Below are positions 1 to 64,000 of a stretch of DNA of 64,000 nucleotides, in pieces (position 1 is the first letter of the stretch; each line of letters starts with the position of its first letter). Both the position numbers and the translations under genes were made by a program. The stretch lies in the UHGV virus genome UHGV-1378516, one strand, 5' to 3'. The notes beneath the pieces were generated by a model. The model was not told where the DNA came from. It saw only the letters and a list, made by a program, of their open reading frames with translations, and made no database searches. The stretch comes from a virus.

Positions 1-430
1 CAAACTTACCAAATAGTTTCTTTGCAGCAGGCCATAAACCACCTTGTAGCTGTGTTGTATTTCGACGGAAATATACAGCATTATAATTAGGGTCTTCAAT
101 AAACCTTAAAGAATCCATTAACAATGCAGCAGTTTTACCAGCACCAGCAGCACCACCATAGAGAACCAAGTCAGCATTAGTATTTAAAAAGACCTCTTGA
201 GAACCCGGCTGAGGGGCTACATAATTCTTATCAGTCATCAATTTGAAGATAAGTCTAACTTGGTCTGGTGTGTATCTTAATAAAGTCAGAATTTGAGTTG
301 GAAGGAATTTAGAGGGGTCTTTACCGAATGATTTGATAATTTCTTTTACTTCATCAGAAAGCCCCAACTCTCCAGCTAGGACTTTCCTAACATCTTCCAC
401 TCTCTTCTGCTTAACAGCATTTAAGTCCAT
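1..430 (-). CDS. terminase large subunit, N-terminal ATPase part (CDS runs off the window at coordinate 1)
   Basis: Minus-strand ORF with ATG at 428-430 preceded by GGAGGTG RBS; translation MDLNAVKQKRVEDV... contains Walker-A-like LVLYGGAAGAGKT typical of TerL ATPase domains. Confidence 0.55.
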   Translation of the reverse strand, partial: MDLNAVKQKRVEDVRKVLAGELGLSDEVKEIIKSFGKDPSKFLPTQILTLLRYTPDQVRLIFKLMTDKNYVAPQPGSQEVFLNTNADLVLYGGAAGAGKTAALLMDSLRFIEDPNYNAVYFRRNTTQLQGGLWPAAKKLFGKF

Positions 431-451
431 TAAGCACCTCCGCAAATAGAA

Positions 452-652
452 TTATTCAGAGTCTGTAGCAGTCTCTTCTTTCTTAACTTCGAACTTTGCA
501 TCAACAGCATCAAGAAGTGCATCCATAGATGCTTCTTTAATATCAATACCTGTTGCTACAGACAATCTGTCTGCAATTGCCATGATAGTATTCTGCATAA
601 ATTCTAGCTTTTTATTAGCTTCATAAAGTTCTTTATAAACGGTCTCGCTCAT
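452..652 (-). CDS. hypothetical protein (66 aa)
   Basis: ORF track; tightly placed upstream of terL-like gene; no recognisable motif. Confidence 0.4.
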   Translation of the reverse strand: MSETVYKELYEANKKLEFMQNTIMAIADRLSVATGIDIKEASMDALLDAVDAKFEVKKEETATDSE

Positions 653-877
653 TATGTTTTCTCCAAATAGTTAACCATGTTTCCCCTTAAAAAAGACGGC
701 ACAGAGACCGTCAAGGAGAAACCACAATGTACGTCAGAGACATACTGTATAAGTCTTCCTATAAAGTATAACTCTGTAAAAAAGCCCTGTCTAAAAATAC
801 TCTTCGGTAGCGAAAGGAAGAATACTTATAGCAGGGCATTATTATTATTTTAATTGAGAGAGAGTAAAATAACTTGG

Positions 878-950
878 AGAATCCGAAGGGACTCGAACCC
901 TTATAAACCTGTTTTGCAGACAGGCACATAGCCATTTCTGTCACGGATTC
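878..950 (-). tRNA. tRNA-Cys (anticodon GCA)
   Basis: Perfect 7-bp acceptor stem GAATCCG/CGGATTC, T-arm GGGTTCGAGTCCC, anticodon loop CTGCAAA. Confidence 0.7.
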
Positions 951-954
951 AAAT

Positions 955-1047
955 TGGAGGAAGATACCAGACTTGAACTGGTACACCGATTTCTCAGCTA
1001 CTGGCAGTTTAGCAAACTGCTCCCTTACCTTTTAGGGTTAATCTTCC
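955..1047 (-). tRNA. tRNA-Ser (anticodon GCT), type II, CCA encoded
   Basis: Acceptor GGAAGAT/ATCTTCC, T-arm ACCAGTTCAAGTCTGGT, anticodon stem GCAGT/ACTGC with loop TTGCTAA, long variable arm. Confidence 0.6.
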
Positions 1048-1049
1048 AT

Positions 1050-1784
1050 TTATTTCTGTAATACGTTCTTCATTTCTGGTGTTGCAATAGTGTCAATTAC
1101 ACCAGTTTTACAAGCATCATCAAACCAGTCTGGTAAGATACCTGCTAAGAACCCATTGATATTCGTTTTAAGGTACTCTGCAATAAGAGCAGCTTCTTCT
1201 TCAATCATCTGCACAACTTCATCTGCATAAGCTGTAATTTTTGAAATACCTTCATTAATCTTACTAACAGCTTGGTTAGCTAAATCAGAAATAGTATCAA
1301 GACCTTTGTCAATAGCGTCTTGTAAGTCACTTAATACATCATTAACACCGTCTAGTGCACTGTTAATCGTATCAATAGCTTTTTGACCATACTCTGTAGC
1401 AACACCCATAATACCACTAAATGGTGTACAACCAACTTGTTCACCTGCTGCACCCATAACATTAGAATAGCCTTTTGCTACCTGCATACGTGATGAGAAC
1501 TCATCAATGGACTTTTGACCGTAATCTGTCAGTGTTTTGGTAGTTGATGTAGTGCTTGTCAGACTCGTGGTAAAGCTGTTAAGCAGAACTGTTGTGAGTC
1601 CAGCAGCAACAAGCTTATCCTTTACTGTAGGGTCTGATACAGAGCTAATAGAGCTTACAAGTGATGTAGAGGCAGCTACGGTTCCGCCGAGAACTGCTGC
1701 ACCAGTAATAAGGGGGTTAGAAAACCCTTTACCAGTTTTTAAGAGATTGAAAATCTCCTTACCTTGTTCTGTCATCTCTTTCAT
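1050..1784 (-). CDS. hypothetical Ala/Thr/Ser-rich protein (start moved to internal ATG so it does not overlap tRNA-Phe)
   Basis: ORF 1050-1847 in track; ATG at 1782-1784 with AAAGGTG RBS; upstream 20 codons overlap a tRNA. Confidence 0.5.
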   Translation of the reverse strand: MKEMTEQGKEIFNLLKTGKGFSNPLITGAAVLGGTVAASTSLVSSISSVSDPTVKDKLVAAGLTTVLLNSFTTSLTSTTSTTKTLTDYGQKSIDEFSSRMQVAKGYSNVMGAAGEQVGCTPFSGIMGVATEYGQKAIDTINSALDGVNDVLSDLQDAIDKGLDTISDLANQAVSKINEGISKITAYADEVVQMIEEEAALIAEYLKTNINGFLAGILPDWFDDACKTGVIDTIATPEMKNVLQK

Positions 1785-1802
1785 TAAGCACCTTTGAAAT
1801 TG

Positions 1803-1877
1803 GTAGTCCAGTGGGATTTGAACCCTCTTCTCATGTTTTTCAGACACGCGCTTTAACCATATAAGCTACTTGGACTA
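1803..1877 (-). tRNA. tRNA-Phe (anticodon GAA)
   Basis: Acceptor TAGTCCA/TGGACTA, T-loop TTCAAAT, anticodon loop CTGAAAA. Confidence 0.65.
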
Positions 1878-1885
1878 TAAATTGG

Positions 1886-1958
1886 GGTGACCTACGGGAT
1901 TTGAACCCGTATAGACCATGTTCACAGCATGGGTCATTACCATTTATGATAAGGCCAC
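1886..1958 (-). tRNA. tRNA-His (anticodon GTG)
   Basis: Acceptor GTGGCCT/AGGTCAC, T-arm ACGGGTTCAAATCCCGT, anticodon stem CCATG/CATGG loop CTGTGAA. Confidence 0.7.
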
Positions 1959-1992
1959 ATTTAAGGACTCTCGTAAGAATCCTTAGAAGTGG

Positions 1993-2065
1993 CAGCGGCA
2001 TAAGGATTTGAACCTTAATAGGACAGCTTCAGAGACTGTTGCATTGCCAGTTATGCTATACCGCT
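1993..2065 (-). tRNA. tRNA-Gln (anticodon CTG)
   Basis: Acceptor AGCGGTA/TGCCGCT, T-arm TAAGGTTCAAATCCTTA, anticodon loop CTCTGAA. Confidence 0.6.
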
Positions 2066-2072
2066 AAATTTG

Positions 2073-2142
2073 GTACTCCATATCGGATTCGAACCGATAC
2101 ATAACACAGATTTTAAGTCTGGCCTCTCTGCCAATTGGAGTA
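2073..2142 (-). tRNA. tRNA-like gene, short (about 68-70 nt), anticodon loop CTTAAAA (UAA, nominally Leu); non-canonical D-arm
   Basis: T-arm ATCGGTTCGAATCCGAT and acceptor pairing present; D-arm does not fold canonically. Confidence 0.4.
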
Positions 2143-2154
2143 ATGGAGCATTGG

Positions 2155-2227
2155 CGGGGGATGTTGGAATTGAACCAACTTCTTCGATTTCAAAGACCGA
2201 GGTTTTAACCTTGTAAACTAATCCCCT
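2155..2227 (-). tRNA. tRNA-Gln (anticodon TTG)
   Basis: T-arm GTTGGTTCAATTCCAAC, acceptor AGGGGAT/ATCCCCC (1-72 mismatch), anticodon loop CTTTGAA. Confidence 0.55.
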
Positions 2228-2235
2228 TTAAATCT

Positions 2236-2793
2236 TTACTTTCTTAGTGGATGAATAAAGAATGCCAACATAACTCTTTCCCTTGAGAATGCTCTTTCTT
2301 CTGGGACAACGCTTTTAAGTTTCCACCCAACATAAATTCTCCAGTAAAATTGTTTACCAAAGATTTTGATTGATGGCACAAAAGCGAATAACCCCCAAGC
2401 ATTACTGTTCCACATTAGGAGATAACCAGTTTGATTATCTTCAGGGTTAGAACTTACGTTGATATTACCTTTCCACTTAGTAACGTCTTTTACATCTCTT
2501 CCTAACACATGGTAAGAGAAGTTATAAGCTTTGTTTCTCCAGAGCCATCCAACTCTCTGCATGTAGACACCAAGCTTACCAATCTTTCTAATCTTAGCCC
2601 ATCGTTTGATATGACCTGCATCACCATCAATTGGGTTGTCATAAGTCTCCATCCATCTGAACCCGAAAGGCAAGTGTCCTTTCTTCTCACTGTAGAATGG
2701 AACTACAAAAGGTGCTAAGATAACTGCTAAGATTGCTGCAAATGGCTCTAACAAAGCTAAGAAAATCCATGAAGCATACTTTAAGTATCTCAT
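2236..2793 (-). CDS. hypothetical membrane protein embedded in tRNA cluster
   Basis: ORF track 185 aa; hydrophobic N-terminus IFLALLEPFAAILAVILAPFVVPF. Confidence 0.5.
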   Translation of the reverse strand: MRYLKYASWIFLALLEPFAAILAVILAPFVVPFYSEKKGHLPFGFRWMETYDNPIDGDAGHIKRWAKIRKIGKLGVYMQRVGWLWRNKAYNFSYHVLGRDVKDVTKWKGNINVSSNPEDNQTGYLLMWNSNAWGLFAFVPSIKIFGKQFYWRIYVGWKLKSVVPEERAFSRERVMLAFFIHPLRK

Positions 2794-3032
2794 TGTCTAA
2801 TCCTCGTAAGGAGGTAAATGTTATTATTAGTTTCTAAACCTTCTGGTAAAACTGTCTCAAAAATAACACTCTTCAGATGTCTACCACCAAAACAATCACG
2901 TATAAATCTTTCTACTCTAGCGGGGTCACATAAGTATCCCACTTTTAAGAAAATGTGGTGTTCAACACCAATGACCCTGACAAACTCAATACTCTCACAG
3001 TTTTCATGTTCAACTACTGTTAATGTTTGCAT
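2790..3032 (-). CDS. hypothetical protein (80 aa)
   Basis: ORF track; 4-nt overlap with downstream gene suggests translational coupling. Confidence 0.4.
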   Translation of the reverse strand: MQTLTVVEHENCESIEFVRVIGVEHHIFLKVGYLCDPARVERFIRDCFGGRHLKSVIFETVLPEGLETNNNIYLLTRIRQ

Positions 3033-3052
3033 AGTATCACCTTTTTATCTGG

Positions 3053-3125
3053 CGCAGGATAAGGGATTCGAACCCCTATTAACAGCTTCGTAGACTGTTG
3101 CTCTTTCCATTTGAACTAATCCTGC
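3053..3125 (-). tRNA. tRNA-Arg (anticodon ACG)
   Basis: Perfect acceptor GCAGGAT/ATCCTGC, T-loop TTCGAAT, anticodon loop CTACGAA. Confidence 0.7.
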
Positions 3126-3133
3126 AAAATTGG

Positions 3134-3208
3134 TGTTCCAAGACGGATTCGAACCGTCACTAATACAAGGTTTGAGCTTGCATCCTCTGCCAATTGGGAT
3201 ACTGGAAC
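3134..3208 (-). tRNA. tRNA with anticodon CAA (nominally Leu) but short type-I architecture
   Basis: Acceptor GTTCCAG/TTGGAAC, T-arm GACGGTTCGAATCCGTC, anticodon loop CTCAAAC, discriminator A; no long variable arm. Confidence 0.5.
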
Positions 3209-3212
3209 ATGG

Positions 3213-3284
3213 TACTCACTAAAGGACTTGAACCTTTTTCTTCATCTTGTAAGGGTGATGTTTTACCATATAAACTAAGCGAGT
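3213..3284 (-). tRNA. tRNA-Val (anticodon TAC)
   Basis: Acceptor ACTCGCT/AGTGAGT (one GU), T-arm AAAGGTTCAAGTCCTTT, anticodon loop CTTACAA. Confidence 0.55.
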
Positions 3285-3288
3285 ATGA

Positions 3289-3376
3289 AAGAGGTCTGGA
3301 GTTGTGCCGCTAACTCAACTCCGTGGAATTTGTTACGGTCTTCAGTTGACTCAAAGCGGTCTTTCACTTGACCTCT
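3289..3376 (-). ncRNA. tRNA-sized structured RNA candidate without canonical T-loop
   Basis: 7-bp terminal pairing AGAGGTC/GACCTCT spaced 88 nt apart, internal 7-bp hairpin GGAGTTG...CAACTCC; no TTCRANT T-loop. Confidence 0.25.
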
Positions 3377-3383
3377 GAATTGG

Positions 3384-3456
3384 TGCTCCCACAAGGACTC
3401 GAACCCTGATAAGTTGCTTACAAGGCAACCGTAATAACCAATTATACGATAGGAGC
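3384..3456 (-). tRNA. tRNA-Thr (anticodon TGT)
   Basis: Acceptor GCTCCTA/TGGGAGC, T-arm CAGGGTTCGAGTCCTTG, anticodon stem GTTGC/GCAAC loop CTTGTAA. Confidence 0.65.
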
Positions 3457-3466
3457 ATTAATTTGG

Positions 3467-3538
3467 AGCATCCAGAGGGAATCGAACCCTCAACCTCAGT
3501 TTGGAAGACTGTAATTTTCCCGTTTAAACTATGGATGC
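3467..3538 (-). tRNA. tRNA-Gly (anticodon TCC)
   Basis: Perfect acceptor GCATCCA/TGGATGC, T-arm GAGGGTTCGATTCCCTC, anticodon loop CTTCCAA. Confidence 0.65.
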
Positions 3539-3547
3539 ACTAATTGG

Positions 3548-3620
3548 TGGAGTCACCGAGAATTGAACTCGGTTCCCAAGTTTGCAAAACTCGAATTTTA
3601 ACCATATAAACTATGACCCC
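3548..3620 (-). tRNA. tRNA-Ala (anticodon TGC)
   Basis: Acceptor GGGGTCA/TGACTCC with G3-U70, T-arm CCGAGTTCAATTCTCGG, anticodon loop TTTGCAA. Confidence 0.7.
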
Positions 3621-3629
3621 AATGTCTGG

Positions 3630-3702
3630 TACAGGTGGAGGGAATTGAACCCATCGTCTTACTGATTAAGAGTCAGCCGCATAACCATTTTGCTACACCT
3701 GC
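3630..3702 (-). tRNA. tRNA-Lys (anticodon CTT)
   Basis: Acceptor GCAGGTG/CACCTGT, T-loop TTCAATT, anticodon stem GCTGA/TCAGT loop CTCTTAA. Confidence 0.55.
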
Positions 3703-3712
3703 ATTAATTTGG

Positions 3713-3788
3713 TAGGAGACAAGGGATTCGAACCCTCAAGCATCTCGTTCTAAGCGAGATAGGTCTACCAAGTTGCCGTCAATCTCCC
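3713..3788 (-). tRNA. tRNA with anticodon TAG (nominally Leu), type-I length
   Basis: Acceptor GGGAGAT/GTCTCCT (two GU), T-arm GAGGGTTCGAATCCCTT, perfectly palindromic anticodon arm ATCTCG-CTTAGAA-CGAGAT. Confidence 0.5.
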
Positions 3789-4044
3789 ATTAAATCTTTT
3801 TAGAGAACTTCTAAGAACCTGAGCAACAAGGTTCCACAACAAGCGACTAATAACCTTAGAAGCCCTCTAAAAAGACCTAAATAGGTCTTTGCATAGTCTT
3901 GTTTAATCCGGTGACTAGAACCTTTGGAGAGCTTGATATTATCTCTTCTCCGTGACACCTACTAGGTGCTTTGACAGTGTACGACAATACACGAGGGATA
4001 AACCGACAATGCGAACAAGCATGGACGGAGTAAATCTTATTAGG

Positions 4045-4132
4045 CGGTAAGTAAAGGAGTCGAACCCTCACCGTATCTCTACAGTGGCAACAGTTTTCAA
4101 GACTGTTTGGCTGCCATTAGCCGCTACCTACC
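4045..4132 (-). tRNA. tRNA-Ser (anticodon TGA), type II
   Basis: Acceptor GGTAGGT/ACTTACC, T-loop TTCGACT, anticodon stem ACAGT/ACTGT loop CTTGAAA, long variable arm. Confidence 0.6.
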
Positions 4133-4148
4133 CCTAATAAGACTTTGG

Positions 4149-4228
4149 CATGGGACGGAGGAGTTGAACCCCTTTGAAACGGTTTTGGAGGCCGTTGCTC
4201 ATGCCTTAGAGTCTTAACATCGTCCCAT
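4149..4228 (-). tRNA. tRNA-like gene (80 nt), anticodon undetermined (possible 9-nt loop containing CCA)
   Basis: Perfect acceptor ATGGGAC/GTCCCAT and T-arm AGGGGTTCAACTCCTCC; interior does not fold into canonical D/anticodon arms. Confidence 0.4.
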
Positions 4229-4373
4229 ATTATAATTCGAAGCTTACCCTGTTATCTCAACACTGTCAAGCTTCTTCTCAGATTATTTACATGTTCTGGA
4301 AAACATGAGATACAGACCACCTCCCTACAGGAAGACCCGCTAAGGCCGTCTAAGTAATCTGCTAACTATTTGG

Positions 4374-4447
4374 TACACCCTACAGGATTCGAACCTGTAA
4401 CTAACGATTTAGAAGACCGTTGCTCTATCCAATTGAACTAAGGGTGC
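4374..4447 (-). tRNA. tRNA-Arg (anticodon TCT)
   Basis: Acceptor GCACCCT/AGGGTGT, D-arm GTTCAATTGGATAGAGC, T-loop TTCGAAT, anticodon loop CTTCTAA. Confidence 0.65.
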
Positions 4448-4696
4448 ATTATCTTTAAAGACTCTCTTAGAAAGCCCTTAAAGATGCCCACCTTATTAAT
4501 CATACCGTGGGCGAGTACGCCAAATTCTTTGATGAGGGATTGGAAGACCTCACTGGTGTTTAGCCTATCAAGCTACTGCCAGAAAAACATTGTCGTTTGC
4601 ATTTATTTTAAATTTGCAAAATAGACGCTACGCAACGAAAACTAAGGTTACTATAAAGTAGTCACATCTCAATGTCAACAACTTTATTGAAATTGG

Positions 4697-4769
4697 TACT
4701 GGTAGGTGGAATCGAACCACCGATGTTCCCTTATCAGGGGAGTGTTATAACCTTCTTAACTATACCAGC
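4697..4769 (-). tRNA. tRNA-Ile (anticodon GAT)
   Basis: Acceptor GCTGGTA/TACCAGT, T-arm GGTGGTTCGATTCCACC, anticodon loop CTGATAA. Confidence 0.65.
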
Positions 4770-4773
4770 TTGG

Positions 4774-4847
4774 AGGTTCAGATGGGAATCGAACCCACAT
4801 TCATAGGGCTTATGAGACCCTTGCATTACCTTATCTGCGACTGAACC
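4774..4847 (-). tRNA. tRNA-Met (anticodon CAT; initiator-like GGG/CCC in anticodon stem)
   Basis: Perfect acceptor GGTTCAG/CTGAACC, T-loop TTCGATT, anticodon stem AGGGT/GCCCT loop CTCATAA. Confidence 0.6.
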
Positions 4848-4854
4848 ATATTGG

Positions 4855-4927
4855 TAGAAGTGGAGGGATTCGAACCCATCGCCTGTCAGATTAAAAGTCT
4901 GCCGCATCACCATTCTGCTACACTTCC
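4855..4927 (-). tRNA. tRNA-Lys (anticodon TTT)
   Basis: Acceptor GGAAGTG/CACTTCT, T-loop TTCGAAT, anticodon loop CTTTTAA. Confidence 0.6.
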
Positions 4928-5126
4928 ATTAAATTATCTTTGTAGATAAGCTACCCAGACTTGCTTAAGGTCTGTAGCGATGTGCCTTTTGGGTTTAAAT
5001 CTAGAATTTACCCATTCACCCTTTGTGGTCGCATACTCACAGGTAAGCTTAATAACTTATCTACAAAGATAATTACCAGACCGTTGTTTATCATCTTAAG
5101 TGCTACCATTACACCAACTCGACATC

Positions 5127-5172
5127 TGCCGAGTGAAGGAATCGAACCTTCGCCTTTTCTTTACCGGAGAAA
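5127..5172 (-). pseudogene. tRNA remnant: 3' half (T-arm + acceptor 3' strand) plus an anticodon-arm-like hairpin (loop CCGGTAA), no matching 5' acceptor strand
   Basis: T-arm GAAGGTTCGATTCCTTC present; no complementary 5' acceptor strand within 100 nt. Confidence 0.3.
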
Positions 5173-5358
5173 TAGATTGTTTAAGTTTTGCTGTAAACGG
5201 TCTTCTGTAAATTTGTTGAGCCAGACCAAGTTTTAAATTTTCAAAATTAAATTGGCTTGAAATTTCATACGTTCTTGCTGTATTTGGTCTTCTGCTCCTT
5301 TAAAGAATACTCGTAAGAACTCTTTAAGGGAGGGGCTAAATAGCCCTCTCAAAATTGG

Positions 5359-5433
5359 CGGTTACGAAGGGATTTGAACCCTCATCATCTCCCGTGACAG
5401 GGGAGTATTTTAACCAGATTAAACTACATAACC
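5359..5433 (-). tRNA. tRNA-Asp (anticodon GTC)
   Basis: Acceptor GGTTATG/CGTAACC, T-loop TTCAAAT, anticodon stem CTCCC/GGGAG loop CTGTCAC. Confidence 0.65.
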
Positions 5434-5441
5434 TTTATTGG

Positions 5442-5526
5442 TGTGCCGTGTAGGAGTCGAACCTACCGAGTCTCAATGACAAGGGATTTACAGTCCCCAC
5501 CGCTACCATCTACGGGATAACGACAC
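5442..5526 (-). tRNA. tRNA-Tyr (anticodon GTA), type II
   Basis: Acceptor GTGTCGT/ACGGCAC, T-arm GTAGGTTCGACTCCTAC, anticodon loop CTGTAAA, long variable arm. Confidence 0.6.
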
Positions 5527-5598
5527 ATTTAATTTCTATTCAGGCTAAGGACTTGCACCTTACAAATCGGTGAGCAATCGCTTCTCTCCTAAATTTGG

Positions 5599-5672
5599 CG
5601 GTTAGTCAGGGATTCGAACCCTGTGCCATTCGCTTAACAGGCGACCGCACATACCTTATGTGCTTCCTAACC
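5599..5672 (-). tRNA. tRNA-Asn (anticodon GTT)
   Basis: T-arm CAGGGTTCGAATCCCTG, acceptor GGTTAGG/ACTAACC, anticodon loop CTGTTAA. Confidence 0.6.
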
Positions 5673-5759
5673 ATGTTTAGTATTACCAGACCGTATCTTT
5701 CAATTTTTTCCGCTAAAAATTTAATAAATATTGCTGTAAACGGTCTTCTGTAAATTTGG

Positions 5760-5833
5760 AGGCGGGTGCAGGAGTCGAACCTGCCGATACCATGCTAATG
5801 AGACATGTGAGACGCCCTTTCTCTATACCCGCA
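5760..5833 (-). tRNA. tRNA-Met (anticodon CAT), 1-72 mismatch
   Basis: T-arm GCAGGTTCGACTCCTGC, acceptor TGCGGGT/ACCCGCC, anticodon stem CATGT/GCATG loop CTCATTA. Confidence 0.55.
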
Positions 5834-5927
5834 ATTCTTAATGACCAGACCAAATCTCTTCTTTGTCCGATTTACCTTCAGATGAATAAGATTAAGTTTG
5901 CTGTAATTGGTCTTCTGTCAAAACTGG

Positions 5928-6002
5928 CGTTCCAGAAGGGATTTGAACCCTCAAATATCCACTTTGAAAGAGTGGTGACTTTACCATTTTGTCTACTGGA
6001 AC
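5928..6002 (-). tRNA. tRNA-Glu (anticodon TTC)
   Basis: Perfect acceptor GTTCCAG/CTGGAAC, T-loop TTCAAAT, anticodon stem CCACT/AGTGG loop CTTTCAA. Confidence 0.65.
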
Positions 6003-6012
6003 ATTAATTTGG

Positions 6013-6086
6013 TCTCTGTTGGAGGACTTGAACCTCCGGCCTTACCGCCCCAAACGGAACGCTCTACCAAGCTGAGCTAAACAGAG
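6013..6086 (-). tRNA. tRNA-Pro (anticodon TGG)
   Basis: Perfect acceptor CTCTGTT/AACAGAG, canonical D-arm GCTCAGCTTGGTAGAGC, T-arm GGAGGTTCAAGTCCTCC, anticodon loop TTTGGGG. Confidence 0.65.
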
Positions 6087-6251
6087 ATAAACTTTTCAAA
6101 CTCTATGTAACCACTTTAACATTATTTTTTAGTGGTTGTCAAGAACTTTTTTAAAATATTCTTCAGTATCTTAGAAAAGCTCTCATTTCGTTTCTATGTA
6201 GAACATATTAAAGGGTATTAAACACATTGTCAATACCCTTTTTAAAACTTT

Positions 6252-7667
6252 TTACCAGATGTAACGGTCAATCATTACTGCTTTGAGCATTACGCTGATT
6301 GGGTCAAACTTCTCACCACCAAGCAGAGCTTTTAAAGTGGCTGGAGAGAAACCAGATACCATTGCTACACCGTTATCCTTAACGGACACTTCGCAAGTAC
6401 CATTACGGTTTGCTAAGTACCAGAATACCAGTTGTGGCATCTCATATCCAGCTTTTTTGTACTTGCTCTGAATTGCTTCAAAGTTTGTACGACCGTTAGC
6501 TCCATCAACCTGATTGAACTCCATATCAGAGAATATGATAAGCTTACTTGGCATATCTTTCTGAGTCAAGTTGTTTCTCTTACCTATTTCAAGAATGCGG
6601 TCAAAAGCTGCTTGTAAGTTAGTTGAACCATATTCAACATGACGCATTACCTGACGATGACGGTTTCGTAAATCACCACTCAGTTCGATGAAGTGAGGGT
6701 TTGTTGAATAAACCATCAACTCATTCTTAAAGCAACCTGTATTGCGTTCTGCTACATACAAGGCAAGTGATACACCAATATCAAGGGCGGTGATTGAACC
6801 AAGATTCACCCAAGACATTGAGCTTGAAACATCAGTCATACACAAGATGTTTTCACCTTCTGCCATCCAGTTTGGTAGTGCTTTCCACTGCTCATTGGCA
6901 ACATCTGCATTACCATGCTTGATAGACTTAATCACATCGTATGGGTAAACAGCACCAGCATTAATCTTAGCCTCACCCTTTGATAAGGACTCAATGTAAG
7001 CTTTGTAGCGTTCTCCATCTTTACGGTTAAACAGTTTTTGGTAACGTGCAGCAGCAAGTGAAGGAATCTTACTGTAGTCAATCTTACCAAACTCATTAGC
7101 AGAGATTTTTTGCTCAACTGTATCAGATAGTGCAGACAACAGTGTGCGGTACTCTTTCTCACTCAAGTTGGCAAACTTGCAGAAACGTTTTACAAACTGC
7201 TTATGACGTGGTTTGACTCGTGGTAACCACTTAGCTGCCAAACCTGCTGTTGCAGGGTCTAGTAATGCTGCTTCTAAATGTTTGAAGGCATCTGTCTCGA
7301 AACGAGTACCTACGAAGATTTTGAAGTCATCAAAACGGCCAAGTTCTGCAATCTTATCCATAATACGAAGAACCTGCGTAGACTCTAAAACTTTGTCTTC
7401 AATTGCTTGAAGCAAAACAGTTCTGAAGGCTTTACGCTCACCCATACCTTCTCGTACATCTCGCATATGAAGCAAAATACGAACTGCAACATCAACATCC
7501 TCACGCAAAGCTTTGTAGAACAGGTCTGGTAAGATTTCTACGTTGCTACGGCTTGAACCAGCAGCTTTGTAAAAGTCTACAAGAGCAGACATTGATGAAG
7601 TATGGTTTACAGCACCATTTTCAGTTCGACCTGCATGAAGGTGCGCATGTTTAAATAATTCGCTCAT
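6252..7667 (-). CDS. von Willebrand factor A (vWA) domain protein, DUF2828-like
   Basis: 471-aa ORF; MIDAS-type DxSxS motif (MTDVSSSM) followed by a vWA-like C-terminal region. Confidence 0.5.
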   Translation of the reverse strand: MSELFKHAHLHAGRTENGAVNHTSSMSALVDFYKAAGSSRSNVEILPDLFYKALREDVDVAVRILLHMRDVREGMGERKAFRTVLLQAIEDKVLESTQVLRIMDKIAELGRFDDFKIFVGTRFETDAFKHLEAALLDPATAGLAAKWLPRVKPRHKQFVKRFCKFANLSEKEYRTLLSALSDTVEQKISANEFGKIDYSKIPSLAAARYQKLFNRKDGERYKAYIESLSKGEAKINAGAVYPYDVIKSIKHGNADVANEQWKALPNWMAEGENILCMTDVSSSMSWVNLGSITALDIGVSLALYVAERNTGCFKNELMVYSTNPHFIELSGDLRNRHRQVMRHVEYGSTNLQAAFDRILEIGKRNNLTQKDMPSKLIIFSDMEFNQVDGANGRTNFEAIQSKYKKAGYEMPQLVFWYLANRNGTCEVSVKDNGVAMVSGFSPATLKALLGGEKFDPISVMLKAVMIDRYIW

Positions 7668-7748
7668 ATTTTACTCTCTTCTCTCATTTGTTGTTTGATG
7701 TGACAGACTTTAGAGCAACTTTGTAGAGCCTGTCAACACCTTTTAAAA

Positions 7749-8120
7749 TTATTTTTTAAGCGTTGCTACAGCAGAGAATGTTGGTTTGTTATCTGTCTGA
7801 GACTGACCAACATTATCAGGGGTCTTCTTAGTGTCTGCTGCAATTGCTTTCATCTCACCCGCTGAGTGGGTCATGATAGTTTTACCAGCTTCCATCATCG
7901 ACTTCAGGTTTACATCGTCAGTCGTCAAACCGAACTCTGCAAGCTTAGCAGCGTCCCTTGTAACAATCGCTTCAAACAACTTTGCAGCAAACTCAGCAGA
8001 ATTATCAATGGTCAGTTGAGCTTTTACAAGTGAACTTTTGTTACGAGAGCCTTTTGGTCTTCCAGATGGGTTTCCAGATTGGCCTTTTTTAAACTGGCCT
8101 TTGTTTGTTCTGTTTTTCAT
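7749..8120 (-). CDS. hypothetical protein with N-terminal basic Gly-rich motif (GNPSGRPKG)
   Basis: 123-aa ORF; motif KGQSGNPSGRPKGSRNK common in phage proteins of unknown function. Confidence 0.5.
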   Translation of the reverse strand: MKNRTNKGQFKKGQSGNPSGRPKGSRNKSSLVKAQLTIDNSAEFAAKLFEAIVTRDAAKLAEFGLTTDDVNLKSMMEAGKTIMTHSAGEMKAIAADTKKTPDNVGQSQTDNKPTFSAVATLKK

Positions 8121-8248
8121 TGGTATGCCTCTTATAAGACCTCTTAAAAGGCTTTTAAGATAAAAGATAGATATCCAGAAAGATATCTGTTTAAATAGCC
8201 TTTTTAGAGGAACCTTTTAAGTTATCTTCTAAGTATTTATAAGCCTAC

Positions 8249-8280
8249 ACCTTGTCAAGTACTTTGTCAACAACTTTTTT
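8249..8280 (+). promoter_or_regulatory. promoter/operator-like element CCTTGTCAAGTACTTTGTCAAC (direct TTGTCAA repeat 11 bp apart) at head of plus-strand block
   Basis: Near-identical copy at 52571-52592 upstream of DNA polymerase gene; lies in divergent intergenic region. Confidence 0.35.
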
Positions 8281-8369
8281 AACTTGCAATAGTTCTTGAC
8301 TTGTTGTATGGATTACTGTACCATCTTACTTAAAGCTGTAGGTCTGCCTTGTTCTACAAAGGAGACTTA

Positions 8370-8531
8370 ATGAGAAAATCAAATAAACCGAAGAAAGGTA
8401 AGAATACCAATCACTGTAAGGAATCAAAAAGGGTAGAGTTAATCTACTATTCATCCTCTGAAATTGGTCTGTACCTGTTCTTTCAAAATTACAGAAGACA
8501 AGAGGATTATCTATGTGTAGTTCCCAATTAG
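8370..8531 (+). CDS. hypothetical small basic protein
   Basis: ATG at 8370 preceded by AAGGAGA RBS; within track ORF 8349-8531. Confidence 0.35.
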   Translation: MRKSNKPKKGKNTNHCKESKRVELIYYSSSEIGLYLFFQNYRRQEDYLCVVPN

Positions 8532-8746
8532 AAATCGCAGATATTATAGATTTATATCAAACTGCAAAGAGTCATGGCTATATAACCTCAATTGGAAAGA
8601 ATAGTCACTATGATGCTTTGACTGGAATGTATTTCAGGGCAATGGCTCAATCTAGTGAACAACACTTAATGGTTTCTTCCAGTGAGTTTACTTCGTTTCT
8701 CTATTGCAGCAAAATTATAAATCGCAGGAGAACTGAAAAATGTTAA
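8513..8746 (+). CDS. hypothetical protein (77 aa)
   Basis: ORF track; compact spacing. Confidence 0.35.
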   Translation: MCSSQLEIADIIDLYQTAKSHGYITSIGKNSHYDALTGMYFRAMAQSSEQHLMVSSSEFTSFLYCSKIINRRRTEKC

Positions 8747-9330
8747 CAGTAAGTTTTAATTACAATAGTGATGGCTCTGTATCAATTAATTCACCATATG
8801 CAAATGACCTACTTAAAGAGCTAGTCAATCAGTGTGATAGAGGTCTTCACTATGTTCAAAATTCTTTTAAACAGAAGACTATTGCTAATAACTTGATGCG
8901 TGTAACAGTAACGGCATCAAATCCAAATTATGACTTTGATAGTGAAAGTCCGTACTCATTAGTTGCGCTTGGAGAGAGCAGCCAATTCAAACTTGTTTGC
9001 CACGACTCAGAAACATTTCTTAAGGTATTTTCCAACCTTATCCATAATAATAAGTACAGCTACGTTGATGGTAGTGTAAATTTCTATCCAGCAAACTATA
9101 CATGTTTGTTGGTTGATAATATGAGAAAAAGTAAGCAAGAGCCTACGGAAATTTCATTTGATGTGAACTCTAGTCCAGACGCAGAAACAAGTAAGAACTT
9201 TGATATGAGTTACGCATTGTCACTCAGTAAGAAATCCGAGTTCATTGATTATGTCAATGGATTTGGTTTTAAGTTTGATGAGAGTATGAATCTTAAAAAA
9301 CTTAAGAACCTACTTAAGACCAAAGCTTAA
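8740..9330 (+). CDS. hypothetical protein (196 aa)
   Basis: ORF track. Confidence 0.5.
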   Translation: MLTVSFNYNSDGSVSINSPYANDLLKELVNQCDRGLHYVQNSFKQKTIANNLMRVTVTASNPNYDFDSESPYSLVALGESSQFKLVCHDSETFLKVFSNLIHNNKYSYVDGSVNFYPANYTCLLVDNMRKSKQEPTEISFDVNSSPDAETSKNFDMSYALSLSKKSEFIDYVNGFGFKFDESMNLKKLKNLLKTKA

Positions 9331-9377
9331 GTGTGAATAGGGGCTGATGCCCCTTTAACTATTTATAAGGATATTTA

Positions 9378-9749
9378 ATGAAAGCTAAGAGTGCAAAAGA
9401 CTTTTATTGCTTCCTACAATCCTATATCAATTCCGTGCAAAATGGTGAAAGGTACAACCTTAATGATGTTATCCCAACACCTTTGACATGGAGACTCAGT
9501 AAATGGCCTGAAGAAGATATTACACCAACAATCGAACAATGCACCTACAAACCCGAAATAAATATTCCAGACTCTGAGAATCTATTATATCCAATGTTCC
9601 ATATTGTTGGTCTTGGAAGATTCCTTATGGATATCCAGTATGTAATTGGTAAAGGTTATAAGGTTAAAGGTATTGTTGTTGGTGATGTATCTCCGCATCA
9701 CAAAGGTTATTTTAGACTAAACGCACATTTAGAGGCTAAAAAGAAATGA
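9378..9749 (+). CDS. hypothetical protein, paralogue of the N-terminal domain of the following Ig-like protein
   Basis: Shares motifs with 9746-11131 N-terminus (...FxxxxxxNVxxGxRY..., WPEE/WPEAD, DxxYxIG...). Confidence 0.5.
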   Translation: MKAKSAKDFYCFLQSYINSVQNGERYNLNDVIPTPLTWRLSKWPEEDITPTIEQCTYKPEINIPDSENLLYPMFHIVGLGRFLMDIQYVIGKGYKVKGIVVGDVSPHHKGYFRLNAHLEAKKK

Positions 9750-11131
9750 TTAAAGCAAAGACTTACCCAGACTTCAAAGAGTTTGTGAAGGGCTTCATTG
9801 CAAATGTAAAGGCTGGTAAGAGATATGATTTTAGAACATATCAAGAGGCTATTTTACCACTCACCTATAGTTCATATTGGCCTGAAGCTGATATTGCAGA
9901 AGTTGAGGAGTTTGACTACAAACCAGACTACAAAGTCCCATTTAGCGATGAGTTGCTTTACAGCGTTGGTGCTCAAATGAGAACTTCTGACTTCTTCATG
10001 GACTTACAATATACAATTATCAATGGTAAAGACGTTGATACAGTTTATTGTGAATGGCTGGCAAGAGTTAAACCGTTCTCAATGTTGAATGCTAAGTTGA
10101 AGGATGCTATCAAGCCACCAGCAATCACTCAGCAACCAACCAATCAAACAGTAAATGAAGGTGGTACACTTAACCTAAGCGTTATTGCAACTAATGCCAC
10201 AGGATATCAATGGAAAAAAGATGGTGAGGATATCACTAGCGCCACATCTGCAACCTACACAAAACAGTCTGTAGTACCTTCTGATGCAGGTTCATACACT
10301 TGCGTTGTATCTGGAGAGGCTGGAACAAGCGTTACCTCAGATGCGGCAACAGTTACTGTTAACGCACTACCTGTGATTACACAGCAACCTTCTAGCCAGA
10401 CCATCAATGAGGGTGGAAACATCAGCTTGGAAGTGACTGCAACGGGTGCAACTGGTTACCAGTGGAAGAAAGATGGCTCTGACATTCCTTCGGCTACAGA
10501 GGCTACCTATAGCAAGTCTGGTGCTCTGCCAGCAGATGCAGGTTCATACACTTGCGTCGTAACAGGGGCAGGTGGTTCTGTTACTTCTAGCCCTGCAACT
10601 GTCACGGTAAATGCTTTACCAGTTATTACCAAGCAGCCAACCAATCAGGTAGTTAATGAGGGTAGCTCTTTGACACTGAGTGTTGAGGCGACAGGTGCGG
10701 AAGGTTACCAGTGGAAAAAGGACGATGTGAACATCCCTAGTGCAACTGGTGCAACTTACACGAAAGCTAACGCAGTTCCTGACGATGCTGGTTCATATAC
10801 CTGTGTAGTTACTGGTGCTGGTGGCACAACAGTCACATCTAATGCTGCAACGGTTACTGTGAATGCACTTCCTGTAATCACTCAACAGCCAATCAATCAA
10901 GAAATCACTGAAGGTGAGACCTTAACGCTGAATGTTGTGGCAACAGGTGCAACAGGCTATCAGTGGAAGAAGGGTGAGGAAAACATCCCAGACGCAACTA
11001 CTGCAACTTACACCAAAGAAGGTGCAACCACTGCTGATTCAGGAAGCTACACTTGTGTAGTGACTGGCGCAGGTGGCTCTGTAACATCTAATGCGGCAAC
11101 AGTTACAGTTAACCCAGCAGGGGAGGCATAA
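9746..11131 (+). CDS. Ig-like (I-set/Big-like) repeat protein, 4 tandem ~82-aa domains; Hoc-like decoration or adhesin candidate
   Basis: Repeated unit P(V/A)ITQQPxNQxxNEGxxLxLxVxATGATGYQWKKDGxDIxSATxATYTKxxxxxxDAGSYTCVVTGAGGxxTSxxATVTVN. Confidence 0.65.
   Translation: MIKAKTYPDFKEFVKGFIANVKAGKRYDFRTYQEAILPLTYSSYWPEADIAEVEEFDYKPDYKVPFSDELLYSVGAQMRTSDFFMDLQYTIINGKDVDTVYCEWLARVKPFSMLNAKLKDAIKPPAITQQPTNQTVNEGGTLNLSVIATNATGYQWKKDGEDITSATSATYTKQSVVPSDAGSYTCVVSGEAGTSVTSDAATVTVNALPVITQQPSSQTINEGGNISLEVTATGATGYQWKKDGSDIPSATEATYSKSGALPADAGSYTCVVTGAGGSVTSSPATVTVNALPVITKQPTNQVVNEGSSLTLSVEATGAEGYQWKKDDVNIPSATGATYTKANAVPDDAGSYTCVVTGAGGTTVTSNAATVTVNALPVITQQPINQEITEGETLTLNVVATGATGYQWKKGEENIPDATTATYTKEGATTADSGSYTCVVTGAGGSVTSNAATVTVNPAGEA
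10123..11106 (+). repeat. 4 tandem ~246-bp coding repeats (Ig-like domains)
   Basis: Units begin near 10123, 10369, 10615, 10861. Confidence 0.7.
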
Positions 11132-11595
11132 TGCAACTCTCACAGAAAGGTTTAGAAGCTATTAAGTTCTTTGAAGGTCTGAAGCTAGAGGCTTACGAAG
11201 ATTCTGCTGGAATCCCAACAATTGGGTATGGGACTATCCGTATTGCTGGTAAGCCTGTTAAGATGGGTATGAGGATTACCGCTGAACAAGCTGAACAGTA
11301 TCTTCTCGCAGATGTTGAAAAGTTCGTTGCAGCAGTGAACAAAGCCGTCAAGGTTCCAACTTCTCAGAATGAGTTTGACGCACTTGTAAGTGAAACATAC
11401 AACATTGGCATCACAGCCATGCAGGACTCTACATTTATCAAGCGCCACAACGATGGTAATAAGGTAGGTTGTGCAGAAGCTATGCAGTGGTGGAACAAGG
11501 TTACAGTCAAAGGTAAGAAGGTCACTTCAAACGGCCTGAAAAACAGACGTAGAATGGAAGCTGACATTTATCTTGACAGTGTATACCCAAAGTAA
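11131..11595 (+). CDS. endolysin, T4-lysozyme-like (GH24) muramidase
   Basis: N-terminal signature EGLKLEAYEDSAGIPTIGYGT matching catalytic Glu/Asp/Thr region of T4 lysozyme; 154 aa. Confidence 0.8.
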   Translation: MQLSQKGLEAIKFFEGLKLEAYEDSAGIPTIGYGTIRIAGKPVKMGMRITAEQAEQYLLADVEKFVAAVNKAVKVPTSQNEFDALVSETYNIGITAMQDSTFIKRHNDGNKVGCAEAMQWWNKVTVKGKKVTSNGLKNRRRMEADIYLDSVYPK

Positions 11596-11605
11596 TATCT
11601 TCATA

Positions 11606-11632
11606 GGCTCCTTCGGGAGCCTTTTTTATTTT
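11606..11632 (+). terminator. rho-independent terminator
   Basis: Hairpin GGCTCCTTCGGGAGCC followed by TTTTTTATTTT. Confidence 0.7.
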
Positions 11633-11646
11633 CTAAGGAGAAAACT

Positions 11647-12045
11647 ATGAAACTTTGGGCTAGTGACTTTGGAACTTTTAAGTACACTCGTAATGGCTCG
11701 CTTGTACGCATTGTCGGGAACAATGTGGTTTCAAGAGGTGACAAGGTATATACACGGTTTACTGTAGAGCTTGTTGAACTGTCACCTATTGAGTCTGTGA
11801 ACAATGGCCTGTTCAAGTTTGAGACTTACAATGTCAACGAACATGGACAATTCAACCCTCTTGGTGAAAGTGGACTTGATATTATTTCAGAGCACCCATT
11901 GACAAAAGAGCAACTTGCAGGTTACTATAAAACTGTTCTGGAAAGGCAGTTAGCAACACATGAACAAGAAGCTAACTACCATTTACAGCATTGCGAAACT
12001 TTAAGAGCAAAAATCGAACAAGCAGAGAGAGGTTTTTATGAATAA
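11647..12045 (+). CDS. hypothetical protein (132 aa)
   Basis: ORF track; RBS AAGGAG upstream. Confidence 0.5.
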   Translation: MKLWASDFGTFKYTRNGSLVRIVGNNVVSRGDKVYTRFTVELVELSPIESVNNGLFKFETYNVNEHGQFNPLGESGLDIISEHPLTKEQLAGYYKTVLERQLATHEQEANYHLQHCETLRAKIEQAERGFYE

Positions 12046-12427
12046 AGAGATTCAAGTAAAAGTTGACACTTTTGGACATGATGGTCGAGAAGATGCTGGA
12101 CTTGCCGACGCAGTGATTTTTGAGTGTAATGGTAATATCAGTCTTCGCTTTACAGGCTCAGGTAGCACCCTTCGCAGAATGCGAGATGATGCAGATGGTT
12201 GCCCTGTATTTGGTTGGTATGACATGGAGTTCCCACTTTATGCAATCCATTATCCAGATGGTGGGGAAGATTGGACGACTCAATCAATCCGTGATGAGCT
12301 TAACGGTATTCCAGTTGAGCAAGAAGAGCAAGAACCTGTTGAACTCACCTTCACTTTTATCAAAGAAGAGAAAGTTGGTGATTTGTCTGTAACTGAAGCA
12401 ATTCAAGTCTCACAGGTTATTCGTTAA
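12038..12427 (+). CDS. hypothetical protein (129 aa)
   Basis: ORF track; overlapping start/stop. Confidence 0.5.
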   Translation: MNKEIQVKVDTFGHDGREDAGLADAVIFECNGNISLRFTGSGSTLRRMRDDADGCPVFGWYDMEFPLYAIHYPDGGEDWTTQSIRDELNGIPVEQEEQEPVELTFTFIKEEKVGDLSVTEAIQVSQVIR

Positions 12428-12720
12428 TGAGTAAAGTACAGGTTGTTTTCCCTATTTGTGACTTCTCACTAGAGCGTGAACTTGACCTGTACGAAGAAAT
12501 TACTGACGAAATTATCTGGTCTGTTGTAGAAGAGGCTATCAAGAAGCTGTATGGTGGCCTCTTAAACCCATCAAGTAAGAAGTTAAGCACTAAGCAAGTA
12601 GCTGACTCATATGTTTCATATGATGCCTACAACAAACCTTTTGAGAATACCTGCTTTGACCTTATGGTAGGTAATAATAAAGTCAACTATTTCTTCGTCA
12701 GAGAGTTTAACGATGAGTAA
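12427..12720 (+). CDS. hypothetical protein (97 aa)
   Basis: ORF track. Confidence 0.45.
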   Translation: MSKVQVVFPICDFSLERELDLYEEITDEIIWSVVEEAIKKLYGGLLNPSSKKLSTKQVADSYVSYDAYNKPFENTCFDLMVGNNKVNYFFVREFNDE

Positions 12721-13057
12721 GCTCCATGTCACAGTGTACAAAAACTTCTCAGATATCAAAGAGTCTTTAACAAATAAGCTTGACTTACAACGTAAAAGAC
12801 TCTTTTTAATGTACGACATAGACAACTACAACCATCCTAAAGAGTTTAACTACAAAGATGGTACAAAGGTTGTTGAGTTTGAAGATTCTGTGACGGTATA
12901 TGTCAAGCATGACTTACCAGCAAAGTACATAGGGATGTTAGAGTACTACATATTCAAACATACTGGTATGCGTGGTGAATCTGTTAAGATATCTTCTATA
13001 GAAGTTTTTGAGAAACCTAACACACAACTTAAAAAGTATTTAATGAGGAAACTGTAA
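12713..13057 (+). CDS. hypothetical protein (114 aa)
   Basis: ORF track. Confidence 0.45.
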   Translation: MSKLHVTVYKNFSDIKESLTNKLDLQRKRLFLMYDIDNYNHPKEFNYKDGTKVVEFEDSVTVYVKHDLPAKYIGMLEYYIFKHTGMRGESVKISSIEVFEKPNTQLKKYLMRKL

Positions 13058-13638
13058 TGTCAGAAGAACATGAGCATATCCAACCAGAAGTTACATTAGT
13101 AAAACATTTCGGAAATGTAGAAGGCTGTGTAGCACTTTTTCAGACCAACATCAATTCTCCAGTCAAACTGTGCAAATTGACGATAAACACCAACAACATC
13201 AGTGTATGTGTGAATGAAGAAGTCCAATACTTCAAATTCAATGATAAAGAGGTTGATGCTGCACTGCTGAAATACAGAGCAAATCTTGAAAAAGATATTG
13301 ACCATAAAGAAGTTGTGAGTCTCTTTGCAGACCTCCATAAGCTTCTTGATAAGGTTGAAAAAAGAACATATTACATGAATAACGGCTCTATCATCACCAC
13401 TATGATTTCACCATGTATCTCTGAGCCAATCTTCACAGATGATGGTGCTTATTATATTGTAGCTTCAGCAGTGTCTGATTGGTGGTTAAAAAATAACGCC
13501 CTGAAAACAGTGATTGATGCTATCAGAGAGCACATCCCTACATTTAGCCCGTGGAAGGGTAAAGGTGATGAATTTATCGCACTGTTGAGTGAAGAGAGCA
13601 ATAAGCGTAGCGCATTACTGCCTAAAAAATACTCTTGA
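13057..13638 (+). CDS. hypothetical protein (193 aa)
   Basis: ORF track. Confidence 0.5.
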   Translation: MSEEHEHIQPEVTLVKHFGNVEGCVALFQTNINSPVKLCKLTINTNNISVCVNEEVQYFKFNDKEVDAALLKYRANLEKDIDHKEVVSLFADLHKLLDKVEKRTYYMNNGSIITTMISPCISEPIFTDDGAYYIVASAVSDWWLKNNALKTVIDAIREHIPTFSPWKGKGDEFIALLSEESNKRSALLPKKYS

Positions 13639-13710
13639 CCGAGTATACAATATTGATTATGATGGGAGCTATCGAGAGGTAGTTCCCTTTTTAGTTTCTG
13701 GAGAATAGAT

Positions 13711-14256
13711 ATGGCTAAAGTGAAAGAACACGATAAAATTATTTTGTATGTTAAACAGAATCCTTCAAAGAGTGTTGAGGCTGTTGTAACACACATCTCA
13801 CACAATGGGATAGTTTATTTTCGACCACTGAAGAACTTAGACTTTGACACAACACCAAACCATACATTTAGTACTTCTGCAAGACTGTGTGCTGGAACTG
13901 TATACTCGACTGCTGAGATTGAGTCCTTATCTTTCACAGGTGCTTACAAGAACTTTATAGGTATTGCTTTAAAGGACTCTGAGGAATCTTTTAAATTTTT
14001 CATGGAGACCAATAAAGGTTGCTATGCACATGTTATGCCAGTCTATAAGAAAGTTGACACAGAACTTACAAGCAAGTGCGAAGAGATTAGCAGCGACCTG
14101 AAGGAGCGTAAAACAGCTATTCAGAATGCCATTTACATCATTGAGAGGGACCACTTAGAAGTTCTTTTCAGAGATATGCTAAAAGCAGGGTTTACTCCAA
14201 ACGAAATTACAAGAGAAACACAACGCCAGTTCAGAAATGCTATGGTGAAAGAATGA
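13711..14256 (+). CDS. hypothetical protein (181 aa)
   Basis: ORF track; GGAG RBS. Confidence 0.5.
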   Translation: MAKVKEHDKIILYVKQNPSKSVEAVVTHISHNGIVYFRPLKNLDFDTTPNHTFSTSARLCAGTVYSTAEIESLSFTGAYKNFIGIALKDSEESFKFFMETNKGCYAHVMPVYKKVDTELTSKCEEISSDLKERKTAIQNAIYIIERDHLEVLFRDMLKAGFTPNEITRETQRQFRNAMVKE

Positions 14257-14471
14257 AAAAACTAACTACAGTTGAAGATTACTACAAACTGTCCTTGTTA
14301 GAACAGTATCGCAGAAGCCAGAATATAAGAAAATGCTATGGTAAGCACGCTGAAGGTGACTTTTACCATTGTTACGATGCAGATTTAAAAGGTGTAACAC
14401 CTAGAGGAAAAGTTCTGCAAAGATTTGTTGACCTTGAATGGAACAAACGATTGAGAGGGGTTGGGAAATGA
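14253..14471 (+). CDS. hypothetical protein (72 aa)
   Basis: ORF track. Confidence 0.4.
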   Translation: MKKLTTVEDYYKLSLLEQYRRSQNIRKCYGKHAEGDFYHCYDADLKGVTPRGKVLQRFVDLEWNKRLRGVGK

Positions 14472-14971
14472 TTTACGAAGAAAGATATAAGATAGACTAT
14501 CAGGATACTCGCCACCACACTTCTTTAAGAGTAACCAAACCAAATGGGGATACTGGTATCATAGCACATTTTGGTGGTGATTATTGGTACGGTACAGGTT
14601 GCTTTGAAGGCTACACTCAAGAATACTTGAAAGCTTTCTACAGAGACTTTACAAATGACTACAACAGGGTTGTTGAAGAGAAGAATAAGTGCATTAAGCA
14701 TGAATACCACGCCAGAGGTTGTCTGAATATTGTTATGATACTGGTTTTCTTCTTAGCAACATTACTAGCCGTATCATCAATCAGCTACATAGCTCAAGAC
14801 TTGACCATTACACAGATTACTGCAAAGGTACATGATGTTTGGTACTTGTATGCTGTTCCTTTAGCTGTTATCATCATCTCACTAATGAGGTTCAGAGTTC
14901 ATAAGAAACGACTTAAGGACTCTGAGGTTAAACTTGAAGAGGTAAGTAAAGAATGCAACCTACAATTATAG
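14468..14971 (+). CDS. hypothetical membrane protein
   Basis: ATGA overlap start; hydrophobic segment NIVMILVFFLATLLAVSSISYIA. Confidence 0.45.
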   Translation: MIYEERYKIDYQDTRHHTSLRVTKPNGDTGIIAHFGGDYWYGTGCFEGYTQEYLKAFYRDFTNDYNRVVEEKNKCIKHEYHARGCLNIVMILVFFLATLLAVSSISYIAQDLTITQITAKVHDVWYLYAVPLAVIIISLMRFRVHKKRLKDSEVKLEEVSKECNLQL

Positions 14972-15047
14972 CCGTATGTGTTCGTTTTGCAATCGCTGAA
15001 ATGATTAACAAGGCAATCTTGAAAGATGCCTATGGAGAGACTAAGTA

Positions 15048-15272
15048 ATGATTAAGACACCTGTACCAATTTTTGGATTTCCTTCTATAGAAGAGTTCAA
15101 AGTTTATCTTGACAAAAACTTCTACAATGAGCAGCCTGTTACTTTACTGAAGAGTGACTTATCAGAGCTTCTTGATATGGTTATCAAGGCAACTTCTGAG
15201 AAGGAACCTGAGCAGAAAGCTGAGAAGAAGACTAGCAAGAAATCCGATAAGAAGACTGAAAAGTCTGAGTAG
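15048..15272 (+). CDS. hypothetical protein with Lys-rich C-terminus
   Basis: ORF track; tail EQKAEKKTSKKSDKKTEKSE. Confidence 0.4.
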   Translation: MIKTPVPIFGFPSIEEFKVYLDKNFYNEQPVTLLKSDLSELLDMVIKATSEKEPEQKAEKKTSKKSDKKTEKSE

Positions 15273-15327
15273 TAACTTGAGGGGGTTACTTGATAGCCCC
15301 TTTGTAGAAACTTAGAAGGTAGCGAAT

Positions 15328-15756
15328 ATGCAAATCATTGCTGGTCAAGAGCTTGACATCATAGATGCAAAAACACAGAAGTATATCGCAACAGTGAAGG
15401 TTATAGGGGTTAGGGATTGGAATACTGAATACCCCATTCAATGCCTTGTGCTGGAAAAGTTTAAAGCTAATGGTGTACACTTTTATCATGGTGACTACAT
15501 CAGCTTTAACAAAGACGGCTATTGGCAAGGTAAGAACCATCCTCAAGCAAATGAGTTTGATATGCGTCTAGTGATACCACAAAAAGGTAATCCACAAAAC
15601 GTAAAAGATATCCTTGTGGAAGCCTATGCAGAAGGTATAATAGATGTTGTGCATGATGTTGAAGAAGCTTTAAAACTCATTATGCCACATTTAGAATCTG
15701 GAAAGCTGACTTTAGAGATGCTTAATAGGGTTATTCGGAGAGCTTATGAAAATTAA
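15328..15756 (+). CDS. hypothetical protein (142 aa)
   Basis: ORF track; GAAGGTAG RBS. Confidence 0.5.
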   Translation: MQIIAGQELDIIDAKTQKYIATVKVIGVRDWNTEYPIQCLVLEKFKANGVHFYHGDYISFNKDGYWQGKNHPQANEFDMRLVIPQKGNPQNVKDILVEAYAEGIIDVVHDVEEALKLIMPHLESGKLTLEMLNRVIRRAYEN

Positions 15757-16210
15757 AGAAGTAGTTCAAAAAGCAATGCTTAACAATTCAACTAAAGATA
15801 AAATGTACAAAGAGATTTGTGATAAGCTGAGTTGTTCAAGACATGCTGCTAAGGCTCTTGTGCATTGCTTTATCTTGGAATGCTCAGAAGCTTATATGAA
15901 ACATATAGCTTTTGAAAGTTCTAACTTACTAGGTGATGTAGAAGTTGGTGAGAAGCTAAAAGAACCTGAAGTGAAAACAGTTCCTAAAGTTGGTAATGTA
16001 TACCGACTTAAAGACTTCAAGACTGGAGAGGTTGTTGCAAAAGGTGTAGTAGAGTCTGTTTATCATGACGGTAAATACCTATTTAAGATATTTGAGTGTG
16101 ATAGCATCTATTTACATTTGTTTGGTCTTACATTCTTAGTAACAGAAGAAGACCTCATTAAGAACAACGGCAACAAGTTTGCAGTTCCAGCTTACCAAGT
16201 TTTACGATAA
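15746..16210 (+). CDS. hypothetical protein (154 aa)
   Basis: ORF track. Confidence 0.5.
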   Translation: MKIKEVVQKAMLNNSTKDKMYKEICDKLSCSRHAAKALVHCFILECSEAYMKHIAFESSNLLGDVEVGEKLKEPEVKTVPKVGNVYRLKDFKTGEVVAKGVVESVYHDGKYLFKIFECDSIYLHLFGLTFLVTEEDLIKNNGNKFAVPAYQVLR

Positions 16211-16223
16211 TGGTGTGATAGCT

Positions 16224-16772
16224 ATGGAAAAAGATAACTTAAAAGATGTTGAAGGTAACTATCTAGTCCTTGATTGGAGTGATGCTCAAGAAGCACTCTC
16301 TGAAGAAAGTCTTGACAGATTAAAACAGATTGTTTTTGCAGTACGGGGTTACAGAGAAGTTAAAAATGGTAAAGACCCACTTGAAGGAGTCTTTGTAGAG
16401 AAATCTTATCCGTTCTATGAAGACACTTTGCAGAAAGTTAAGATGTACTTTAGACAGAAGAACCGTAAAGTGGTCACTATGGTATCTCTTGGTGGACAGA
16501 ATATGTCTGTGATGGAAGATATTAATCCTAAGAGACCGAGTAAAGGTATCTGTATAAAAATCACAGGACATGAAGAGTATATCTCAGTGGATGACTTTAG
16601 TGCATTCTGTAATGGCTCTTGCGTCTTTAATGGTTTTCACTATGATATCCGAGTGTACCCAATTAAGGGTGATGATATCATGATGCAGGTATTCGATAAT
16701 AACAATGGATTTACTCATTTTTATCAGACAACCAAGTCATCATTGAAAACAGTTCTGGAAACACTGATTTAA
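16224..16772 (+). CDS. hypothetical protein (start moved to internal ATG after upstream stop)
   Basis: Track ORF 16179-16772 overlaps previous gene; ATG at 16224 is first after stop. Confidence 0.45.
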   Translation: MEKDNLKDVEGNYLVLDWSDAQEALSEESLDRLKQIVFAVRGYREVKNGKDPLEGVFVEKSYPFYEDTLQKVKMYFRQKNRKVVTMVSLGGQNMSVMEDINPKRPSKGICIKITGHEEYISVDDFSAFCNGSCVFNGFHYDIRVYPIKGDDIMMQVFDNNNGFTHFYQTTKSSLKTVLETLI

Positions 16773-16783
16773 AATATCTTAAG

Positions 16784-16810
16784 AGCCCCCTTAATTGGGG
16801 GCTTTTTAAT
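16784..16810 (+). terminator. rho-independent terminator
   Basis: Hairpin AGCCCCCTTAATTGGGGGCT followed by TTTTTAATTTTT. Confidence 0.7.
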
Positions 16811-16829
16811 TTTTATAAAATTTTATCGG

Positions 16830-17950
16830 TTGTTCCAACCTCTGGGTCACCATCATATGTGAATAAAATATCTATCCTTCTTAACAACCTTCTTAATCTT
16901 ACTCTCTATATAGTTATATAGTACTATATAGTATCTTAGTAACTATCTAGTGGTCTTAATAGCCCTCTGTATAACCCTTCTAAATAGCCCTCTAAACACT
17001 CTTCTAACAAGCCTTCTTAACAACCTATACAATCACCTTAACCATCTCTCTATACCCTCTTAGAAGCCCCTATACACCTCTTAATCTCTAGGTTAGCTAT
17101 GATACCCTCTATAGGTGTTCACTAGGTATTACTAAGCCTCTATATAGACTGTTTTAACAAACTTAACAGGAATATCTTCACAGACCTTATCTCACAAGGT
17201 CTAACACGGTACTAACAAGGTATCTTATAAGCCTGTTTCTACCTGTATTTTTAAAAGACTGTCTAGGTAATTATTCAGATTTTTAAAATTTTTATAAAAT
17301 AGGACTATCAAGTCATTTTTTAGGGTCTTTGAAGGAACTCAAAAATATCTGTAGGAGATGTATATCTGCTTGGTAGCCCTTAACAGCTCCCTTACAAGTA
17401 CTTTGCAAAATTTTAAAATATCCTTAACAATCTCTTAACAGTTCTCACATCTTCTTAACAACTCTTCAAAGGTCTTAACAGTTTCTTAACAGAACTAACA
17501 AGGGCTTAACAGTTTTCTAACAAGTGCTGAATAGGTTTTACAGAATCTTAACAGATGACTAACAAGAGCTAACAAGTTAATTTTAAAGAGTTATTTTGTT
17601 AGGGATTGGTAACAATACCAATTAGATAACTAACAAGTTCCTAATAAGTGTTTAATCTTTTTAACAAGCTATTAACATGGTCACTATCTCTTTTCTTATC
17701 GTTCCCTTTCTCTCTTAGTGATTCTCTAAACATACCTTTTAAAAACTCTCTATAGCTCCTTGTAAGCTCTTTTAAATCTCTTCCTAGTATCTACCCATCA
17801 ACTGTATGGATAGCTCTTTATAGGGCTTTACAGGAGCTTTTAAGGCTATGTCAAAGACTCTTACAAGGCTTTTACGTGGTCTTAACAGAGATTTAACAAG
17901 GGGCTAACAAGTCTCTAACAAGAATAACTATGTAGGGATTGTTAAGAAAT
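16830..17950. repeat. dense array of short YTAACAR motifs (CTTAACAA / CTTAACAG / CTAACAAG), more than 25 copies
   Basis: Read directly; densest at 17425-17580 with about 12 copies at 8-12 bp spacing; plus strand C+T-rich and G-poor. Confidence 0.6.
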
Positions 17951-18399
17951 TGTTAAGAAAATGTTAAGGGGGCTAGCATTTACGTAACTTTATAGCCTTT
18001 TTTACGTTACTTTGAAGTAACTTTATAGCCCCTATAACATGCTTTTTAGTGACTATCAAGGGGATTGTTTAGTTATTCACAAGATACTAGCCAGCCTATA
18101 AACTTTCACCCTTATAAGATTCTTTTAAGGCTCTGGGAAGCTCTATAAAGGGCTTTTTAGAGTGGGTTAATATGATTGCTTAAGTTAGGTTGATAAGGCT
18201 GTTATAGAGCTTTATAGAGCGTTTTAGTGGTTGCCCTTCCCTTTCGGATTATGGGCTTGTATTTAAGTTGATTTGATAAAAGGTTATAGAGTAGACTATA
18301 GAGTTATTGCTTTTAAGGTATGGGATAGATTCTATCGAATTAGTGGGATAGATTCTGGGAAGGAAAGGAAAGGGTTTTAATAGAGGCTATTACATAGAC

Positions 18400-18423
18400 G
18401 TAAAAAGCCCCATTTAAGGGGCT
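18400..18423 (-). terminator. rho-independent terminator ending the long minus-strand block
   Basis: Hairpin GCCCCTTAAATGGGGC followed by T-run on minus strand. Confidence 0.6.
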
Positions 18424-18461
18424 GTAAAGGTATCTGGGGCTATTTAGCCCCGTTGCGTCGA

Positions 18462-18710
18462 TTAGTTATGACCGTCTTTATCGTAATAAAGAGAAATAAT
18501 TTTATCGCCCCAATAGTGCCAATGTGTACCATCTTTCACCGCTTCTTGAATAGCTGCAATCCAAAAATCCGATTCAGGGTTATAATCCTTGACAATCTGG
18601 CTAACAAGGCTTTTCACCATGTCAAAAGCACTGTCAGTGCCTATAATGTCAAATTTAACGTCCAGAGAGTAGAAGCCAAATTCGTTAACAGTTGCGCGGA
18701 TAGTAGCCAT
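18462..18710 (-). CDS. hypothetical small protein (start trimmed to ATG after conserved RBS cassette)
   Basis: Track ORF read through the intergenic module; ATG at 18708-18710 follows AGGAG-ATTCTAAA spacer. Confidence 0.5.
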   Translation of the reverse strand: MATIRATVNEFGFYSLDVKFDIIGTDSAFDMVKSLVSQIVKDYNPESDFWIAAIQEAVKDGTHWHYWGDKIISLYYDKDGHN

Positions 18711-18780
18711 TTTAGAATCTCCTAGTTTAAGGGTTTTATTTAGTGGGGTGGGGGTTATCTCCTCCCCGTTGATTAGTAAT
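18711..18780 (-). repeat. intergenic cassette, variant A (GC-clamped hairpin + conserved RBS)
   Basis: TAGAATCTCCTAGTTTAAGG...TTTAGTGGGG...CTCCCCGTTGATTAGTAATTTA on plus strand. Confidence 0.6.
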
Positions 18781-19044
18781 TTACTGCATATTGGCGTATG
18801 TTGCAAGCCTTTTTTCGTTGTATTTTGTAAGAATCTCACAAGATAAAACATCGAACTTTGTAACCGCGTTGCCTTTGTCGAGGTCAAAAAAGCCAAACGC
18901 TTTACCATCTTTGAATCCGACAACTTCGTAAGACTCTTTGATGATTTCATCATTGAACAAATCGCTTTCGATACGGTGGAATAATGCTACATCTTCTTTG
19001 TCGGTTGCAATTTGTAAAAGTGTGGTTAATTCTACGTTTTCCAT
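18781..19044 (-). CDS. hypothetical small acidic protein (87 aa)
   Basis: ORF track; preceded by cassette copy. Confidence 0.5.
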   Translation of the reverse strand: MENVELTTLLQIATDKEDVALFHRIESDLFNDEIIKESYEVVGFKDGKAFGFFDLDKGNAVTKFDVLSCEILTKYNEKRLATYANMQ

Positions 19045-19110
19045 CTTGATAACTCCAGTTTAGGACTTTATTTAGTGGGGAAGGTCATTCCCTCCCCGTT
19101 GATTGACAAT
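19045..19110 (-). repeat. intergenic cassette, variant A
   Basis: GGACTTTATTTAGTGGGGAAGGTCATTCCCTCCCCGTTGATTGACAATTTAC. Confidence 0.6.
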
Positions 19111-19641
19111 TTACAGACTTTTGATTGTTTCGTCAATATCTTTTTCAATATCTTTTAAAGTTTTTTCTAAGTTCTTGATATTGAAAGATAAACCTTCACC
19201 GAGAGTCTTAGAGTAACCGCTAGGACGTAAATCATAAAGGCTAATTTGTTCTACATTAGAGAGGCTGACCATTTCACCGCTTACATCATAAGCTATTGAT
19301 ACAGTATTTTCAGGGGCTTTATAGAACTTGTTTAGTGACTTGATAGAACGTTCATAAGCCATTTTATAACCGTTTAAAAGGTTTTTAACATGGTTGTAAA
19401 CGTTTTTACACTCATCCAAGTAAATCCCTAAGAATAGCGGTAATAATTCTGCTACAGCTTGCATAAAGTGAGAGACTACAACGGTTGCAGCATTACGACG
19501 ATGAACGTAATAAGCTCCGTTTTCTGATTTAGTGATGGTTGCAAAGTGTACCCCATTGCAGCGAAATTCGTAGGTATCTTTGACAGGCTTTGACATTACA
19601 GCACTTGAGCGGATGTAATTGATGGCTTTGAACTTGTTCAT
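19111..19641 (-). CDS. hypothetical protein (176 aa; start trimmed)
   Basis: ATG at 19639-19641 directly after cassette RBS. Confidence 0.5.
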   Translation of the reverse strand: MNKFKAINYIRSSAVMSKPVKDTYEFRCNGVHFATITKSENGAYYVHRRNAATVVVSHFMQAVAELLPLFLGIYLDECKNVYNHVKNLLNGYKMAYERSIKSLNKFYKAPENTVSIAYDVSGEMVSLSNVEQISLYDLRPSGYSKTLGEGLSFNIKNLEKTLKDIEKDIDETIKSL

Positions 19642-19725
19642 TTTAGAGTCTCCTAGTTTAAGGATTTTGTTTAGTGGGAAGGTCATTCCCTCCCCGTTGA
19701 TTAGTAATTTACTTGCTTTGATAGC
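19642..19725 (-). repeat. intergenic cassette, variant A
   Basis: TTTAGAGTCTCCTAGTTTAAGGATTTTGTTTAGTGGGAAGGTCATTCCCTCCCCGTTGATTAGTAATTTAC. Confidence 0.6.
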
Positions 19726-19862
19726 TGATTGCAAGCAATTTTTTAAGCTTATCTATAAAGAATCTTTTAAGTGAATCCTTTTAGATAAACCCCCTCGAAC
19801 AAAGTTACCAATGTCAAGGGGTATTGTCAACACTTTTTTAAAAGTTTTTTGTAAGTTATTGA

Positions 19863-20204
19863 TTAACTGATGAATATTTTTTCAGGTTTTACATAGCTGA
19901 TACGCTGACTTTTTAGCAGGTCATCCCAGATTAACGCGGCGATATGGGCATAACCGGATTCACGTAAAAGTTTCATTGTTTTACTTCTCGTTTCAAAACG
20001 GCTTGCGTAGTACTCACTATTTAAAACCGTTTTATTCCCTTCGTTATCTACATGGATAACCTGCATCACTTGAAAGGGGCTTGTGTCCTCGCCTTTATTC
20101 CACTGTTCAAAGTATTTTAGGCACTGCATAGGTGACATCTTATCACTAACCTGAGTTGACCAAGATGAACCCTCTTTATCGGTAATTACGGTTACATAAG
20201 CCAT
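19863..20204 (-). CDS. hypothetical protein (113 aa)
   Basis: ORF track; ATG follows cassette. Confidence 0.5.
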   Translation of the reverse strand: MAYVTVITDKEGSSWSTQVSDKMSPMQCLKYFEQWNKGEDTSPFQVMQVIHVDNEGNKTVLNSEYYASRFETRSKTMKLLRESGYAHIAALIWDDLLKSQRISYVKPEKIFIS

Positions 20205-20285
20205 TTTTAGAATCTCCTAGTTTAAGGACTTTATTTAGTGGGGAAGGTCATTCCCTCCCCGTTGATGTGTAATTTAATCTATCTA
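20205..20285 (-). repeat. intergenic cassette, variant A
   Basis: Identical core to 21071-21160 copy including trailing TGTGTAATTTAATCTATCTAAAAAACAGTGTCAACA. Confidence 0.6.
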
Positions 20286-20308
20286 AAAAACAGTGTCAAC
20301 AAAATTTT

Positions 20309-20713
20309 TTAGAGTTCTGCATAAATTGCGTCGCAGATGTCACGAAAGTCATGATTTGCCAAATTACGTTGTAACCAAGTGGCAAAGAAATCAGCGATTG
20401 CAAAATTTGCGTCATACTCGACAGATAGCCACACTTTAACAGCAAATCTAAACATTTTCAAGTCTAACTCTTTATTCATTACCTTAGATTTGCCTAACAT
20501 GTCGGCCATTTCATATTGTGCGCCATCTAGTGTGATACCTGCTGCAACGTCAGCCAATGAACTTTTTACGTTTTCAACGTCTAAGATAACGCTTTGAATC
20601 TTTCCGATAATGTTGTGCAATGTTTCATCAGGCGCTGATGATGTCAGAACATTAATCCGGTTGACGGTCAAACGTGCTTTTAAGATTGATAATTCACGGT
20701 TATTAATGGTCAT
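20309..20713 (-). CDS. hypothetical protein (134 aa)
   Basis: ORF track; ATG 20711-20713 follows cassette. Confidence 0.5.
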   Translation of the reverse strand: MTINNRELSILKARLTVNRINVLTSSAPDETLHNIIGKIQSVILDVENVKSSLADVAAGITLDGAQYEMADMLGKSKVMNKELDLKMFRFAVKVWLSVEYDANFAIADFFATWLQRNLANHDFRDICDAIYAEL

Positions 20714-20797
20714 TTTAGAATCTCCAATTTAGGATTGAGTGGTAAAGCTCTTTATCTGGGGCTATCTTATCAGCTTGATAACCCCCTGTAAAGTACT
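20714..20797 (-). repeat. intergenic cassette, variant B (GGGGCT...CCCC hairpin + palindrome GTAAAGTACTTTAC)
   Basis: TTTAGAATCTCCAATTTAGGATTGAGTGGTAAAGCTCTTTATCTGGGGCT...CCCCCTGTAAAGTACTTTAC. Confidence 0.6.
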
Positions 20798-21070
20798 TTA
20801 CACTAAATGCAGTTTTTTACCTTTTACTATAATGTAACTCGATGCACTATTGCTTTGCACATCCTGATAAATTCTGCGCAAACGGCCTTCGTAGTGTACT
20901 TTCCAACTGGTTGGAATCTTTTTACCGTATCCCGTAGCAGTTTTTTGGAGTCCTGCGACTTGCCAATCTAAGATATGTTGTTCAGCTTGTAAGTCTTCAA
21001 AGTGCATGACACCATCTACATAGTGACGTAGTGTGACATTTAAAGTGCGACCGTTGTTAGTAGTATACAT
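20798..21070 (-). CDS. hypothetical protein (90 aa)
   Basis: ORF track. Confidence 0.5.
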   Translation of the reverse strand: MYTTNNGRTLNVTLRHYVDGVMHFEDLQAEQHILDWQVAGLQKTATGYGKKIPTSWKVHYEGRLRRIYQDVQSNSASSYIIVKGKKLHLV

Positions 21071-21160
21071 TTTAGAATCTCCTAGTTTAAGGATTTTATT
21101 TAGTGGGGAAGGTCATTCCCTCCCCGTTGATGTGTAATTTAATCTATCTAAAAAACAGTG
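21071..21160 (-). repeat. intergenic cassette, variant A
   Basis: Near-identical to 20205-20285 copy. Confidence 0.6.
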
Positions 21161-21493
21161 TCAACAGTTTTGTTTTCGTTTGCTCAATTCTTGAACAATT
21201 ACAGCGTAGTAGTCTTTTAAGTCACTGATATTTAAAGCATTTATTAGTGAATTATAATCATCGATTAACTGAAAATCATCTTTGAAAATGTCGCTAATCT
21301 GATACGTTCTCGCTTTAAATCTGAAGCTCATTTCTAACCGCTTTATTTGCTCATCACTGAGACGCCCTAGAAAGCTTTCTACAAGGTTATTGCTAACCTG
21401 CTGTGTGATTGCCTTATTTGCTAGATTATAGGCTTTATATGCCTTATATAGCGCGAAAATGGCAATGATTGCAGTGATACCAGTCATTAACAT
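21161..21493 (-). CDS. hypothetical membrane protein (N-terminal TM helix)
   Basis: MLMTGITAIIAIFALYKAYKAY hydrophobic start; overlaps upstream gene by 7 nt. Confidence 0.5.
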   Translation of the reverse strand: MLMTGITAIIAIFALYKAYKAYNLANKAITQQVSNNLVESFLGRLSDEQIKRLEMSFRFKARTYQISDIFKDDFQLIDDYNSLINALNISDLKDYYAVIVQELSKRKQNC

Positions 21494-21783
21494 GGTGTTT
21501 CCTCTTTACGTGATACTTTGCCATTTACAGTTATCTCATAGGATTCTAATAAATCGCTTTTAGACTTTACAGGGCTTTTAAAAGTATCATCATAGATATT
21601 GACTTGCAATACAGGTTTTTTATATTCCCTGCAACTATTCCATAAGCAAATCACTACACGACGGCCTTTGATTTTTCCGTGCAACCATTCCATAACATCA
21701 TGCCTATTCCTTGATGTTTCAATGAAATCAATTTTATTAAGTAACTTGCTTAGATTTTCACGGACTTTATTTGATAGTTTCAT
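21487..21783 (-). CDS. hypothetical protein (98 aa)
   Basis: ORF track; ATG follows cassette. Confidence 0.5.
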   Translation of the reverse strand: MKLSNKVRENLSKLLNKIDFIETSRNRHDVMEWLHGKIKGRRVVICLWNSCREYKKPVLQVNIYDDTFKSPVKSKSDLLESYEITVNGKVSRKEETPC

Positions 21784-21868
21784 TTTAGAATCTCCAGTTT
21801 AGGATTTAGTTGTAAAGCTCTTTATCTGGGGCTTAAGATATCAACTTTTAAACCCCCTGTAAAGTACT
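21784..21868 (-). repeat. intergenic cassette, variant B
   Basis: GGTAAAGCTCTTTATCTGGGGCTTAAG...CCCCCTGTAAAGTACTTTAT. Confidence 0.6.
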
Positions 21869-22162
21869 TTATTTGTTAATTTTCAGCTTTGCATAACCTC
21901 TCATTGTACGAATTGGAGATGTTAAGGCTACGCGTCTAATATATGCCTTTTTCGTGTATACATTTGTCTTCCCGATAGTGTTTACACATGTAAAAAGATT
22001 TATTGGTGAATTTTTTAACTTCAACTGTTTATCAGCCTTCACACCCCATCTTACAGCAGATTGTTTTCCGTTGTCAACCACTTTCCCGCCTAACTTTTTC
22101 GCCATGATGCGAGCGTCATCGCGAGTTTTTGCAGTAATTACAACGTTTTTAATAATAGCCAT
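21869..22162 (-). CDS. hypothetical basic protein (start trimmed to MAIIKN)
   Basis: ATG 22160-22162 after TGGAGAACTTAAAA cassette RBS. Confidence 0.5.
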   Translation of the reverse strand: MAIIKNVVITAKTRDDARIMAKKLGGKVVDNGKQSAVRWGVKADKQLKLKNSPINLFTCVNTIGKTNVYTKKAYIRRVALTSPIRTMRGYAKLKINK

Positions 22163-22248
22163 TTTTAAGTTCTCCAATTTAGGATTTAGTGGTAAAGCTC
22201 TTTATCTGGGGCTTACTTTATCGAACTATAAGCCCCCTGTAAAGTACT
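22163..22248 (-). repeat. intergenic cassette, variant B
   Basis: Hairpin GGGGCTTACTTTATCGAACTATAAGCCCC then CTGTAAAGTACTTTAT. Confidence 0.6.
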
Positions 22249-22629
22249 TTATTTAATTTTGAAGATTGTTACATAACCATCACTCCCGATGATTTGTGAT
22301 ACTCCAGCCTTTTCTACTTGATAGCCCATATTTTCAAGATGATAAATAGCATCATCATAACCATATGCGCCACCCTGATAACGTCTCTTATCACATCTTA
22401 TCAGGTTTTTTCCACGTCCAGCAAGTGCATGGAGAATGGTTTTTTCACTTGAAAGAGTGCCATCTAACATGGTTGCCGTGTAATGGTTGATTTTATTCCC
22501 GTTGATATCATACTTGAAATTGAACGAGTGAACAACAATCACATTACCTTTGAAATTTTCATCAAGTGACTTCTCCAGTACGCTACGAAAGTTGTCTTTG
22601 TTGATGAATTTAGGCGCACGATATTTCAT
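22249..22629 (-). CDS. hypothetical protein (126 aa), first gene of the cassette array
   Basis: ORF track. Confidence 0.5.
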   Translation of the reverse strand: MKYRAPKFINKDNFRSVLEKSLDENFKGNVIVVHSFNFKYDINGNKINHYTATMLDGTLSSEKTILHALAGRGKNLIRCDKRRYQGGAYGYDDAIYHLENMGYQVEKAGVSQIIGSDGYVTIFKIK

Positions 22630-22700
22630 TTTCTGAATCTCCTAGTTTAAGGACTTTATTTAGTGTGGAAGGTCATTCCCTCCCCGTTGATGCAAATACT
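22630..22700 (-). repeat. intergenic cassette, variant A (most upstream copy)
   Basis: TTCTGAATCTCCTAGTTTAAGGACTTTATTTAGTGTGGAAGGTCATTCCCTCCCCGTTGATG. Confidence 0.6.
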
Positions 22701-22897
22701 AGATAACCACGTTCAAAGAGTCAAGAAAAATTTTAAAAATATTTTTGACAAAACTGTAATGAAACGGGCGCACACGACTACCACAAAACAGAACACAAAT
22801 CAAGAATTATTTTTCAATCCGCTACAAATTTTTCCCTTGACTTTTGGGGAGAGGGGGAGTAAGAGGGGGAGAGGGGTTGGTCTGGCTCTCTATAAAA

Positions 22898-23110
22898 ACC
22901 TACCTGCACGATTCTAAAATGATTTTTCTTGCCCGACCTGAGCGGGGTCTGCACGTTTTGAAAATGAAAAATCTCTTTGGAGATTACCTGCACAGTTTGA
23001 AAATGAATTTCCTCTTTGGAGTTCAAAATTTCCTCTACAGATTTCTCTATAGAAATATACCTGCACAATTCTGAAATGAAAAAGCCCTCCTTACCTGAAA
23101 AATTTACCAG
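22898..23110. repeat. four direct repeats CCTGCACNNTTYTRAAATGA(W) with CTCTTTGGAG-like spacers, preceded by a G-rich tract (22850-22890)
   Basis: Copies at about 22898, 22946, 22988, 23061. Confidence 0.5.
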
Positions 23111-23152
23111 ATAAGAAAGGCTTAGTCTATTGTGAATATCCTACGAAGTTTC

Positions 23153-23938
23153 TTAGTTCTTTGCGTCTAAGAAGGTAACTTCTGGCGAAGAGAAAACTGT
23201 CTCAATATCCTCATCAGTTCTTGCATAGATGTAAGTGTCTGCATCACTGCCAAATGTTACTGCAATCCTGTGATTGCTCTTCGACAGGTGGGTAACTAGA
23301 GCGTTACTTAGAGACATCTTTTCAACCGGAGGGTTACTTTGATGTATCTTACCTTTTCTTCGTCTGAAGAGGGTAACTGCATTATCCGTGAACACAACTA
23401 CACCTGCGAAGTATTCTGGTTCACAGTAGTTCTTCCAACCTGAGCGTAACTTGTGGTACATCTCTCCTTCATAGACATATAGATAAACATCTACACTCTT
23501 CATTGCCTGATTGATGATAACTGTGACGGCTTGAGGGTCCAACCCACCGATACCTGCACCAATCATAGGTAAACCAACTTTCTTCAACTGATTAACTTCA
23601 CAGTATCTGTTAAGCTGTTTCAAAGATGACTCTAAAGCACTGTATCGGGCATCTTTACCAGTCTTAAGCTGAGTGTAAAGGTTAGCTATACGGCCTTGTT
23701 TTACACGTGCTACAGAGAAATTACCCAGTAAATTTTCACAGGGTTTGTGTCCTATACCACCTGCATATAGATAAACTTCTGTATCGGTCTCATATGCTTT
23801 TGGGTAAAGTTTAGAAATCTTGTCAGCGATACCTGCACCCATTAAATTCATACAGTTGCAACCGTGACCGATGATGTCAAACTTACCTTTATCAAATGCG
23901 GAAAAGATATCACCGTTGATAATTTTTACAATACCCAT
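23153..23938 (-). CDS. macro-domain-like protein (putative ADP-ribose binding/processing) with C-terminal extension
   Basis: N-terminal GDIF...DIIGHGCNCMNLMGAGIA and later VGLPMIGAGIGGLD resemble the GDIT...VNAAN...GGGV and ...FPAISTGVYGYP elements of macro domains (by-eye alignment to E. coli YmdB). Confidence 0.45.
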   Translation of the reverse strand: MGIVKIINGDIFSAFDKGKFDIIGHGCNCMNLMGAGIADKISKLYPKAYETDTEVYLYAGGIGHKPCENLLGNFSVARVKQGRIANLYTQLKTGKDARYSALESSLKQLNRYCEVNQLKKVGLPMIGAGIGGLDPQAVTVIINQAMKSVDVYLYVYEGEMYHKLRSGWKNYCEPEYFAGVVVFTDNAVTLFRRRKGKIHQSNPPVEKMSLSNALVTHLSKSNHRIAVTFGSDADTYIYARTDEDIETVFSSPEVTFLDAKN

Positions 23939-23939
23939 A

Positions 23940-24140
23940 CTAATAATGCTCCCAACGTTGCATGTCTTCGGATGGTTTTACACGGTTACCCTCATGGTCT
24001 ACATAACCTGCACCACAACCTTCACAGATAACTGGCATAGCTGAACCAGCTTCAAACTCTTCTTTGGTGAAGAGACCTTTCAAGTCCCCTGTATCAACAC
24101 CAAAATGTTCTATTGCACACTTCTTGCAGAAATCAGCCAT
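23940..24140 (-). CDS. small zinc-ribbon protein
   Basis: CKKC ... CEGC Cys pairs in 66 aa. Confidence 0.45.
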   Translation of the reverse strand: MADFCKKCAIEHFGVDTGDLKGLFTKEEFEAGSAMPVICEGCGAGYVDHEGNRVKPSEDMQRWEHY

Positions 24141-24360
24141 GAATAATTACCTCTTGAATGATGATACCTTTACCACAACGGCTTTTAAAGTCTTCCAATG
24201 GTTGGGAGATGAAGCCACGCAAGCAATCACTAAATACTAAGTTTTTCCTGTAGGCTATCACATCGTTTGCTGTAAACGGGATGACTTCATTTCTTCCAAT
24301 GAATACTGCTGACCGGATGAGTTTCCGTGTCTTTTTATCTCTGGCTAGAATTACTCTCAT
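24133..24360 (-). CDS. hypothetical protein (75 aa)
   Basis: ORF track; overlapping neighbours. Confidence 0.4.
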   Translation of the reverse strand: MRVILARDKKTRKLIRSAVFIGRNEVIPFTANDVIAYRKNLVFSDCLRGFISQPLEDFKSRCGKGIIIQEVIIHG

Positions 24361-24661
24361 AATTTACCTTCTCAGTTAGCTCATATAAATCAACATGCTC
24401 AATACTATCAATGTTGATATCAATCTTTTTGAAGCGTTCTATCACTTCGTTGTCAGTCATCCATATCAGACACCAATGATTCTGAATGGATTCTTCAAGA
24501 AGGTCAACACAATCTTTAAAAGTTTTTGTATCACTTCTCGTTCCAACTACTGCGATTGTTCCATATAGCCACCCACCATTGCCATAAGATACTTGCGCTA
24601 CGCCAACTTCTTTATCTTTCTCGTAGTAAACGGCTACAAAGTCTCTTCCATTAATCTGCAT
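24335..24661 (-). CDS. hypothetical protein (108 aa)
   Basis: ORF track. Confidence 0.45.
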   Translation of the reverse strand: MQINGRDFVAVYYEKDKEVGVAQVSYGNGGWLYGTIAVVGTRSDTKTFKDCVDLLEESIQNHWCLIWMTDNEVIERFKKIDINIDSIEHVDLYELTEKVNYESNSSQR

Positions 24662-24663
24662 AG

Positions 24664-24933
24664 TTACTTCCTCGTTTTAAGAACTGCTAAGATTTCTTTA
24701 GAGTCTGGTAAGAACCATGTGTAGTGATTCTCTTTGATTTCTGGATGAGTGTCAACCTTTATTTTGCACTCTTTACCAACATGCTTAAGCTGTGCTGTGA
24801 CACCCTGCATAAAGATATGACACATCACATTATCCATAATGGTTGGTATAAAGTCAATTCGCATATAAGTTTCTTTTGGTCGCGGTAACAGTAAGTACCC
24901 TTCTACGTAAAAAGTATCTTCATTCTCTGTCAT
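24664..24933 (-). CDS. hypothetical protein (89 aa)
   Basis: ORF track. Confidence 0.45.
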   Translation of the reverse strand: MTENEDTFYVEGYLLLPRPKETYMRIDFIPTIMDNVMCHIFMQGVTAQLKHVGKECKIKVDTHPEIKENHYTWFLPDSKEILAVLKTRK

Positions 24934-25199
24934 TGCTGTTTATTTCCTAATAAAATCATATCAATAAGGTTATTAGCTTTGATTGTGCACTGGTAAAATC
25001 CATCACGATAGAACTCAAGGGCTGCTGCCACATCACTACCAGTATTGCCTTTGATAGTGAATCTTGAATCTTCTTGAGTGTACTTATCACTCTCACTTAC
25101 TTGGGAGTTTTTGAATGTACTGCTCACTTTGTTCGTTGAACACCCTGACATAATTATCAGTAACACAAACATTATAAAACTCTGGCTTAGTTTTTTCAT
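24930..25199 (-). CDS. o-spanin-like outer-membrane lipoprotein (Rz1-like), overlapping the i-spanin gene
   Basis: Signal peptide with lipobox LIIMSGC; gene starts inside the 3' end of 25093-25440 in another frame. Confidence 0.5.
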   Translation of the reverse strand: MKKLSQSFIMFVLLIIMSGCSTNKVSSTFKNSQVSESDKYTQEDSRFTIKGNTGSDVAAALEFYRDGFYQCTIKANNLIDMILLGNKQQ

Positions 25200-25440
25200 A
25201 TGTTAGTACCTCTTTTGTGTGCTTATTCTTAGCAAGCACATCTTTCAAATCATTTTTGTAATTGGTGCTCAGTGTAGCTAATCCTTCCTGATAAGCGTCT
25301 TTAGCTACACTTATCAGCTTCTCATTGTTTAGCTCAGTTTCAGCAACTTGGTAGTCTCTGTAAGAGTATCCTCCCCAGACACCTGCCCCAACTAAGAAAA
25401 CAATTATGAAAGTAGCTTGACAGAACTCTTTAAATGTCAT
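25093..25440 (-). CDS. i-spanin-like protein (Rz-like): N-terminal TM helix + periplasmic domain
   Basis: TM segment FIIVFLVGAGVWGGY followed by charged helical region; overlapped architecture with lipoprotein gene. Confidence 0.55.
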   Translation of the reverse strand: MTFKEFCQATFIIVFLVGAGVWGGYSYRDYQVAETELNNEKLISVAKDAYQEGLATLSTNYKNDLKDVLAKNKHTKEVLTYEKTKPEFYNVCVTDNYVRVFNEQSEQYIQKLPSK

Positions 25441-25457
25441 TTAACAATCTCCTGAAA

Positions 25458-25480
25458 TGAAAAAGGCTCCCGAAGGAGCC
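25458..25480 (-). terminator. rho-independent terminator
   Basis: Hairpin GGCTCCTTCGGGAGCC followed by T-run on minus strand. Confidence 0.65.
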
Positions 25481-25492
25481 TGTATCTTAACC

Positions 25493-25972
25493 TTAACCGA
25501 GGACTTTAGCAAGGATATTTGCAGCCATCGAAGAAGCTTTTGCAGCAGCAACTACGCCAGCTTTGACAGTGCTATCCTTAATAGCAGATACCGTTGCAGC
25601 ATCAGTAAAGAGATAAGTGATTGTTTTGGAACCACTTGTAAAGGAAAGCATAAGAGTAGTTTCCAGATTGAAAGAGCGATACGGAGCACCTTCTTTAACG
25701 ATACCTTCAGCACCTAACTCTGAAGCCTTACCCATATCATAGATAGTCATCAGGTTTTCTTTGTGTGCAGTCGTTGAACCAACACCTTTTACGTGCTTCT
25801 TAACGTTCAACAATGCACGATATTCACGAATGCTGCCATCAGCTTTTACATTAACAGCACGGAAAATTTTACCTTCAAAGTTACCTTGAATCATTTTACG
25901 AACTACTTCAGATTTGTTTGCCGTATCATCCAGTGCTACCGTAATGATATTGTTCATAAGTTTTTCTCTCAA
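25493..25972 (-). CDS. hypothetical protein (159 aa)
   Basis: ORF track. Confidence 0.45.
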   Translation of the reverse strand: MREKLMNNIITVALDDTANKSEVVRKMIQGNFEGKIFRAVNVKADGSIREYRALLNVKKHVKGVGSTTAHKENLMTIYDMGKASELGAEGIVKEGAPYRSFNLETTLMLSFTSGSKTITYLFTDAATVSAIKDSTVKAGVVAAAKASSMAANILAKVLG

Positions 25973-26664
25973 TGTTTAACTAACATGGTTTTAATGTGTG
26001 GAAGGATTCTGTTTACCTTCTGAACATTCTTCTCTGTATCTTCTATAAAGCATACTATATTAAAGTAAGGAAGAATGCAAGACTGAATCATCCTCACTTT
26101 CAAACTTTCTGCACTTATAGAGTTAGTTCCAAAACCACGCATAAAAAGCAAGTAATCATGCTCTATATTGTGCCTTAAAAACATCTCAGTAGGTATTCTC
26201 TGAGATTCACCTCTTGCTGTCAAGAGTCCAACTGCTGCATGATTTGCAATTGCATCAATAATGTTGAAAACATATGTTGGTTTTGCTCTTACAGAATCAA
26301 GAAGATTAGTGTACTGTGAGAATGACCCATCAGTCAATTCCGTTGAGCAATCTTCGTGATTAAAATTTGTAAGAACACCATCAATATCTGCTAAGATGAG
26401 GTTACCTTTTTCTACAAGGTCTTTATTGACTATCACTAAACTATCACGCCTTACACCTATAGCTTGTCCAGTCTCTTTGTCCACAACGTTCACAATGGGT
26501 TCTGATGTGTGGAACTCTTCAAGTGAACATACAACCTCTCTTGCAGTGTCTTCAAAATCTCTGCACTGTTCTGGAGTCCATACACAGGAATCAAGACCTA
26601 ACTCATGAGGATGCAAGTCATAAGCGTGGCACAGGACTTCATCAGACTTTCTTAATTTTTTCAT
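25969..26664 (-). CDS. HAD-superfamily phosphatase-like protein (possible nucleotidase)
   Basis: Motif I-like LILADIDGVLT and downstream GLLTAR / IEDTEKN elements. Confidence 0.4.
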   Translation of the reverse strand: MKKLRKSDEVLCHAYDLHPHELGLDSCVWTPEQCRDFEDTAREVVCSLEEFHTSEPIVNVVDKETGQAIGVRRDSLVIVNKDLVEKGNLILADIDGVLTNFNHEDCSTELTDGSFSQYTNLLDSVRAKPTYVFNIIDAIANHAAVGLLTARGESQRIPTEMFLRHNIEHDYLLFMRGFGTNSISAESLKVRMIQSCILPYFNIVCFIEDTEKNVQKVNRILPHIKTMLVKH

Positions 26665-27190
26665 GATTTACCTTAGAAATGTTTGTTGCAAATTCACATT
26701 GAGCGATAACTTTCATATTGTTATAGACATCTTGAGAGTATTTCTTAGCTTTAGGGATTTTGTACGAATACCCAGCATTATATGATGCTAAAACTTTTTG
26801 TAAAGTCTTCTTTGACTTTGGGTGACCATGTACCTTCGTCCAAAACTCAAGCTCTTTATGTGTTTCTTTTGCGGCATAGTCAAAATCTTTTAAGAGTTTC
26901 TTTTTAGCAACATTAGGACTAATTTTGTTACGCTTTACAACAGTCTTCAAGTGATTCTGGAAGATACCGTAGTCATGGGTCTTTTTATTTTCTACCTTCA
27001 GACCTAACTCTGACTCTTGTAAGGCTATAGCTGCTAGAGTGATACCCCAACCTTTACCCATGTTATTCTCACCATACTGGTAAGCTTTTAACATGTTCAC
27101 TTTTTGGCTAATTGATAGCTCTGGGCAGTCAACTGCATAAGATAAGTGTGCTGTAAACATTAAGCACAAACCTAGAATCAATTTCTTCAT
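26642..27190 (-). CDS. secreted lytic-transglycosylase-like (SLT domain) protein
   Basis: Cleavable-looking signal peptide MKKLILGLCLMFTAHLSYA; AIALQESELG...YGIFQ resembles SLT catalytic region. Confidence 0.45.
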   Translation of the reverse strand: MKKLILGLCLMFTAHLSYAVDCPELSISQKVNMLKAYQYGENNMGKGWGITLAAIALQESELGLKVENKKTHDYGIFQNHLKTVVKRNKISPNVAKKKLLKDFDYAAKETHKELEFWTKVHGHPKSKKTLQKVLASYNAGYSYKIPKAKKYSQDVYNNMKVIAQCEFATNISKVNHEKIKKV

Positions 27191-27246
27191 TGGTTCTCCT
27201 GTTTAGTTTATCGTGACAACAATTATACAGCACTCTGCACAAAATA

Positions 27247-27274
27247 CAAATAAAAAAGGCCGCCGAAGCAGCCT
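27247..27274 (-). terminator. rho-independent terminator
   Basis: Hairpin GGCTGCTTCGGCGGCC followed by TTTTTTATTT on minus strand. Confidence 0.6.
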
Positions 27275-27290
27275 TTTAAGAAATTACTTA

Positions 27291-28400
27291 TTAGATTTCA
27301 CGTTTACGTTGAGAGATAAGTTCACCAGCAGTGCCAACGATGACATGCAAAGCTTCAGTCTTACCGTCCCATGCTTCCAGCACTTTACGTTGATTATCAA
27401 CGATTGCTGCAACTTCATAACGAGAGGAACGCATCTTCATATCGTTGTAATCAGTTGGAACAGATACAACATCTCGTGGGTGGACACGAACTTTCAGGAT
27501 TGTATCACCTGAGAAGCTGCGAACATAATCCCAAGCACCAACATGAAGACCTTGAGAGCAAGTCACGTTACGGTTATTATCAACCATCCAACGTGGCATC
27601 TCTACAATGTTACCCAAATCGTTAGGAACTTTGTAGGTGTGGGAGTCAACCAGCTTACCTTCACGAGTAGAGACTTTCTTCCAACCAATGATGTAGCCTT
27701 CTTCATCAATCTCAACATCGAGATGAGATACGAATCCCCAAAGCTGTTCTACAGAGTCTTTTGATGGGTTTTCCATCAGTTTTTCGAAGAACATTACAAG
27801 TCGTTCAAAACCTTTATCACCAGTCTTCATCATGTGAAGAATACGGTCAACCAGAGTAGAACGCATCTCAACAGCACCGTAGAAGAGCTTGTCACCTTTG
27901 ATTGTGATAGCACCCTGAGTGAAGTTTTCGATAGACTTACGAATGTTCATCAGTTCAAATGCTTTCTTGAACTCACCTTTCACAACATGAACTACAATCT
28001 CTTGATAGTTTGGATGAGTAGACTCAACAATTTCAGATTCTGAACCATAAGTCATAATTACAGAATCACCAGTAATCATGTACTCAATCTTGTCATCTTT
28101 CTGCATAGCTTCGTGCAGTTTATTTACTGGAGCTTTCTGTACAGTGTCTTTAACGACCTTTTCAACTGGTTTGCCAGCTTTCTTTTTAAAAGTCTTAGCA
28201 ACTTGTTTCAAAGTCTTCGTAGCTGGTGTAGAAGTTACCTTTTTATTCCCTTTTAGGGTTGCTTCATGACGCTCTACAGCACGACCAACTGAACGGGTTG
28301 AAGTGTTAAATTTCTGTGCAATAGCTGTTTTGGTCAGCTTACCTTCTTTAACCAGTTTGTAAATTTCTGCGTCAATCTGTGCTTTAGTTTTAGTAGTCAT
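27291..28400 (-). CDS. rIIB: rIIB-like protein (assignment by position next to rIIA-like gene; N-terminal HTH-like segment)
   Basis: 369-aa ORF immediately downstream of rIIA-like gene. Confidence 0.35.
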   Translation of the reverse strand: MTTKTKAQIDAEIYKLVKEGKLTKTAIAQKFNTSTRSVGRAVERHEATLKGNKKVTSTPATKTLKQVAKTFKKKAGKPVEKVVKDTVQKAPVNKLHEAMQKDDKIEYMITGDSVIMTYGSESEIVESTHPNYQEIVVHVVKGEFKKAFELMNIRKSIENFTQGAITIKGDKLFYGAVEMRSTLVDRILHMMKTGDKGFERLVMFFEKLMENPSKDSVEQLWGFVSHLDVEIDEEGYIIGWKKVSTREGKLVDSHTYKVPNDLGNIVEMPRWMVDNNRNVTCSQGLHVGAWDYVRSFSGDTILKVRVHPRDVVSVPTDYNDMKMRSSRYEVAAIVDNQRKVLEAWDGKTEALHVIVGTAGELISQRKREI

Positions 28401-28479
28401 CTTATTACTCTCTCTTGTTAGTTAATCAATCAATTTGTGAGGCTATTTTAAGGGGCTTTGAAGCCCCTTGTCAAACACT

Positions 28480-30846
28480 TTAATCGTAAATTGTAGTCCC
28501 TTCTGGAACACACTTCACATCAAAGCCTAAAAACTTACTCACTTCGATAGGTGATACTTTATTCCAATCTAAGTGTGAAAGCAAGAAGTTTTCTTGTTTT
28601 CTTTTTGAAAGATAGTTTGTCAGCTTAATAACCATGCGGTCACCAGCTTTCTTAATCTTTTTGTACAGTTTTGTGTCATTATCAAGGCATGACTTCAAAT
28701 CCTGAAGAACACTGATAGTGTAAGTGTATGCAAACGGTGCAGCCACATACTGAATCTTACCGAACATTGCCTCAACAGCATCTTCATTCCCTTCTAAGAA
28801 GATTGTCTTAATAGTATCCCTTGAATAACAATACCCACGAGAAATCTTCCTGTTATTAAACGTAAAGTTTCTGGCAATAATCCAACTGCTTGTAAGGTCA
28901 AGGACACCATTCATATAGATACGTGTCATATATCTGTTATGGTTAATCCAGTGAACATCAGTTAAGCTGTCATTCAAGAGTTTCTCATCTACTTCAATCC
29001 AATCTTCTGGTATCTTTTTCCAATTTGCTTTTCGGAAAACATAGACTGTCTTACCTGTAACATTAGCAACTGACTTAGCTACATCTTCTGGAGATGAGCA
29101 AAAACATCTACCATCAACTGTGTCACCAACTGCCTTAATGTAAAGTTGAGGTTCTTCAATTGTGTCTAAGTCTTCTGACACCTCTTTGTATGAAGCTACA
29201 GATTCTGCTGGAACAGCTTTCCATAGTTTTACAACACCTCTCACAGCCTCTTTACGCTGATAATGATGCTCCTTATCAGACATTTTCACAATCTTTAACA
29301 AGCTTTTATCAAGTTTGTGTAGATTGATTAAATCATCTAACTCTTTTTCAGTCGAGAATACAAACACAATACCATTGTATCTGTGGAACAGGCCTGACTC
29401 GTTAGCGTAGTCTCGACATGCACCACGCAAGATTTGATTTCGTCCTACAGTCTTCTCAGTACCGTTTTTATTGCGACGGTCATTAATCACGAACAAAAAC
29501 TGTTCAATTTGGCTTTTACGCATTGCACCAAAGATATTGAACATGCTTGCCTCTTGAGTGTAGGAAAGTGCTGTTGCACGAATCTTACTCTCTAAAGAGT
29601 TGAACTTGACATAAGCAACTGGGTCATAAAGATAATCTACTTTAGGGATATTGTTCCCGTTCCTATCAACCTTAATATTGCCTTTACCGTCACGTTCATA
29701 AATGACTGAGCCGTCTTCTGCGTAGATAATTCCACGACGAATGTTTAACAATTCTTCTTCCAGAGAATCAAGCTTAACGCCTCCCCACTCTAGCTTTGGA
29801 CACACAGCATTAAACATCTCTCGTGAGTTCAAACGTAACTCTGCATAAGCCTGTGCAGCATCCATGAGTGTAGGTTGGCTATTAACTTTCTTGATAACAT
29901 CCTTTGTAATTGCTTCAGTTATCTTTTTGGTAGCCTCGATGATAACATTTTTTGTCGTATCATTCATCTGCAATGCTTCACGAGAAGCTGCTATAGCAAC
30001 TGAACCAATAGGCATGTAGATGTTTACAAGGTCTACGCTCCTACGGAAAAACTCTGGCAAGACTTTGAAGAAATCATCACCAAGTAACGCTTCCATGTTC
30101 ACTGGATAGGCAATATTACCCATCACCACATTAAACTCTGTCCTGTTACCACTAGAACGCCAGCTTTGCTTATGAATCATGGCATCATAAACACCTTCTT
30201 CACGGGCAATGACGTTCATATCTGCTAATACATCGTCGTACTCAATATTACTTTCTGGTTTTACAGTGAAGTATGAGTACACATTCCCAGCTTCTTCAAA
30301 GAACTTTGAGATACGGTGGTCAGCAACTGCCACACGTACAGCTAAACCATTAGGCTCTTTTGTTGGGTTAGTTGTCAGCTTAGTTACTTGAGGGATGCCA
30401 TTCTCAAGATAAACAGAGTACTTATTAACAACACCGTCAACATAGCTAGACACTGTGAATGACTGAGCAATTGCAAATGGGGATTTTGAGCCGATACCCA
30501 TTGCACCAATGTAGTCATTAGAGTCATTCTTCGTAGAAGCCCCGTAGTTTAGGTACAAACTCATAACTTTATCATGAGTCAATCCAGTTCCAAAATCACG
30601 AACTTCAAAGTAAGGCTCAAAACGAGTAGGTAAATGCACATGGAACGGAATGTTCTCTTTTCCAGCTTCTTTCTGAGCATCTACTGCGTTACATGACAGT
30701 TCACGAATCACTGCCCTTTCTTTAAAGGTATATACACCAGAACTCAAAAGGCTGAACATCTCAGGTGTCATTGTAATCTGTGCTTGAGACGTCTCTAAAG
30801 AAGTTGAACTCTTAATCACTTCTGCGTGGTCATTTACCATGCGCAT
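28480..30846 (-). CDS. rIIA: rIIA-like protein with N-terminal GHKL (histidine-kinase-like) ATPase domain
   Basis: GHKL N-box RELSCNAVDA, G1 box VRDFGTGL, G2 box GAMGIGSKS; 788 aa. Confidence 0.55.
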   Translation of the reverse strand: MRMVNDHAEVIKSSTSLETSQAQITMTPEMFSLLSSGVYTFKERAVIRELSCNAVDAQKEAGKENIPFHVHLPTRFEPYFEVRDFGTGLTHDKVMSLYLNYGASTKNDSNDYIGAMGIGSKSPFAIAQSFTVSSYVDGVVNKYSVYLENGIPQVTKLTTNPTKEPNGLAVRVAVADHRISKFFEEAGNVYSYFTVKPESNIEYDDVLADMNVIAREEGVYDAMIHKQSWRSSGNRTEFNVVMGNIAYPVNMEALLGDDFFKVLPEFFRRSVDLVNIYMPIGSVAIAASREALQMNDTTKNVIIEATKKITEAITKDVIKKVNSQPTLMDAAQAYAELRLNSREMFNAVCPKLEWGGVKLDSLEEELLNIRRGIIYAEDGSVIYERDGKGNIKVDRNGNNIPKVDYLYDPVAYVKFNSLESKIRATALSYTQEASMFNIFGAMRKSQIEQFLFVINDRRNKNGTEKTVGRNQILRGACRDYANESGLFHRYNGIVFVFSTEKELDDLINLHKLDKSLLKIVKMSDKEHHYQRKEAVRGVVKLWKAVPAESVASYKEVSEDLDTIEEPQLYIKAVGDTVDGRCFCSSPEDVAKSVANVTGKTVYVFRKANWKKIPEDWIEVDEKLLNDSLTDVHWINHNRYMTRIYMNGVLDLTSSWIIARNFTFNNRKISRGYCYSRDTIKTIFLEGNEDAVEAMFGKIQYVAAPFAYTYTISVLQDLKSCLDNDTKLYKKIKKAGDRMVIKLTNYLSKRKQENFLLSHLDWNKVSPIEVSKFLGFDVKCVPEGTTIYD

Positions 30847-30874
30847 AATACTTTCCTCTTAGTTTACTGTTAAA

Positions 30875-31051
30875 TTACTTATTAAACATTTTACCAGAAC
30901 CGCCACACATAGGGCAACAACCTGCTCTTGTATAGCCTTCTCCATTACAGTAGTCACATTTTTTGTGCTCTGCATAGTACTTGCAAAGAAGGTAAACAAA
31001 CACTGCTACACTACCAAGTGACAGTAAAATTTCTATCCAATATGCTTGCAT
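30875..31051 (-). CDS. small membrane zinc-ribbon protein (58 aa), not in ORF track
   Basis: ATG with GAGGTGAG RBS; translation MQAYWIEILLSLGSVAVFVYLLCKYYAEHKKCDYCNGEGYTRAGCCPMCGGSGKMFNK. Confidence 0.4.
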   Translation of the reverse strand: MQAYWIEILLSLGSVAVFVYLLCKYYAEHKKCDYCNGEGYTRAGCCPMCGGSGKMFNK

Positions 31052-31368
31052 GACTCACCTCTCATATTCTTGTAAAGGATAAAGCTTCTGTCATGGACGA
31101 TACTTGTAGATACTGCAAAGTTACTTTCAAGCATCTGTTTGTTTGGATTGTAGAAGCTTTCTTTAAACTCGTCAAGTGCAAATTGGTGATTGTCTGGAAG
31201 ACCTTTTACACACACCTTTATTGTGATTGCTGCTGCAATCTTGCCAGTCAGTTCTTCTTTAGCTGCTACTAAGATTTTATTGAGGAACTTATGACCATTT
31301 TCAGGTTTCTTGATGTTCTCCCAACGCTCTTCTAAGACAATGTTGATGTTCATCTCTTTGATTTTCAT
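31033..31368 (-). CDS. hypothetical protein (111 aa)
   Basis: ORF track. Confidence 0.5.
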   Translation of the reverse strand: MKIKEMNINIVLEERWENIKKPENGHKFLNKILVAAKEELTGKIAAAITIKVCVKGLPDNHQFALDEFKESFYNPNKQMLESNFAVSTSIVHDRSFILYKNMRGESCKHIG

Positions 31369-31383
31369 AATTTTCTCCAGAAA

Positions 31384-31406
31384 TTAAAAAGGCTCCCGTA
31401 GGAGCC
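31384..31406 (-). terminator. rho-independent terminator downstream of NAMPT-family gene
   Basis: Hairpin GGCTCCTACGGGAGCC + T-run on minus strand. Confidence 0.65.
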
Positions 31407-31421
31407 TCTTATCATATACTT

Positions 31422-33203
31422 TTAAAGTTGCTTGTCAATATTATTTCGAATATCACCAAGAGTTGTGTAGCCGAACTGCTCAGAGTCGCTAAAGACTAAA
31501 CGTAAAGCACAAGCTGGATGCTCAAGTGCATCTGCAAAACTCTGGAATCCATAGCCATCTACAGCTTTCAGGTTCTCACCATCCCACATAGGGGCTACAC
31601 CACCAAAAGCAGACTTCTTAATACCACTGTCTGTTTTAGGGTCTTTTGCAAGCATAATCTCTTTACCACCAATACTTGCAAGAGTTGCTTTGACAGCAAA
31701 TGCAAAGGTGTCACGAGTCATGTACTGGTAAGTGTAAGAACCTACACCAAACACTACGTTAGAGCTTGCAAAACCCATTTCATACAAACGCTTCAGGATT
31801 TCGTTTGCACGTTCCAACGTGATAGAGTCACCATAGATAAGGCCAATGTGCTCATCCAGTACCTTAAACCCTTTAGAGTTGATAGTTCCTCCAAAGATGT
31901 TATACAGTGTCTTGATAGCTCCATCAATCTCCGCTACAGGACGTGTTACAACGTTTGCAGAACCAACCATATAAGCATTTTTCAACATCACTGTATCAGC
32001 AACTTCAAAGTCTTCTCTGTCAACAACCATTTCGTAACCTTCTGACAGTAGCCATCCAGCAATACCATAATTGATGTTTTCAAGCTTCATGTTCAGAACA
32101 GCATTCAGCATTGTGTCGCTGGCTTCCAGCTTACTTAGGTGTTCGTAATAAGCCTTTTTAGCACACTCTAAATGGATTGCTTTGTATCCTGTGACAATAT
32201 GTACAGGGTCTCCAGAATCAGGACGAATTACCAGTTTGCCATCACGTTCCATAATCTCTTTACGGAGTTCTGGCAATATGACTGATACAGTTCTCCAGAA
32301 GTTATAAGTATCTGAAACAACACTTGCAATACCAGTTGGGTAAGTTTCTGTTAAGAAACGACGGAAGGTTTGTAACTCACCTTTAAAGCGTCTTTCTTCT
32401 TCAATCAACTCGTTACCACCTTCCCAAGCAATGTTTGCACACATTACAGAATGTTCAGTGGCTGGTACAGAACTACCAATATCAGAGATTTGGTAGGACT
32501 GTCCATAGATGCGTTTAGCTGTATACACAGCAGGGAAGCTATCAGTCCCTTTAAAGCTTGTTAAGTGACCTACAGCGTTAAATGCGTCATCAGTAAAGCC
32601 GGACATACCACGCATAGCAAAATCATGGCACTGATAAGGTAAATGTAAGTCATTGTCACAAGTAAGGTCAGCCCACTTCTTACAGATGCGTTTGTAATGC
32701 AATGCAATAGTTGCAATGGTGCAAGCCTTCCAAATTTCAGCAGAGAAAGCATCTTCCAGATAACCTGCTACCCAATGAAAACCTGAAACAGTGTTCTGAA
32801 AGACAATCATCGGGACACGCATTGGAACAACTGTGCCTTCTTCTACAGCGTATACTTCAACTGGTAGATAACCTAAGTCGTGAAGTGCTTCCCAATGCTC
32901 TCGACCGATAGCATCTTTACCCAGAACACCATTCATGACTTCTAAGATTTCATCAATGGCTTCTTTTTTATCACGTTCAAAGAAAGTGGCATTCCAGTGG
33001 TCTATCAAGTAATCTTTAACAAAACGTTGAATACCAAAAGCCACTACACCGTCAATTGCTAAAGGGCTGTTAAACCATTTATCACTACGTGGTGTTAGGT
33101 TGAACATCAAGTACTCTGTTGCGCTAGGATACTGGTAAACATGACCAGATTTGTAAGCATCTGCATTTAAACCTGCTGGTACTGCATAAAGTGATTTAGT
33201 CAT
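31422..33203 (-). CDS. NAMPT-family phosphoribosyltransferase; best interpreted as Namat (nicotinamide ADP-ribose transferase) of NARP1
   Basis: 593-aa ORF; N-terminus MTKSLYAVPAGLNADAYKSGHVYQYP typical of NAMPT/NadV family; adjacent Prs-family gene. Confidence 0.7.
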   Translation of the reverse strand: MTKSLYAVPAGLNADAYKSGHVYQYPSATEYLMFNLTPRSDKWFNSPLAIDGVVAFGIQRFVKDYLIDHWNATFFERDKKEAIDEILEVMNGVLGKDAIGREHWEALHDLGYLPVEVYAVEEGTVVPMRVPMIVFQNTVSGFHWVAGYLEDAFSAEIWKACTIATIALHYKRICKKWADLTCDNDLHLPYQCHDFAMRGMSGFTDDAFNAVGHLTSFKGTDSFPAVYTAKRIYGQSYQISDIGSSVPATEHSVMCANIAWEGGNELIEEERRFKGELQTFRRFLTETYPTGIASVVSDTYNFWRTVSVILPELRKEIMERDGKLVIRPDSGDPVHIVTGYKAIHLECAKKAYYEHLSKLEASDTMLNAVLNMKLENINYGIAGWLLSEGYEMVVDREDFEVADTVMLKNAYMVGSANVVTRPVAEIDGAIKTLYNIFGGTINSKGFKVLDEHIGLIYGDSITLERANEILKRLYEMGFASSNVVFGVGSYTYQYMTRDTFAFAVKATLASIGGKEIMLAKDPKTDSGIKKSAFGGVAPMWDGENLKAVDGYGFQSFADALEHPACALRLVFSDSEQFGYTTLGDIRNNIDKQL

Positions 33204-33248
33204 CTTTTAATCTCTCTCAAAATGGGGCTTGGAAGCCCCTATAAAGTT

Positions 33249-34145
33249 TTAATCAAGGTTTGCTACAGTAACTTGGCTATAATGTGTTAAGCCACGGTCT
33301 TTAGCTTCCCCTAAAGAGTTTGTAGTGTAGATATGGTCAATGCCATTGTCAAGCAAGTTTTCAACATCTTTAGAGAAGATACCATGTGTTACATAGAGTT
33401 CCACACGTTTTGCACCTGCTTCACGAAGATGCTTAGCTGCTTCTATGAAGGTTCGACCACCATCACAGATATCATCCAGAATCATGACGGTTTTATCTGT
33501 CAAATCAACATCATCAAGGATTCGCATACCAGTAATTTCACCAGTCTTAAGGTTACGCACCTTAGACATTGTGATATATGGTTTATCCACCTCTTTAGCG
33601 GTCTCTGCAACCTTCTTAGCAGCACCTGCATCTGGGGCTACTAAGTAATCAACCAGTGGGTCATTTGCATAGTGGACTGCAATTTCCTTTTGAGGAATAC
33701 TCTGGAAGCAGTTAAACAGGTTATCTGGAACGTAACTGTGAGGGTCAACTGCACAGACTGCACCAAATCCCATTGCATTTACCTGTTTAGCAAAAACCTT
33801 CAAAGCTGCTGCGTCGCCTTTAAACATGTGACGGTCATAACGTGCATTTGGTAAGTAGTAAAAGATGACAGTCTTTAAAGCATAATCATGAGGAATTAAA
33901 TCATCAATTGCTTCTTTAGCAAGTGCCACAGCAAACAATGTATCCTTATCATAACCTTTTACAATCATAATCACATTGTTTATGGATGATGCTGCATAAG
34001 CAGTGAAATCAACAAACTCTGGCGAAAAGTGTCCACCAATCTCACCAGAAGGAAATTGGATGATGTTAAACTCCTCTTCATGAGTTCCTTTAGTTGGTGA
34101 ATGAACTGTAACACGGATAGATGTTTTCATAGTTTTCTCTCTCAA
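33249..34145 (-). CDS. Prs-family (ribose-phosphate pyrophosphokinase-like) enzyme; best interpreted as Adps (ADP-ribose pyrophosphate synthetase) of NARP1
   Basis: PRPP-synthetase signatures YYLPNARYDRHMF and VMILDDICDGGRTF...VTHGIFS; no HxGH nucleotidyltransferase motif (so not NMNAT). Confidence 0.7.
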   Translation of the reverse strand: MREKTMKTSIRVTVHSPTKGTHEEEFNIIQFPSGEIGGHFSPEFVDFTAYAASSINNVIMIVKGYDKDTLFAVALAKEAIDDLIPHDYALKTVIFYYLPNARYDRHMFKGDAAALKVFAKQVNAMGFGAVCAVDPHSYVPDNLFNCFQSIPQKEIAVHYANDPLVDYLVAPDAGAAKKVAETAKEVDKPYITMSKVRNLKTGEITGMRILDDVDLTDKTVMILDDICDGGRTFIEAAKHLREAGAKRVELYVTHGIFSKDVENLLDNGIDHIYTTNSLGEAKDRGLTHYSQVTVANLD

Positions 34146-34420
34146 TCAAAAGTTACGTTTGTTACTGCCATTGCAGATTTGCATTTTGCAGGGTCTACAA
34201 CGTGATAAAGTACACTACAGTTACCTGTGCTGTCTGGTACAGGTTTAACCCATTGTTGCTTGACAGTTGGTTCGCCTAAGTCTTTGTAAGAACCATCTGT
34301 AAAGTTGTTTACCATCTCAAGTGCGATTGGCTCTGGAACATGACCACGTATCATGTACATTTCACAACCATTGCCTCCTTCACTGACTAATGGTAAAATC
34401 TCCCACTTTTCTTTAGCCAT
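34142..34420 (-). CDS. hypothetical protein (92 aa) co-transcribed downstream of Prs-family gene
   Basis: ORF track; 4-nt overlap with upstream gene. Confidence 0.45.
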   Translation of the reverse strand: MAKEKWEILPLVSEGGNGCEMYMIRGHVPEPIALEMVNNFTDGSYKDLGEPTVKQQWVKPVPDSTGNCSVLYHVVDPAKCKSAMAVTNVTFD

Positions 34421-34928
34421 TATAAGTTGCCCTATAAACTATCTCGAACTTCAACAGGAGAGATATTGCCAAATCTGTATAGTTGTTGTCAAGCACATCT
34501 GGCATATTATTTTTGATATATCTCTCTTGCTCTTCATAGGTCATCTTAGGGGCACTTAAAAGGCTATCTCCTTGCTTCTGGTTATCAGCTTTAGTCTGAA
34601 TAAACCAGTTTGCACAGTGATGTTCACCACCTTTTGTAACAGGTTTGTGGTGGCCTAATGTGAAGGATTGACTGCCTGTGTATCTGCAAAGTTTATTGAG
34701 TACTGTAATGGTGTTCTTCACAACAAAACATTCATACAGGTTGTCTATGGTGTAGTGTGGATAATATCGAAATAATGCTCTTTCACGAGTACTCTCACGA
34801 TTCCAGAGAATCATGTGATTGGAGTTGGAAGGGTCGTATTGGTGGGAGTCAATGAACTCTTGACGTTCCTCAAAACTGAGTCTTAACACTGACATTGCAG
34901 CAGAACGTTTCAGATTTGACAGATACAT
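34413..34928 (-). CDS. HNH homing-endonuclease-like protein
   Basis: HNH-type motif LGHHKPVTKGGEHHCANW. Confidence 0.5.
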   Translation of the reverse strand: MYLSNLKRSAAMSVLRLSFEERQEFIDSHQYDPSNSNHMILWNRESTRERALFRYYPHYTIDNLYECFVVKNTITVLNKLCRYTGSQSFTLGHHKPVTKGGEHHCANWFIQTKADNQKQGDSLLSAPKMTYEEQERYIKNNMPDVLDNNYTDLAISLLLKFEIVYRATYNG

Positions 34929-34979
34929 ATTATCTCCAAAATAAAAAGGGAACCTTTACAGTTCCCTTATAGTATCTGC

Positions 34980-35300
34980 TTACTGAGCTACTTTCAAGAT
35001 TCTTGTGAATGGAATTTCACTTTCTTCCATTAACTCTTTAGTTTCTTTGGTAACTTTCACAAAGTTATCTAGGCAGATAATCTTCTTATCTTTCTTACTA
35101 TAGGTTAATTTAACCTTTTCAATATCTTTCTCAGAGCTTTTCTCTTCATTGAAGAGTTTTACAGCCTCTTTGAATGGGAGATATGAGCCATCATTATCAC
35201 TAATGAATCCTGTACCACAATAGTAGGAGTTATGCTCTCTAGCCATAAACTGGCACAGTAAGAAAATCTGTAATTTACGAGTGTTATAAACTTTGCTCAT
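34980..35300 (-). CDS. hypothetical protein (106 aa)
   Basis: ORF track. Confidence 0.45.
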   Translation of the reverse strand: MSKVYNTRKLQIFLLCQFMAREHNSYYCGTGFISDNDGSYLPFKEAVKLFNEEKSSEKDIEKVKLTYSKKDKKIICLDNFVKVTKETKELMEESEIPFTRILKVAQ

Positions 35301-35302
35301 GA

Positions 35303-35569
35303 TTATTTAGCCTTCTTATTACGTTTACGGTTACGAGCTTTCTTAGCTGCTCGTTTAATAGCTGCTGCACCAGACGGACGATGGGCTTGTTTCTTACCAC
35401 CTTTGCCACGGCCTACATAGATGTAAGGCTGCTGTTCAATTTGGCTTGTAAGAACCTGTGCAACCGCTGAAGCATCTACACCGACCTGCTTTCCAGTCAT
35501 AGAAACAATTGCTGCTGCTTTTGCCAGTGCCTTCAAGAATCCAGCTTTCATATTACCTAAAATTCCCAT
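35303..35569 (-). CDS. hypothetical protein with highly basic C-terminus
   Basis: C-terminal KRAAKKARNRKRNKKAK. Confidence 0.45.
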   Translation of the reverse strand: MGILGNMKAGFLKALAKAAAIVSMTGKQVGVDASAVAQVLTSQIEQQPYIYVGRGKGGKKQAHRPSGAAAIKRAAKKARNRKRNKKAK

Positions 35570-35665
35570 TTTTAGTCTCTCTCATTAAAGTTTAATACAG
35601 AACTTATGAAGTTCTTCTTCAGTGATACCAATTGGAGTTATACCTTAGCCCATTTGCCAGAATAA

Positions 35666-36166
35666 TCACTCTGCTCTCCACTGACAATCACCTTGCCACC
35701 CATACTCTTTTCTCCAGAGGTTTTGGTTATCAGAACCACGATATGGTTTAACTGTTGGTTTAGATGAATCATACTTACCATCAATCACCACGTCAACATA
35801 TTTCATCACATCAAGGTGAATTTTTTCATGTAACTGAAAACCTGTCCAGAGCCAGATAGATTTCTCTGGATAGATTGATTTAACCTTCTGACAAATCTTA
35901 GTGACTTCTCCAATGTTACGGTCATCCAATGGTTCTCCACCGAGGATAGACAGCCCACTTAAAGAGTCATCTTCCAAAAGTCTTAGAATGCCATAAAGGT
36001 TTGCATAAGTGAACTCTTTACCAGCATTAAACTTCCAAGACTCCCTGTTAAAGCAACCTTCACAGTGATGTTTGCAGCCAGCTACGAAGAGACTTACACG
36101 GACCCCTTCACCATTAGCTGTGTCAAATGGCCTAATCTCCATGTAATTCATTAGTTTAACCTCCAA
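35666..36166 (-). CDS. nrdG: anaerobic ribonucleotide reductase activating protein (radical SAM)
   Basis: CxxxCxxC cluster GCKHHCEGCFN; size 166 aa; adjacent to nrdD. Confidence 0.8.
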   Translation of the reverse strand: MEVKLMNYMEIRPFDTANGEGVRVSLFVAGCKHHCEGCFNRESWKFNAGKEFTYANLYGILRLLEDDSLSGLSILGGEPLDDRNIGEVTKICQKVKSIYPEKSIWLWTGFQLHEKIHLDVMKYVDVVIDGKYDSSKPTVKPYRGSDNQNLWRKEYGWQGDCQWRAE

Positions 36167-36273
36167 ATCAAAGGGTTTGGTAATCCAATTACTGACGCTA
36201 CTAATGTATATACAAATGCCACCATTAAGAAAATGACAAACGCACCTATAACCCTATACATTCACAAATTACC

Positions 36274-36573
36274 TCACCAATACATATAGACGTTCTTTGC
36301 AGCTTTCTTTGGAGACTTGCTATCAATGTCAAAGTCTTCATCTAAGAAGGATGTCTTAGAAAGCTGTCTTATTTGTGTTCTTGTAATACGTTTAGTAGCC
36401 TTCTTAATCTCTCTACAAGGTTGACTTGTAAAGTCATAAGAGCCACCTTTTCTGGACATCATATCAGAATGGAAGTAGATATCTGAAGCGTTCTCTCTGT
36501 TACGCGCTTCATTTCTCCACTCATAGAATCCGTGAACGTTCTTTAAACCTTTTCTTCGAATTGTTTTACTCAT
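36274..36573 (-). CDS. hypothetical protein (99 aa)
   Basis: ORF track. Confidence 0.45.
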   Translation of the reverse strand: MSKTIRRKGLKNVHGFYEWRNEARNRENASDIYFHSDMMSRKGGSYDFTSQPCREIKKATKRITRTQIRQLSKTSFLDEDFDIDSKSPKKAAKNVYMYW

Positions 36574-36965
36574 TCAAATACCACCTGACAAGGTACATGC
36601 TTAGTAATAAACTCTTCGCAGTGTTTCTTGATGAAATCCTGCAAGATTACACAGTCTTGTGCACAGGTCATTAGTGCAATATACTCTGGGTTCATAATAT
36701 TTTCAAGACTATAGAAGACAACATTGTTAGATAGTTCATGACCGTCTTCTTCAGACCAAGTTCCAGTGACTACAGCTAATTTGTCAAGCAATCCATTAGG
36801 CAATGCTACACCATCTTCTACAGAATCACTTAGAACGTTGTCGCTGATGTACAATGTGAAGGTCGTATGGAATGTTGAATATCTTACGTGATTCTTTTCG
36901 CAAGAGCCACACTCTGAGGCATAATCTTTAATCCACTCTAACTGTTTTTTGTTCAACTTAATCAT
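36570..36965 (-). CDS. hypothetical protein (131 aa)
   Basis: ORF track. Confidence 0.45.
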   Translation of the reverse strand: MIKLNKKQLEWIKDYASECGSCEKNHVRYSTFHTTFTLYISDNVLSDSVEDGVALPNGLLDKLAVVTGTWSEEDGHELSNNVVFYSLENIMNPEYIALMTCAQDCVILQDFIKKHCEEFITKHVPCQVVFE

Positions 36966-37162
36966 AATTTCACCTTAGTTGGTAATGCACTGAATGCTAT
37001 GACTAACCCTAAAAATGGTTTGAAGCATGACCATAAATCCATCTGACCCTGATATGCGAAACTCCATTGTGGGTCTGAAAAACCCCATACCATAACACTA
37101 ACCCCAAAGAAGAAGATTAGAATGTGGAGAATGTATATCAATGCTTTTGATATTTTAAACAT
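36962..37162 (-). CDS. small membrane protein
   Basis: Hydrophobic ALIYILHILIFFFGVSVMVWGF. Confidence 0.4.
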   Translation of the reverse strand: MFKISKALIYILHILIFFFGVSVMVWGFSDPQWSFAYQGQMDLWSCFKPFLGLVIAFSALPTKVKL

Positions 37163-37315
37163 TTTAACTTGCCTCTTAATTCACAATAAGAGAGTCCTAA
37201 AAAGAACCCTAGTAAGACAGAACCTATGAACAACCCAATAATACTCTCTGCCATATCTAACATCCAATAAAAAGGTGATGTAAGCCTATCAAGACTCACA
37301 CCACCATGTCAAGTT

Positions 37316-39460
37316 TTACATAGAAACTCTGTCACGAATCTCAGCGATTTTTGCATCGTTCATTCGGGATTCACCTTTAATCTTAGTCCATCCAAGATAC
37401 CCACACACTCTGTTAATCACAGAGATATCATGTGAGTGACAAACTTCACACTCTTCAACATCTGATTTTGGTCTGTTACCACAATGCTCACAGATTGCTA
37501 AGTCAAAGTTAAGTCCCTGATAGAAACCTTTCAACATACCTCTGGTAATACAACTTTTAAGTGCTGATAAGTTTTCTGGGTTAGCTACTCTTACATACTG
37601 GATTCTACCGCCTCTACAGATATGGAAGTATGGCTCTTCTAAGTCCTGCTTCTCAAATGGCGAGATGTCTGCTGCAACATTCATATGGAAACTGTTTGTA
37701 AAGTATTCCTTATCGGAAACACCTTTGATAACCCCAAACATATCTCTGAACTGTTTTAGCTGAGTCCCACATAGTGATTCTGCTGGAGTACCATAGACGG
37801 CATATAAGAAGCCATCTTCATTTTTAAACTCTTCGGTTTTCATGTTGATGTATGCCAGAACATCATATGCAAAACTATAGCTTCCAACTTCATGAAGTCG
37901 TTTACCTTCAGCAAGAACAGACAACTCATCAAGCGCAGTAACACCAAAAGAAGCTGTGAAGGACTTCACAATATCCCAACCAACCTTGTCAGTAGGTTTC
38001 TTAGTTCCTTTGTACAGACCACCTTGTGTGAATGCAAGAGGGTTAGAACTTGCTGGCATATTAGCAATCATTTCGTAGCGTTTCTTATGGAAACTACGAA
38101 TCATCTCTAGGTACTTATCAAGCTCTTTCCAGAAATCTAAACCATTCTCTTTAGAATACTGGTAAATCATTGGTAAGTTCAAAGATACAGCACCAATGTT
38201 AGCACGACCAACGTAGAACTCTTCTCCACCCTCATTAAGATATGGAGATAAGAAAGCTCTACAACCCATCGGTGAAATTACCTTACCAGAACGCTCAAAA
38301 GCCTCTGCTACAGCACCATGACCAGACACACTTAAGAAATCTGGGTACATTGCTTTAGAGCAACACTCAATAGCTTTACTGTACAGGTGACCTTGACAGA
38401 TATTTTCATCATGTCTCTTCTGGTCATAAATATAAACCAGTTTAGGGAATACAACAGGTTTTTTGCTCTTGCCTTGTCCATTCATACGAACATCTAGGAG
38501 AGTACTTGCAATCATGTATTGTAGTCGATTATCCTCATTAGACATATCTGAGTCAAGTAAACCAAATGTTAAAGTTGTGAATGCAAAATCACCACGGCTA
38601 CAAGGTACGGTATTTAGTTTCATCTCAAGTGACTGAAAACCTTGAGTCAGTTCAATTTGTAACTGCTCCATTACATAATTGTGGTAATGCTCTTTAGGAA
38701 TACCATAAGATGATGCTTTCTCAGCATGATAGCGTAGAGACTTCTTAGCATACGGTACAAGTACCTTATCAATCTCTGCTAAAGTAAAACCACCAAATTG
38801 CTGTGCAGTTGCTGAAAGTACTACGTCACCAATAACCTGCAACGCTGACAGTACAGATTTAGGTTCACAGTACTCAATGCCGGACATTTCAAAGCCACCT
38901 TTTAGTACTTTACCAATGTCAAACAGGCAACAGTTAATACCACCAAAAATCAGGTCTCTCAAATCGTGGATATAGATAAAGCCTTTCTCAATGGCTTCAA
39001 GTTCCTCTGGTGTTAGATGATACTGTTTAAAGATTTCTTTAGTCAGGTAACCACGGATAATTGAACCTTTCGTAGAAATTAAACTGCTGTCAAAGTTAGC
39101 ATTTTCACGGTCACCTAAGAAGAGTGTGTCTCTAGTCTTTTGGTAAAGTTCATCCCAATTTTGAGCAACCTCTTTACGGTAATTTCTGTATGTTGAGTAA
39201 GACTCGTAAATCTCGTGATTAACTTCTGCCAAAGCACCCTCAACAATACTGTGAATATCATTTACTGAAATGAGCAAATTATTCTGCTTAGTGGACTTTA
39301 CCAGAATCCTCATGAATGCTGACTCAAGAGCTTGGGTAACATCTGGTGGCAGTTCTTTATATCCAACCCTGTTAGCTGACTTTGTTACTGCCGCTAAAAC
39401 TTTTTTGATATCAGGTTCTTCAAGTGAGCCATTCTTTTTAATAATCTGTACTTTGTTCAT
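37316..39460 (-). CDS. nrdD: anaerobic ribonucleoside-triphosphate reductase (class III)
   Basis: 714 aa; C-terminal glycyl-radical region RVCGYLGWTKIKGESRMNDAKIAEIRDR and Cys-rich zinc ribbon CEHCGNRPKSDVEECEVCHS. Confidence 0.85.
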   Translation of the reverse strand: MNKVQIIKKNGSLEEPDIKKVLAAVTKSANRVGYKELPPDVTQALESAFMRILVKSTKQNNLLISVNDIHSIVEGALAEVNHEIYESYSTYRNYRKEVAQNWDELYQKTRDTLFLGDRENANFDSSLISTKGSIIRGYLTKEIFKQYHLTPEELEAIEKGFIYIHDLRDLIFGGINCCLFDIGKVLKGGFEMSGIEYCEPKSVLSALQVIGDVVLSATAQQFGGFTLAEIDKVLVPYAKKSLRYHAEKASSYGIPKEHYHNYVMEQLQIELTQGFQSLEMKLNTVPCSRGDFAFTTLTFGLLDSDMSNEDNRLQYMIASTLLDVRMNGQGKSKKPVVFPKLVYIYDQKRHDENICQGHLYSKAIECCSKAMYPDFLSVSGHGAVAEAFERSGKVISPMGCRAFLSPYLNEGGEEFYVGRANIGAVSLNLPMIYQYSKENGLDFWKELDKYLEMIRSFHKKRYEMIANMPASSNPLAFTQGGLYKGTKKPTDKVGWDIVKSFTASFGVTALDELSVLAEGKRLHEVGSYSFAYDVLAYINMKTEEFKNEDGFLYAVYGTPAESLCGTQLKQFRDMFGVIKGVSDKEYFTNSFHMNVAADISPFEKQDLEEPYFHICRGGRIQYVRVANPENLSALKSCITRGMLKGFYQGLNFDLAICEHCGNRPKSDVEECEVCHSHDISVINRVCGYLGWTKIKGESRMNDAKIAEIRDRVSM

Positions 39461-39478
39461 TATTGCCCCTTTACATGC

Positions 39479-39500
39479 TAAAAAGGTCTCCGAAGAGACC
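39479..39500 (-). terminator. terminator/attenuator hairpin between upstream small gene and nrdD
   Basis: Hairpin GGTCTCTTCGGAGACC followed by T-run on minus strand. Confidence 0.55.
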
Positions 39501-39508
39501 CTTTCATT

Positions 39509-39715
39509 TTAAATCTTTTTAGAAAACTTCGAAACGAGTTTTCTTAGTTTTTCAGTGATGCCTAACTGTATCTCTAATATTTCAAAGATAACCCATAGTA
39601 ACATGGCCCCAAACAATGAACCTTGTTCAAAATCAGTAAATAGGTTAACAATCAGCATACCAATCACAATAGCTGGTGCATCAACAACCAAACCTTCCCA
39701 AATGCGTTTAAGCAT
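39509..39715 (-). CDS. small membrane protein
   Basis: Hydrophobic stretches in 68 aa. Confidence 0.4.
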   Translation of the reverse strand: MLKRIWEGLVVDAPAIVIGMLIVNLFTDFEQGSLFGAMLLWVIFEILEIQLGITEKLRKLVSKFSKKI

Positions 39716-39950
39716 TATTCACCTCTGCCATAAAATTCTGTAGCGTCCCAACAGGCTTTAGGTTTTGTCCATCAGTTTTCATGATGAATGGCATCTGACG
39801 AACTGGCATCTGTGCAATATCCATCAGGTCTGACAGTTCATAATCCTGCCCTAACATTCTCACAACATGGTCAATACCACGAGCTTTTGCAAAATTCTTT
39901 GCAGTCTCACACTGAGGGCATCCAGTTTTGGAGTAAATCACATAAGTCAT
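39708..39950 (-). CDS. glutaredoxin/NrdH-like redoxin
   Basis: CPQC active site in MTYVIYSKTGCPQCETAK; 80 aa; adjacent to nrdB. Confidence 0.65.
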   Translation of the reverse strand: MTYVIYSKTGCPQCETAKNFAKARGIDHVVRMLGQDYELSDLMDIAQMPVRQMPFIMKTDGQNLKPVGTLQNFMAEVNNA

Positions 39951-41023
39951 TAAGGAACCTCTAAAAATCCACTATTCAAATCATCTACAACAGTATTCAA
40001 CAGGTACGCACCGTTCTGTTGCTCCTGATTAGCATTCTGCTCTTTATCAATTTCCATCTTCTTAATCATATACTTCAAAGGTGGTTCTTTAGGAGCTACA
40101 AAATCTCTGGGAATGCCAAACATATCATACAGTGGGGCAGCATTATAGTAAACCCACTCATGAAGAAGTTTTGTATTTAAGCCAACTACAGCACGTCCTT
40201 CGGAGAAGATATAATACGACCATTTCTCTTCACTTTCAACTACTTCATCTAAGATTACTTTAATCTCTGGAAGAATTTGTTGAAAAGCTTTCTGCCACTC
40301 ATCATCTCTTAAAGTTTCTTTTAAAACTTCAATATCAATTTTGGTGTGAAGGATTTCATCAAGCATAATCTTCTGGACAGCTTGAGCAATACCCTGAAAT
40401 TTATCCTGAGCATCAAGTGCAAAGGTACATGCAAAAGATGCCATGAAGGAAATACCTTCAAGTGCAGTCACTGCAAACAGCCCTTTCAGAATCACTTTAT
40501 GGAAGTGTAAAGGGTCTTTGTCCAGAAGTGAATCACGGACATAACTCAGGCGATAGTTTATACCTTCATCCAGTAATTCTTCAAGAACACGATTCACAGT
40601 TTTTAATCGGTCTTGTACAGCAACATTCTGGTTAATCTCATCTAAGATTGTTTCAGGGTTTTTAATACATTGCCTTACAATCTCTGAGTAAGTAAGAGCA
40701 TGTAGGTTTTCAATCTCAGACTGCTTCATAATTGCAGTTGCATAGATGTCATCAGAGATGAATGGTGCAAAGGCGAATGCCAAGCTCTTAGCAACTTGGG
40801 TATCTGCTTCCCACTGCCACTTAAGAATCTCAAGCATTACACCTGACATTGATGCTGGCACACTCTCAAAATCAAGACGTGATTGTTCAAAAGGAAACTC
40901 ATCTTCTGACCAGTCTTGCGCTTTTTGTTGTTTATATAGCTCAAAGATTTTTGGGTAGTGTTTATTAAGTGAGTCAAATGTCTTTCTCTCACCACCTAAA
41001 AAGATTGGGTGTTGGTTAATCAT
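39950..41023 (-). CDS. nrdB: ribonucleotide reductase class Ia beta subunit
   Basis: Ferritin-like di-iron helices; start set at MINQHPIF with AAGGAGA RBS. Confidence 0.8.
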   Translation of the reverse strand: MINQHPIFLGGERKTFDSLNKHYPKIFELYKQQKAQDWSEDEFPFEQSRLDFESVPASMSGVMLEILKWQWEADTQVAKSLAFAFAPFISDDIYATAIMKQSEIENLHALTYSEIVRQCIKNPETILDEINQNVAVQDRLKTVNRVLEELLDEGINYRLSYVRDSLLDKDPLHFHKVILKGLFAVTALEGISFMASFACTFALDAQDKFQGIAQAVQKIMLDEILHTKIDIEVLKETLRDDEWQKAFQQILPEIKVILDEVVESEEKWSYYIFSEGRAVVGLNTKLLHEWVYYNAAPLYDMFGIPRDFVAPKEPPLKYMIKKMEIDKEQNANQEQQNGAYLLNTVVDDLNSGFLEVP

Positions 41024-41277
41024 AGTGTGATTTCTCCTTTCTTTATCATCTCTAAGGCTTGTTTTCTGTCTAAAACTTCCCAATTTTCTTTGTTAAACAT
41101 GTCATAAGGTCTTGCATATATTTTACCATCTGCTGTAGAGATGTAAGAGACACCAGCGACCCATGAGTCATCATTCTGTTTTATCATCATATATGTGCTA
41201 CTCACATAGTACAGCGTTTTCCGAGGTTTGTGGAGCAAGTATATAGGCCACTCGTGATTTGCTATTAAATCTTTCAT
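41020..41277 (-). CDS. hypothetical protein between nrdA and nrdB (start trimmed to MKDLIANHEW)
   Basis: Track ORF 41020-41361; upstream part overlaps nrdA 3' end. Confidence 0.4.
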   Translation of the reverse strand: MKDLIANHEWPIYLLHKPRKTLYYVSSTYMMIKQNDDSWVAGVSYISTADGKIYARPYDMFNKENWEVLDRKQALEMIKKGEITL

Positions 41278-41332
41278 AGTCTCTCCAAAGTTAATTTTAG
41301 AGGGTCTTTTACGACCCTCATAGTTATTAAAA

Positions 41333-43567
41333 CTAAACACCACAACCCTCGCAATAAGCATCTTGCAGTGCAGATTTACCTACACCAATGCGACTGTTAA
41401 GGTAGTACATGGTTTTCATACCTACCGAGTTGGCATAAATCATGTACTTCAAAGCTTGAGCCAATGATACCTTCTTAGCTTTTGCGTAGTCAACATAGAA
41501 ATCTGAAGAGATAGCTTGACCAGTGAACTTTTGAACAATTGCATAACAATCAATCAGGTCAAAGGTGTCAATACCCCAAGCAATTTCATATACATACTTC
41601 AACTCTTCATAATCTGGAACAATAAACAGCACGTTACCAGTTGCAGACTTTTTAGTTAAAATAAAGTCACGAATTGGGTACAAGCCATTTGTCGTATTAG
41701 TTGCTAGTGAAGAACTCTCATTAGGCATGTAAGCTTCTAATACAGAGTTTCGGATTCCACCATTCTCTTTGATACGTTGTGCTAAGTCATCCCAATCATA
41801 TCGTAGTTTCGCATCATGCTTTTCATCAATCTTCTTGTTAGCTGTCTTTGGAGGAACCCACCCTTCAGGATACTTAGTGAACTGCATATACTCAGGTACA
41901 CCACGTTCTTTAGCAAGTCTCAAAGAAGCTTCGTGTAAGTAGTAAGAGTGCATTTCAGCAAGCTCATGAAGCTTCGTTTTACCTGCTCTTGAAGAATAGT
42001 TCACGTAGTTCTTCGCAAGGTAATGAGCCACATTTGTAAGGCCAATCCCAACAGAACGACGCTTCTGAACATGGTTACGCATCGACGGATACGGATAATC
42101 CATAAGGTCAATAACGGAGTCAACCATTGCAAGAGCATAATAAGCAACGTCAGCGTATTCATCTTCTGAAATTCTCCCTGCAACCAAACTAGCTAGGAAG
42201 CAAAGAGCCACCTCACCATCCTCTTTCACAGCATCGTCTCTGTAAAGGTCTGTCTCTTTCTCAAAACCATACACTGGCAATACAATTTCCATACAAAGAT
42301 TTGACATCTTCAATGGTTCTTTAAATGGTGTATGTGTGTTTGCATTGTTAGTGAAGAATGGATACACACGGCCTGTAGCATAACGCTGTTGAATAAACAG
42401 CTTAGCAATTTCACGAGCCTTGACTCGTCTGTGTTTAACACCTGAATGTACTGCATGACCAACTGCCATAGCAAACTCATCAGCAGATGCTGTGTAGAAC
42501 ATGTCATAGAGTTTTGGTGCATCTTTGTAAGAGAATAGCAACCAATCTGTATCATACTGAACACACTGCCAGAAATAATCGTTTGTGCCGAATGAGTAGT
42601 CCATCTCATTAATACGTTTAGAAGGAACCGTTGTAGGGTGCTTCAAACGCAGTAAATCTTCAATCTGCGGGTCTAGAGCAGTGTAGAAGTTATTAGCTGA
42701 ACCACCACGACTCTTCTGTTTGTTTGCCTCTACAGATGAACGTACAAGCTTGTAATAAGGTAGCTTACCCATGTGCTCAATAGTATTTTGACGAATACCA
42801 TCACCAATAGTGCGAGTCTCCATCAGCATACCAATACCAGCTTGCTTTGTAGTCATATCATAAGCAACCTTTGCAGCAATACCAAGTGATTCAGCGGTAT
42901 CATTCGCCTTAATCAAACAGCATGACGCATAACCTGATTTAGTAGCCCTTAAACCATTCAGATAAGGCGTAGGAGCATTAATCTTAAGGTCAGATAGGTA
43001 AGTGTACAGTTTGATAACATCTTGCAGTCTACGGTGCTTTGGTTGCTTCTCAAAGGCTTTCATAGCCATACCCATAAACATAAATTGTGGTGACTCAAAA
43101 AGTCTTCCCGTTTTAATATCACGGATACCATACTTGTCTCTGAACTGTTTCAAGACTGCATAACCGTAAGAGATATCTTTTGAGTGCACAATGTACCCTT
43201 GCAGATATTCAAGCTCTTCCTGAGAATAGTCCATCTTCTCCCAAAGTCCTGCTCTCTCCATATTTTTAACGAAGGTAACCAGCGTAGGAACCTTAGTAAA
43301 GCCTCCAAAGGCTTCTTTGTAGATAATCCCTAGAAGTAGCCGTCCAGCCATGTCTGAGTACTCTTGAGTTTGTTTATCAACACAAACATCAATCATGGCT
43401 TGGTGCATCTCTTTTGTGGTGCAACCCTCGTAGACACGCTTCATGGCTTCCATAGTGACTTCTGACCAGATAATTCCACGCTTGTCTGCCCATGATGCCC
43501 ACTTATTCAGTCTTTCTGGGTCAAAGCTTACTACTGTACCGTTTGATTTTTTAATTGTCTTAATCAT
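41333..43567 (-). CDS. nrdA: ribonucleotide reductase class Ia alpha subunit
   Basis: 744 aa; N-terminal ATP-cone-like MIKTIKKSNGTVVSFDPERLNKW; C-terminal redox Cys pair region. Confidence 0.85.
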   Translation of the reverse strand: MIKTIKKSNGTVVSFDPERLNKWASWADKRGIIWSEVTMEAMKRVYEGCTTKEMHQAMIDVCVDKQTQEYSDMAGRLLLGIIYKEAFGGFTKVPTLVTFVKNMERAGLWEKMDYSQEELEYLQGYIVHSKDISYGYAVLKQFRDKYGIRDIKTGRLFESPQFMFMGMAMKAFEKQPKHRRLQDVIKLYTYLSDLKINAPTPYLNGLRATKSGYASCCLIKANDTAESLGIAAKVAYDMTTKQAGIGMLMETRTIGDGIRQNTIEHMGKLPYYKLVRSSVEANKQKSRGGSANNFYTALDPQIEDLLRLKHPTTVPSKRINEMDYSFGTNDYFWQCVQYDTDWLLFSYKDAPKLYDMFYTASADEFAMAVGHAVHSGVKHRRVKAREIAKLFIQQRYATGRVYPFFTNNANTHTPFKEPLKMSNLCMEIVLPVYGFEKETDLYRDDAVKEDGEVALCFLASLVAGRISEDEYADVAYYALAMVDSVIDLMDYPYPSMRNHVQKRRSVGIGLTNVAHYLAKNYVNYSSRAGKTKLHELAEMHSYYLHEASLRLAKERGVPEYMQFTKYPEGWVPPKTANKKIDEKHDAKLRYDWDDLAQRIKENGGIRNSVLEAYMPNESSSLATNTTNGLYPIRDFILTKKSATGNVLFIVPDYEELKYVYEIAWGIDTFDLIDCYAIVQKFTGQAISSDFYVDYAKAKKVSLAQALKYMIYANSVGMKTMYYLNSRIGVGKSALQDAYCEGCGV

Positions 43568-43583
43568 TTTTAAATCCTACAGA

Positions 43584-43606
43584 TGAAAAGAGCCTCCAAA
43601 GAGGCT
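43584..43606 (-). terminator. rho-independent terminator
   Basis: Hairpin GAGCCTCTTTGGAGGCTC + T-run on minus strand. Confidence 0.6.
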
Positions 43607-43613
43607 CCCTAGT

Positions 43614-43946
43614 TTAAATCTTGAAAATTTGCTCATTCTGCCACATATCGTAAAACTTATCACTTACTTTTGTGACTGATGAAGTGTGCATACAGTTGAC
43701 GAACCATGATATATTATTATTCATAATTATTTCAAGCTGTTTTGTGACATCCACATTCATGTCTTCAACAACGTAATTACCTCGCATCTTGCAAACAATT
43801 CTCCCAAACAAGATTGCACTTCTGCCTCTTCGGTCATCACAGTACATAACTGTGTCCCCGTGCTTAACATCTTGTCCGATACTATCAACACCTAATTTAG
43901 CACCTGAGATAATGTCATCATAAGATAGCTTTTTTGCTTTAGACAC
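43614..43946 (-). CDS. hypothetical protein (110 aa)
   Basis: ORF track. Confidence 0.45.
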   Translation of the reverse strand: MSKAKKLSYDDIISGAKLGVDSIGQDVKHGDTVMYCDDRRGRSAILFGRIVCKMRGNYVVEDMNVDVTKQLEIIMNNNISWFVNCMHTSSVTKVSDKFYDMWQNEQIFKI

Positions 43947-44271
43947 GGTATTTCTCCAAGTTTCTTTTTAGATATAACCAACCATAGTCAGTCCTTTCTA
44001 CACCCATGAAGAGTGGAGCCATTACAACTTTACCAAAAGTATTCCTGTGTTGACAGATTTCAAAAGAATACTCTTTCTCAATATCAATCCCGTATTTGTA
44101 CAGAACTGCTTTTAAAACTTGTTCATTGTCCAGAAGTGTATCTGGAGTCTCACCATACTTCTCAAGTAACGGGTCATTCATAAACACCGTCATAGAAATA
44201 TTATAGTTTGAGAAGTGGCTCTTCTGAGCCACACCTTCTTTATTAATGTTCTGTGAATCCATTATAACCAA
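43939..44271 (-). CDS. hypothetical protein (110 aa)
   Basis: ORF track. Confidence 0.45.
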   Translation of the reverse strand: MVIMDSQNINKEGVAQKSHFSNYNISMTVFMNDPLLEKYGETPDTLLDNEQVLKAVLYKYGIDIEKEYSFEICQHRNTFGKVVMAPLFMGVERTDYGWLYLKRNLEKYRV

Positions 44272-44998
44272 CCCCTTTTAACCAGCACTTCAGGTTATTA
44301 GCATCATAATTCAGTTTCGGGTATGAGGTTACATGGAACTGCTCACCATCATAGTAGACAATATCTGCAATCCATAGTCCGTTCTCTTTACAGAAATCTT
44401 TATCTGCTTTAGAGGTAATTGGATTAACTTCTACAAAACCATCTACACCCAAATCCTTTAAGCTACCTACAATACCTTTGCAGATAACGCATGTCTCAGA
44501 TACTACCACAAAAAGTTCTTGGCTTTCAAGTTCTACAATGTATTCACCAAGCTGTACTTTTGGGAGATTCGATTGCTTCATAATCTTCCCATCGGCTACA
44601 CGAACAATTGCATACCATTCTTTACCATCAACAACTGACATTCTGATAATACACTCTTGACCAGTGCGCTTTTCAATGTCTGCAAGACGTTTTAAAGCTT
44701 CTTCATAATTGTCTGTGTATTTCAGGTCATTATTATGGCAAACAGCTTTCATAGCACCGTTATGGTCATGCTGTGACAGATAAATCAAGCCGTCAAGGAC
44801 ATATTGCAAATCTGCCTGAGCATCCAGTGTCTCAATGGGGTCTTTCTCTTCAATTGCTTTTACAAGCTCTTTTGCTTCTTCAAGCATACACAGAGATTGA
44901 GATTTCAAAGACTCCCAATACTCATTACTGTAGGGTTGTTTTTGAGTATTTCCGCAACGAAGATTCCAGTTTTTTACTGATTCTCTTGAGTTAAACAT
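44243..44998 (-). CDS. hypothetical protein (251 aa)
   Basis: ORF track. Confidence 0.5.
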   Translation of the reverse strand: MFNSRESVKNWNLRCGNTQKQPYSNEYWESLKSQSLCMLEEAKELVKAIEEKDPIETLDAQADLQYVLDGLIYLSQHDHNGAMKAVCHNNDLKYTDNYEEALKRLADIEKRTGQECIIRMSVVDGKEWYAIVRVADGKIMKQSNLPKVQLGEYIVELESQELFVVVSETCVICKGIVGSLKDLGVDGFVEVNPITSKADKDFCKENGLWIADIVYYDGEQFHVTSYPKLNYDANNLKCWLKGVGYNGFTEH

Positions 44999-45236
44999 TC
45001 GGACTCCTTAAAAATCTGTTAACTTTTAGCTCTCGTGTTTCAATATATTCTAGATGCTCACGTAGCTCTTGGCGTTTAAGCATTAGGTGCTGCATTTGTG
45101 ATTCAACAGCTTCAACTTCTTTAATTATTGACTCTCTGGCATTTGCAAGGATGCGCTCAAGTTCTTCAATCTTGCTGTCAACTTTTGCTACATGGCTCAC
45201 AGCTTTACTTTTGTTAAACATTTTATTCTCTCTCAA
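44991..45236 (-). CDS. hypothetical coiled-coil protein (81 aa)
   Basis: ORF track. Confidence 0.4.
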   Translation of the reverse strand: MRENKMFNKSKAVSHVAKVDSKIEELERILANARESIIKEVEAVESQMQHLMLKRQELREHLEYIETRELKVNRFLRSPNV

Positions 45237-45242
45237 TAGTTA

Positions 45243-45740
45243 TCAAGCACAGTTTGCTTTCATTACCTTATGGATTCTTTTTTCAGCATCTTCATAAGTT
45301 TCTTTAGTAATAAACTTAATTGCTGCAATATTGGCATTGTAGAAGAGTCTGAGCTTAGAGTCAATCCTTTTTGTCATTACATCGAATTTATGTTGAAGGT
45401 TTGCTTCACCATAGACTAGGCCACCTTTCGTGTAGTAGGTCTGAATAATGTAAAAGTCAAAAAATTCTTTTCCAAAGCTCTCAATATCTTTTTTAATATA
45501 CTCAGAAGAAGTTTCATAAGTCATCCAATCACTCTCCTTAGTGACTACCTTCTTCCGAGTCTTGCCAGCAACTTTTCTTTTAGTCACACTATTAAGCTGT
45601 TTCTTTCCGATATAATATTGTCCGGTTTTCTTACAGTGTACTAAATAGACAAAACCAAAATGTTTAGTGGGGTCAACTTCCCCACATAAAGATACCCAAT
45701 GACCATAGGTGGGGCAATTGCCAAATCCTTTAATCTTCAT
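45243..45740 (-). CDS. GIY-YIG homing-endonuclease-like protein
   Basis: GIY-YIG-type N-terminus FGFVYLVHCKKTGQYYIGK. Confidence 0.5.
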   Translation of the reverse strand: MKIKGFGNCPTYGHWVSLCGEVDPTKHFGFVYLVHCKKTGQYYIGKKQLNSVTKRKVAGKTRKKVVTKESDWMTYETSSEYIKKDIESFGKEFFDFYIIQTYYTKGGLVYGEANLQHKFDVMTKRIDSKLRLFYNANIAAIKFITKETYEDAEKRIHKVMKANCA

Positions 45741-46770
45741 TCATACGTGGCTCCCAATTATATTTCTTAAAAGAGAAATTATCTTTTGGATTTCTTTCTT
45801 GATAAGCTATCCAGAAATGCTGTTCCATTAACTCTAACGGTGTCTTTGTAACTGTCTGTCCATCCCATGATACATAGGTGTAAGAGTCTTTTTTAGCATA
45901 GAGTTCATAGATAGCATCAAGACACTCTTTGTATGTCTCTTTGCCATCTAAAGCATTCATCACAGCTACTTTACCAGCACCTTTAAGGCCAAAGTAGTTG
46001 TCTGCATTATCTCCAGCAACAGCCTGATAGCACAAGAATTTAAAACCTACACCAACTGTTTTTGCAGCTTTTGGTTTTGATTTGATAGGACAATCCCAGA
46101 TATCACCAACATTATTATCAGCAATAAAGATTAGTGGTGATTTTTCATAAGTCATATCAATACAATAAGTTCCTTCAGCTTGTCGAAGGTCTTTGTCAAT
46201 ACTCATAAGAGCAGCCTTCTTACCCATCTTTTCAGCTTTAGCAATTACGATTGAATCGGCTTCGAAGCCTCCCTTTAAGAGCTTGAACTCTGGTCTGGAT
46301 AAAAGGTATTCACGACAAGCGACTAAGTGTGTTGGTGTGACAGCATCTTTACGGTTACCTTGATATTGGTGCTCAAGACCTTTAATGTCTTTATGTTTAT
46401 GCACACCTTTCTCTGTTAAATAACCCACCCAAGTTCTTTCTTTACCAACAACCTTAAGCCATTCCTGAAGAACCTGTTGAGTAGCCATGATAGCTTCTTT
46501 TTCACTCTTAGCTTCTTTCCAAGTTTGTCTTTCCCATTCATCTTCATCAAATGTCAGGCCAAGCTCTTCCACAAGGATTCTCTGGTCTGCTAACCATCTT
46601 GCAGCATCTTTCGCATTATCAAATGGTTCAGATTCTTCTGCTGTGAGTTTATTAACGTATTTATACTTTGCTTTCTCAACTACACAAGCACCTTTATAGG
46701 CAATGCTGTCAGAGTCAATAAAGACATGTGTAACTGAATCGGGAAGCTTTGTTAATGTGTACTTCTCCAT
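45730..46770 (-). CDS. 5'-3' exonuclease / flap endonuclease (FEN-like)
   Basis: Asp clusters FIDSDSIAY, MSIDKDL and H3TH-like AGDNADNYFGLKGAGKV. Confidence 0.6.
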   Translation of the reverse strand: MEKYTLTKLPDSVTHVFIDSDSIAYKGACVVEKAKYKYVNKLTAEESEPFDNAKDAARWLADQRILVEELGLTFDEDEWERQTWKEAKSEKEAIMATQQVLQEWLKVVGKERTWVGYLTEKGVHKHKDIKGLEHQYQGNRKDAVTPTHLVACREYLLSRPEFKLLKGGFEADSIVIAKAEKMGKKAALMSIDKDLRQAEGTYCIDMTYEKSPLIFIADNNVGDIWDCPIKSKPKAAKTVGVGFKFLCYQAVAGDNADNYFGLKGAGKVAVMNALDGKETYKECLDAIYELYAKKDSYTYVSWDGQTVTKTPLELMEQHFWIAYQERNPKDNFSFKKYNWEPRMNED

Positions 46771-46783
46771 TATGGCTCTCCAT

Positions 46784-46816
46784 ATGAAAAAGCCCCATAC
46801 TAAGTACAGGGCTTTA
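46784..46816 (-). terminator. rho-independent terminator
   Basis: 7-bp stem AAAGCCC/GGGCTTT + T-run on minus strand. Confidence 0.5.
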
Positions 46817-46832
46817 AAGTAACTTTTAGAGA

Positions 46833-47690
46833 TTAGTCTTCTGTATCGAAGTCTTCCTCTTCTTCGTCATCTGGGTCCGGCAAGTCTTCGTCATCACCAT
46901 CATCAGAGTCATTCGAAGGTTTGTGGTCTGTTGCATCTTCTTCAGTGATTTCACCGTTATCTTCAACGCCATCAAGACCAAGCATAGCCAGTTCATCTTC
47001 ATCCAGTTCAGGTTCACCGTTAGCACCGTTACCCCCAGTGTAAGGTACAAGAGTATCAATGATAAACTGTTCCTGAATAGGTTTTGTCAGAACGTTATTC
47101 TCAAAAGTGTAGAAGTGAGTAGAGAGAATCACACTACCAAAAGAACCGTTACCAACTGCAATATCTGGATGAATTACATCATAGTTCTTATCATCTTCAT
47201 GTTTGTCAGATGCTTGAGCTTTGATTTTCTTCATCGGCTGTTTAACAGCTACACGCTTACCATTTACTTCTTCAATCAGCATTACAGGGAATGACTGTTT
47301 AGCTGTCCACACAGCACCATCTTTATAAGCTGCTGCACGACTTACTTTCAAGATGTAGTAAGTATCTGCTTCAAATGGTGGTTTGCAACCAAACTTCTCT
47401 TCGAAGTCATCTGCATCAACTGCTTCAGTAGTAACTTTATCCCAACCTTCTGGGTTTTTCTTAGACTTAGTAAACTCTTTAAACAGCTTGTTACCATCTT
47501 CTGCCAGAATTGAAACGCTGTAGTTACAGTCTTTGCCTGGGAATTTCTTATCAATGGACTTACCTTTTCCCGGACGTGGTGAAGTGTTCAGGTAATAAAA
47601 CCAGACATCTTTCAGAAGGTAACGCAGAGTTTGACGTTCAGTACCGTTGTACTTCTCTACCGGAGCTTTCATTTTAACAACTTTAGACAT
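46833..47690 (-). CDS. single-stranded DNA-binding protein candidate (T7 gp2.5-like acidic C-terminal tail)
   Basis: Very acidic C-terminus ...DDGDDEDLPDPDDEEEEDFDTED; genomic context among replication genes. Confidence 0.4.
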   Translation of the reverse strand: MSKVVKMKAPVEKYNGTERQTLRYLLKDVWFYYLNTSPRPGKGKSIDKKFPGKDCNYSVSILAEDGNKLFKEFTKSKKNPEGWDKVTTEAVDADDFEEKFGCKPPFEADTYYILKVSRAAAYKDGAVWTAKQSFPVMLIEEVNGKRVAVKQPMKKIKAQASDKHEDDKNYDVIHPDIAVGNGSFGSVILSTHFYTFENNVLTKPIQEQFIIDTLVPYTGGNGANGEPELDEDELAMLGLDGVEDNGEITEEDATDHKPSNDSDDGDDEDLPDPDDEEEEDFDTED

Positions 47691-47762
47691 TATTTAAACC
47701 TCTATCTCAATTTATGAAGAGTACCAATTCTAATTTGTTGATACTCTATTGTCAAACATTAA

Positions 47763-47912
47763 TTACTGGAAGTTGTGCTTATCTTTAGAAGCTGCTTTAC
47801 GTGCAGTTTTTCCAGTTCTTACACGCTTCTCTTCATAGTATTTTGCTGGTTTTCCAGCAGTGGCTTTTAAGGAATCCCCAAAAACTTTTTCAAATGCTTT
47901 AGAGTGTTTCAT
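47763..47912 (-). CDS. small basic protein (49 aa), not in ORF track
   Basis: ATG coupled (ATGA) to stop of upstream gene, GGAGAA RBS. Confidence 0.35.
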   Translation of the reverse strand: MKHSKAFEKVFGDSLKATAGKPAKYYEEKRVRTGKTARKAASKDKHNFQ

Positions 47913-48202
47913 GATATTCTCCGATATACTTGATATTCAAACACATTTTCTTTTATTACAAACAGCCAACCAATATTATGTTCAGGCATAGTGATGATGA
48001 CTGTGACAGTATTGTGATAGGACTTTTTCTCTACTTCGACACCACCATCACATTTCATGTAGAGCATTCTATAGAACCTATCAACCTTTGTCAAACACTC
48101 TTCCTGAAATTTATTTAAACTTTTTTCTTCAAAGAAGGGTATGAACCCCTCTCTTTTATAGCTATCACTCAGTTTCGAACGGGCAGTCATCTGCATCCTC
48201 AC
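47909..48202 (-). CDS. hypothetical protein (97 aa)
   Basis: ORF track. Confidence 0.45.
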   Translation of the reverse strand: MRMQMTARSKLSDSYKREGFIPFFEEKSLNKFQEECLTKVDRFYRMLYMKCDGGVEVEKKSYHNTVTVIITMPEHNIGWLFVIKENVFEYQVYRRIS

Positions 48203-50156
48203 TTAATACAGGTGGAATCGTTGAGCTTTGACGCTGCTCATCAGTATAGACTTCACCAGTCTCACGGTCAAACACTTCATCCTCATAATGTGGCAAAGAG
48301 TCATCGTAATGGTCTTCAGCCTCACCAATACCAAACTGTTGACGGATATTTTCTGCTGCACCATCAATGTCAACTCCACAACCAGATGCTTTAATGAGAC
48401 GCCCTGTATCTGGATTGTACCAAGTATGACCAGCAATACCCGTTGACTTACCGTGACGACGACATTTAGTTAACTTGATTTTTGTCAAGTTTTTCTTAAC
48501 AGGGTCTGGGTCAACCTTGTTGCGCATTAACAGAATGTTGTTCATAGAAATCTGGAAATACGCACCAGAGCCTTTAATATCCTCTTCAGAGATATCTCCA
48601 CCTTCAGAGTTAGCTTTCTGACCACCTGCACTCTTACGAACGTGACAGACGTTTACCTGTGCATACTGGTAGCGTTTACAACGACGCAATAGCTCAGACA
48701 AAACTTCCTCTTCATCCGTATCGGAACGTGACAGAGCCAATGTAATAGGGTCAAGAATGATAATCTTGCAATCTAAACTGTTAACAAGATAGTCAACAAA
48801 TTCCAGCAGGTTATCTTGGTCAATTGCCCCTTGATGGTCAACGATATGTATACGACGGCCTTTAGACAGTTCTGCGTGTGCTTCCTTCAATTCATCCCAA
48901 TCACGTTCGTCATAAGGAATCTCAGAAATCTGCTTGCTCAGGTGGATTGCACAGAGCATTTCCATAAGTTCTTCGTAAGTATCTTCTACAGGAATTACAC
49001 CGATATTGTAATCAGTTTCTTTCCAAGCTGAATAAATCATCTCACGAGTGTAAGCTGACTTACCTACTGAAGATGGTGCTGCAATAGTCGTAATCTCACC
49101 CAAACCATAACCACCGTAAGTCAGTCTGTTCAAATCCCCGAAAGATTCTGGGAAAGGAATCAATGGAATCTGACCACGATTCTTCATTGCCTCAAAACCA
49201 TCTGCAAAGTTCTTGATACCAGCAGGACAGTAACGAGGTGCGTTGTAGATACGCTGCTTAAATCCTTCCAGAACTGTGTCTTTCTCTTTATAGAACTTTG
49301 TCCACCATTCGTTAAGGTCTTTTACACCCTCTGGATACTGGAATAAACGAACCTTCTCAATAGGTAAGATACCAGCAGCCTCTTTGGTAGCTTTAGCACC
49401 TGCTTCATCGTTATCAAAGCACAAGTAGATTTCATCAAATGATGTGATGTACTGATAGTTATCTTTGATAGACTTGATGTTTGCACCTGACGGAACAGAT
49501 ACATGACAGTAATTCTTACGACGAGACTTGTCTTTAATCGCAAGAGAGGTCATATAGATTGCTGTCGCACATTCCATCTCACCTTCCCAGATGAATAGAC
49601 GGTTACCACCTTCTGGAGCAATCCATGAACCGAACATTGCCAGTTCACCTTTAATGTCTCCAACACCACCTGAAAAGTCTTTTAGCTTACCACGTAGGTG
49701 CTCTTTTGGATGGTCTTCTGGGTAACGGTGACGAACACGGTAGCCAACATGTTCTAGCTTACCATCTTCATTACGTTTGTAAGTTGGATAGAAGTGCGCA
49801 TCAATTTCACCGTCACTGTCAATGTCAACCTTGATACCTAAGCGTTCAAGGACTTTTGCAGGAATCTTCCTATCTTTCAAGTCCATTGCTTCTAGGTTTT
49901 CTTTTACATCGTCTAAATCCATTCCACGGAAAGTACGGTTTTTATTGTCTGAACCAGTAGAATAAGTGCTCACGATTTGTCCTTTATCAAAATCCCATTC
50001 TGGGAAACCTTTGTTACAACTAAAGCAAGTCATTGAATAAGAATCATCGTCATGATGATAGATTGAACCAGCATCTGATGAACCACAACGTGGACATGCG
50101 CAATGACCAACAAACTGACCAGCCTCTTTCAATTTACGACCTTTAGACATTAGCAC
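48165..50156 (-). CDS. bifunctional DNA primase-helicase (T7 gp4-like)
   Basis: N-terminal Cys4 zinc finger CPRCGSSD...CFSCNKG, central TOPRIM-like region, C-terminal Walker A APSSVGKSAYTRE. Confidence 0.8.
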   Translation of the reverse strand: MLMSKGRKLKEAGQFVGHCACPRCGSSDAGSIYHHDDDSYSMTCFSCNKGFPEWDFDKGQIVSTYSTGSDNKNRTFRGMDLDDVKENLEAMDLKDRKIPAKVLERLGIKVDIDSDGEIDAHFYPTYKRNEDGKLEHVGYRVRHRYPEDHPKEHLRGKLKDFSGGVGDIKGELAMFGSWIAPEGGNRLFIWEGEMECATAIYMTSLAIKDKSRRKNYCHVSVPSGANIKSIKDNYQYITSFDEIYLCFDNDEAGAKATKEAAGILPIEKVRLFQYPEGVKDLNEWWTKFYKEKDTVLEGFKQRIYNAPRYCPAGIKNFADGFEAMKNRGQIPLIPFPESFGDLNRLTYGGYGLGEITTIAAPSSVGKSAYTREMIYSAWKETDYNIGVIPVEDTYEELMEMLCAIHLSKQISEIPYDERDWDELKEAHAELSKGRRIHIVDHQGAIDQDNLLEFVDYLVNSLDCKIIILDPITLALSRSDTDEEEVLSELLRRCKRYQYAQVNVCHVRKSAGGQKANSEGGDISEEDIKGSGAYFQISMNNILLMRNKVDPDPVKKNLTKIKLTKCRRHGKSTGIAGHTWYNPDTGRLIKASGCGVDIDGAAENIRQQFGIGEAEDHYDDSLPHYEDEVFDRETGEVYTDEQRQSSTIPPVLSEDADDCPFETE

Positions 50157-50343
50157 CTCTTCGTTGTAGTTCTGCCCTCAATCCATTTTCAATCTTGTCC
50201 AGTTCATGAATTTCATCTGCAATCTCTTTCCTTCGTGATTCAACTCTCTTAAGACGTTCAATCATTACCTCATTGGAAAGAGATGAGAGTTCCACTAAAC
50301 GGTGGTCAATAACTTTAAAATTGTCTTTTACTCTCATCTTCAT
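50143..50343 (-). CDS. hypothetical coiled-coil protein (66 aa)
   Basis: ORF track. Confidence 0.4.
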   Translation of the reverse strand: MKMRVKDNFKVIDHRLVELSSLSNEVMIERLKRVESRRKEIADEIHELDKIENGLRAELQRRGANV

Positions 50344-50351
50344 TCTCTCTT

Positions 50352-51095
50352 TTAAACTTTAATGATGGCTCTTAGCTTGTTCTCAAGGTCTGCAAGAGTA
50401 CCATTATTATGAATAATGTCACGCTCATATTTTGTAGAAATACCATTTTCTGAAACATGTGATGAAACTTTGTCCACATTGTCTCTTTTTACTTCAATAG
50501 TTTGGTGTGCAAATCTACTCAGCCATTCAGCTTCAGAGTCAAATCTTAAATCACTGATTAAGACAAAACCATATTGATTTCTAAGTGAGCACATTTCATG
50601 GAATCTAACCATTCTTTTTTCAAGGTCTTTAGACCAGAACTTGTCGCCCATTACTTTACGGACAACTTCAGTACCCCAAATCTGTTGAATTTGTCTTGAT
50701 GAGAATTTATACTTTTTACTAAACCCCAGACGTGTCAATAGAGTCGGTTTAGCAACCTTCTTAAGCTCCATGATTAATCGTCCGGTTAACTCTGACATAA
50801 GCTTGAAGTCCATATGGTAACGTTCATCTCTGAAGGTGAACTCCATAGCTTCCGTAACTTTAAACATCAGTTCAGGATATGATAAGTCAAAAACCTGTGG
50901 AGTCTCTTTAGTTTCACCGTACAGGTCATTCCAAGTCAAGTCAAATATCTTTGATGCAGATAGTTTAAGGTTGTCTGCAAAGGCCATTACTTCAACATTG
51001 TAGCCATACTCATCCTCTAAGATGTTCTTCACAATAGAACATGAGGTGTCTTTTCCAGAACGTGCCTTTCCAGTAAATGCGATAATATTACTCAT
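50352..51095 (-). CDS. deoxynucleoside monophosphate kinase (T4 gp1-like)
   Basis: P-loop FTGKARSGKDT closely matching T4 gp1 N-terminus; 247 aa. Confidence 0.7.
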   Translation of the reverse strand: MSNIIAFTGKARSGKDTSCSIVKNILEDEYGYNVEVMAFADNLKLSASKIFDLTWNDLYGETKETPQVFDLSYPELMFKVTEAMEFTFRDERYHMDFKLMSELTGRLIMELKKVAKPTLLTRLGFSKKYKFSSRQIQQIWGTEVVRKVMGDKFWSKDLEKRMVRFHEMCSLRNQYGFVLISDLRFDSEAEWLSRFAHQTIEVKRDNVDKVSSHVSENGISTKYERDIIHNNGTLADLENKLRAIIKV

Positions 51096-51113
51096 TTTAT
51101 CTCCATTAATTAC

Positions 51114-51140
51114 TAAAAAGCCCCCAACTAAGGAGGCTTG
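51114..51140 (-). terminator. terminator-like hairpin
   Basis: AGCCTCC...GGGGGCT stem + T-run on minus strand. Confidence 0.45.
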
Positions 51141-51156
51141 TAAGATTTATAAAGAC

Positions 51157-51957
51157 TTAGTGCAGTTGCTCAGCAGACTCTTTTTCAGCCATAGCTGAGA
51201 GTTGCTTCACAAAATCATCACCGAAGTTAATGCGTAGTTTCTCTTCAATGATGGAAGCACCAATGTTCACCAAAACATCATTGATTGCTTGCATACTGAC
51301 GCCACCAGTCATCTCTTCAATGAACTCAATACTCACACCCATCATCTGTGAAAGTTGTATTAGTGCAACGATATTCATCATCGTAGAGATAGCTGGAATC
51401 ATCAGTGCAACTTTCACCTGAAGAGGTTCTATATCAGCTACAGAGTCATTTTCAATAGCTTCTTCCAAAGACTCTTTAGTTTGCTGGATAATTTCTTTGA
51501 TTCGTGGGCTTAATTCTTCTACGCCCCAATCAAGTTTTTCATATCGTGAAAGTTTCTCTTCCATACGCTTCTCAAGAACAGCCATAACAGCACTTGTTGA
51601 TGAGATAAGCGTATCAATAATGAAATCAGTGTCCTTAGTCAGCAACAGCTCCTTATCTTCGTCTGACATCCTGATATAGTCATTTCTCTGCATCTCATAA
51701 AAAATGAACTCTGCAAGAGCATCAACACCAACCGCAATAGATGCCAGAGCAAGTGTTTTGTCGCAAAGCATCATGTTAACCTGTTCTGCAAAAGCATCGT
51801 TATCAGACTTGTCTTTAGGCAGATTGTAGCTTGCAGGCATAAACTGTTCTGTATAGTTGTTACCACGAAGAATCATAGCCATGCTTTCTACGGCATTGAT
51901 TAAAAATGCTTCGTCAATACCTTTTTCTTCAAGCATCTTTTCTACATCGATATTCAT
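51157..51957 (-). CDS. hypothetical acidic protein (266 aa)
   Basis: ORF track. Confidence 0.5.
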   Translation of the reverse strand: MNIDVEKMLEEKGIDEAFLINAVESMAMILRGNNYTEQFMPASYNLPKDKSDNDAFAEQVNMMLCDKTLALASIAVGVDALAEFIFYEMQRNDYIRMSDEDKELLLTKDTDFIIDTLISSTSAVMAVLEKRMEEKLSRYEKLDWGVEELSPRIKEIIQQTKESLEEAIENDSVADIEPLQVKVALMIPAISTMMNIVALIQLSQMMGVSIEFIEEMTGGVSMQAINDVLVNIGASIIEEKLRINFGDDFVKQLSAMAEKESAEQLH

Positions 51958-51958
51958 A

Positions 51959-52381
51959 TTATTTCTCTCTCAGTTGGTTAAGTTTCTTTCTAGAACATTT
52001 TAAGTTTTCAGATGAAGAAAAGTCAAGTGTCTTTTCAGAACGTGGATAGTAATGCCTATCCCAAGAAGTTTCAACATCGTTAATCAGTGATGCTAGATTA
52101 CACAGGTCTGTACCACTTTGCAACCTCTTTTTAAGAGAATCTAGTAAAGCAACTGTGTCTTTAGCTTTACGTCTCGCTGTAGCAACATCTTTCATATGCT
52201 CAAATACAGAGCATTTTAAGTCATCTTCATAGTCTTCTGATAACTCTATCTCATGTTGTATATCAACCATTCTCCTGTGATGGTGAGCATATTCCCGTTG
52301 AGCAGCAATGTCAAGTTCTTCCAACTTCTGCAAAGCTCTAACAAAGTCAGCTATGTCTGGGTGAACAAACATTTTCTGCAT
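51959..52381 (-). CDS. hypothetical protein (140 aa), first gene of long minus block
   Basis: ORF track. Confidence 0.5.
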   Translation of the reverse strand: MQKMFVHPDIADFVRALQKLEELDIAAQREYAHHHRRMVDIQHEIELSEDYEDDLKCSVFEHMKDVATARRKAKDTVALLDSLKKRLQSGTDLCNLASLINDVETSWDRHYYPRSEKTLDFSSSENLKCSRKKLNQLREK

Positions 52382-52570
52382 GTAAGCCTCTTTTAAGTAA
52401 CTATTAAGTTTTAATCTTTTATCTTAACGTATTCTATACGTTATACTTTAAAGCTTTTTAAAAGCTATTAAATAATCTTTTAAGAGTTTTAAAGTATCTG
52501 TATAGTTAAACTGTTAAGTAACCTTTTAAGTAAAAACCCACTTCGCAAAGATTAACACCTTGTCAAGTAC

Positions 52571-52600
52571 ATTGTCAACTTGCTTTTTATAATTTTTTGC
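52571..52600 (+). promoter_or_regulatory. promoter/operator-like element CCTTGTCAAGTACATTGTCAAC + TTATAAT upstream of DNA polymerase
   Basis: Direct TTGTCAA repeat; TATAAT-like hexamer 52590-52596; copy of 8249-8270 element. Confidence 0.4.
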
Positions 52601-52638
52601 AGTAATGTATGAGGTTAATGCTTTTAGAGGGAGTAAAA

Positions 52639-55338
52639 ATGGAAAACGTAGATTTTAAAAACTTACATTTAGTTGGTGATACAGAAACTGATGGTTTACT
52701 CCTTGAGTTCACTAAAGTTCACGTAATGGCTTTCGCAGACTACAAATCTGACGACGAAGAACCACCAGTATGGGTTTTTACTGATGAGCCTATTCTCGGT
52801 CACAAGTACACTAAGTACATCAAGGGTGGATTACGTGAAGGTATTGAGTTTGCGTTGAAGGCAAAACGACTTTGTATCCATAATGGTCTCGGTTATGACT
52901 GGTGGGTTTTCAATCACATTGCGCCGGATTTATGGAACTTTGATAATCCAAAATGTAAGCCGTGGAGTAATTTCTTTCAGGACTCTCTTATCCAGTCTCG
53001 TGTTCAGTGGATGGATAGACCAACTCCAAAGGGTTATAAAGGTGCTCATGGTTTGGCTGCATGGGGTGCTCGTGTTGGTGTTCGTAAACCAGAGATTGAA
53101 CATTGGGGTGTGTGGAATGCAGAAATCTTCACTCGTGTTGTAGAAGATATCCGTATTAACGCCAAAACTAAACGGGCACTTGATAACGAGTATCTCAAGC
53201 TTAAGAAGTGTGGTATAGACACTTATGAAACTTACATGCGAGCTAAAGAGACATCTTTCTGGATGAGCCAACAAGCTATCAATGGTTGGAAAGCTGATAA
53301 GGAGCTTATGGAGTTCCATGTAAAGGAACTTGACAAGTTGACTAATGAGCTTGCTTCAGAGGTTGAACCACACCTTCCTCCAACTATTAAGACCAAAGGT
53401 AAAGTCACTGGAGAAGAGTTTGCAAAAGCTTGGAATGAGTATGTTGAAACATTTGGTCATGCAGATGGACTGAAGAGAATTACCAAGTATCCTAAGACAA
53501 AGTATCGTCAACAGGTGCGTAACGGTGAGATGCAGACATACGAAATCAAGCCATTTGGTAAGCCAACTACAAAGATTTTTAACATTGAAAAGAGGAATTG
53601 CTATACACCAACCAACTCTGTAACTGGCGAAGAGTACAAGGAAGGATTTGTAGCAATGAAGGATGCTCGTGCAATTTGCAATGAGTTGAACGCAAAGATT
53701 GGTAAGAAATGCAAAGACTGGAAGCCAGTAAAAACAGTCAAAACTGTGAAGTACTATAACAGCCACGTTGTTAATCACTTTGAACTTGAGTCAAGTCGCT
53801 ACACAGGTTTGATTGATGCACCATATACACCAATTGAGTTTGAAGTTTCTCGTATGACTCAGGTAGCAGTTGTTAAAGACTACTTGAAATCAGTTGGTTG
53901 GATTCCAGATGACTGGAATTACAAAAAAGACTCAGATGGTCGCCCTGTCAAAGTTTGTCGTTTCAAAGACAATAAAAAGATGATTACAAAGCATCCTAAG
54001 TGGCAGGAAATGGTTGAGCGGTGTGGTTTGAGTTATGTTGAACATGAAGGTGTACAGTACATCGAGCATAACTGGTCTGTGAAGAAATACACAGATTTGC
54101 TTGAACCTTGCTTAATCCGTACTTCACCAAAACTTACTGAATCATCTTATGATACGATTGAAGGTGAGCTTGGACAGAAGATTGCTAAGTACTATACTTT
54201 GATGCACCGACGCAGAACTATTGAGAACTCAAAGGATGATGAAAAAGGTTGGTTGAACCAGATTCGTCCTGATGGTCGCCTTAGTGCTGGTGCAATGGTG
54301 TTTGGCACTTCAACTGGACGTATGACACAATATGGTATTGTAAACGTACCGTCTGGTGCTGCTGTCTATGGGGAACCAATGAGGGCAGTGTGGATTTGTG
54401 AAGAAGGTACTAACGTTGTCTCTGTAGACATGAACTCAGCCCAGCTAGTTCTCCTTTGTAACTTTATGGGTGACAAAGACTTCACCAAAGCGGTAACGCA
54501 AGGTAAAGAAGAGATTGAGTTTATTCGTCAAGAAGATGGACGCTATTACTGCAAACACTTTGATGAGTACCTCAACCCAGAGATTGATAAGTACCTTCGT
54601 TATGACTCTGAGAATGACCTGTACGTTGTCTATTCAGGGACTGATGCACATACACTGAACAGTATTTACTTTAGCTTGAATGATGAGCAGGATATTTTGA
54701 CTTGTCGAGCTACTCAGGATGAGAACCTTCTCCATGAGATTAGTAAGGGTCGTAAGAAAGCTAAGAATGGTATCTATGCACTGCTGTTCGGTGCAGGTGA
54801 TGAGAAGTTTGCTAAGACGATTAAAGCTGCAACTACTCAGGAAGGCGCACTAACTAAACAGACTTACTTTATTCGTTTGCCTAAAATTAAGAAGCTGCTA
54901 GATGACTTGGAAGCTGACTACAAAGCAACTAAAAAGGCACTTGAAGAGGTGTTTGGTAAGACTGCTGCAATCTCTAAAGGGGGTTTTGTAAAGGTTGCTG
55001 GAGCTTGGTTGTGGTGTAAATCTCCACACAAACTGTTGAACTATCTTTTGATGGGTTCAGAGGCTCAGATTCAAAATGAGGCAATTAACCTTGCTTGTCG
55101 TCGTATGATTGACGAAGGTTTGATGAAGTTGAATGGTCGTCAACCAGCTATTGGTGCTCGTTTGCTCTGCGCATATCACGATGAAACAAGTTGGGAATGT
55201 CCAGAAAGTATGACGGCAGAAGTGAAAGCAGTTACTGACTGGTATTATGGACAAGCTTCTAAAAACTTAGGTCTTAAGAAAGAAACACTTGTTACAGGTA
55301 CTGGTAAGGTTGGTAAAAGCTGGCTTGAGGTTCACTAA
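52639..55338 (+). CDS. DNA polymerase, family A, with 3'-5' exonuclease domain
   Basis: Start at ATG 52639 with GAGGGAG RBS; Exo I DTETDGL; motif A-like VSVDMNSAQLVLL; motif B-like KGRKKAKNGIYALLFGAG; motif C YHDE. Confidence 0.85.
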   Translation: MENVDFKNLHLVGDTETDGLLLEFTKVHVMAFADYKSDDEEPPVWVFTDEPILGHKYTKYIKGGLREGIEFALKAKRLCIHNGLGYDWWVFNHIAPDLWNFDNPKCKPWSNFFQDSLIQSRVQWMDRPTPKGYKGAHGLAAWGARVGVRKPEIEHWGVWNAEIFTRVVEDIRINAKTKRALDNEYLKLKKCGIDTYETYMRAKETSFWMSQQAINGWKADKELMEFHVKELDKLTNELASEVEPHLPPTIKTKGKVTGEEFAKAWNEYVETFGHADGLKRITKYPKTKYRQQVRNGEMQTYEIKPFGKPTTKIFNIEKRNCYTPTNSVTGEEYKEGFVAMKDARAICNELNAKIGKKCKDWKPVKTVKTVKYYNSHVVNHFELESSRYTGLIDAPYTPIEFEVSRMTQVAVVKDYLKSVGWIPDDWNYKKDSDGRPVKVCRFKDNKKMITKHPKWQEMVERCGLSYVEHEGVQYIEHNWSVKKYTDLLEPCLIRTSPKLTESSYDTIEGELGQKIAKYYTLMHRRRTIENSKDDEKGWLNQIRPDGRLSAGAMVFGTSTGRMTQYGIVNVPSGAAVYGEPMRAVWICEEGTNVVSVDMNSAQLVLLCNFMGDKDFTKAVTQGKEEIEFIRQEDGRYYCKHFDEYLNPEIDKYLRYDSENDLYVVYSGTDAHTLNSIYFSLNDEQDILTCRATQDENLLHEISKGRKKAKNGIYALLFGAGDEKFAKTIKAATTQEGALTKQTYFIRLPKIKKLLDDLEADYKATKKALEEVFGKTAAISKGGFVKVAGAWLWCKSPHKLLNYLLMGSEAQIQNEAINLACRRMIDEGLMKLNGRQPAIGARLLCAYHDETSWECPESMTAEVKAVTDWYYGQASKNLGLKKETLVTGTGKVGKSWLEVH

Positions 55339-55399
55339 TTAGTATTGACAAGGTGCTCATGGAAGAGTACCTTATACTGTATCTTATATAGGAGTGATT

Positions 55400-55609
55400 A
55401 TGAGCCACCGTGGAAGAACCCATGCAGCAATGATGAAAGGTGCTTCAAAGGAAACCATCAAGAATCGTAAGCAGAAGTTGTTTGAGAGAATGAACAGGCT
55501 AATTGATAATTCATCTCTTTCAGGTTCTGAGAAGGTTTTCTTGAAAGGTAATCTGAAAAGCATTGCACAAGAGCTTATTGACATTGAATATTGGAGACAT
55601 CAAAAATGA
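55400..55609 (+). CDS. hypothetical protein (69 aa)
   Basis: ATG with GGAGTG RBS. Confidence 0.4.
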   Translation: MSHRGRTHAAMMKGASKETIKNRKQKLFERMNRLIDNSSLSGSEKVFLKGNLKSIAQELIDIEYWRHQK

Positions 55610-55824
55610 CACTTGCAGACGTTATTCAGCAACTTCATGATAACTGCTACACTCCAGAGTTAATTCAGGAGATGTCCATTGTAGTCATGCCTAGCAAGTT
55701 CGTAAAAACCTTTAACAACGACGCTTTAAGGTCTACACACATCCTTATCGTTGACGGTAAGATTGCAAAAGACCATACTGGAGTACTCAAAGGTGAACGT
55801 ATTGATATTCTGGAGTTGCTATGA
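55606..55824 (+). CDS. hypothetical protein (72 aa)
   Basis: ATGA overlap; GGAGA RBS. Confidence 0.4.
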   Translation: MTLADVIQQLHDNCYTPELIQEMSIVVMPSKFVKTFNNDALRSTHILIVDGKIAKDHTGVLKGERIDILELL

Positions 55825-55956
55825 AGAAGATGTACAGTCTCTGGGGAAGGGTTGGTAAAGGTTTTGACTGGACACTTCTTCGTTCAAACGTTAAACGTAG
55901 TGAATTACCAGAACTCATCACTCACTATTTAAAAACATACAGAGAGGTAGACTATC

Positions 55957-56214
55957 GTGAACAATAAGGTTAAGAGTTGTGTGAAAGCAATGGTTGCACT
56001 TGGAGTAATTTTTCTGGCTGGCTGCAACCCATCTTATGAAAACAAAGATGCTTCTTACAGCCTCCCTCCAGAGATGCAAGACTGCAAAATCTACAAACTC
56101 AATGGTGATGCTATAAGCAGAGATATTGTTGTTGTCAGATGCCCAAACTCTCAAACAACAACATCTTATAGCTATGGTAAAAATGGTCAATCACATACCA
56201 CGGTTATTGAGTGA
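55957..56214 (+). CDS. small lipoprotein (GTG start)
   Basis: Signal peptide with lipobox FLAGC (MNNKVKSCVKAMVALGVIFLAGCNPS). Confidence 0.5.
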   Translation: MNNKVKSCVKAMVALGVIFLAGCNPSYENKDASYSLPPEMQDCKIYKLNGDAISRDIVVVRCPNSQTTTSYSYGKNGQSHTTVIE

Positions 56215-56224
56215 GGTTTTTACG

Positions 56225-56431
56225 ATGGAAGTATTAGTAAACTATATCTATCGTTATGATGTTGTTCACTCCACTACAACTGTAGCTCAACGCAATCCAA
56301 TAGTTCCACGAGAAGGTGAGCTTGTTCGCATTGATGGTTGGACTTACACTGTGGAAAGCATCATTCATAAGTTTGATGTTGTTGGTGATGTTCAAGTTAT
56401 CGACGTGGAAATTGGTGGTAAGAGAAAATGA
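56225..56431 (+). CDS. hypothetical protein (68 aa)
   Basis: ATG after GAGG RBS. Confidence 0.4.
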   Translation: MEVLVNYIYRYDVVHSTTTVAQRNPIVPREGELVRIDGWTYTVESIIHKFDVVGDVQVIDVEIGGKRK

Positions 56432-56587
56432 AATCTAAGCAAACAATGACAGATGCAATCTTCACAGTACACAGTTTCGAAAGGTTGCACATTAAAGATG
56501 TAAAAAATACACCAAAATGCGTTGTACATTTCATTAAAAGACGTAGTGAGAGGTCTTATATAAAATCTGACACAGGCGAGAGTACAA

Positions 56588-56806
56588 ATGGGTAAAGATA
56601 ATAAATTTCAGAACGCAGTTCTTACAGAAGATGGTGAGCTTGAAACATTCATTCTTCGTGTTGATGGTAAGTTATTCCGGTGTCGTTGTGGGTCAAACTG
56701 TTTCCATAAACCAGATAAAAACGACTTAGAGCTTTACGCATGTAATGCTTGCAACACTTGGTATCACTCAGAGGTTAAAAATGACAATTCTGTACAAACA
56801 AAATAA
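56588..56806 (+). CDS. small zinc-ribbon protein
   Basis: CRCGSNC ... CNACN Cys pairs. Confidence 0.45.
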   Translation: MGKDNKFQNAVLTEDGELETFILRVDGKLFRCRCGSNCFHKPDKNDLELYACNACNTWYHSEVKNDNSVQTK

Positions 56807-57884
56807 AGATGGTTCCTTCAACGTCTGGTCATGTGTTGCTGTAGGTGACAAAGTTATCACAACCTATGGTAAAGAAAATGGCAAGATGATGTTTGAAGAG
56901 TACACAGCAGAGCCTAAGAACATCGGTAAAAAGAATGAGCGTAATGCTGAACAGCAAGCTCTCTTTGAAGTTGCTGCTAAGTATAAAAAGCAAGTTGACC
57001 GTAAAGGTTATGCTTACACAAAAGAGTCTGCACAGAATACTGAGAAGGTAGGTGTACAGCTTGCTCATGATGCTGCAAAGGTTAGTCATGCAAAGTATCT
57101 GAAGTTCCCTGCTGATGCTCAACCAAAACTTGATGGTGTCCGTTGTAGAATTTCAAGACACTTGAGTATTGGCAGTGTATTTACAGCATATTCTCGTGAG
57201 AATACTGTTTACAAAATCCCTACTGAGCTAATACCTGACATTATGGCAATGTTAAGGCTCCACAAAGATGTTGATGAATTTGATGGAGAGATTTATGCTC
57301 ATGGGTGGGACTTAGAAGATATCGTCTCCATGATTAAAAATGAAGACAATCCTGACAGACACTTACTCAAGTTTTACTGGTATGATATCTGTGACAGTAC
57401 TAAGACGTGGCCTGAGCGTAGAGATATTATTGAGACTTCACCATTGAATGACTTCAGAGACGGCTGTAAAGTTGTTCCTGTTAAGTCTCGTCGTGTGAAC
57501 TCTTGGGAAGAGTTTGATGAAGCTCATGATAAGTGGGTTGAAGCTAAGTTTGAAGGTGCAATGTACCGTTCAATCTCTGAAGAATCTTTCTATGAGTGTG
57601 GTCACCGTTCATACTTCTTGATTAAGCACAAGAAGATGCACACTGAAGAGTTTAAAGTGACTGGTGTCAAGACTGATAAACGTGGCCACGGTAAGTTCGT
57701 TGTAGAGACTCTTCCTAACGTCTTTGTAGATGTCTCATGGAAGACTACTCATGAGAAGAAACAGTATCTTGCTGAGCATCCTGAAGAGTTTATCGGGAAG
57801 CCTTTAACGGTTCAGTTCCAGAAGATGACTCGTAAGGGTTCTTTACAGTTCCCTGTTGGTCTCGTTATACGAGATTATGAATAA
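56781..57884 (+). CDS. ATP-dependent DNA ligase
   Basis: Adenylation motif I KLDGVR (QPKLDGVRCRI); size and C-terminal OB-like region typical of T7-type ligases. Confidence 0.75.
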   Translation: MTILYKQNKDGSFNVWSCVAVGDKVITTYGKENGKMMFEEYTAEPKNIGKKNERNAEQQALFEVAAKYKKQVDRKGYAYTKESAQNTEKVGVQLAHDAAKVSHAKYLKFPADAQPKLDGVRCRISRHLSIGSVFTAYSRENTVYKIPTELIPDIMAMLRLHKDVDEFDGEIYAHGWDLEDIVSMIKNEDNPDRHLLKFYWYDICDSTKTWPERRDIIETSPLNDFRDGCKVVPVKSRRVNSWEEFDEAHDKWVEAKFEGAMYRSISEESFYECGHRSYFLIKHKKMHTEEFKVTGVKTDKRGHGKFVVETLPNVFVDVSWKTTHEKKQYLAEHPEEFIGKPLTVQFQKMTRKGSLQFPVGLVIRDYE

Positions 57885-57939
57885 AAGTTGTTGACATAGA
57901 AAATTTGGTGAGTATACTGAGCAGCATAAACCAACGGGT

Positions 57940-58260
57940 ACTCACCAGCATCACTTAAGAGTCTTTTAAAAGGGTTTTTAAGTGATGTTTGGTTAGGTAT
58001 GGTTGGGTGGTGTGAGGTCAGGTTTAGTTTGGTCTGGTAAGGTATGGGTAGTTAGTCTCAGCTACATTAAAATGAGACTTACCTTTTTAAAAGGTCTTTA
58101 GAGAGGGTCTTTTAATAAGGTCTGGTCGTGTCCGGTTCGGTAGTGTTGGGCTTGGCTTGGTCTGGTCTGGTAAGGGTGGATGGTAGTAGCCACGTTAAAA
58201 ATCTACCAAGTTTCTAAAGAGTCTTCTGTTGAGGGTTCTTTACAAACAACTTAACAATCA
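57940..58260. repeat. composite non-coding module A: palindrome CACTTAAGAG...TTAAGTGATG, GGT-rich tract, AAAAGGTCTTTAGAGAGGGTCTTTTAAT box
   Basis: Second copy at 59320-59640. Confidence 0.55.
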
Positions 58261-58265
58261 ACTAA

Positions 58266-58871
<606 letters not shown>

Positions 58872-58873
58872 TT

Positions 58874-59314
58874 ATGAATACAAAAGCATTAGCAGCAAAG
58901 TTCAGTTACGGTGACACTGTATCACATTCTGAGATGGACACCTTCTTAGGTATTGTGAAGCCAACTTATCAAGGTGACATTGTTAAGTACGAAGATGAAA
59001 TGAAGGCTTATGCACTTACACGACTAAACCGACTTGAGAAGTTTATTGAAAAGCTTCTTAAAGAAGAGAAGATTTATCTGGTTGCTTCAATGGGTGTTGG
59101 CTATCGTGTGGTTGAACCTAAACATCAAGCAACTATTGCAAAACGTAAAATGTCTGGTAAGATTGGTCGTGCTTTAAAGCAAGCCACTCAAGCGATTGAG
59201 AATGTGAACACTATGGCACTTAGCCATCAAGAACGCTCACGACTGATTGAACAGCAAAACCATTTAGCTGCTATGAAAGCTAACATTAACAAGCAACGTA
59301 GAAAACCTTTCTAA
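58874..59314 (+). CDS. hypothetical protein (146 aa)
   Basis: ORF track. Confidence 0.5.
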   Translation: MNTKALAAKFSYGDTVSHSEMDTFLGIVKPTYQGDIVKYEDEMKAYALTRLNRLEKFIEKLLKEEKIYLVASMGVGYRVVEPKHQATIAKRKMSGKIGRALKQATQAIENVNTMALSHQERSRLIEQQNHLAAMKANINKQRRKPF

Positions 59315-59325
59315 GTTGACTAGGT

Positions 59326-59349
59326 AGCCTCTTCGGAGGCTCCTTTTTA
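59326..59349 (+). terminator. rho-independent terminator
   Basis: Hairpin AGCCTCTTCGGAGGCT followed by CCTTTTTAAAA. Confidence 0.65.
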
Positions 59350-59640
59350 AAAGGTCTTTAAGAGGGTCTTTTAATGAGGTACGGCGCGGTTAGGTAAGGT
59401 CTGGTAGGGTAGGGTGAGGTTTGGTAAAGTGCGGGTAGTTAATCGGAGCTACATAAAAATTCGATTACATCACTTAAGAGTCTTCTAAGAGGATTTTTAA
59501 GTGATGCTCGGTCGGGTTTGGTAGGGTTTGGTAGGGTGTGGTTCGGTATGGTGTGGTTTGGTGTGGTATGGTATGGAAGGATGGCAGTAGCCTTATAAAA
59601 AATCTGCCAAATAAGCTATAAAATCTGTTGACAAGTCAGG
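59350..59640. repeat. composite non-coding module B (second copy of 57940-58260 module)
   Basis: GGT-rich tract GGTTTGGTAGGGTTTGGTAGGGTGTGGTTCGGTATGGTGTGG; palindrome CATCACTTAAGAG...TTAAGTGATG. Confidence 0.55.
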
Positions 59641-59672
59641 TGTTATAGCTTATTTTTATACTCAACGTAATA
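59636..59672 (+). promoter_or_regulatory. sigma70-like promoter candidate (TTGACA ... TATACT)
   Basis: TTGACA at 59636 with AT-rich -10-like hexamers downstream, upstream of secreted-protein gene. Confidence 0.4.
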
Positions 59673-59700
59673 CAAAATTTAATATAACTTTGAGGTCATT

Positions 59701-60084
59701 ATGAAAAAGATTTTATTAGCTGCTGCAATGGTTATGGCAATGAATTTACCAGTCAATGCAACAGAACTTCCAAATGTGGACTTATCAGGTGTTCCAGAAG
59801 ACACTTGCCAGATTGTAAAAGGTATTGCTCTAGCTAATGGTGAGTTACTTAAACCAATCTCTGAAGAGTCTTTGACAGAGATGACTGATAAGGTAACTGA
59901 CTATCAATATCGTGTTCTTGCAGAGTATTTCCTGCAATCTGCAAACATTAAAGAGAAACACCATGATGATATTGATGTACAGGCGATGCTCAACCACCGT
60001 ATCCAGTTTAAAGAAGATTTGATGCAAAAAGCTATGTATGGTGTTGAGTATTTCTTAGAAAACAGAAGCTGCACAGGTATTTGA
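59701..60084 (+). CDS. secreted/periplasmic hypothetical protein
   Basis: Signal peptide MKKILLAAAMVMAMNLPVNA; GAGG RBS. Confidence 0.5.
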   Translation: MKKILLAAAMVMAMNLPVNATELPNVDLSGVPEDTCQIVKGIALANGELLKPISEESLTEMTDKVTDYQYRVLAEYFLQSANIKEKHHDDIDVQAMLNHRIQFKEDLMQKAMYGVEYFLENRSCTGI

Positions 60085-60085
60085 T

Positions 60086-60298
60086 ATGGCTCTTAAAAAG
60101 TTACATCCCAGAAGCGGTTATGGTAAGATAATTGACGATACAGACGGCTTTACAGTTTTTACAGTTATCTGTCAAGATGATTCACAGATTGAAAAGGTTC
60201 TTGACGATTATCTTAACGATGAACGTGAAAAGGTTAGGGCTACAAACATAGATTCATTGATTGACACTTCACGCAAACGGAAGAAGAAAGATGAATGA
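60086..60298 (+). CDS. hypothetical protein (70 aa)
   Basis: ORF track. Confidence 0.4.
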   Translation: MALKKLHPRSGYGKIIDDTDGFTVFTVICQDDSQIEKVLDDYLNDEREKVRATNIDSLIDTSRKRKKKDE

Positions 60299-60590
60299 GG
60301 TTTTTGACCCTTATGCCCCACAAGATGATTGGGAGGCTGATAGAGAGGCTGAAATGGAGAGTTATATTTGTCCAATGGATGTAGACGAAATGAGAGACTT
60401 CGTTGCACATCGTTTTAAGAGAGAGATTAAATCAAGAGGTCTTTCTCAAGAGCAAGTTGCTAAAATTTGTGGTATCTCTCAGGCTCGTGTATCCAACATA
60501 ATCCACCTCACTGGGAATGTTTCCCTTGAGTATATGTTGGAAGTATGTGAAAAATTTGGTGTTAATTTTAATTTAAGGTTGGCAGATTAA
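60291..60590 (+). CDS. HTH (XRE-like) DNA-binding protein
   Basis: Helix-turn-helix-like segment QEQVAKICGISQARVSNII. Confidence 0.45.
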   Translation: MNEVFDPYAPQDDWEADREAEMESYICPMDVDEMRDFVAHRFKREIKSRGLSQEQVAKICGISQARVSNIIHLTGNVSLEYMLEVCEKFGVNFNLRLAD

Positions 60591-60591
60591 T

Positions 60592-60951
60592 ATGAAACGT
60601 GAAAACATTATCCACTCTGAAAACTTCGCATTAGGCTTTTATGGTGTACCTACTCACCTTGAAAAGTATTATGGTGTAAAAATTCTTTCCAATCTCATTA
60701 TGGCTTACAAAGATGGTAAGATTAAGCACACTGAGAAGAAACGTGTCATGGGCTATATGGCGGTAGGTTCAGCAATCTCGAACATTAAGCTGGAAACAAC
60801 TAGCAGTCAGATTGTGAAAGACCACTTCATCAAAGAGCTTTACCACAATCTTGATGGTGTAGATGTTCAGGCTGTTTGGCTGGATGTTGACGGTCATAAC
60901 TACACAAGTTTCGTTTTCAAAAACGATGACATTAAGTGTTTATTCCCTTAA
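60592..60951 (+). CDS. hypothetical protein (119 aa)
   Basis: ORF track. Confidence 0.45.
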   Translation: MKRENIIHSENFALGFYGVPTHLEKYYGVKILSNLIMAYKDGKIKHTEKKRVMGYMAVGSAISNIKLETTSSQIVKDHFIKELYHNLDGVDVQAVWLDVDGHNYTSFVFKNDDIKCLFP

Positions 60952-60964
60952 TAGGTGATTAACT

Positions 60965-61480
60965 ATGATTGATATCTACTTACAAGATGCTCATGCAGAC
61001 TTCCTTAAAGTGATGCTTAAAAAGTTTATGGCTTCACAGGGTGAGAATGAAGCATCTTTTAAAATAGTTACATGTGGCGACGAAGCTGGTTTTGTTGAGG
61101 TTGAACATGAAGGTACTGGAAAGACTGTTTGTAAGTTACCTGATAGTATGTTCTCTAGCACGTTCTTAACAAAGACTAGTATAAATGTTAAGCTTGTACC
61201 TCAGATTGAAACATACTCTGGTACAGATTACCCTAAAGGTTTCAAGTCACTGATGAAGTACTTCTTAGATGACTTTGTGAGTAATCTTCTTCGGGAGGTA
61301 AAAGAAAGTCGTACAGTGTTAACTGTAGAGAATATAGGAGGCACTATAAGGGTCACTTCTGACTGTTTTGTTATGAGCCTCTTTGACTTCGTTCCTAAGA
61401 ATTTTGACGGTATTCTGGATGAAGAAGACGACTGTGTAGATTTTATATTGGTTCTTGAACCAGTTTTTGAGGTTAAATAA
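60965..61480 (+). CDS. hypothetical protein (171 aa)
   Basis: ORF track. Confidence 0.45.
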   Translation: MIDIYLQDAHADFLKVMLKKFMASQGENEASFKIVTCGDEAGFVEVEHEGTGKTVCKLPDSMFSSTFLTKTSINVKLVPQIETYSGTDYPKGFKSLMKYFLDDFVSNLLREVKESRTVLTVENIGGTIRVTSDCFVMSLFDFVPKNFDGILDEEDDCVDFILVLEPVFEVK

Positions 61481-61741
61481 ATGAAAATTGAACACTGCTA
61501 TGAGTCTGATGGAACACCTATCCGATGCCCACATTGTGGATGTACAGACTTGCAAGGTGAAGTTCATGTGATTGTTAATGGTCATATAGCTGAAGAGAGT
61601 ACGACATGTGTTGGTTGTGGTGAGCATCTATCATTCTGGGCCTATGGTTCATACCAACCTACACCACACTTAATCTACCACAGCAATAAAGCTGTGAAGA
61701 ATGTCATCAACTGGTTCATTAAGAAAGGATTTACAAAATGA
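61481..61741 (+). CDS. small zinc-ribbon protein
   Basis: CPHCGC ... CVGCGEH. Confidence 0.45.
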   Translation: MKIEHCYESDGTPIRCPHCGCTDLQGEVHVIVNGHIAEESTTCVGCGEHLSFWAYGSYQPTPHLIYHSNKAVKNVINWFIKKGFTK

Positions 61742-62283
61742 TTAAACTAATCTTTGCAAGTGGCGAAAATGGTGAATTTGGTACACCGACTGGTATGCCG
61801 TGGCCTAGACATAAACAGGACATGCAAGAGTTTAAGAGACTCACTAAAAATAACTTAGTAGTCATGGGTAATGAGACTTTTAAGACTCTGGGTAGTAAAC
61901 CTTTACCAGAACGTGCAAACCTCATCTTAACAAATTCTGTACCATACTTAGGCATAGACTTTGGCAAAGATGATGTAATGTATGCTAAAGCCAGTAAAGA
62001 GTCATTTGGAGCATTTTTGAAGTATCTTGATAGCTCTATTGATGAAGATGTCTTTGTAATTGGTGGTGCAGGTATCCTTGTCAATGCTTTACCGTATGCT
62101 AGTGTGGTGTTCCATACTGTTTTCCATAAAGTTACTGAAGAGGCCACTGTGCATTTACCTTTTGAAAACTTCTTTGAGAAGCTGTATGATAACCGTGTGT
62201 TTACAAAGGTACAGTCAAAACCATCAGAGGATGGTAAAGCAACTTTTGAAATTTATGTTCCACAAGTAAAAGGACACTTTTGA
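61738..62283 (+). CDS. folA: dihydrofolate reductase
   Basis: N-terminal MIKLIFASGENGEFG...MPW and LVVMGNETFKTLG motifs typical of DHFR; 181 aa; directly upstream of thyA. Confidence 0.8.
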   Translation: MIKLIFASGENGEFGTPTGMPWPRHKQDMQEFKRLTKNNLVVMGNETFKTLGSKPLPERANLILTNSVPYLGIDFGKDDVMYAKASKESFGAFLKYLDSSIDEDVFVIGGAGILVNALPYASVVFHTVFHKVTEEATVHLPFENFFEKLYDNRVFTKVQSKPSEDGKATFEIYVPQVKGHF

Positions 62284-62284
62284 T

Positions 62285-63184
62285 ATGTCACAAGCAGATA
62301 CAAGTTACAAAAATATCCTGAACCATGTTTTATCCGTTGGTGAACTGCGTACTACACGAACTGGAGATGTTATCTCTGCTTTTGCTCCACCTCAGTTTCG
62401 TTTTGATATGCGTACTGGTTTCCCGCTCTTAACATCTAAACAGGTGTTTACACGGCAAGTTATTGGGGAGGCTTTATGGTTCCTGAATGGTGAGAATAAG
62501 CTTGGTGAACTTCGTTACCGTACTTGGGATGAAAATGACGGAGAACGCTGGACTATCTGGTCAGATGATTTTAAACGTTGGTTAAGCTCTAATTATTCTT
62601 CTGAACAAGACTGGTTAGATGACGCAGGTGGGAGAATCTACGGGGTTCAGTGGAGAAACTTTGAAGGTCATAATGGTTGTGTTGTAGACCAGTTAGAGAC
62701 CTTAGTAACGAAGATGAAGGGTGATATTACAGACCGCTACATGCTTGTTAATGCTTGGAATGCAGCAGATATTGCATCCAACTCGATGGCTTTAGCACCT
62801 TGTCATGTTCTGTTTCAGATTTATATCACTAATGAGGGTGAAGTTGACTTACAGTGGTATCAACGTTCAGTAGACACCTTTTTAGGACTTCCGTTTAATA
62901 TTGCATCTTACGGTTTTATTCTGGAAGTTCTTTGTAAGATGACTGGATACACTCCACGGTACTTGATAGGTGTCTTTGGAGATACTCAGATTTATCAGAA
63001 CCATATGAAACAGGTTTATGAACTGATGAACAATGAAGAGTTCCATGCACCTACTTTTGAGATTGGTGTACCACTTAACACACTAAGTGACCTAAAACAC
63101 CTTACTGCAAGTGATTTTATTGGTGGCATTTACAACTACCAACATGCAGGAAAGATTGAAGCACCTTTGTCAGTAGGTAAGTAG
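62285..63184 (+). CDS. thyA: thymidylate synthase
   Basis: Signatures RTGxG (RTGDVIS), LAPCH active-site Cys (ALAPCHVLFQ), 299 aa. Confidence 0.9.
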   Translation: MSQADTSYKNILNHVLSVGELRTTRTGDVISAFAPPQFRFDMRTGFPLLTSKQVFTRQVIGEALWFLNGENKLGELRYRTWDENDGERWTIWSDDFKRWLSSNYSSEQDWLDDAGGRIYGVQWRNFEGHNGCVVDQLETLVTKMKGDITDRYMLVNAWNAADIASNSMALAPCHVLFQIYITNEGEVDLQWYQRSVDTFLGLPFNIASYGFILEVLCKMTGYTPRYLIGVFGDTQIYQNHMKQVYELMNNEEFHAPTFEIGVPLNTLSDLKHLTASDFIGGIYNYQHAGKIEAPLSVGK

Positions 63185-63194
63185 AAACAAAAAA

Positions 63195-63222
63195 GGCTCC
63201 TTTTTACGGGAGCCTTAAACTT
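63195..63222. terminator. bidirectional rho-independent terminator between convergent genes
   Basis: Hairpin GGCTCCTTTTTACGGGAGCC flanked by A-run upstream and T-run downstream. Confidence 0.65.
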
Positions 63223-63593
63223 TATTTTTCAGTACTTTTTGTGTTCTTCTCAGTAATAGCTTGGAGGGCTGATACTGATTGAGCCAGATTATTTACACTG
63301 TCAGAGAACTTATCAAGAGTTTTGGTAAGTTTTGCATTCTCACCCTTAACATTCTCTAACTGAACTTTCTGATTCTCCATCCCTAACTGAATAAGTCTCA
63401 TGTCAGACTGTAAATCACGAATAGCTGAATAGTTACTTTTGGTGTAATTATCTAGCTGCTGTAACTTCGTTGTGACAGACACTTCTTGCTTACCACTTGA
63501 AACTTGCATCGTGGTATACATCCCAATAACACTAAAAATACCAACTACAATTGCACCAATATTATTTTTAAAAGCATCCTCTAGCCACTTCAT
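63222..63593 (-). CDS. hypothetical membrane-anchored coiled-coil protein
   Basis: N-terminal TM IGAIVVGIFSVIGMYT then heptad-rich region. Confidence 0.45.
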   Translation of the reverse strand: MKWLEDAFKNNIGAIVVGIFSVIGMYTTMQVSSGKQEVSVTTKLQQLDNYTKSNYSAIRDLQSDMRLIQLGMENQKVQLENVKGENAKLTKTLDKFSDSVNNLAQSVSALQAITEKNTKSTEK

Positions 63594-63787
63594 TTATTCT
63601 CCCCCTTAAAAGCTTTTTCTAAGTTATCTACGAACTCATCATCAATAGGTGTGTCTGTTTTACTCGCAAGGTATCTTGCAAGCTTAAAGAACACTTTCTC
63701 AATCATGTATTCACTTAGAAGGGATAAAATGAGTTTCCAGAAGAAGCTACCTAGATTTTTTAGAAGAATTGCTAGGATTGTAGGCAT
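63590..63787 (-). CDS. small membrane protein
   Basis: Hydrophobic N-terminus MPTILAILLKNLGSFFWKLILSLL. Confidence 0.4.
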   Translation of the reverse strand: MPTILAILLKNLGSFFWKLILSLLSEYMIEKVFFKLARYLASKTDTPIDDEFVDNLEKAFKGENK

Positions 63788-63862
63788 TTAATCACCTCAT
63801 CAGCCAAGATGGTGAGAATACCCATAAAGAATATTAACACCATCTTAACAATCAGTCAACAA

Positions 63863-64000
63863 GGGATTAAGCAGTTCTTACCCAAGCCATTAACTTATAG
63901 AACTGGTTAGTAACACTAAATGCTGAACCAGAACCAGTACCACCTGTGTTACCACTAACTGTGTGGCTGTGAGCACCAATACCAACAGTGTGGCTGTGGT
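63863..64000 (-). CDS. C-terminal end of a probable tail fibre protein (CDS starts beyond window end)
   Basis: Open frame to window edge ending ...HSHTVGIGAHSHTVSGNTGGTGSGSAFSVTNQFYKLMAWVRTA; His-box-like HSHTV repeats. Confidence 0.35.

Follow-up and report, generated by a model that had tools for sequence, protein, structure and literature searches.

The gene-free 1.6-kb gap in the 64-kb window (the whole stretch of viral DNA that was analyzed, UHGV virus genome UHGV-1378516) is, judged by homology to related genomes, the collapsed junction of the ends of a linear chromosome in a circularized assembly, and it is most likely the site at which the packaging machinery assembles and cuts. The source phage is a Felixounavirus (a Felix O1-like myophage). 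By the same homology, the gap holds the arm of the right chromosome end, a single collapsed copy of a direct terminal repeat (DTR) and the arm of the left chromosome end, in this order and joined by assembly (Table 1). We consider it fairly probable, as one joint proposition, that the virion chromosome is linear with window positions 17372-17973 at both of its ends, that replicating or assembled DNA has one copy of this sequence between two non-coding subterminal arms, and that the array of short motifs within it is best read as a binding array for proteins of packaging and terminus processing, by analogy with the CCTAAAG heptamer arrays of the T7 concatemer junction.

The flanking gene blocks are both transcribed toward the chromosome ends, and the chromosome-end reading explains the apparently convergent, 'silent' zone. 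The first-pass annotation had described a transcriptionally silent convergence zone, a misreading of the topology: the region would be the ends of linear virion DNA, not an internal intergenic region. Felix O1-type phages have wide application in the typing, detection and biocontrol of Salmonella and Escherichia coli, and recognition of the gap as the chromosome ends fixes natural genome coordinates for them. Many GenBank records of Felix O1-type phages open the genome arbitrarily and leave the 1.6 kb unannotated. The type of element is already known; its anatomy is new. The literature that we searched contained no description of a 10.45-bp phasing of TAACA or of cores better conserved than spacers, of an inverted CCCTTAACA bracket around the DTR or of head-to-head direct and inverted copies at one boundary, or of a second motif and mirror-image GC skew in two arms; the genome papers of Felix O1 and wV8 mention neither the gap nor the motif.

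Table 1. Features of the gap and the candidate terminase gene (window coordinates)
Feature	Position	Strand	Basis or remarks
123-aa DUF5681 protein, candidate small terminase and possible array binder	7749..8120	-	Pfam PF18932, E 7.5e-14
Rho-independent terminator ending left gene block	16781..16810	+	Stem-loop 16781-16806, then T run
Left non-coding arm (subterminal arm of right virion end)	16812..17371		C-rich, G-poor on + strand
DnaA-box-like TGTGAATAA (reverse complement TTATTCACA)	16858..16866	-	Partner at 18073
AT-rich near-palindromic tract (TTTTTAAAATTTTTATAAAATA), about 70 bp outside DTR	17268..17301		Inverted repeats; conserved; AT-rich equivalent in HP1 and SPARTY
Conserved sequence abutting left DTR boundary, GTATATCTGCTT	17360..17371	+	Invariant in 11-genome alignment
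DTR, 602 bp, once in assembly	17372..17973		Starts GGTAGCCCTTAACAG, ends AATGTTAAGGGGGC; homology to DTRs of relatives
CCCTTAACA 9-mer, 5 nt inside left DTR boundary, pointing inward	17377..17385	+	Motif search
Main array, CTTAACAR / CTAACAAG, 15 TAACA cores, one helical face	17424..17677	+	Phasing 10.45 bp
Four consecutive direct motif copies, 11-bp spacing	17882..17921	+	Motif search
Three consecutive inverted copies (TGTTAAG), 11-bp spacing, facing the four direct copies	17939..17970	-	Period 11, 95% matches
Right non-coding arm (subterminal arm of left virion end)	17974..18400		G-rich on + strand
Rho-independent terminator ending right gene block	18406..18423	-	Terminator scan (18423-18406)

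Position and boundaries of the direct terminal repeat

The DTR of the source phage was placed by homology to its relatives, not from its own reads. The annotated 581-bp DTR of Pr103Blw aligns to 17372-17973 with 90% identity, and the exact repeats present at both ends of Pr103Blw (581/581 bp), D4 (581/581), NBEco005 (651/651), HP1 (570), SPARTY (439) and MM7 (444) all map to this interval, which locates the genome ends within the gap by homology. Assignments from the phages themselves are available for several relatives: the DTR of Pr103Blw was assigned by PhageTerm (PMC8303462), as was that of D4, and a 608-bp DTR was determined for UAB_Phi87 by Bal31 digestion and run-off sequencing (sequence in Fig. 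S1 of PMC4837284). The published UAB_Phi87 sequence matches the gap region and ends within 2 and 9 nt of the homology-based boundaries. Details of the nick sites are uncertain because boundary calls differ by 2-9 nt between methods or records.

The relatives have what distinguishes a DTR, namely fixed, sequence-specific boundaries and the same sequence at both ends. Comparison with the equivalent region of related phages shows that the boundaries are common to three Ounavirinae genera (GenBank records with the repeat at both ends), and additional GenBank records begin or stop exactly there. Directly 5' of the DTR start, ATATCTGCTT is found in Felixounavirus, Mooglevirus and Kolesnikvirus SPARTY; the complete boundaries ATATCTGCTT/GGTAGCCC and AAGGGGGC/TAG (a slash marks the boundary) are the same in Felixounavirus and Mooglevirus, and SPARTY retains ATATCTGCTT/ and GGC/TA. 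The 9-mer CCCTTAACA has only three copies in the 64 kb (both strands), two of which (17377 on the plus strand and 17962 on the minus strand) bracket the DTR in inverted orientation, each pointing inward from 3-5 bp inside its boundary.

A helically phased motif array

The motif YTAACAR has 97 matches in the window (69 ± 9 in shuffles), of which 27 lie in the gap, spanning 16881-17956, and 70 in the other 62 kb. The count of more than 25 copies that the first-pass annotation gave for 16812-18400 is thus borne out, and the density of 17 per kb in the gap versus 1.1 per kb elsewhere (about 15-fold) shows that the motif is not similarly frequent throughout the window. Nearly all of the gap copies (24/27) are on the plus strand, within the DTR and the left arm. 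Enrichment is strongest for the words CTAACAAG (9 copies versus 0.06 expected; p 4.5e-17), TAACAAG (11 copies; p 1e-16) and CTTAACAG (8 copies; p 1e-11). The DTR is filled with motif copies, starting 3-5 bp inward of either boundary, and terminase is their putative binder.

About 12 copies at near-helical spacing had been noted within 17425-17580; we count 11 in 17424-17575, with start-to-start distances of 11, 20, 20, 11, 9, 11, 11, 31, 11 and 10. For the 20 plus-strand TAACA cores in the DTR as a whole, the periodogram peaks at 10.45 bp (R = 0.81; as high in 0/1000 random placements), and the cores of HP1 are phased at 10.40 bp (R 0.81; no random placement as high). The approximately 20 cores of the DTR therefore lie on one face of the helix, which suggests DNA wrapping. 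At the right boundary, the last of the inverted copies that face the four direct copies is the CCCTTAACA 9-mer, 3 nt inside the DTR. As single-stranded DNA, the direct and inverted sets would form an interrupted hairpin (-10.9 kcal/mol, z -2.1), and the same head-to-head layout is found in HP1 and SPARTY.

Most motif copies keep their position among the relatives. In the main array 11/15 cores are at the same aligned position in all 10 related genomes, and part of this array (17401-17483) is the sole stretch of the 6 kb compared that can still be aligned with Kolesnikvirus. Mean conservation is 0.94 for motif cores versus 0.82 for other DTR columns (Mann-Whitney p 1.5e-9). Because conservation is high over the whole gap (0.82-0.96), functions beyond one motif are suggested. 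An IMG/VR scan for CTTAACA-N3-5-CTTAACA returned, among the matches listed, mostly single chance hits and no comparable array.

The two arms

The gap (33% GC) is bounded by terminators at the ends of both flanking gene blocks, as first described; wV8 has a terminator annotated at the place equivalent to 16781-16810. The plus strand had been called G-poor, which holds up to about 17800 only, because the composition of the right arm is reversed. The left arm has 11.6% G and 21.2% C (GC skew -0.29), and the right arm 22.5% G and 12.6% C (GC skew +0.28); the left skew is negative and the right skew positive in HP1 (Mooglevirus) and SPARTY (Kolesnikvirus) as well. The left arm contains CTCTATA-type motifs, six YTAACAR copies and a seventh TAACA core, with conservation of 0.86-0.96 (11 genomes), and the right arm contains TATAGAG / CTTTATAG motifs and two copies of TGGGATAGATTCT; read from its sequence, the right arm of SPARTY has many TTAGAAG-type copies instead. 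Of the window copies of this second motif, CTMTATA/TATAKAG, 17/27 are in the gap.

A model for packaging and terminus processing

Cooperative binding by an oligomeric protein is possible because approximately 20 TAACA-core motifs share one helix face, and such a protein may bend or wrap the DTR. The binder would most likely be the terminase recognition subunit. The bound complex would position a nuclease at the two fixed boundaries, each with its inward CCCTTAACA within 3-5 bp; each packaged chromosome would then acquire a full DTR by Watson-type maturation, in which strand-displacement synthesis follows nicks made approximately 600 bp from each other on opposite strands. The head-to-head copies at the right boundary could serve convergent protein binding or a hairpin intermediate of the kind proposed for T7, and the mirrored arms may allow the two chromosome ends to be treated alike. 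If so, the conserved cis-element (boundaries plus phased array) would be usable for engineering packaging-competent vectors and reporter phages.

Published analyses of these phages (including PMC4837284) have found no small terminase subunit, and terL phylogeny agrees with packaging type (PMC4837284). The terL gene would lie mostly beyond the window, upstream of position 430 on the minus strand, as judged from the annotation of a relative. The DUF5681 protein listed in Table 1 is a candidate small terminase on the basis of gene position in other phages alone: genes for distant DUF5681 homologs stand immediately 5' of terL and overlap it, or share an operon with terL and the portal gene. The protein has an invariant basic amino-terminal arm (FKKGQSGNPxGRPKGSRN) and may be the array binder. 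It has no match among PDB sequences; its AlphaFold model is weak (pLDDT 67) and has no Foldseek match in the PDB at E ≤ 0.001, and no TAACA arrays were found near the DUF5681 genes of other phages. For a group with no small terminase identified, it is a testable candidate. The 66-aa protein encoded near terL has so few diverse homologs that it cannot be modeled usefully.

A more ambitious form of the packaging model can be put forward only tentatively. The Ounavirinae DTR could be a dedicated nucleoprotein organizer, in which a DUF5681 small terminase with an AT-hook-like GRPKG arm polymerizes on the approximately 20 phased TAACA sites, wraps about 600 bp and sets both cuts through the inverted bracket copies, and in which the head-to-head array acts as a hairpin primer that duplicates the repeat. 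If this were true, it would be the first sequence-level model of how a short-DTR myovirus defines and copies its ends.

Alternative explanations

The first-pass annotation had offered a replication origin, a partition-like site, a packaging site or a binding array for a phage DNA-binding protein. The last two point in the right direction because the gap contains the DTR; partition is unsupported, and the support for an origin is generic (phased repeats and AT-rich tracts).

The array might instead bind another protein on incoming or replicating DNA, such as an end-protection or ejection-control complex, a phage or host regulator (OmpR/PhoB-type winged-helix proteins bind 10-11-bp direct repeats) or RNA polymerase, which we judge unlikely. 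DNA entry into the cell begins and finishes with the chromosome ends, and the terminal repeat of T5, which contains a repeat-rich injection-stop region, is a parallel for an ejection-control complex; nothing, however, links the motif to ejection. The head-to-tail copies at approximately 10.5-bp spacing and the conservation that extends over the whole gap, beyond the motif, would also suit such a protein. TTAACA matches the -35 hexamer TTGACA at 5/6 positions, and several weak promoter-like matches use the motif as their -35 element, but a sigma-70 promoter scan found no enrichment of such sites (10 versus 7.8 ± 2.5 in shuffles), and neither IHF sites nor Chi or T4 late-promoter patterns were matched in the gap. 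Because the motif is kept in phages of five host genera (Escherichia, Salmonella, Citrobacter, Erwinia and Hafnia), a phage-encoded partner fits better than a protein of the host.

An iteron-type origin, alone or beside a packaging function, in which an initiator binds the phased repeats and melts AT-rich tracts, is in our view distinctly unlikely. The direct repeats are phased with the helical repeat, as iterons are, and AT-rich tracts are conserved at 17268-17301 and 17403-17420; in T7, promoters named for secondary origins (phiOL and phiOR) lie near the ends. The link of the motif to both DTR boundaries, however, is something that an origin does not need. Local GC skew turns from negative to positive across the region, but the symmetry of this switch is about the chromosome ends, not about an AT-rich center. 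Perfect DnaA-box matches, inverted relative to each other, lie on the two sides of the DTR (two versus 0.15 expected); the right-hand one is kept in only 3/11 genomes and the one at 16858 in 8/8 Felixounavirus sequences; the latter is lost in the three Mooglevirus genomes and in Kolesnikvirus, neither box is conserved outside Felixounavirus, and the box at 16858 is weak evidence for an origin. No initiator-like gene adjoins the gap: the only matches of the flanking proteins, and of the 66-aa and 244-aa proteins encoded near terL, are to families of unknown function.

Non-coding RNAs or small proteins encoded in the gap and transcribed from its center are very improbable. The polarity of the arm skews is that of outward-transcribed units, and small ORFs are annotated here in some GenBank records. 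The gap indeed has no ORF of 60 aa or more, as originally stated (the longest is 37 aa), and each of the five ORFs of at least 30 aa is broken by stops or frameshifts among the 10 related genomes. Folding is better than in shuffles for some 120-nt windows (z -4.2 at 17181-17300, for example), but these signals coincide with the inverted motif arrays and the AT-rich palindrome, and their strength is modest when the sequences are folded as DNA (z -2.1 to -2.7). An Rfam scan of 16000-19500 (E up to 1) matched only the flanking terminator, to leader-peptide models, with no family near threshold, and a literature search for Felixounavirus transcriptome data returned nothing usable. Finally, low-complexity drift in unconstrained DNA, for which the gap's AT-richness and lack of genes might speak, has practically no chance of explaining the motif excess: it is already contradicted by the helical phasing and by copies that hold their position across genera with only about 45-53% identity between their flanking proteins, and the approximately 15-fold enrichment and the strand bias also count against it.

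Comparison with known systems

On the packaging reading, the closest parallel is T7, which likewise has a short exact DTR (160 bp, compared with 602 bp here) in a non-coding concatemer junction and a 7-bp motif iterated on one strand in or beside it (13/13 CCTAAAG copies on the plus strand in T7). The heptamer arrays of T7 are called SRL and SRR, and T3 is similar; Chung et al. reportedly proposed, in 1990, a hairpin intermediate for T7 and a Watson-type duplication of its repeat. The Felixounavirus array is an analog of the T7 array, not a homolog. The two share no sequence similarity; the T7 heptamers are mostly spaced by 13 bp, whereas CTTAACAR is phased at 10.45 bp, and the T7 arrays are mostly outside the DTR, whereas most copies here are inside. 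T7 promoters read inward from the left end, whereas the neighboring gene blocks here read outward. In T7, unlike here, a pause site for the phage RNA polymerase (ATCTGTT) abuts the repeat. A likeness between ATATCTGCTT and this pause signal at the T7 DTR edge was set aside, ATATCTG being not rare (19 copies in the window) and the examined 50 kb of D4 having no annotated T7-like RNA polymerase. A literature search by the T7 motif sequence gave nothing usable, and to our knowledge the function of the T7 heptamer arrays is also unproven. After T7, the gap would be the second independent case in which iterated short motifs organize a short-DTR junction.

Short repeated elements next to putative cleavage positions also recall the R sites of lambda cosB, the SPP1 pac boxes and the P1 pac hexamers, which are repeated small-subunit elements beside cleavage positions and at which DNA is proposed to bend or wrap around an oligomeric small terminase. 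Each of these has 3-7 elements within 100-200 bp, with lambda needing IHF as well; the present array has approximately 20 phased copies over 600 bp and no IHF site, and its small terminase is only a candidate. In Twort-like phages, the edges of the terminal repeat are marked by 12-bp inverted repeats (PMC7596081), much as CCCTTAACA marks both edges here, and GATC is absent in both phage groups. The Kayvirus repeat, in contrast, is about 8 kb and coding, whereas that described here, of 0.6 kb, is non-coding and has as its bracket sequence one copy of the internally iterated motif.

Head-to-tail repeats one turn apart are also known from plasmid iterons and from R1 parC, whose 11-bp direct repeats are wrapped by ParR, and in all of these they point to cooperative binding along a single DNA face. 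A partition centromere (parC/parS) was considered and rejected, there being no ParA, ParB or ParR among the flanking proteins or in the examined 50 kb of D4. Unlike iterons and parC, the array has no Rep, ParA or ParR gene nearby or in those 50 kb of this annotated relative, and its location is that of the chromosome ends, in a phage that is virulent.

Position at the chromosome ends

The gap, a gene-free interval of 1.6 kb, matches 256-257 phage records at 60-95% identity (megablast), nearly all of them Felixounavirus or related Ounavirinae with Escherichia, Salmonella, Shigella or Citrobacter hosts, and the window carries the tRNA array typical of this group (26 genes; Table). The homologous 1.6 kb has no gene annotation in wV8, Felix O1 or fjerdesal (the last has two short repeat_region features there), and goes unmentioned in the genome papers of Felix O1 and wV8. 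Staphylococcus phage SA1 (GU169904.1, 147 kb) also matches the gap and holds at 137082-137627 a Felix O1-type gene, its protein 89% identical to that of the left flanking gene; finding both in a Staphylococcus phage record suggests a mixed or chimeric assembly.

Several GenBank records start or end inside the gap. The Pr103Blw record annotates a 581-bp 'short direct terminal repeat' at each end, the length that PhageTerm gave (PMC8303462); this repeat aligns at 90% identity with the interval that we label the direct terminal repeat (DTR), and the ends of Pr103Blw, once joined, are colinear with the window over the entire gap. Exact terminal duplications in D4 (581 bp), NBEco005 (651 bp) and Mooglevirus HP1 (570 bp, annotated) all begin GGTAGCCCTTAACA and end AATGTTAAGGGGGC, and the Ro111lw, SPJ41 and SeKF_63 records begin exactly at the same boundary. 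The UAB_Phi87 DTR measured 608 bp by Bal31 digestion combined with run-off sequencing (PMC4837284); the sequence in Fig. S1 of that paper is the reverse complement of the gap region, and its ends differ from the boundaries seen in GenBank records by 2 nt on the left and 9 nt on the right. Kolesnikvirus DTRs (Hafnia phage SPARTY, 439 bp; Erwinia phage MM7, 444 bp) have the layout of the window, that of SPARTY within a gene-free stretch of some 1.45 kb. The region is thus almost certainly the DTR junction of the phage chromosome ends, an element of a known kind whose existence in this phage group is already published. The first-pass annotation described a convergence zone flanked by terminators; terminators are present on both sides and both flanking blocks do terminate here, but the site, according to the DTR records, is where a circularised assembly has joined the ends of a linear chromosome and reduced the DTR to a single copy. 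On the linear virion chromosome, transcription of both adjacent gene blocks runs toward the ends.

Table. Positions of features in the window
Feature	Position	Strand	Remark
tRNA array	875-6086	-	26 genes
DUF5681 gene	7749-8120	-	123 aa
Gap	16812-18400		gene-free
Left arm	16812-17371		non-coding
DTR	17372-17973		602 bp, assigned by homology
Right arm	17974-18400		non-coding
TTTTATAAAATTTT, first copy	16811-16824		just past left terminator
TTTTATAAAATTTT, second copy	17286-17299		about 75 bp before DTR
ATATCTG, two copies	17345-17371		just outside left DTR boundary
CCCTTAACA	17377	+	left DTR edge
CCCTTAACA	17962	-	right DTR edge
Main motif array	17424-17677	+	YTAACAR/TAACA core
Segment alignable with Kolesnikvirus	17401-17483		within array
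Direct motif copies, four	17882-17921		11-bp spacing
Inverted motif copies, three	17939-17970		11-bp spacing
Repeated element, about 70 bp	18705-18774, 19642-19713, 20205-20276, 22625-22691		between small - strand genes

A phased and conserved motif array

The motif YTAACAR has 97 matches in the 64 kb (69 +/- 9 in shuffles), and 27 of these, 24 on the + strand, fall at 16881-17956, in agreement with the more than 25 copies first noticed. The density is 17 per kb in the gap versus 1.1 per kb elsewhere in the window, so the motif is not equally dense throughout, and the original observation holds up, with an excess far above chance. Unbiased word counts return CTAACAAG, CTTAACAG and TAACAAG as the most enriched words (p between 1e-11 and 1e-17), with CTCTATA/TATAGAG as a second family (17 of 27 window copies inside the gap). 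The AT-rich near-palindrome TTTTATAAAATTTT occurs twice in the left arm region.

For the 20 + strand TAACA cores in the DTR, periodogram analysis finds the strongest signal at 10.45 bp (R 0.81; none of 1000 random placements as high), and the copies therefore share one helix face across more than 500 bp. HP1 has a period of 10.40 bp with the same R of 0.81; in SPARTY the local spacing of 20, 9, 11 and 11 is kept and overall phasing is weaker. Across 11 aligned genomes (eight Felixounavirus and three Mooglevirus sequences), mean conservation is 0.94 for motif cores versus 0.82 in the remaining DTR columns (p 1.5e-9), and the majority of copies occupy the same alignment column in 9 or 10 of 10 relatives. 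Against HP1 the gap aligns without break at about 75%, the left flanking genes align in patches only, and the left-flank protein next to the gap is about 45% identical. Over the 6 kb compared, a segment within the array is the only DNA still alignable with Kolesnikvirus. Array and boundaries are kept across three genera of related phages.

Boundaries and arms

The 9-mer CCCTTAACA has only three copies in 64 kb, two of which flank the DTR in inverted orientation, so that both virion 5' ends would begin G(N5-7)TTAACA. Directly outside the left boundary lies ATATCTGCTT, identical in all three genera. At the right boundary a direct and an inverted set of motif copies face each other and pair as an interrupted hairpin when folded as single-stranded DNA; this head-to-head arrangement recurs in HP1 and SPARTY.

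The strong strand asymmetry noted at first is real but not uniform, its direction flipping between the arms (left, G 11.6% and C 21.2%; right, G 22.5% and C 12.6%). GC skew in the left arm is -0.29 in the window, -0.22 in HP1 and -0.18 in SPARTY, and in the right arm +0.28, +0.16 and +0.21, respectively. Felixounavirus and Mooglevirus share the arm motif CTCTATA/TATAGAG, whereas Kolesnikvirus arms carry TTAGAAG. The searchable literature holds no description of the phased array, bracketing 9-mers, head-to-head copies, mirrored arms or three-genus conservation.

Proposed function and alternatives

Because some 20 head-to-tail sites are phased on one face, we envisage cooperative binding by an oligomeric DNA-bending or DNA-wrapping protein, and the location at chromosome ends makes the packaging terminase the most economical candidate for this partner. 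The motif is present at both DTR cut positions; the bracketing copies would direct the nicking of opposite strands, and the repeat would then be copied by strand-displacement synthesis, along the lines of the classical model for T7. We rate the chance that the array serves packaging and terminus processing as even or slightly better. A packaging site or binding array was among the initial proposals; the DTR records place the array at the chromosome ends, and the protein partner is what we infer.

The closest analogue, not homologue, is the T7 concatemer junction, where 13 same-strand CCTAAAG heptamers are spread over a 160-bp DTR and its flanks; motif, gene layout and spacing (mostly 13 bp in T7) differ. 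Lambda cosB, the SPP1 and P1 pac sites, plasmid iterons and R1 parC resemble the array in architecture only. Twort-like terminal repeats are likewise bracketed by inverted repeats (PMC7596081). In T7 (L021, 161-167) the RNA polymerase pause signal ATCTGTT begins at the first base past the DTR; its resemblance to the two ATATCTG copies, a short word that is not rare in the window, may be coincidence.

A replication origin also fits the gap, given its phased repeats, AT-rich tracts and two DnaA-box matches, but these boxes are not conserved and no initiator gene lies nearby. The array may instead be a protein-binding site of another sort, for end protection, for control of ejection, or for a host or phage regulator, although promoter-like sites are not enriched. 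That the gap encodes RNA or small proteins is unlikely; its longest internal ORF is 37 aa, in keeping with the reported lack of ORFs of at least 60 aa, and none of five ORFs of at least 30 aa remains open across ten related genomes.

A candidate small terminase

Published analyses found no small terminase in this phage group. We tentatively nominate the DUF5681 protein, a possibility that we hold to be less likely than the packaging role itself. It has an invariant basic arm (FKKGQSGNPxGRPKGSRN), and its gene is the first larger one in the strand block that takes in the tRNA array and extends to terL, the large terminase gene. DUF5681 genes lie directly upstream of terL, overlapping it, in unrelated metagenomic phages, within the terL-portal operon in a marine relative, and near the end of the STGO-35-1 genome as reoriented to begin at terL. 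The structure model was weak and gave no match or structural confirmation. The tRNA array parts the two putative terminase genes. In a marine metagenome relative (L028, 3580-3625), four tandem CATTTAATAAA copies occupy a divergent intergenic region upstream of a DUF5681-like gene.

Other genome features

GATC does not occur in the window (1-64000; 189 +/- 14 expected from dinucleotide-preserving shuffles), a genome-wide avoidance of the Dam/MboI/Sau3AI-type site on which the Felix O1 genome paper is silent and which has also been reported for Twort-like phages. Felix O1 is reported to have 57-bp intergenic direct repeats, and wV8 has annotated DR features; the repeated element of about 70 bp to the right of the gap is probably their counterpart. 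These repeats may serve the end-proximal genes as promoter or terminator cassettes.

Follow-up and report, generated by a model that had tools for sequence, protein, structure and literature searches.

Why should nearly every gene in a cluster of small, unrelated genes carry the same stretch of about 100 bases in front of its start codon? The question arises in a Felixounavirus genome (subfamily Ounavirinae), of which a 64-kb stretch (64,000 nucleotides), here called the window, was analysed. Ten small genes occupy 18462-22629 on its minus strand, and nine of the ten have a copy of a repeated cassette immediately upstream.

Organization of the array

Each cassette is a unit of about 100 bases that joins a predicted host-type promoter, a GC hairpin and a standard ribosome site. 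Profiles built from the copies and run against the 64-kb window returned six matches for variant A (E 3e-29 to 7e-23) and three for variant B (E ~1e-29), all on the minus strand and all within 18708-22733, with nothing comparable outside the array. These searches bear out the nine intergenic copies, six A and three B, described in a first-pass annotation. The same annotation placed a cassette before every gene, which holds for nine of the ten and fails for gene 4. All copies share a single orientation and a constant register relative to the start codon. The variant-A hairpin string has five matches at no more than one mismatch, against zero expected by chance, and the hairpin of cassette A6 is divergent (GGGGAGGAGATAACCCCCACCCC). 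Within the array the palindrome GTAAAGTACTTTAC has one exact match and two with one mismatch. The ribosome-site tails are alike, with GGAG followed after 8-9 nt by ATG; both variants had been said to share one and the same end, and the ends prove similar rather than identical, the tail of cassette A5 deviating (GGAGTTATCAAGATG).

From the upstream end, and all on the minus strand, the genes are gene 1 (22249-22629, 126 aa, phrog_4495), gene 2 (21869-22162, 97 aa, phrog_5089), gene 3 (21487-21783, 98 aa, phrog_4401), gene 5 (20798-21070, 90 aa, phrog_3436), gene 6 (20309-20713, 134 aa, phrog_4327) and gene 10 (18462-18710, 82 aa, phrog_4559), whose families are of unknown function, together with gene 4 (21161-21493, 110 aa, phrog_4375), gene 7 (19863-20204, 113 aa, phrog_4318), gene 8 (19111-19641, 176 aa, phrog_4725) and gene 9 (18781-19044, 87 aa, phrog_7022). 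The proteins thus span 82-176 aa, not 81-176 aa as first given, and none of the ten has a recognisable motif, in keeping with the initial description; the gene 8 protein has no fold match among solved structures. The results neither strengthen nor weaken the initial suggestion that these proteins are candidate host-takeover or anti-defence factors. Gene 4, which has a hydrophobic N-terminus, overlaps the gene 3 stop with its start by 7 nt (ATGTTAA), an arrangement that suggests translational coupling. The open reading frame list does over-extend through cassettes, as had been remarked, at 18462-18953, 19111-19734 and 21869-22177.

The array is bordered by two intrinsic terminators with U-tracts, the only ones called on its strand by a terminator scan. 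The first (23082-23123, minus strand), 3′ of the upstream macro-domain gene (Felix O1 't13'), shields the array from transcription upstream, and the second (18406-18423, minus strand) closes it. Just past the last gene lies a promoter-less cassette remnant (18436-18455, minus strand) that reads CAAC plus GGGGCTAAATAGCCCC, then AGATACCTTTAC. A gene-less promoter-like element (19790-19830, minus strand) comprises TTGACA at 19825-19830, a 17-nt spacer and TAACTT at 19802-19807, with a CCCC..GGGG hairpin around the -10 and then a decayed ribosome-site-like stretch. Annotated 'promoter' in phage AYO145A, it is probably either what a lost cassette left behind or a second, tandem promoter serving gene 8.

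Promoter-like elements in both variants

Every cassette, of either variant, looks like a sigma-70 promoter, a feature overlooked in the first-pass annotation. Position profiles were drawn from 139 unique copies of variant A, taken from relatives in three genera, and from 147 unique copies of variant B. In variant A (form TTGACA-17-TAAATT), T-12, A-11 and T-7 are conserved in 100% of the 139 copies and the TTG at -35 in 99/86/98%; positions -44 to -40 form an A-tract, and little information resides in the variable 17-bp spacer or at -10 to -8. In variant B (form TTTACA-17-(TG)n-TAnnnT; n=147), TTTACA at -35 is conserved in 100%, although the invariant CTTTACA also pairs within an RNA helix, so that its constancy alone does not establish a -35 element. 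G-14 is present in 86% and T-12/A-11/T-7 in 95-96%, and positions -10 to -8 are near-random despite their location in a hairpin loop. A consensus promoter scan recovers seven sites out of nine (every B site, and A1, A2, A3 and A5 among the A sites), and one A-type site carries a 'promoter' annotation in phage AYO145A.

The elements were located as follows, all on the minus strand. Cassette A1 (22627-22733) has a -35 TTGACT at 22719-22724, a -10 TAGTAT at 22696-22701 and a predicted start near 22688, followed by the hairpin at 22665-22685, GGAG at 22639-22642 and the ATG at 22627-22629. In A2 (21068-21173), TTGACA lies at 21159-21164 and TAAATT at 21136-21141, with a predicted start near 21128, the hairpin at 21105-21125 and the ATG at 21068-21070. 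The corresponding elements of A3 (20202-20308) are TTGACA at 20294-20299, TAAATT at 20271-20276, a predicted start near 20263, a hairpin at 20240-20260 and an ATG at 20202-20204, and those of A4 (19639-19743) are TTGCAA at 19729-19734, TAAATT at 19706-19711, a predicted start near 19698, a hairpin at 19676-19695 and an ATG at 19639-19641. The promoters of the last two copies lie inside the 3′ ends of the preceding genes. For A5 (19042-19145), within gene 8, TTGACG is at 19131-19136 and TAAATT at 19108-19113, its TAA being the gene 8 stop codon, with a predicted start near 19100, a hairpin at 19077-19097 and an ATG at 19042-19044. For A6 (18708-18815), within gene 9, TTGCAA is at 18801-18806 and TAAATT at 18778-18783, with a predicted start near 18770, the divergent hairpin at 18745-18767 and an ATG at 18708-18710.

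The three variant-B cassettes all have TTTACA as the -35. B1 (22160-22252), whose palindrome contains the gene 1 stop codon, carries it at 22238-22243, a -10 TAAAGT at 22215-22220 and a predicted start near 22207; its hairpin spans 22208-22236, the long helix 22193-22251 and the ATG 22160-22162. B2 (21781-21872) has the -35 at 21858-21863, a TG-extended -10 TATCTT at 21835-21840, a predicted start near 21827, a hairpin at 21828-21856, a long helix at 21813-21871 and an ATG at 21781-21783. B3 (20711-20801) has the -35 at 20787-20792, a TG-extended -10 TAAGAT at 20764-20769, a predicted start near 20757, a hairpin at 20758-20785, a long helix at 20743-20800 and an ATG at 20711-20713.

A search for transcript-end data from any Felix O1-type phage, and for RNase III cleavage data, found none, and the transcription starts and promoter strengths given for the array are therefore predicted values. 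Because promoter-like cassettes occur throughout, the array is better read as a set of separately promoted genes than as a polycistronic message that needs processing. By RT-PCR in Felix O1, array ORFs 16, 20, 21 and 22 peak 5 min after infection and ORFs 14, 17, 19 and 23 are placed at 25 min, so some units are perhaps not strictly immediate-early.

Position and folding of the hairpins

The hairpins had been placed in the 5′ UTR, which is correct for variant A and not for variant B. In variant A the GC hairpin begins at about +5 of the predicted transcript; across 44 distinct hairpin sequences its first base falls between +4 and +6, counted from the start that promoter geometry predicts, and it has a stem of 6-8 bp and folds at -7 to -17 kcal/mol. 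Covariation is weak, with a double change in one of five consensus pairs, and indels disturb the alignment. In variant B the hairpin covers the promoter spacer and the -10, upstream of the predicted start, and would therefore be present only in read-through RNA. There it folds into a helix of about 19 bp (6 + 5 bp and 8-9 bp on either side of a 3x3 internal loop, closed by an 11-nt loop), with z-scores of -2.6 to -3.6 and 96.4% pairing over 72 sequences; GC-to-UA double changes occur at two pairs, in counts uncorrected for shared ancestry. No U-tract follows the hairpin in any of 285 unique copies (141 A, 144 B), the next 8 nt holding at most two T. The earlier remark that the hairpins lack a U-run and are not canonical intrinsic terminators is upheld: they do not conform to the intrinsic (rho-independent) type, which calls for a U-tract right after a GC-rich hairpin.

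The variant-A hairpin looks like a 5′-terminal stem-loop. Stem-loops of the ompA type reportedly stabilise E. coli mRNAs (Emory, Bouvet and Belasco 1992); set within about 0-4 unpaired nt of the 5′ end, they protect against 5′-end-dependent decay. The variant-A hairpin would occupy such a position, with 3-4 nt ahead of it if counted from the predicted 5′ end. In contrast to the ompA type, its 5′ end is predicted rather than mapped, and the upstream message may make use of the hairpin as well.

Conservation and gene exchange among relatives

The cassettes are kept in related genomes; their absence or lack of conservation there had been named at the outset, together with transcript ends that do not coincide with the hairpins, as grounds for abandoning the interpretation. 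Comparison across these relatives, also proposed then, locates gene-cassette shuffling at the cassettes, both in alignment breakpoints and in A/B swaps. Against Felix O1, wV8, KhF3 and Mordin, 18 of 22 breakpoints fall in a cassette or within 6 nt of one; this enrichment is partly built in, since exchanges of gene units end intergenically and the intergenic DNA here is nearly all cassette. Among 23 gene families that follow cassettes, six have variant A in some genomes and variant B in others. The gene 7 family, for example, has variant A upstream here and in Felix O1, and variant B in wV8. Gene 9 is missing from Felix O1, where one cassette replaces A5, gene 9 and A6; Mordin and Michonne contain tandem cassettes without a gene. 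Array size among relatives ranges from 9 to 18 genes.

Parts of the repeat have been recorded before. 'Direct repeats' of 57 bp and 39 bp appear in the Felix O1 paper, DR_1 to DR_9 in the wV8 record and a 14-bp repeat ahead of ribosome sites in Mordin; in KhF3 the variant-A hairpin is annotated as a terminator and assigned to the wrong strand. These annotations are piecemeal: promoter, hairpin and ribosome site were never joined as one module, variant B was not recognised as a promoter, and the module was not tied to gene shuffling.

Relation to promoter-early stem-loops

Promoter-early stem-loops (PeSLs) are known from the T4-type phages RB49/phi1, T4/PST and KVP40/nt-1 (Arbiol et al. 2010, PMC2839356; Comeau et al. 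2014, PMC4122927). They combine a sigma-70 promoter, a Gn-loop-Cn stem-loop and an SD/ATG at the 3′ end, and lie in hyperplastic regions (PMC2839356, PMC4122927). We consider it probable that the cassettes are PeSL-like early expression and recombination modules in the hyperplastic early region of a Felix O1-type phage. Profiles and promoter scan reveal the same sigma-70-like -35, N17 and -10 of an early promoter with an AT-rich upstream tract, and the variant-B -35, TTTACA, agrees with the TTTACW of the T4/PST consensus TTTACW-N17-TAYWAT (PMC2839356, PMC4122927). Folding gives a stable Gn-loop-Cn stem-loop between or over the -35 and -10 in variant B and just past the -10 in variant A. Both kinds of element end in an SD and ATG and cluster ahead of small ORFans within a hyperplastic region, where the insertions, deletions and replacements that distinguish close relatives have their ends inside the motif.

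The differences are also clear. Ounavirinae are an unrelated lineage, not T4-type myoviruses, so PeSL membership would be one of architecture, not of lineage or sequence homology. The Felix O1-type cassettes form two very uniform sequence families kept across three genera, and they vary far less than PeSLs do in leader and ribosome site. Flanking palindromes extend the variant-B hairpin to the ~19-bp helix. The variant-A hairpin lies within the transcript (+5), just past the predicted start and a little further along than any position given for PeSLs, whereas the PeSL hairpin precedes the start. Promoter and terminator activity and mini-circles have been demonstrated experimentally for PeSLs (PMC2839356), whereas the Felix O1-type cassettes are known from sequence. 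The literature searched yielded no paper linking PeSLs to Felix O1.

Alternative roles for the repeats

The hairpins might instead be terminators or attenuators of upstream transcription, each gene being expressed solely from its own promoter. A GC hairpin does stand behind every array gene, including the promoter-less remnant past the last one, a PeSL stem-loop cut lacZ expression as strongly as rrnB T1 (PMC2839356), and the KhF3 and wV8 annotators called some of these hairpins terminators. This role is possible but doubtful, however, given that none of the 285 copies has a U-tract, that canonical U-tract terminators of this phage stand at either end of the array, and that the KhF3 annotations sit on the opposite strand.

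It is unlikely that the array is expressed as one or a few polycistronic early transcripts whose hairpins are RNase III-type sites, at which the message would be cleaved to yield stable mRNAs of one gene each. T7 RNase III sites (R0.3 to R1.3) lie in one long transcript from the T7 promoters A1-A3. Like them, the cassettes offer intercistronic helices in an early region served by host polymerase and lack a following U-tract, and the variant-B read-through helix, about two turns with an internal loop, 96% paired and with some covariation, resembles them in size and shape as these are usually described. Each cassette site nonetheless overlaps its own predicted promoter, and both variants show promoter-type conservation beyond what processing alone would account for, notably at T-12/A-11/G-14 of variant B, which lie unpaired in the loop. 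Set against the roughly 20 bp of double-stranded RNA that RNase III calls for, variant B provides 19 pairs, in silico and in read-through RNA only, and the 6-8 bp of variant A at about +5 are far too short, so the analogy first drawn to RNase III sites fails for that variant. An Rfam search found no match. RNase III processing would be structurally feasible at variant B only, where it could occur alongside the promoters.

Variant B has two 12-bp palindromes, TAAAGTACTTTA over the -35 and TAAAGAGCTTTA at +4 to +15. They are highly conserved dyad-symmetric sites flanking the core promoter, as would be expected of DNA operators at which a dimeric repressor, of phage or host origin, turns the promoters off. 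Their outer halves nevertheless co-vary (G:C to T:A in 9 sequences; Fisher p 1.5e-6, with no correction for ancestry), and changes between rather than within palindromes form the pattern of a long-range helix, not of two independent dyads. With a centre-to-centre distance of 47 bp (~4.5 helical turns), and with variant A lacking such sites, a repressor function appears highly improbable. Selfish or mobile DNA without an expression function (MITE-like elements, homing-endonuclease targets or integron-like attachment sites) would account for multiple copies at gene boundaries that coincide with gene gain and loss, but is scarcely credible for repeats that have one orientation, a constant register to the start codon and the information profile of a promoter plus ribosome site, and that lack terminal inverted repeats and target duplications; scans of the ten array proteins and the ten neighbouring upstream proteins found no integrase or endonuclease domain.

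A probable modular early region

As PeSL-like modules, the ~100-bp cassettes would each be self-contained for expression. Host RNA polymerase would transcribe from the sigma-70 promoter with its A-rich upstream tract, and the G-run/C-run stem-loop would be followed by a translation start of standard form, CCT(T)AAAC(T)(A)GGAGA, 8-9 nt and ATG. We infer the effects of the hairpins on RNA from their placement. At about +5 to +25 of its own mRNA, the variant-A stem-loop would most likely act as a 5′-terminal stabiliser, and in read-through RNA as the 3′ hairpin of the upstream message. The variant-B stem-loop would top an interrupted ~19-bp helix, and this helix could insulate or stabilise the message from upstream or lead to its processing. 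With the same ~100 bp repeated between genes that are themselves unrelated, homologous recombination from one cassette to another would add, delete and swap genes among related phages.

Organization of the array and its surroundings

The array lies in DNA of a Felix O1-type myovirus (Felixounavirus, subfamily Ounavirinae; 88-96% identity), and its counterpart in Felix O1 is approximately ORFs 15-23, directly downstream of the macro-domain 'phosphatase' gene. Read on the minus strand, the array (18462-22629) comprises ten short ORFs, all on that strand, and nine long intergenic repeats, the cassettes. Profiles made from the copies and searched against 64 kb returned six variant-A matches (E 3e-29 to 7e-23) and three variant-B matches (E ~1e-29), all within the array; outside it the same searches found no comparable copy, with a weak variant-B-like match at 28438-28487. 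The variant-A hairpin string occurs five times at one mismatch or fewer, against none expected, and the sixth copy carries another G/C hairpin. The first-pass annotation's repeated cassettes are thus confirmed with small corrections: nine of the ten genes have one, but gene 4 does not, its ATG overlapping the stop codon of gene 3. Its remark that the ORF track runs on through cassettes also holds, as the mechanical ORF list crosses three of them. An Rfam E-value scan of 17500-24000 gave zero matches.

Both flanks carry further non-coding features. Between the array terminator and a convergent gene, 16800-18460 is a stretch of about 1.65 kb without an ORF of at least 40 aa; Felix O1 has the same gene-less gap at 12305-13928. 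It contains 30 TGTTAR hexamers in 16881-17967, 26 of them on the minus strand, a density of about 27 per kb vs about 1.8 per kb in the remaining window. Their spacing is often 10-11 bp (17475/17486/17495/17506/17517; 17882/17893/17904/17915; 17940/17951/17962), and the stretch resembles a set of iterons, which may serve as a replication origin or bind a protein. Upstream, between the terminator and cassette A1, four copies of a repeat of about 22-34 nt (22845-23094; consensus roughly TCATTTTCAAAAYGTGCAGGTA) are followed by a polypyrimidine run, CCAACCCCTCTCCCCCTCTTACTCCCCCTCTCCCC. A physical genome end was ruled out for the TGTTAR gap and, in the manner of T7 or T5 early regions, beside the array, because the genome of UAB_Phi87, whose ends have been determined, begins in the tRNA region.

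Promoter architecture of the cassettes

The cassettes carry a predicted promoter signature that the first reading overlooked. Each variant-A copy opens with a TTGACA-like hexamer; a 17-nt spacer separates this from TAAATT, and (C)AACGGGG comes 7 nt further on. A consensus promoter scan flagged TTTACA-17-TAnnnT inside every variant-B copy. The cassette is conserved in related genomes, and unique copies, 144 of variant A and 147 of variant B, were collected from Felix O1, wV8, KhF3, AYO145A, the Citrobacter and Shigella Mooglevirus phages Mordin, Michonne and Sf13, Erwinia phage phiEa104 and IMG/VR contigs. Among the matches listed from an IMG/VR scan with a variant-B 15-mer, most were chance single matches.

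Position by position, both variants show the information profile expected of sigma-70 promoters. In variant A (139 unique copies anchored on CAACGGG), T-12, A-11 and T-7 are invariant and -10 to -8 vary; the -35 TTG stands at 99/86/98%, an A-tract occupies -44 to -40, and the 17-bp spacer holds almost no information. In variant B (147 unique copies), TTTACA is invariant, T-12/A-11/T-7 are at 95-96%, G-14 at 86% forms an extended -10, and -10 to -8 are nearly random despite their position in the hairpin loop. This pattern of conservation is not easily explained by RNA structure alone.

Published RT-PCR on Felix O1 found array ORFs 16, 20, 21 and 22 to peak at 5 min. The literature search yielded no transcriptome paper on Felix O1-type phages, and the cassette start sites are predictions because no transcript-end data were found for this group. 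They are placed at 22688, 21128, 20263, 19698, 19100 and 18770 for variant A and at 22207, 21827 and 20757 for variant B. Genes 8 and 9 each end in a TAA that doubles as the opening triplet of the -10 TAAATT in the cassette that follows (19108-19113; 18778-18783), and the -35 hexamers of those two cassettes fall within the last codons of the same genes, so that two promoters are encoded within protein C-termini.

A gene-less spacer of 120 nt (19745-19862) holds a promoter-like element on the minus strand at 19790-19830. This has a near-consensus promoter, TTGACA-17-TAACTT, with a CCCC..GGGG hairpin around the -10, and the spacer also contains what looks like a degenerate ribosome site, CACTTAAAAGATTCTTTATAG. 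The spacer has conserved counterparts in Felix O1, wV8 and AYO145A, and the AYO145A record annotates both the promoter-like element and one variant-A copy as 'promoter'. The spacer may be the trace of a gene since lost; alternatively, it may give gene 8 a second promoter.

Hairpins, termination and RNA processing

The first-pass annotation placed the hairpin in the 5' untranslated region, which holds for variant A but not for variant B. Counted from the predicted start, the variant-A hairpin opens at +4 to +6 in 44 of 44 distinct hairpin sequences (dG -7 to -17 kcal/mol), while at least one relative's copy outside this survey apparently has no G/C hairpin. A formal covariation test was weak and uninformative for variant A because its stems consist of G/C runs that slip and carry indels. 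The case for this hairpin is instead that it is kept at a fixed place while its sequence changes.

The variant-B hairpin, GGGGYTTA...TAAGCCCC, occupies the promoter spacer and the -10, with its end at the predicted start. It is missing from the transcript that the cassette itself would start, which folds as essentially unstructured. In RNA arriving from upstream, the flanking palindromes are predicted to pair with each other, and the hairpin grows to 19 pairs (6 + 5 + 8) interrupted by a 3x3 internal loop, at fold z-scores of -2.6 to -3.6; the helix covers 22193-22251, 21813-21871 and 20743-20800 in the three window copies. Across 72 distinct sequences 96.4% of cells in this helix are paired, vs 32-57% with the partners slid. 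A GC-to-UA double change affects the third pair of the upper stem in four Erwinia-phage copies, and another affects an outer-stem pair in nine copies (Fisher p 1.5e-6, uncorrected for ancestry). The outer-stem change couples the first palindrome's left half to the right half of the other, which speaks for one long helix rather than for two independent dyads bound by protein.

The cassette hairpins are not canonical terminators. As the first-pass annotation had noted, they have no adjacent U-run: at most two T occur in the 8 nt after the hairpin in 141 of 141 variant-A and 144 of 144 variant-B copies. Classical U-tract terminators stand at both ends of the array (23082-23123, 18406-18423). A remnant lacking a promoter, CAAC-GGGGCTAAATAGCCCC, is present after the last array gene, a hint that the message from upstream also makes use of the hairpin. 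In public records, variant-A hairpins are annotated as rho-independent terminators on the strand opposite the genes (KhF3 3180-3200, 4045-4065 and 5604-5624; wV8 9990-10010), probably an artefact of terminator-finding software.

Among other roles considered, RNase III processing is a possibility for the modelled read-through helix of variant B only. RegB-type cleavage of the GGAG ribosome sites, an idea prompted by the 'RegB' label on phiEa104 gp007, was rejected, as a RegB domain was found neither in that protein nor in its counterpart in the window. The product of gp007 (1987-2499, 'predicted T4 endoribonuclease RegB') matches an SLT lytic transglycosylase domain (E 5e-5), its counterpart at 26642-27190 matches the same domain more weakly, and the public label is not supported. 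Analogies with nut/boxA-like antitermination and with integron attC sites were dropped: the order of motifs differs, and the proteins scanned yielded no integrase domain.

Array proteins and gene shuffling

All ten array proteins match, over their full length, distinct PHROG families of unknown function, and none matches Pfam or NCBIfam, in keeping with the earlier view that they lack recognisable motifs. These results speak neither for nor against the first-pass suggestion that they are host-takeover or anti-defence factors. No significant sequence relative was found in the PDB for the three proteins examined. The AlphaFold model of gene 8 (pLDDT 91.5, though confident in only one of five models) resembled no solved PDB fold, with nothing below E 0.2. 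Precomputed annotation lists PF26821 for gene 8 homologues (P0001-P0057), while a local Pfam-A scan of gene 8 was empty; PF26821, a family of unknown function, is presumably more recent than the local Pfam-A and missing from it. In the related phage Bas63 the array spans genes 98-111, and of these only g107 (8154-8696; wV8 gene 21) stands out in a genome-wide knockout screen. It is reported to be conditionally essential in E. coli S17-1 and to resemble slightly, in structure, the NAD-binding domain of RNA 2'-phosphotransferase. The g107 family (180 aa, no Pfam match) fills a cassette slot in many relatives and has no member in the window.

Comparison across phages, proposed earlier as a check for gene-cassette shuffling, supports it. 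Of the 22 ends of local alignments against Felix O1, wV8, KhF3 and Mordin, 18 fall inside a cassette or no more than 6 nt from one; cassettes make up about 25% of the array length, and gene-sized exchanges necessarily end in intergenic DNA, which here is mostly cassette. Compared with Felix O1, the array carries gene 9 plus one flanking cassette as an insertion; in wV8, four additional genes have a variant-A cassette on one side and a variant-B cassette on the other; and Mordin and Michonne contain head-to-tail cassette fusions without a gene. Across relatives 23 protein families follow cassettes, and six of them have A in some genomes and B in others, which fits exchange within the common 3' leader. 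Variant-A paralogues share lineage-specific states (-10 TAAATT in Felixounavirus vs TAAAGT in Mooglevirus), and identity among them is on average greater inside a genus than across genera; this likeness suggests homogenisation by recombination.

Discussion

The array contains a real, well-conserved regulatory cassette system, best explained as early promoter/stem-loop/ribosome-site modules that also mediate gene shuffling and resemble the promoter-early stem-loops (PeSLs) of T4-type phages. Both have a sigma-70 promoter with N17 spacing and an AT-rich upstream tract, a Gn-loop-Cn stem-loop between or over the promoter boxes or after the -10, and an SD/ATG at the 3' end; both stand before ORFans in hyperplastic regions, with indels ending in the motif. 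The T4/PST PeSL promoter consensus, TTTACW-N17-TAYWAT, is also matched by variant B. Unlike PeSLs, however, the cassettes occur in a different phage lineage and share no sequence homology with them, so that membership is by architecture only.

Elements of the cassette had been recognised only in fragments: 'direct repeats' listed in the Felix O1 paper, DR features in the wV8 record, a 14-bp repeat in Mordin, a promoter feature in AYO145A and wrong-strand terminators in KhF3. The repeats are not taken up in the wV8 paper, and no paper linking PeSLs to Felix O1 was found in the literature searched.

A more ambitious reading, which we regard as improbable, is that variant B is dual-coded, serving as an early promoter in DNA and, in read-through RNA, as a two-turn helix that is cleaved in an RNase III-like manner or stalls exonucleases. 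The 3' side of the internal loop coincides with the predicted start, so that processed and newly initiated mRNAs would have a common 5' end. With variant A, it would form a portable, recombination-competent 'gene socket' in at least three Ounavirinae genera, possibly swapping genes via excised mini-circles.

Interpreted as PeSL-like modules, the cassettes would provide about nine to eighteen near-identical promoter/leader/ribosome-site units and hence concrete predicted start sites of the early programme. They account for public mis-annotations, both over-extended ORFs and wrong-strand 'terminators'. For engineering of Felix O1-type phages, they may offer natural insertion sites and ready-made expression parts. 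They also mark sites of accessory-gene gain and loss, with at least 23 gene families using the slots across relatives, and the PeSL principle, that a regulatory cassette is a recombination substrate too, would reach beyond T4-type phages.

Follow-up and report, generated by a model that had tools for sequence, protein, structure and literature searches.

A conserved, non-coding array of asymmetric direct repeats at an operon boundary of Felix O1-like phages

In the iterons of lambda ori (the O-sites), of P1, F, R6K and RK2, and of P4 (ori/crr), several repeats of one orientation, each with a core of ~20 bp, occupy non-coding DNA beside AT-rich DNA and a GC-rich tract. The four-repeat array that we describe here, from a Felix O1-like phage, has the same features, and an extra, promoter-overlapping copy of its motif that lies kilobases away resembles the autoregulatory or auxiliary sites of iteron systems. 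In contrast to the regular ~22 bp of iterons, though, its spacing is irregular (37–75 bp); no initiator gene neighbours it, and the phage has a T7-like replisome. The P1 C1 operators, T4 MotA boxes and lambda cII sites offer a second comparison. Like them, the extra copy, located before gene 3, is a non-palindromic site over the −35 hexamer and spacer of a promoter with an excellent −10 hexamer, and like operators and activator boxes the motif has few sites per genome and a lineage-specific variant. It differs in that only one promoter carries the motif, while the four clustered copies have no −10 hexamer at the corresponding distance, and the spacing of the T4 MotA box to its −10 hexamer is not that of the gene 3 site.

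The primary origin of T7 (phi1.1A/B) consists of tandem promoters and an AT-rich stretch in intergenic DNA. Our array likewise consists of intergenic tandem elements followed by AT-rich DNA, and Felix O1-like phages share with T7 a T7-type polymerase and primase-helicase as well as short direct terminal repeats. Unlike T7, however, they have no phage RNA polymerase, and their repeats do not belong to a class of promoter elements that recurs in the genome. ToxI and pseudo-ToxI (of type III toxin-antitoxin systems and their mimicry by phage PhiTE) are built of short tandem units, as is our array in Kolesnikvirus and in one unclassified contig, L029 (36–39 nt), and both contain the words AAATTCA and GTGCAG. 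The distance between these words, however, is 10 nt in our array and 19 nt in ToxI; half of the phage units carry T5 and not the A-rich cleavage context, and the spacing in Felixounavirus is irregular. Finally, the PeSL cassettes of T4-type hyperplastic regions resemble the promoter and ribosome-site cassettes that lie between small ORFs in the small-gene array next to our locus. In contrast, the four repeats form a separate sequence family, present once per genome, without a cassette promoter or ribosome site.

Among Salmonella phages, Felix O1 is a classic for typing and biocontrol, and relatives of it are in wide use as candidates for therapy. Our literature searches returned no transcription map, origin, non-coding RNA or description of the array for Felix O1-like phages, and no transcription or binding data for any of them. 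The genome papers and annotations of Felix O1 and wV8 list other direct repeats, not these four, and the Felix O1 genome paper states that the temporal control of transcription is unknown (PMC3185647).

The window, by which we mean the whole 64,000-nucleotide stretch analysed (from UHGV virus genome UHGV-1378516), belongs to a Felixounavirus (Felix O1/wV8-like). The 2 kb around the gap that holds the repeats are 92–95% identical to many Felixounavirus genomes, including wV8, HY02 and UAB_Phi87, and the window carries 26 tRNA genes, as is usual for these phages; those found by ARAGORN are confined to positions 875–6086, with none in the repeat gap. The genes around the gap are all on the minus strand; the gap is therefore downstream of the macro-domain gene and its terminator and is best read on that strand. 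In this direction, the order of transcription is the rIIA-rIIB operon, gene 3 and its followers up to the macro-domain gene, the terminator, the repeats, a C-rich tract, conserved promoter-like DNA and the first gene of the small-gene array (22629–22249). The operon from gene 3 onward encodes an SLT-like secreted protein, a PNK-like phosphatase, two spanin-like proteins and the macro-domain protein, which consists of an N-terminal macrodomain of the TARG1/DarG type and a beta-rich C-terminal domain. A family A polymerase and a Toprim-DnaB primase-helicase make up a T7-like replisome. In the downstream small-gene array, repeated promoter and ribosome-site cassettes (DR_1 to DR_9 of wV8) lie between small ORFs. 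The features of the locus, in the order in which they are read on the minus strand, are as follows.

22630–23152 (523 bp): non-coding gap between the macro-domain gene (23153–23938, minus strand) and the gene at 22249–22629 (minus strand)
23082–23123, minus strand: intrinsic terminator hairpin at the end of the rII-to-macro-domain operon, a 17-pair stem followed by TTTTCATTTCA
23059–23084, minus strand: repeat R1, core TCATTTCAGAATTGTGCA at 23062–23079, its core columns invariant in the 12-phage alignment
22986–23011, minus strand: repeat R2, core TCATTTTCAAACTGTGCA at 22989–23006
22947–22972, minus strand: repeat R3, core TCATTTTCAAAACGTGCA at 22950–22967
22902–22927, minus strand: repeat R4, core TCATTTTAGAATCGTGCA at 22905–22922
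22853–22876, plus strand: G-rich tract GGGGGAGTAAGAGGGGGAGAGGGG, inside 22846–22876
22775–22865, both strands: conserved block with two back-to-back −35 hexamers, invariant core at 22798–22845
22803–22775, minus strand: candidate promoter P2, TTGATT at 22803–22798, 17 nt, TAGTCG at 22780–22775, facing the genes of the small-gene array
22837–22865, plus strand: candidate promoter P3, TTGACT at 22837–22842, 17 nt, TAAGAG at 22860–22865, pointing into the repeats
22724–22696, minus strand: early promoter (TTGACT-17-TAGTAT, preceded by an AT-rich element) of the gene that opens the small-gene array
22630–22695, minus strand: 5' leader and ribosome-binding cassette of the gene at 22249–22629, corresponding to the repeated cassette DR_6 of wV8

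The original prediction had recognized this interval as a gap between the macro-domain gene and the first cassette gene; it is indeed non-coding and measures 523 bp. Its leader part (22630–22695) was matched at 4–9 places per genome. At the other end, the U-run of the terminator (23077–23081) continues directly into R1. Several pairs of the terminator stem are G-U in the minus-strand RNA and C-A in that of the plus strand, which identifies it as a minus-sense terminator, and among the 12 phages its pairing is maintained through one- and two-sided changes.

Matches to CTGCACNNTTYTRAAATGA with 0–1 mismatch occur at 22904, 22949, 22988 and 23061 on the plus strand and nowhere else in the 64 kb. 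Four copies compare with 0.13 expected, and none of 100 shuffles reached that count. The four direct repeats that had been predicted are therefore present, but they do not follow the predicted ~45-bp period: they are spaced 45, 39 and 73 bp apart, and Tandem Repeats Finder called no array there. Nor do they all contain the same string, as had been proposed; TTCTAAAATGA is found exactly in the copy at 22904 only, and the others read TTTTGAAAATGA, GTTTGAAAATGA and TTCTGAAATGA. Read in the sense of the genes (minus strand), and drawn from 84 distinct instances at 46 loci, the motif is W5-TCATTTy-N7-GTGCA(GG), an asymmetric unit of 20–25 bases consisting of five A/T, TCATTT(T/C), seven mostly A/T positions, GTGCA and then GG or GA. 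The run 5' of TCATTT is either T5 or A-rich, a tolerance that suits the shape of a DNA minor groove better than a sequence signal in RNA. The units alternate between two subtypes.

Conservation of the repeats in related phages, whose absence would have counted against the original prediction, is strong. Our core alignment covers 12 phages from two genera, Felixounavirus and Mooglevirus, between which the gap aligns over its full extent at 73–77% identity. Mean identity is 95% in the fixed motif columns (32 of 44 invariant), compared with 80% in the N7 columns (8 of 28), 79% in the inter-repeat spacers (29 of 109) and 74% in the remainder of the gap (139 of 375). The lengths of indels in the inter-repeat spacers are not multiples of three, and the R3-R4 spacer, AGGTCnGGCAAGAAAAA, is kept even in Kolesnikvirus. 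R2 is absent from some relatives (BPSELC-1, phiWec177 and BPS17L1), R3 is a mosaic breakpoint in BPS17L1 and VpaE1_ev035, and the segment with the terminator, R1 and R2 has a second allele, with three repeats, in BPS17L1, phiWec177, VpaE1_ev035 and L064. The flanking segments behave as swappable alleles, and the motif cores persist in every one of them. The four-repeat array sits at the edge of the plastic small-gene region and coincides with mosaic breakpoints.

The motif was found in every Ounavirinae lineage that we examined. Arrays of 3–6 copies behind a terminator occur in Felixounavirus, Mooglevirus, Kolesnikvirus and two unclassified metagenomic lineages. In Erwinia Kolesnikviruses, four units with a period of 37–39 bp directly follow a homologous macro gene (its protein 42% identical over 154 aa) and a terminator. 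In L029, an 88-kb IMG/VR contig that is unclassified and shows no similarity to known phages at the DNA level, a macro gene of 148 aa is nevertheless followed by four to five units with the motif core. L065, a contig yet further removed, carries an array of six units of 47 bp; this lies behind a terminator and at 2 kb from the macro gene of the contig. All copies within one genome share one variant, either GTGCAGG (Felixounavirus and Mooglevirus) or GTGCATAG (other lineages). A two-copy pattern search of IMG/VR returned contigs of Ounavirinae size only, except for one podovirus-like contig (L021) that is probably a chance match. The same search in 185,579 bacterial genomes yielded unrelated tandem repeats only, and RB69 tk.4 and two distant contigs with a macro gene had no array.

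A position weight matrix (PWM) scan of the complete wV8 genome (88 kb) detected just five sites, all on one strand, with scores of 22–34; the next match scored 14.8 and the shuffle maximum was 12.4. The additional site lies outside the gap.

27253–27236, minus strand: fifth copy of the motif, TTATTTGTATTTTGTGCA, PWM score 22.4

It is located directly behind the rIIB terminator (27277–27254), and its match rests partly on the terminator T-run, which is common in the genome. The site covers about −38 to −20 (the −35 hexamer and spacer) of a promoter with a perfect TATAAT (27227–27222), 30 nt before gene 3 (ATG at 27190), and is the only one of the five to overlap core promoter elements. The arrangement is kept in Moogle- and Mordin-type genomes, in which the −35 hexamer is TTGAAA; no gene 3 site was found in Kolesnikvirus. 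Since the gene 3 operon ends at the terminator abutting R1, the motif brackets this 4.2-kb operon.

The asymmetry of the motif, its single orientation, its tolerance of either a T5 or an A-rich run, the lineage-specific variant, the sharp cores and the lack of an RNA or coding signal all point to recognition as double-stranded DNA. We infer from them that a protein binds the repeats, and our views on the nature of this protein and on the effect of its binding follow from the same features. To judge by the sequence, the reader is probably a single sequence-specific protein encoded by the phage; a variant shared by all copies within a genome would fit co-evolution with such a DNA-binding reader. 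Our preferred but tentative reading is that the repeats are a cis-acting DNA array of ~25-bp asymmetric sites, bound by one protein, that serves transcriptional control at an operon boundary. A multi-site region for binding a regulator, which was among the original suggestions, thus continues to be the best reading, with conserved cores and five sites per genome, one of which overlaps a promoter.

In mechanistic terms, one site would act at the −35 hexamer and spacer of the gene 3 promoter, which is predicted to drive the operon of the macro-domain gene, and four would act just past the last terminator of that operon, with the small-gene array's early promoters following 130–330 bp downstream. 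A protein on the array would stop transcription from running into the early array or out of it, and could in addition loop over the 4.2 kb, cooperating with the promoter site and switching the operon. The four clustered sites lack a −10 hexamer at the position equivalent to that of gene 3 and so would not themselves be activator-dependent promoters. Two points count against an operator role: the site spacing (37–75 bp) shows no helical phasing, and arrays of direct repeats, where phages have them, serve as origins or packaging sites more often than as operators. We slightly favour control of transcription at the operon boundary over a replication origin, which is nearly as likely, because one site overlaps a promoter and the cluster is located at the very point where read-through between the spanin operon and the early host-takeover genes would have to be kept in check.

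The DNA between the repeats and the small-gene array bears on the second of these readings. The predicted G-rich tract was confirmed, and the segment 22846–22876 (plus strand) that contains it is a putative G-quadruplex (G4) and the sole motif of this type on either strand of the 64 kb, by the criterion of four runs of at least three G with loops of 1–7 nt. The corresponding C-rich (minus-strand) allele is present in the window, wV8, FelixO1, Mooglevirus and Kolesnikvirus; SP116, VpaE1, BPSELC-1 and phiWec177 have an unrelated segment instead, with G-runs on the opposite strand. A TTGACA-like element had been predicted as well. TTGACA does occur, at 22745–22750 (plus strand), but as the arm of a palindrome around the AT-rich element and without a −10 hexamer at 17 nt; the true early promoter is the one at 22724–22696, the equivalent of which is annotated in phage ASO1A. 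In the conserved block between this promoter and the C-rich tract, both −35 hexamers and the TA of both −10 hexamers are invariant across the 12 phages, and the arms of the block form a conserved inverted repeat. In SP116-type phages, both −10 hexamers take the extended form TGTGG-TAGTC(T/G). P2 and P3 may therefore act as promoters, even if the −10 hexamer of P3 is poor in this window (TAAGAG). Kolesnikvirus has a plus-strand promoter aimed at the repeats, TTGACG-18-TATACT (10/12). With such promoters directed at the array in Kolesnikvirus and in SP116-type phages, the array may be transcribed on the plus strand.

These elements would find a role if the region were a replication origin and the repeats served as iterons or as entry or priming sites for the T7-like replisome, a possibility that we regard as somewhat doubtful. 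Activation by transcription or priming by R-loops would then fall to the back-to-back promoters and the G-tract, and unwinding to the AT-rich promoter region. Consistent with this, a unique array of 3–6 direct repeats in single orientation lies in a conserved non-coding gap and adjoins the sole G4 or G-cluster tract in 64 kb and conserved divergent −35 hexamers in AT-rich DNA. The plus-strand promoters of Kolesnikvirus and of SP116-type phages (in the latter TTGACT-17-TAGTCT, with TGTGG preceding the −10 hexamer) lead into the repeats, the family A polymerase and Toprim-DnaB primase-helicase are those of a T7-like replisome, and in two distant lineages the array is succeeded by phased repeats of 10–11 bp. 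The extra site 4.2 kb away has a parallel in the ori/crr pair of phage P4. Several observations argue against an origin. No initiator gene is adjacent, Pfam and PHROG searches with ten upstream genes having found nothing Rep- or O-like, and replisomes of the T7 type need no iteron-binding initiator. The spacing is irregular in comparison with the 22 bp of classical iterons, and the G-tract is swapped for an unrelated allele in many Felixounaviruses. GC skew tracks gene orientation and does not switch at the array, and the plus-strand promoter is weak in this window. The AT-rich block with the divergent promoters, 60–200 bp from the array, does not decide either way, as the same AT-rich element is found at every early promoter cassette.

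We consider it unlikely that the repeats act as RNA, be it as a plus-strand sponge, decoy or antisense transcript or through pairing of minus-strand read-through RNA with the ribosome sites shared by the early genes. A plus-strand transcript, starting from the conserved −35 hexamer on that strand or from the strong Kolesnikvirus promoter, would contain four ACCUGCAC...AAAUGA modules, and its antisense target would be the 3' end of the macro operon. Promoter-like elements on the plus strand are aimed at the array in at least two lineages, Kolesnikvirus has a regular period of 37–39 nt like that of the repeat RNAs of type III toxin-antitoxin systems, and ToxIN plasmids, whose ToxI repeats are identical, are commonly found in the host bacteria. 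A further point in its favour comes from the likeness to the RBS-ATG of the cassettes that the original prediction had seen in the repeats, which holds for R4 (22904). This copy shares the 13-nt GATTCTAAAATGA with about five gene starts of the small-gene array, a score reached by none of 300 shuffles, and so has 13 nt of perfect complementarity to the start-codon regions of these genes in this phage. In the other three copies, the likeness is borderline or absent (3, 69 and 9 of 300 shuffles reach the score), and it is not kept in other genera. Accordingly, the complementarity to ribosome sites of R1–R3 and of all Mooglevirus, Kolesnikvirus and L029 units is 7–10 nt, equal to that of sense-strand controls. 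RNAalifold on the 12 phages supports the terminator hairpin only, with pairs that involve the repeats never varying, and folding of the plus strand is no better than that of shuffles (z = +0.37). There was no Rfam match, ToxI included, at E up to 10. The alternation of T5 and A5 before TCATTT would alter an RNA sequence, and on the minus strand the array sits behind a strong terminator. No discrete end is predicted for a plus-strand RNA, since the terminator hairpin in its plus-strand form contains three C-A mismatches and lacks a U-run.

It is less likely still that the repeats are a relic without present function, left by tandem duplications of a module made of a terminator tail and an intercistronic junction. 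Tails of the form TTTTT(C/T)ATTT do follow several terminators, and the junction TTTTTCATTTCAGGAGATTGT before gene 6 resembles R1. Two alternating unit subtypes are what duplication of a two-unit module would be expected to produce, and copy number varies from 3 to 6, with R2 lost in some phages. A relic, however, does not fit cores that are the best-conserved part while spacers turn over and flanking segments swap as alleles, and that survive in lineages otherwise without detectable DNA similarity; moreover, the GTGCA half is not part of any terminator tail. The related proposal that the repeats are decayed inverted copies of the cassettes, left by past recombination, was likewise not supported, since decay is at odds with their being the best-conserved columns from genus to genus and the likeness to a ribosome site is limited to one copy.

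Very improbable, in our view, is a role of the array in counter-defence at the level of nucleic acid, as a decoy whose preferred sites would titrate away a defence protein of the host, comparable to the aba element, which acts as DNA against BstA, or to pseudo-ToxI RNA. Such a decoy may act together with the adjacent DarG/TARG1-type macrodomain gene, since the T-rich strand TTTTTCATTTTC offers repeated TNTC/TTT, motifs of the kind that DarT ADP-ribosylates; this would explain the linkage of array and macro gene in most lineages.

We give equally little credence to four tandem sigma-70 promoters, the early-promoter cluster of the original prediction, or to a small protein-coding region, as annotated: R1 scores 9/12 (TTTTCA-17-TATATT), but neither strand of R2–R4 has both a −35 and a −10 hexamer at a spacing of 16–18 bp, −10-like hexamers differ from phage to phage and the PWM scan found the motif at none of the other promoters of the genome; and the ORFs annotated over the repeats (wV8 gp13, Felix O1 ORF31-34, Moogle gp115, Mordin gp014, 3HA14_1215, BPS17L1 gp012 and SP116 ORF19) differ in strand and frame between phages, and while in this window R4, R3 and R2 are spaced by multiples of three, 2- and 4-nt indels and the 37-nt unit period break every frame, so that the array is non-coding.

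Other identities were considered and rejected. A packaging (pac or cos) site is not compatible with the position of the array ~22 kb from the physical ends: UAB_Phi87 has 608-bp direct terminal repeats (PMC4837284), and the array region lies at 21.9–22.4 kb in its record, which appears to begin at the physical genome end. A general class of middle or late promoters was dismissed on the PWM scan, which found no further sites in 88 kb. Mimicry of ToxI was discarded because only two short words are common to both, their spacing is wrong and there was no covariance-model match (the ToxI sequence used was confirmed in plasmids). An antisense role towards early-gene ribosome sites holds for R4 in this lineage only, and an Rfam search for known RNA families returned nothing meaningful. 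Likeness to sigma-54, marbox, IHF, Fis, EcoKI-like and MuA sites, judged by eye against consensus sequences, failed on spacing or key bases. So did the DnaA box, of which a relaxed consensus is matched by TGTGCATAG of Kolesnikvirus at 8/9 positions and by the Felixounavirus copies at 6/9; we treat all of these comparisons as leads only.

As judged from sequence comparison, the array is a new, subfamily-wide conserved non-coding element of the general kind to which iterons and operators belong. It is the most conserved non-coding feature of the gap, has so far gone unannotated or been mis-annotated as small ORFs, and is present across the subfamily and beyond, essentially once per genome. Whether the repeats are operators or part of an origin, the five sites provide a direct bait for the candidate binding protein. 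An origin would be of use in building phagemids and in engineering; an operator array would point to a missing regulator and to a boundary that insulates the hyperplastic early-gene region.

Two stretches of the minus strand on either side of the repeat-bearing gap are set out here.

18700-22629, minus strand: hyperplastic small-gene array (wV8 counterpart, 8.1-13.9 kb)
24930-25440 and 26642-27190, minus strand: genes of the operon behind rIIB that encode two spanin-like proteins and an SLT-like protein bearing a signal peptide

In the small-gene array, each gene is preceded by a repeated cassette of promoter, leader and ribosome site (DR_1 to DR_9 in wV8), with the consensus ...CCTAAACTGGAGATTCTAAAATG. 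The cassettes are similar to the promoter-early stem-loop cassettes of T4-type phages. Relatives differ in the gene content of the array through insertions of 0.2-1.3 kb. The two spanin-like genes and the signal-peptide-bearing SLT-like protein lie far from the annotated lysin, and their presence hints at late (lysis) functions for the operon behind rIIB.

Coordinates in the UAB_Phi87 record run parallel to those of the window (window 1-6100). As that genome has direct terminal repeats of 608 bp (PMC4837284), the window probably starts close to a physical end of the genome, a short way upstream of the tRNA cluster. A second record, GenBank MK482690 (LMP34), ends inside the G-tract beside the repeats, at a position equivalent to window ~22867; the record probably stops there because assembly broke at the G-rich sequence, not because the molecule ends. 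The same tract, C-rich on the minus strand, carries a 28-bp insertion in VpaE1_ev035 (L047; LR699048), consisting of the palindrome CTGTCTCTAGAGACAG and a duplicated CTCTTACTCCCCCT. Its resemblance to a Tn5 mosaic-end footprint means that the insertion may be an artefact of laboratory work or assembly. Nextera adaptor sequence is also found at the end of contig L064.

In two distant lineages, those of contigs L029 and L065, short repeats with a 10-11-bp phase come after the array: TGTTAA in L029 (~600-760) and CAGATTGTTA in L065 (6085-6114). They mark a second region that is a candidate for protein binding or bent DNA, and have no clear counterpart in the window.

At 4252-6468 of L066, a distant, phage-sized Logan contig of 87 kb, genes for a reverse transcriptase (RVT_1) and a large HATPase_c protein come after the macro-domain gene; the pair is unusual for such a phage. 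Among otherwise close Felixounaviruses (L064, BPS17L1 (L048), phiWec177 (L009) and VpaE1_ev035) we observed two alleles of the macro gene, with a protein identity of only ~40%. In these genomes the swapped segment ends at R3, the third of the four direct repeats, which indicates that the repeats serve as anchors for mosaic exchange.
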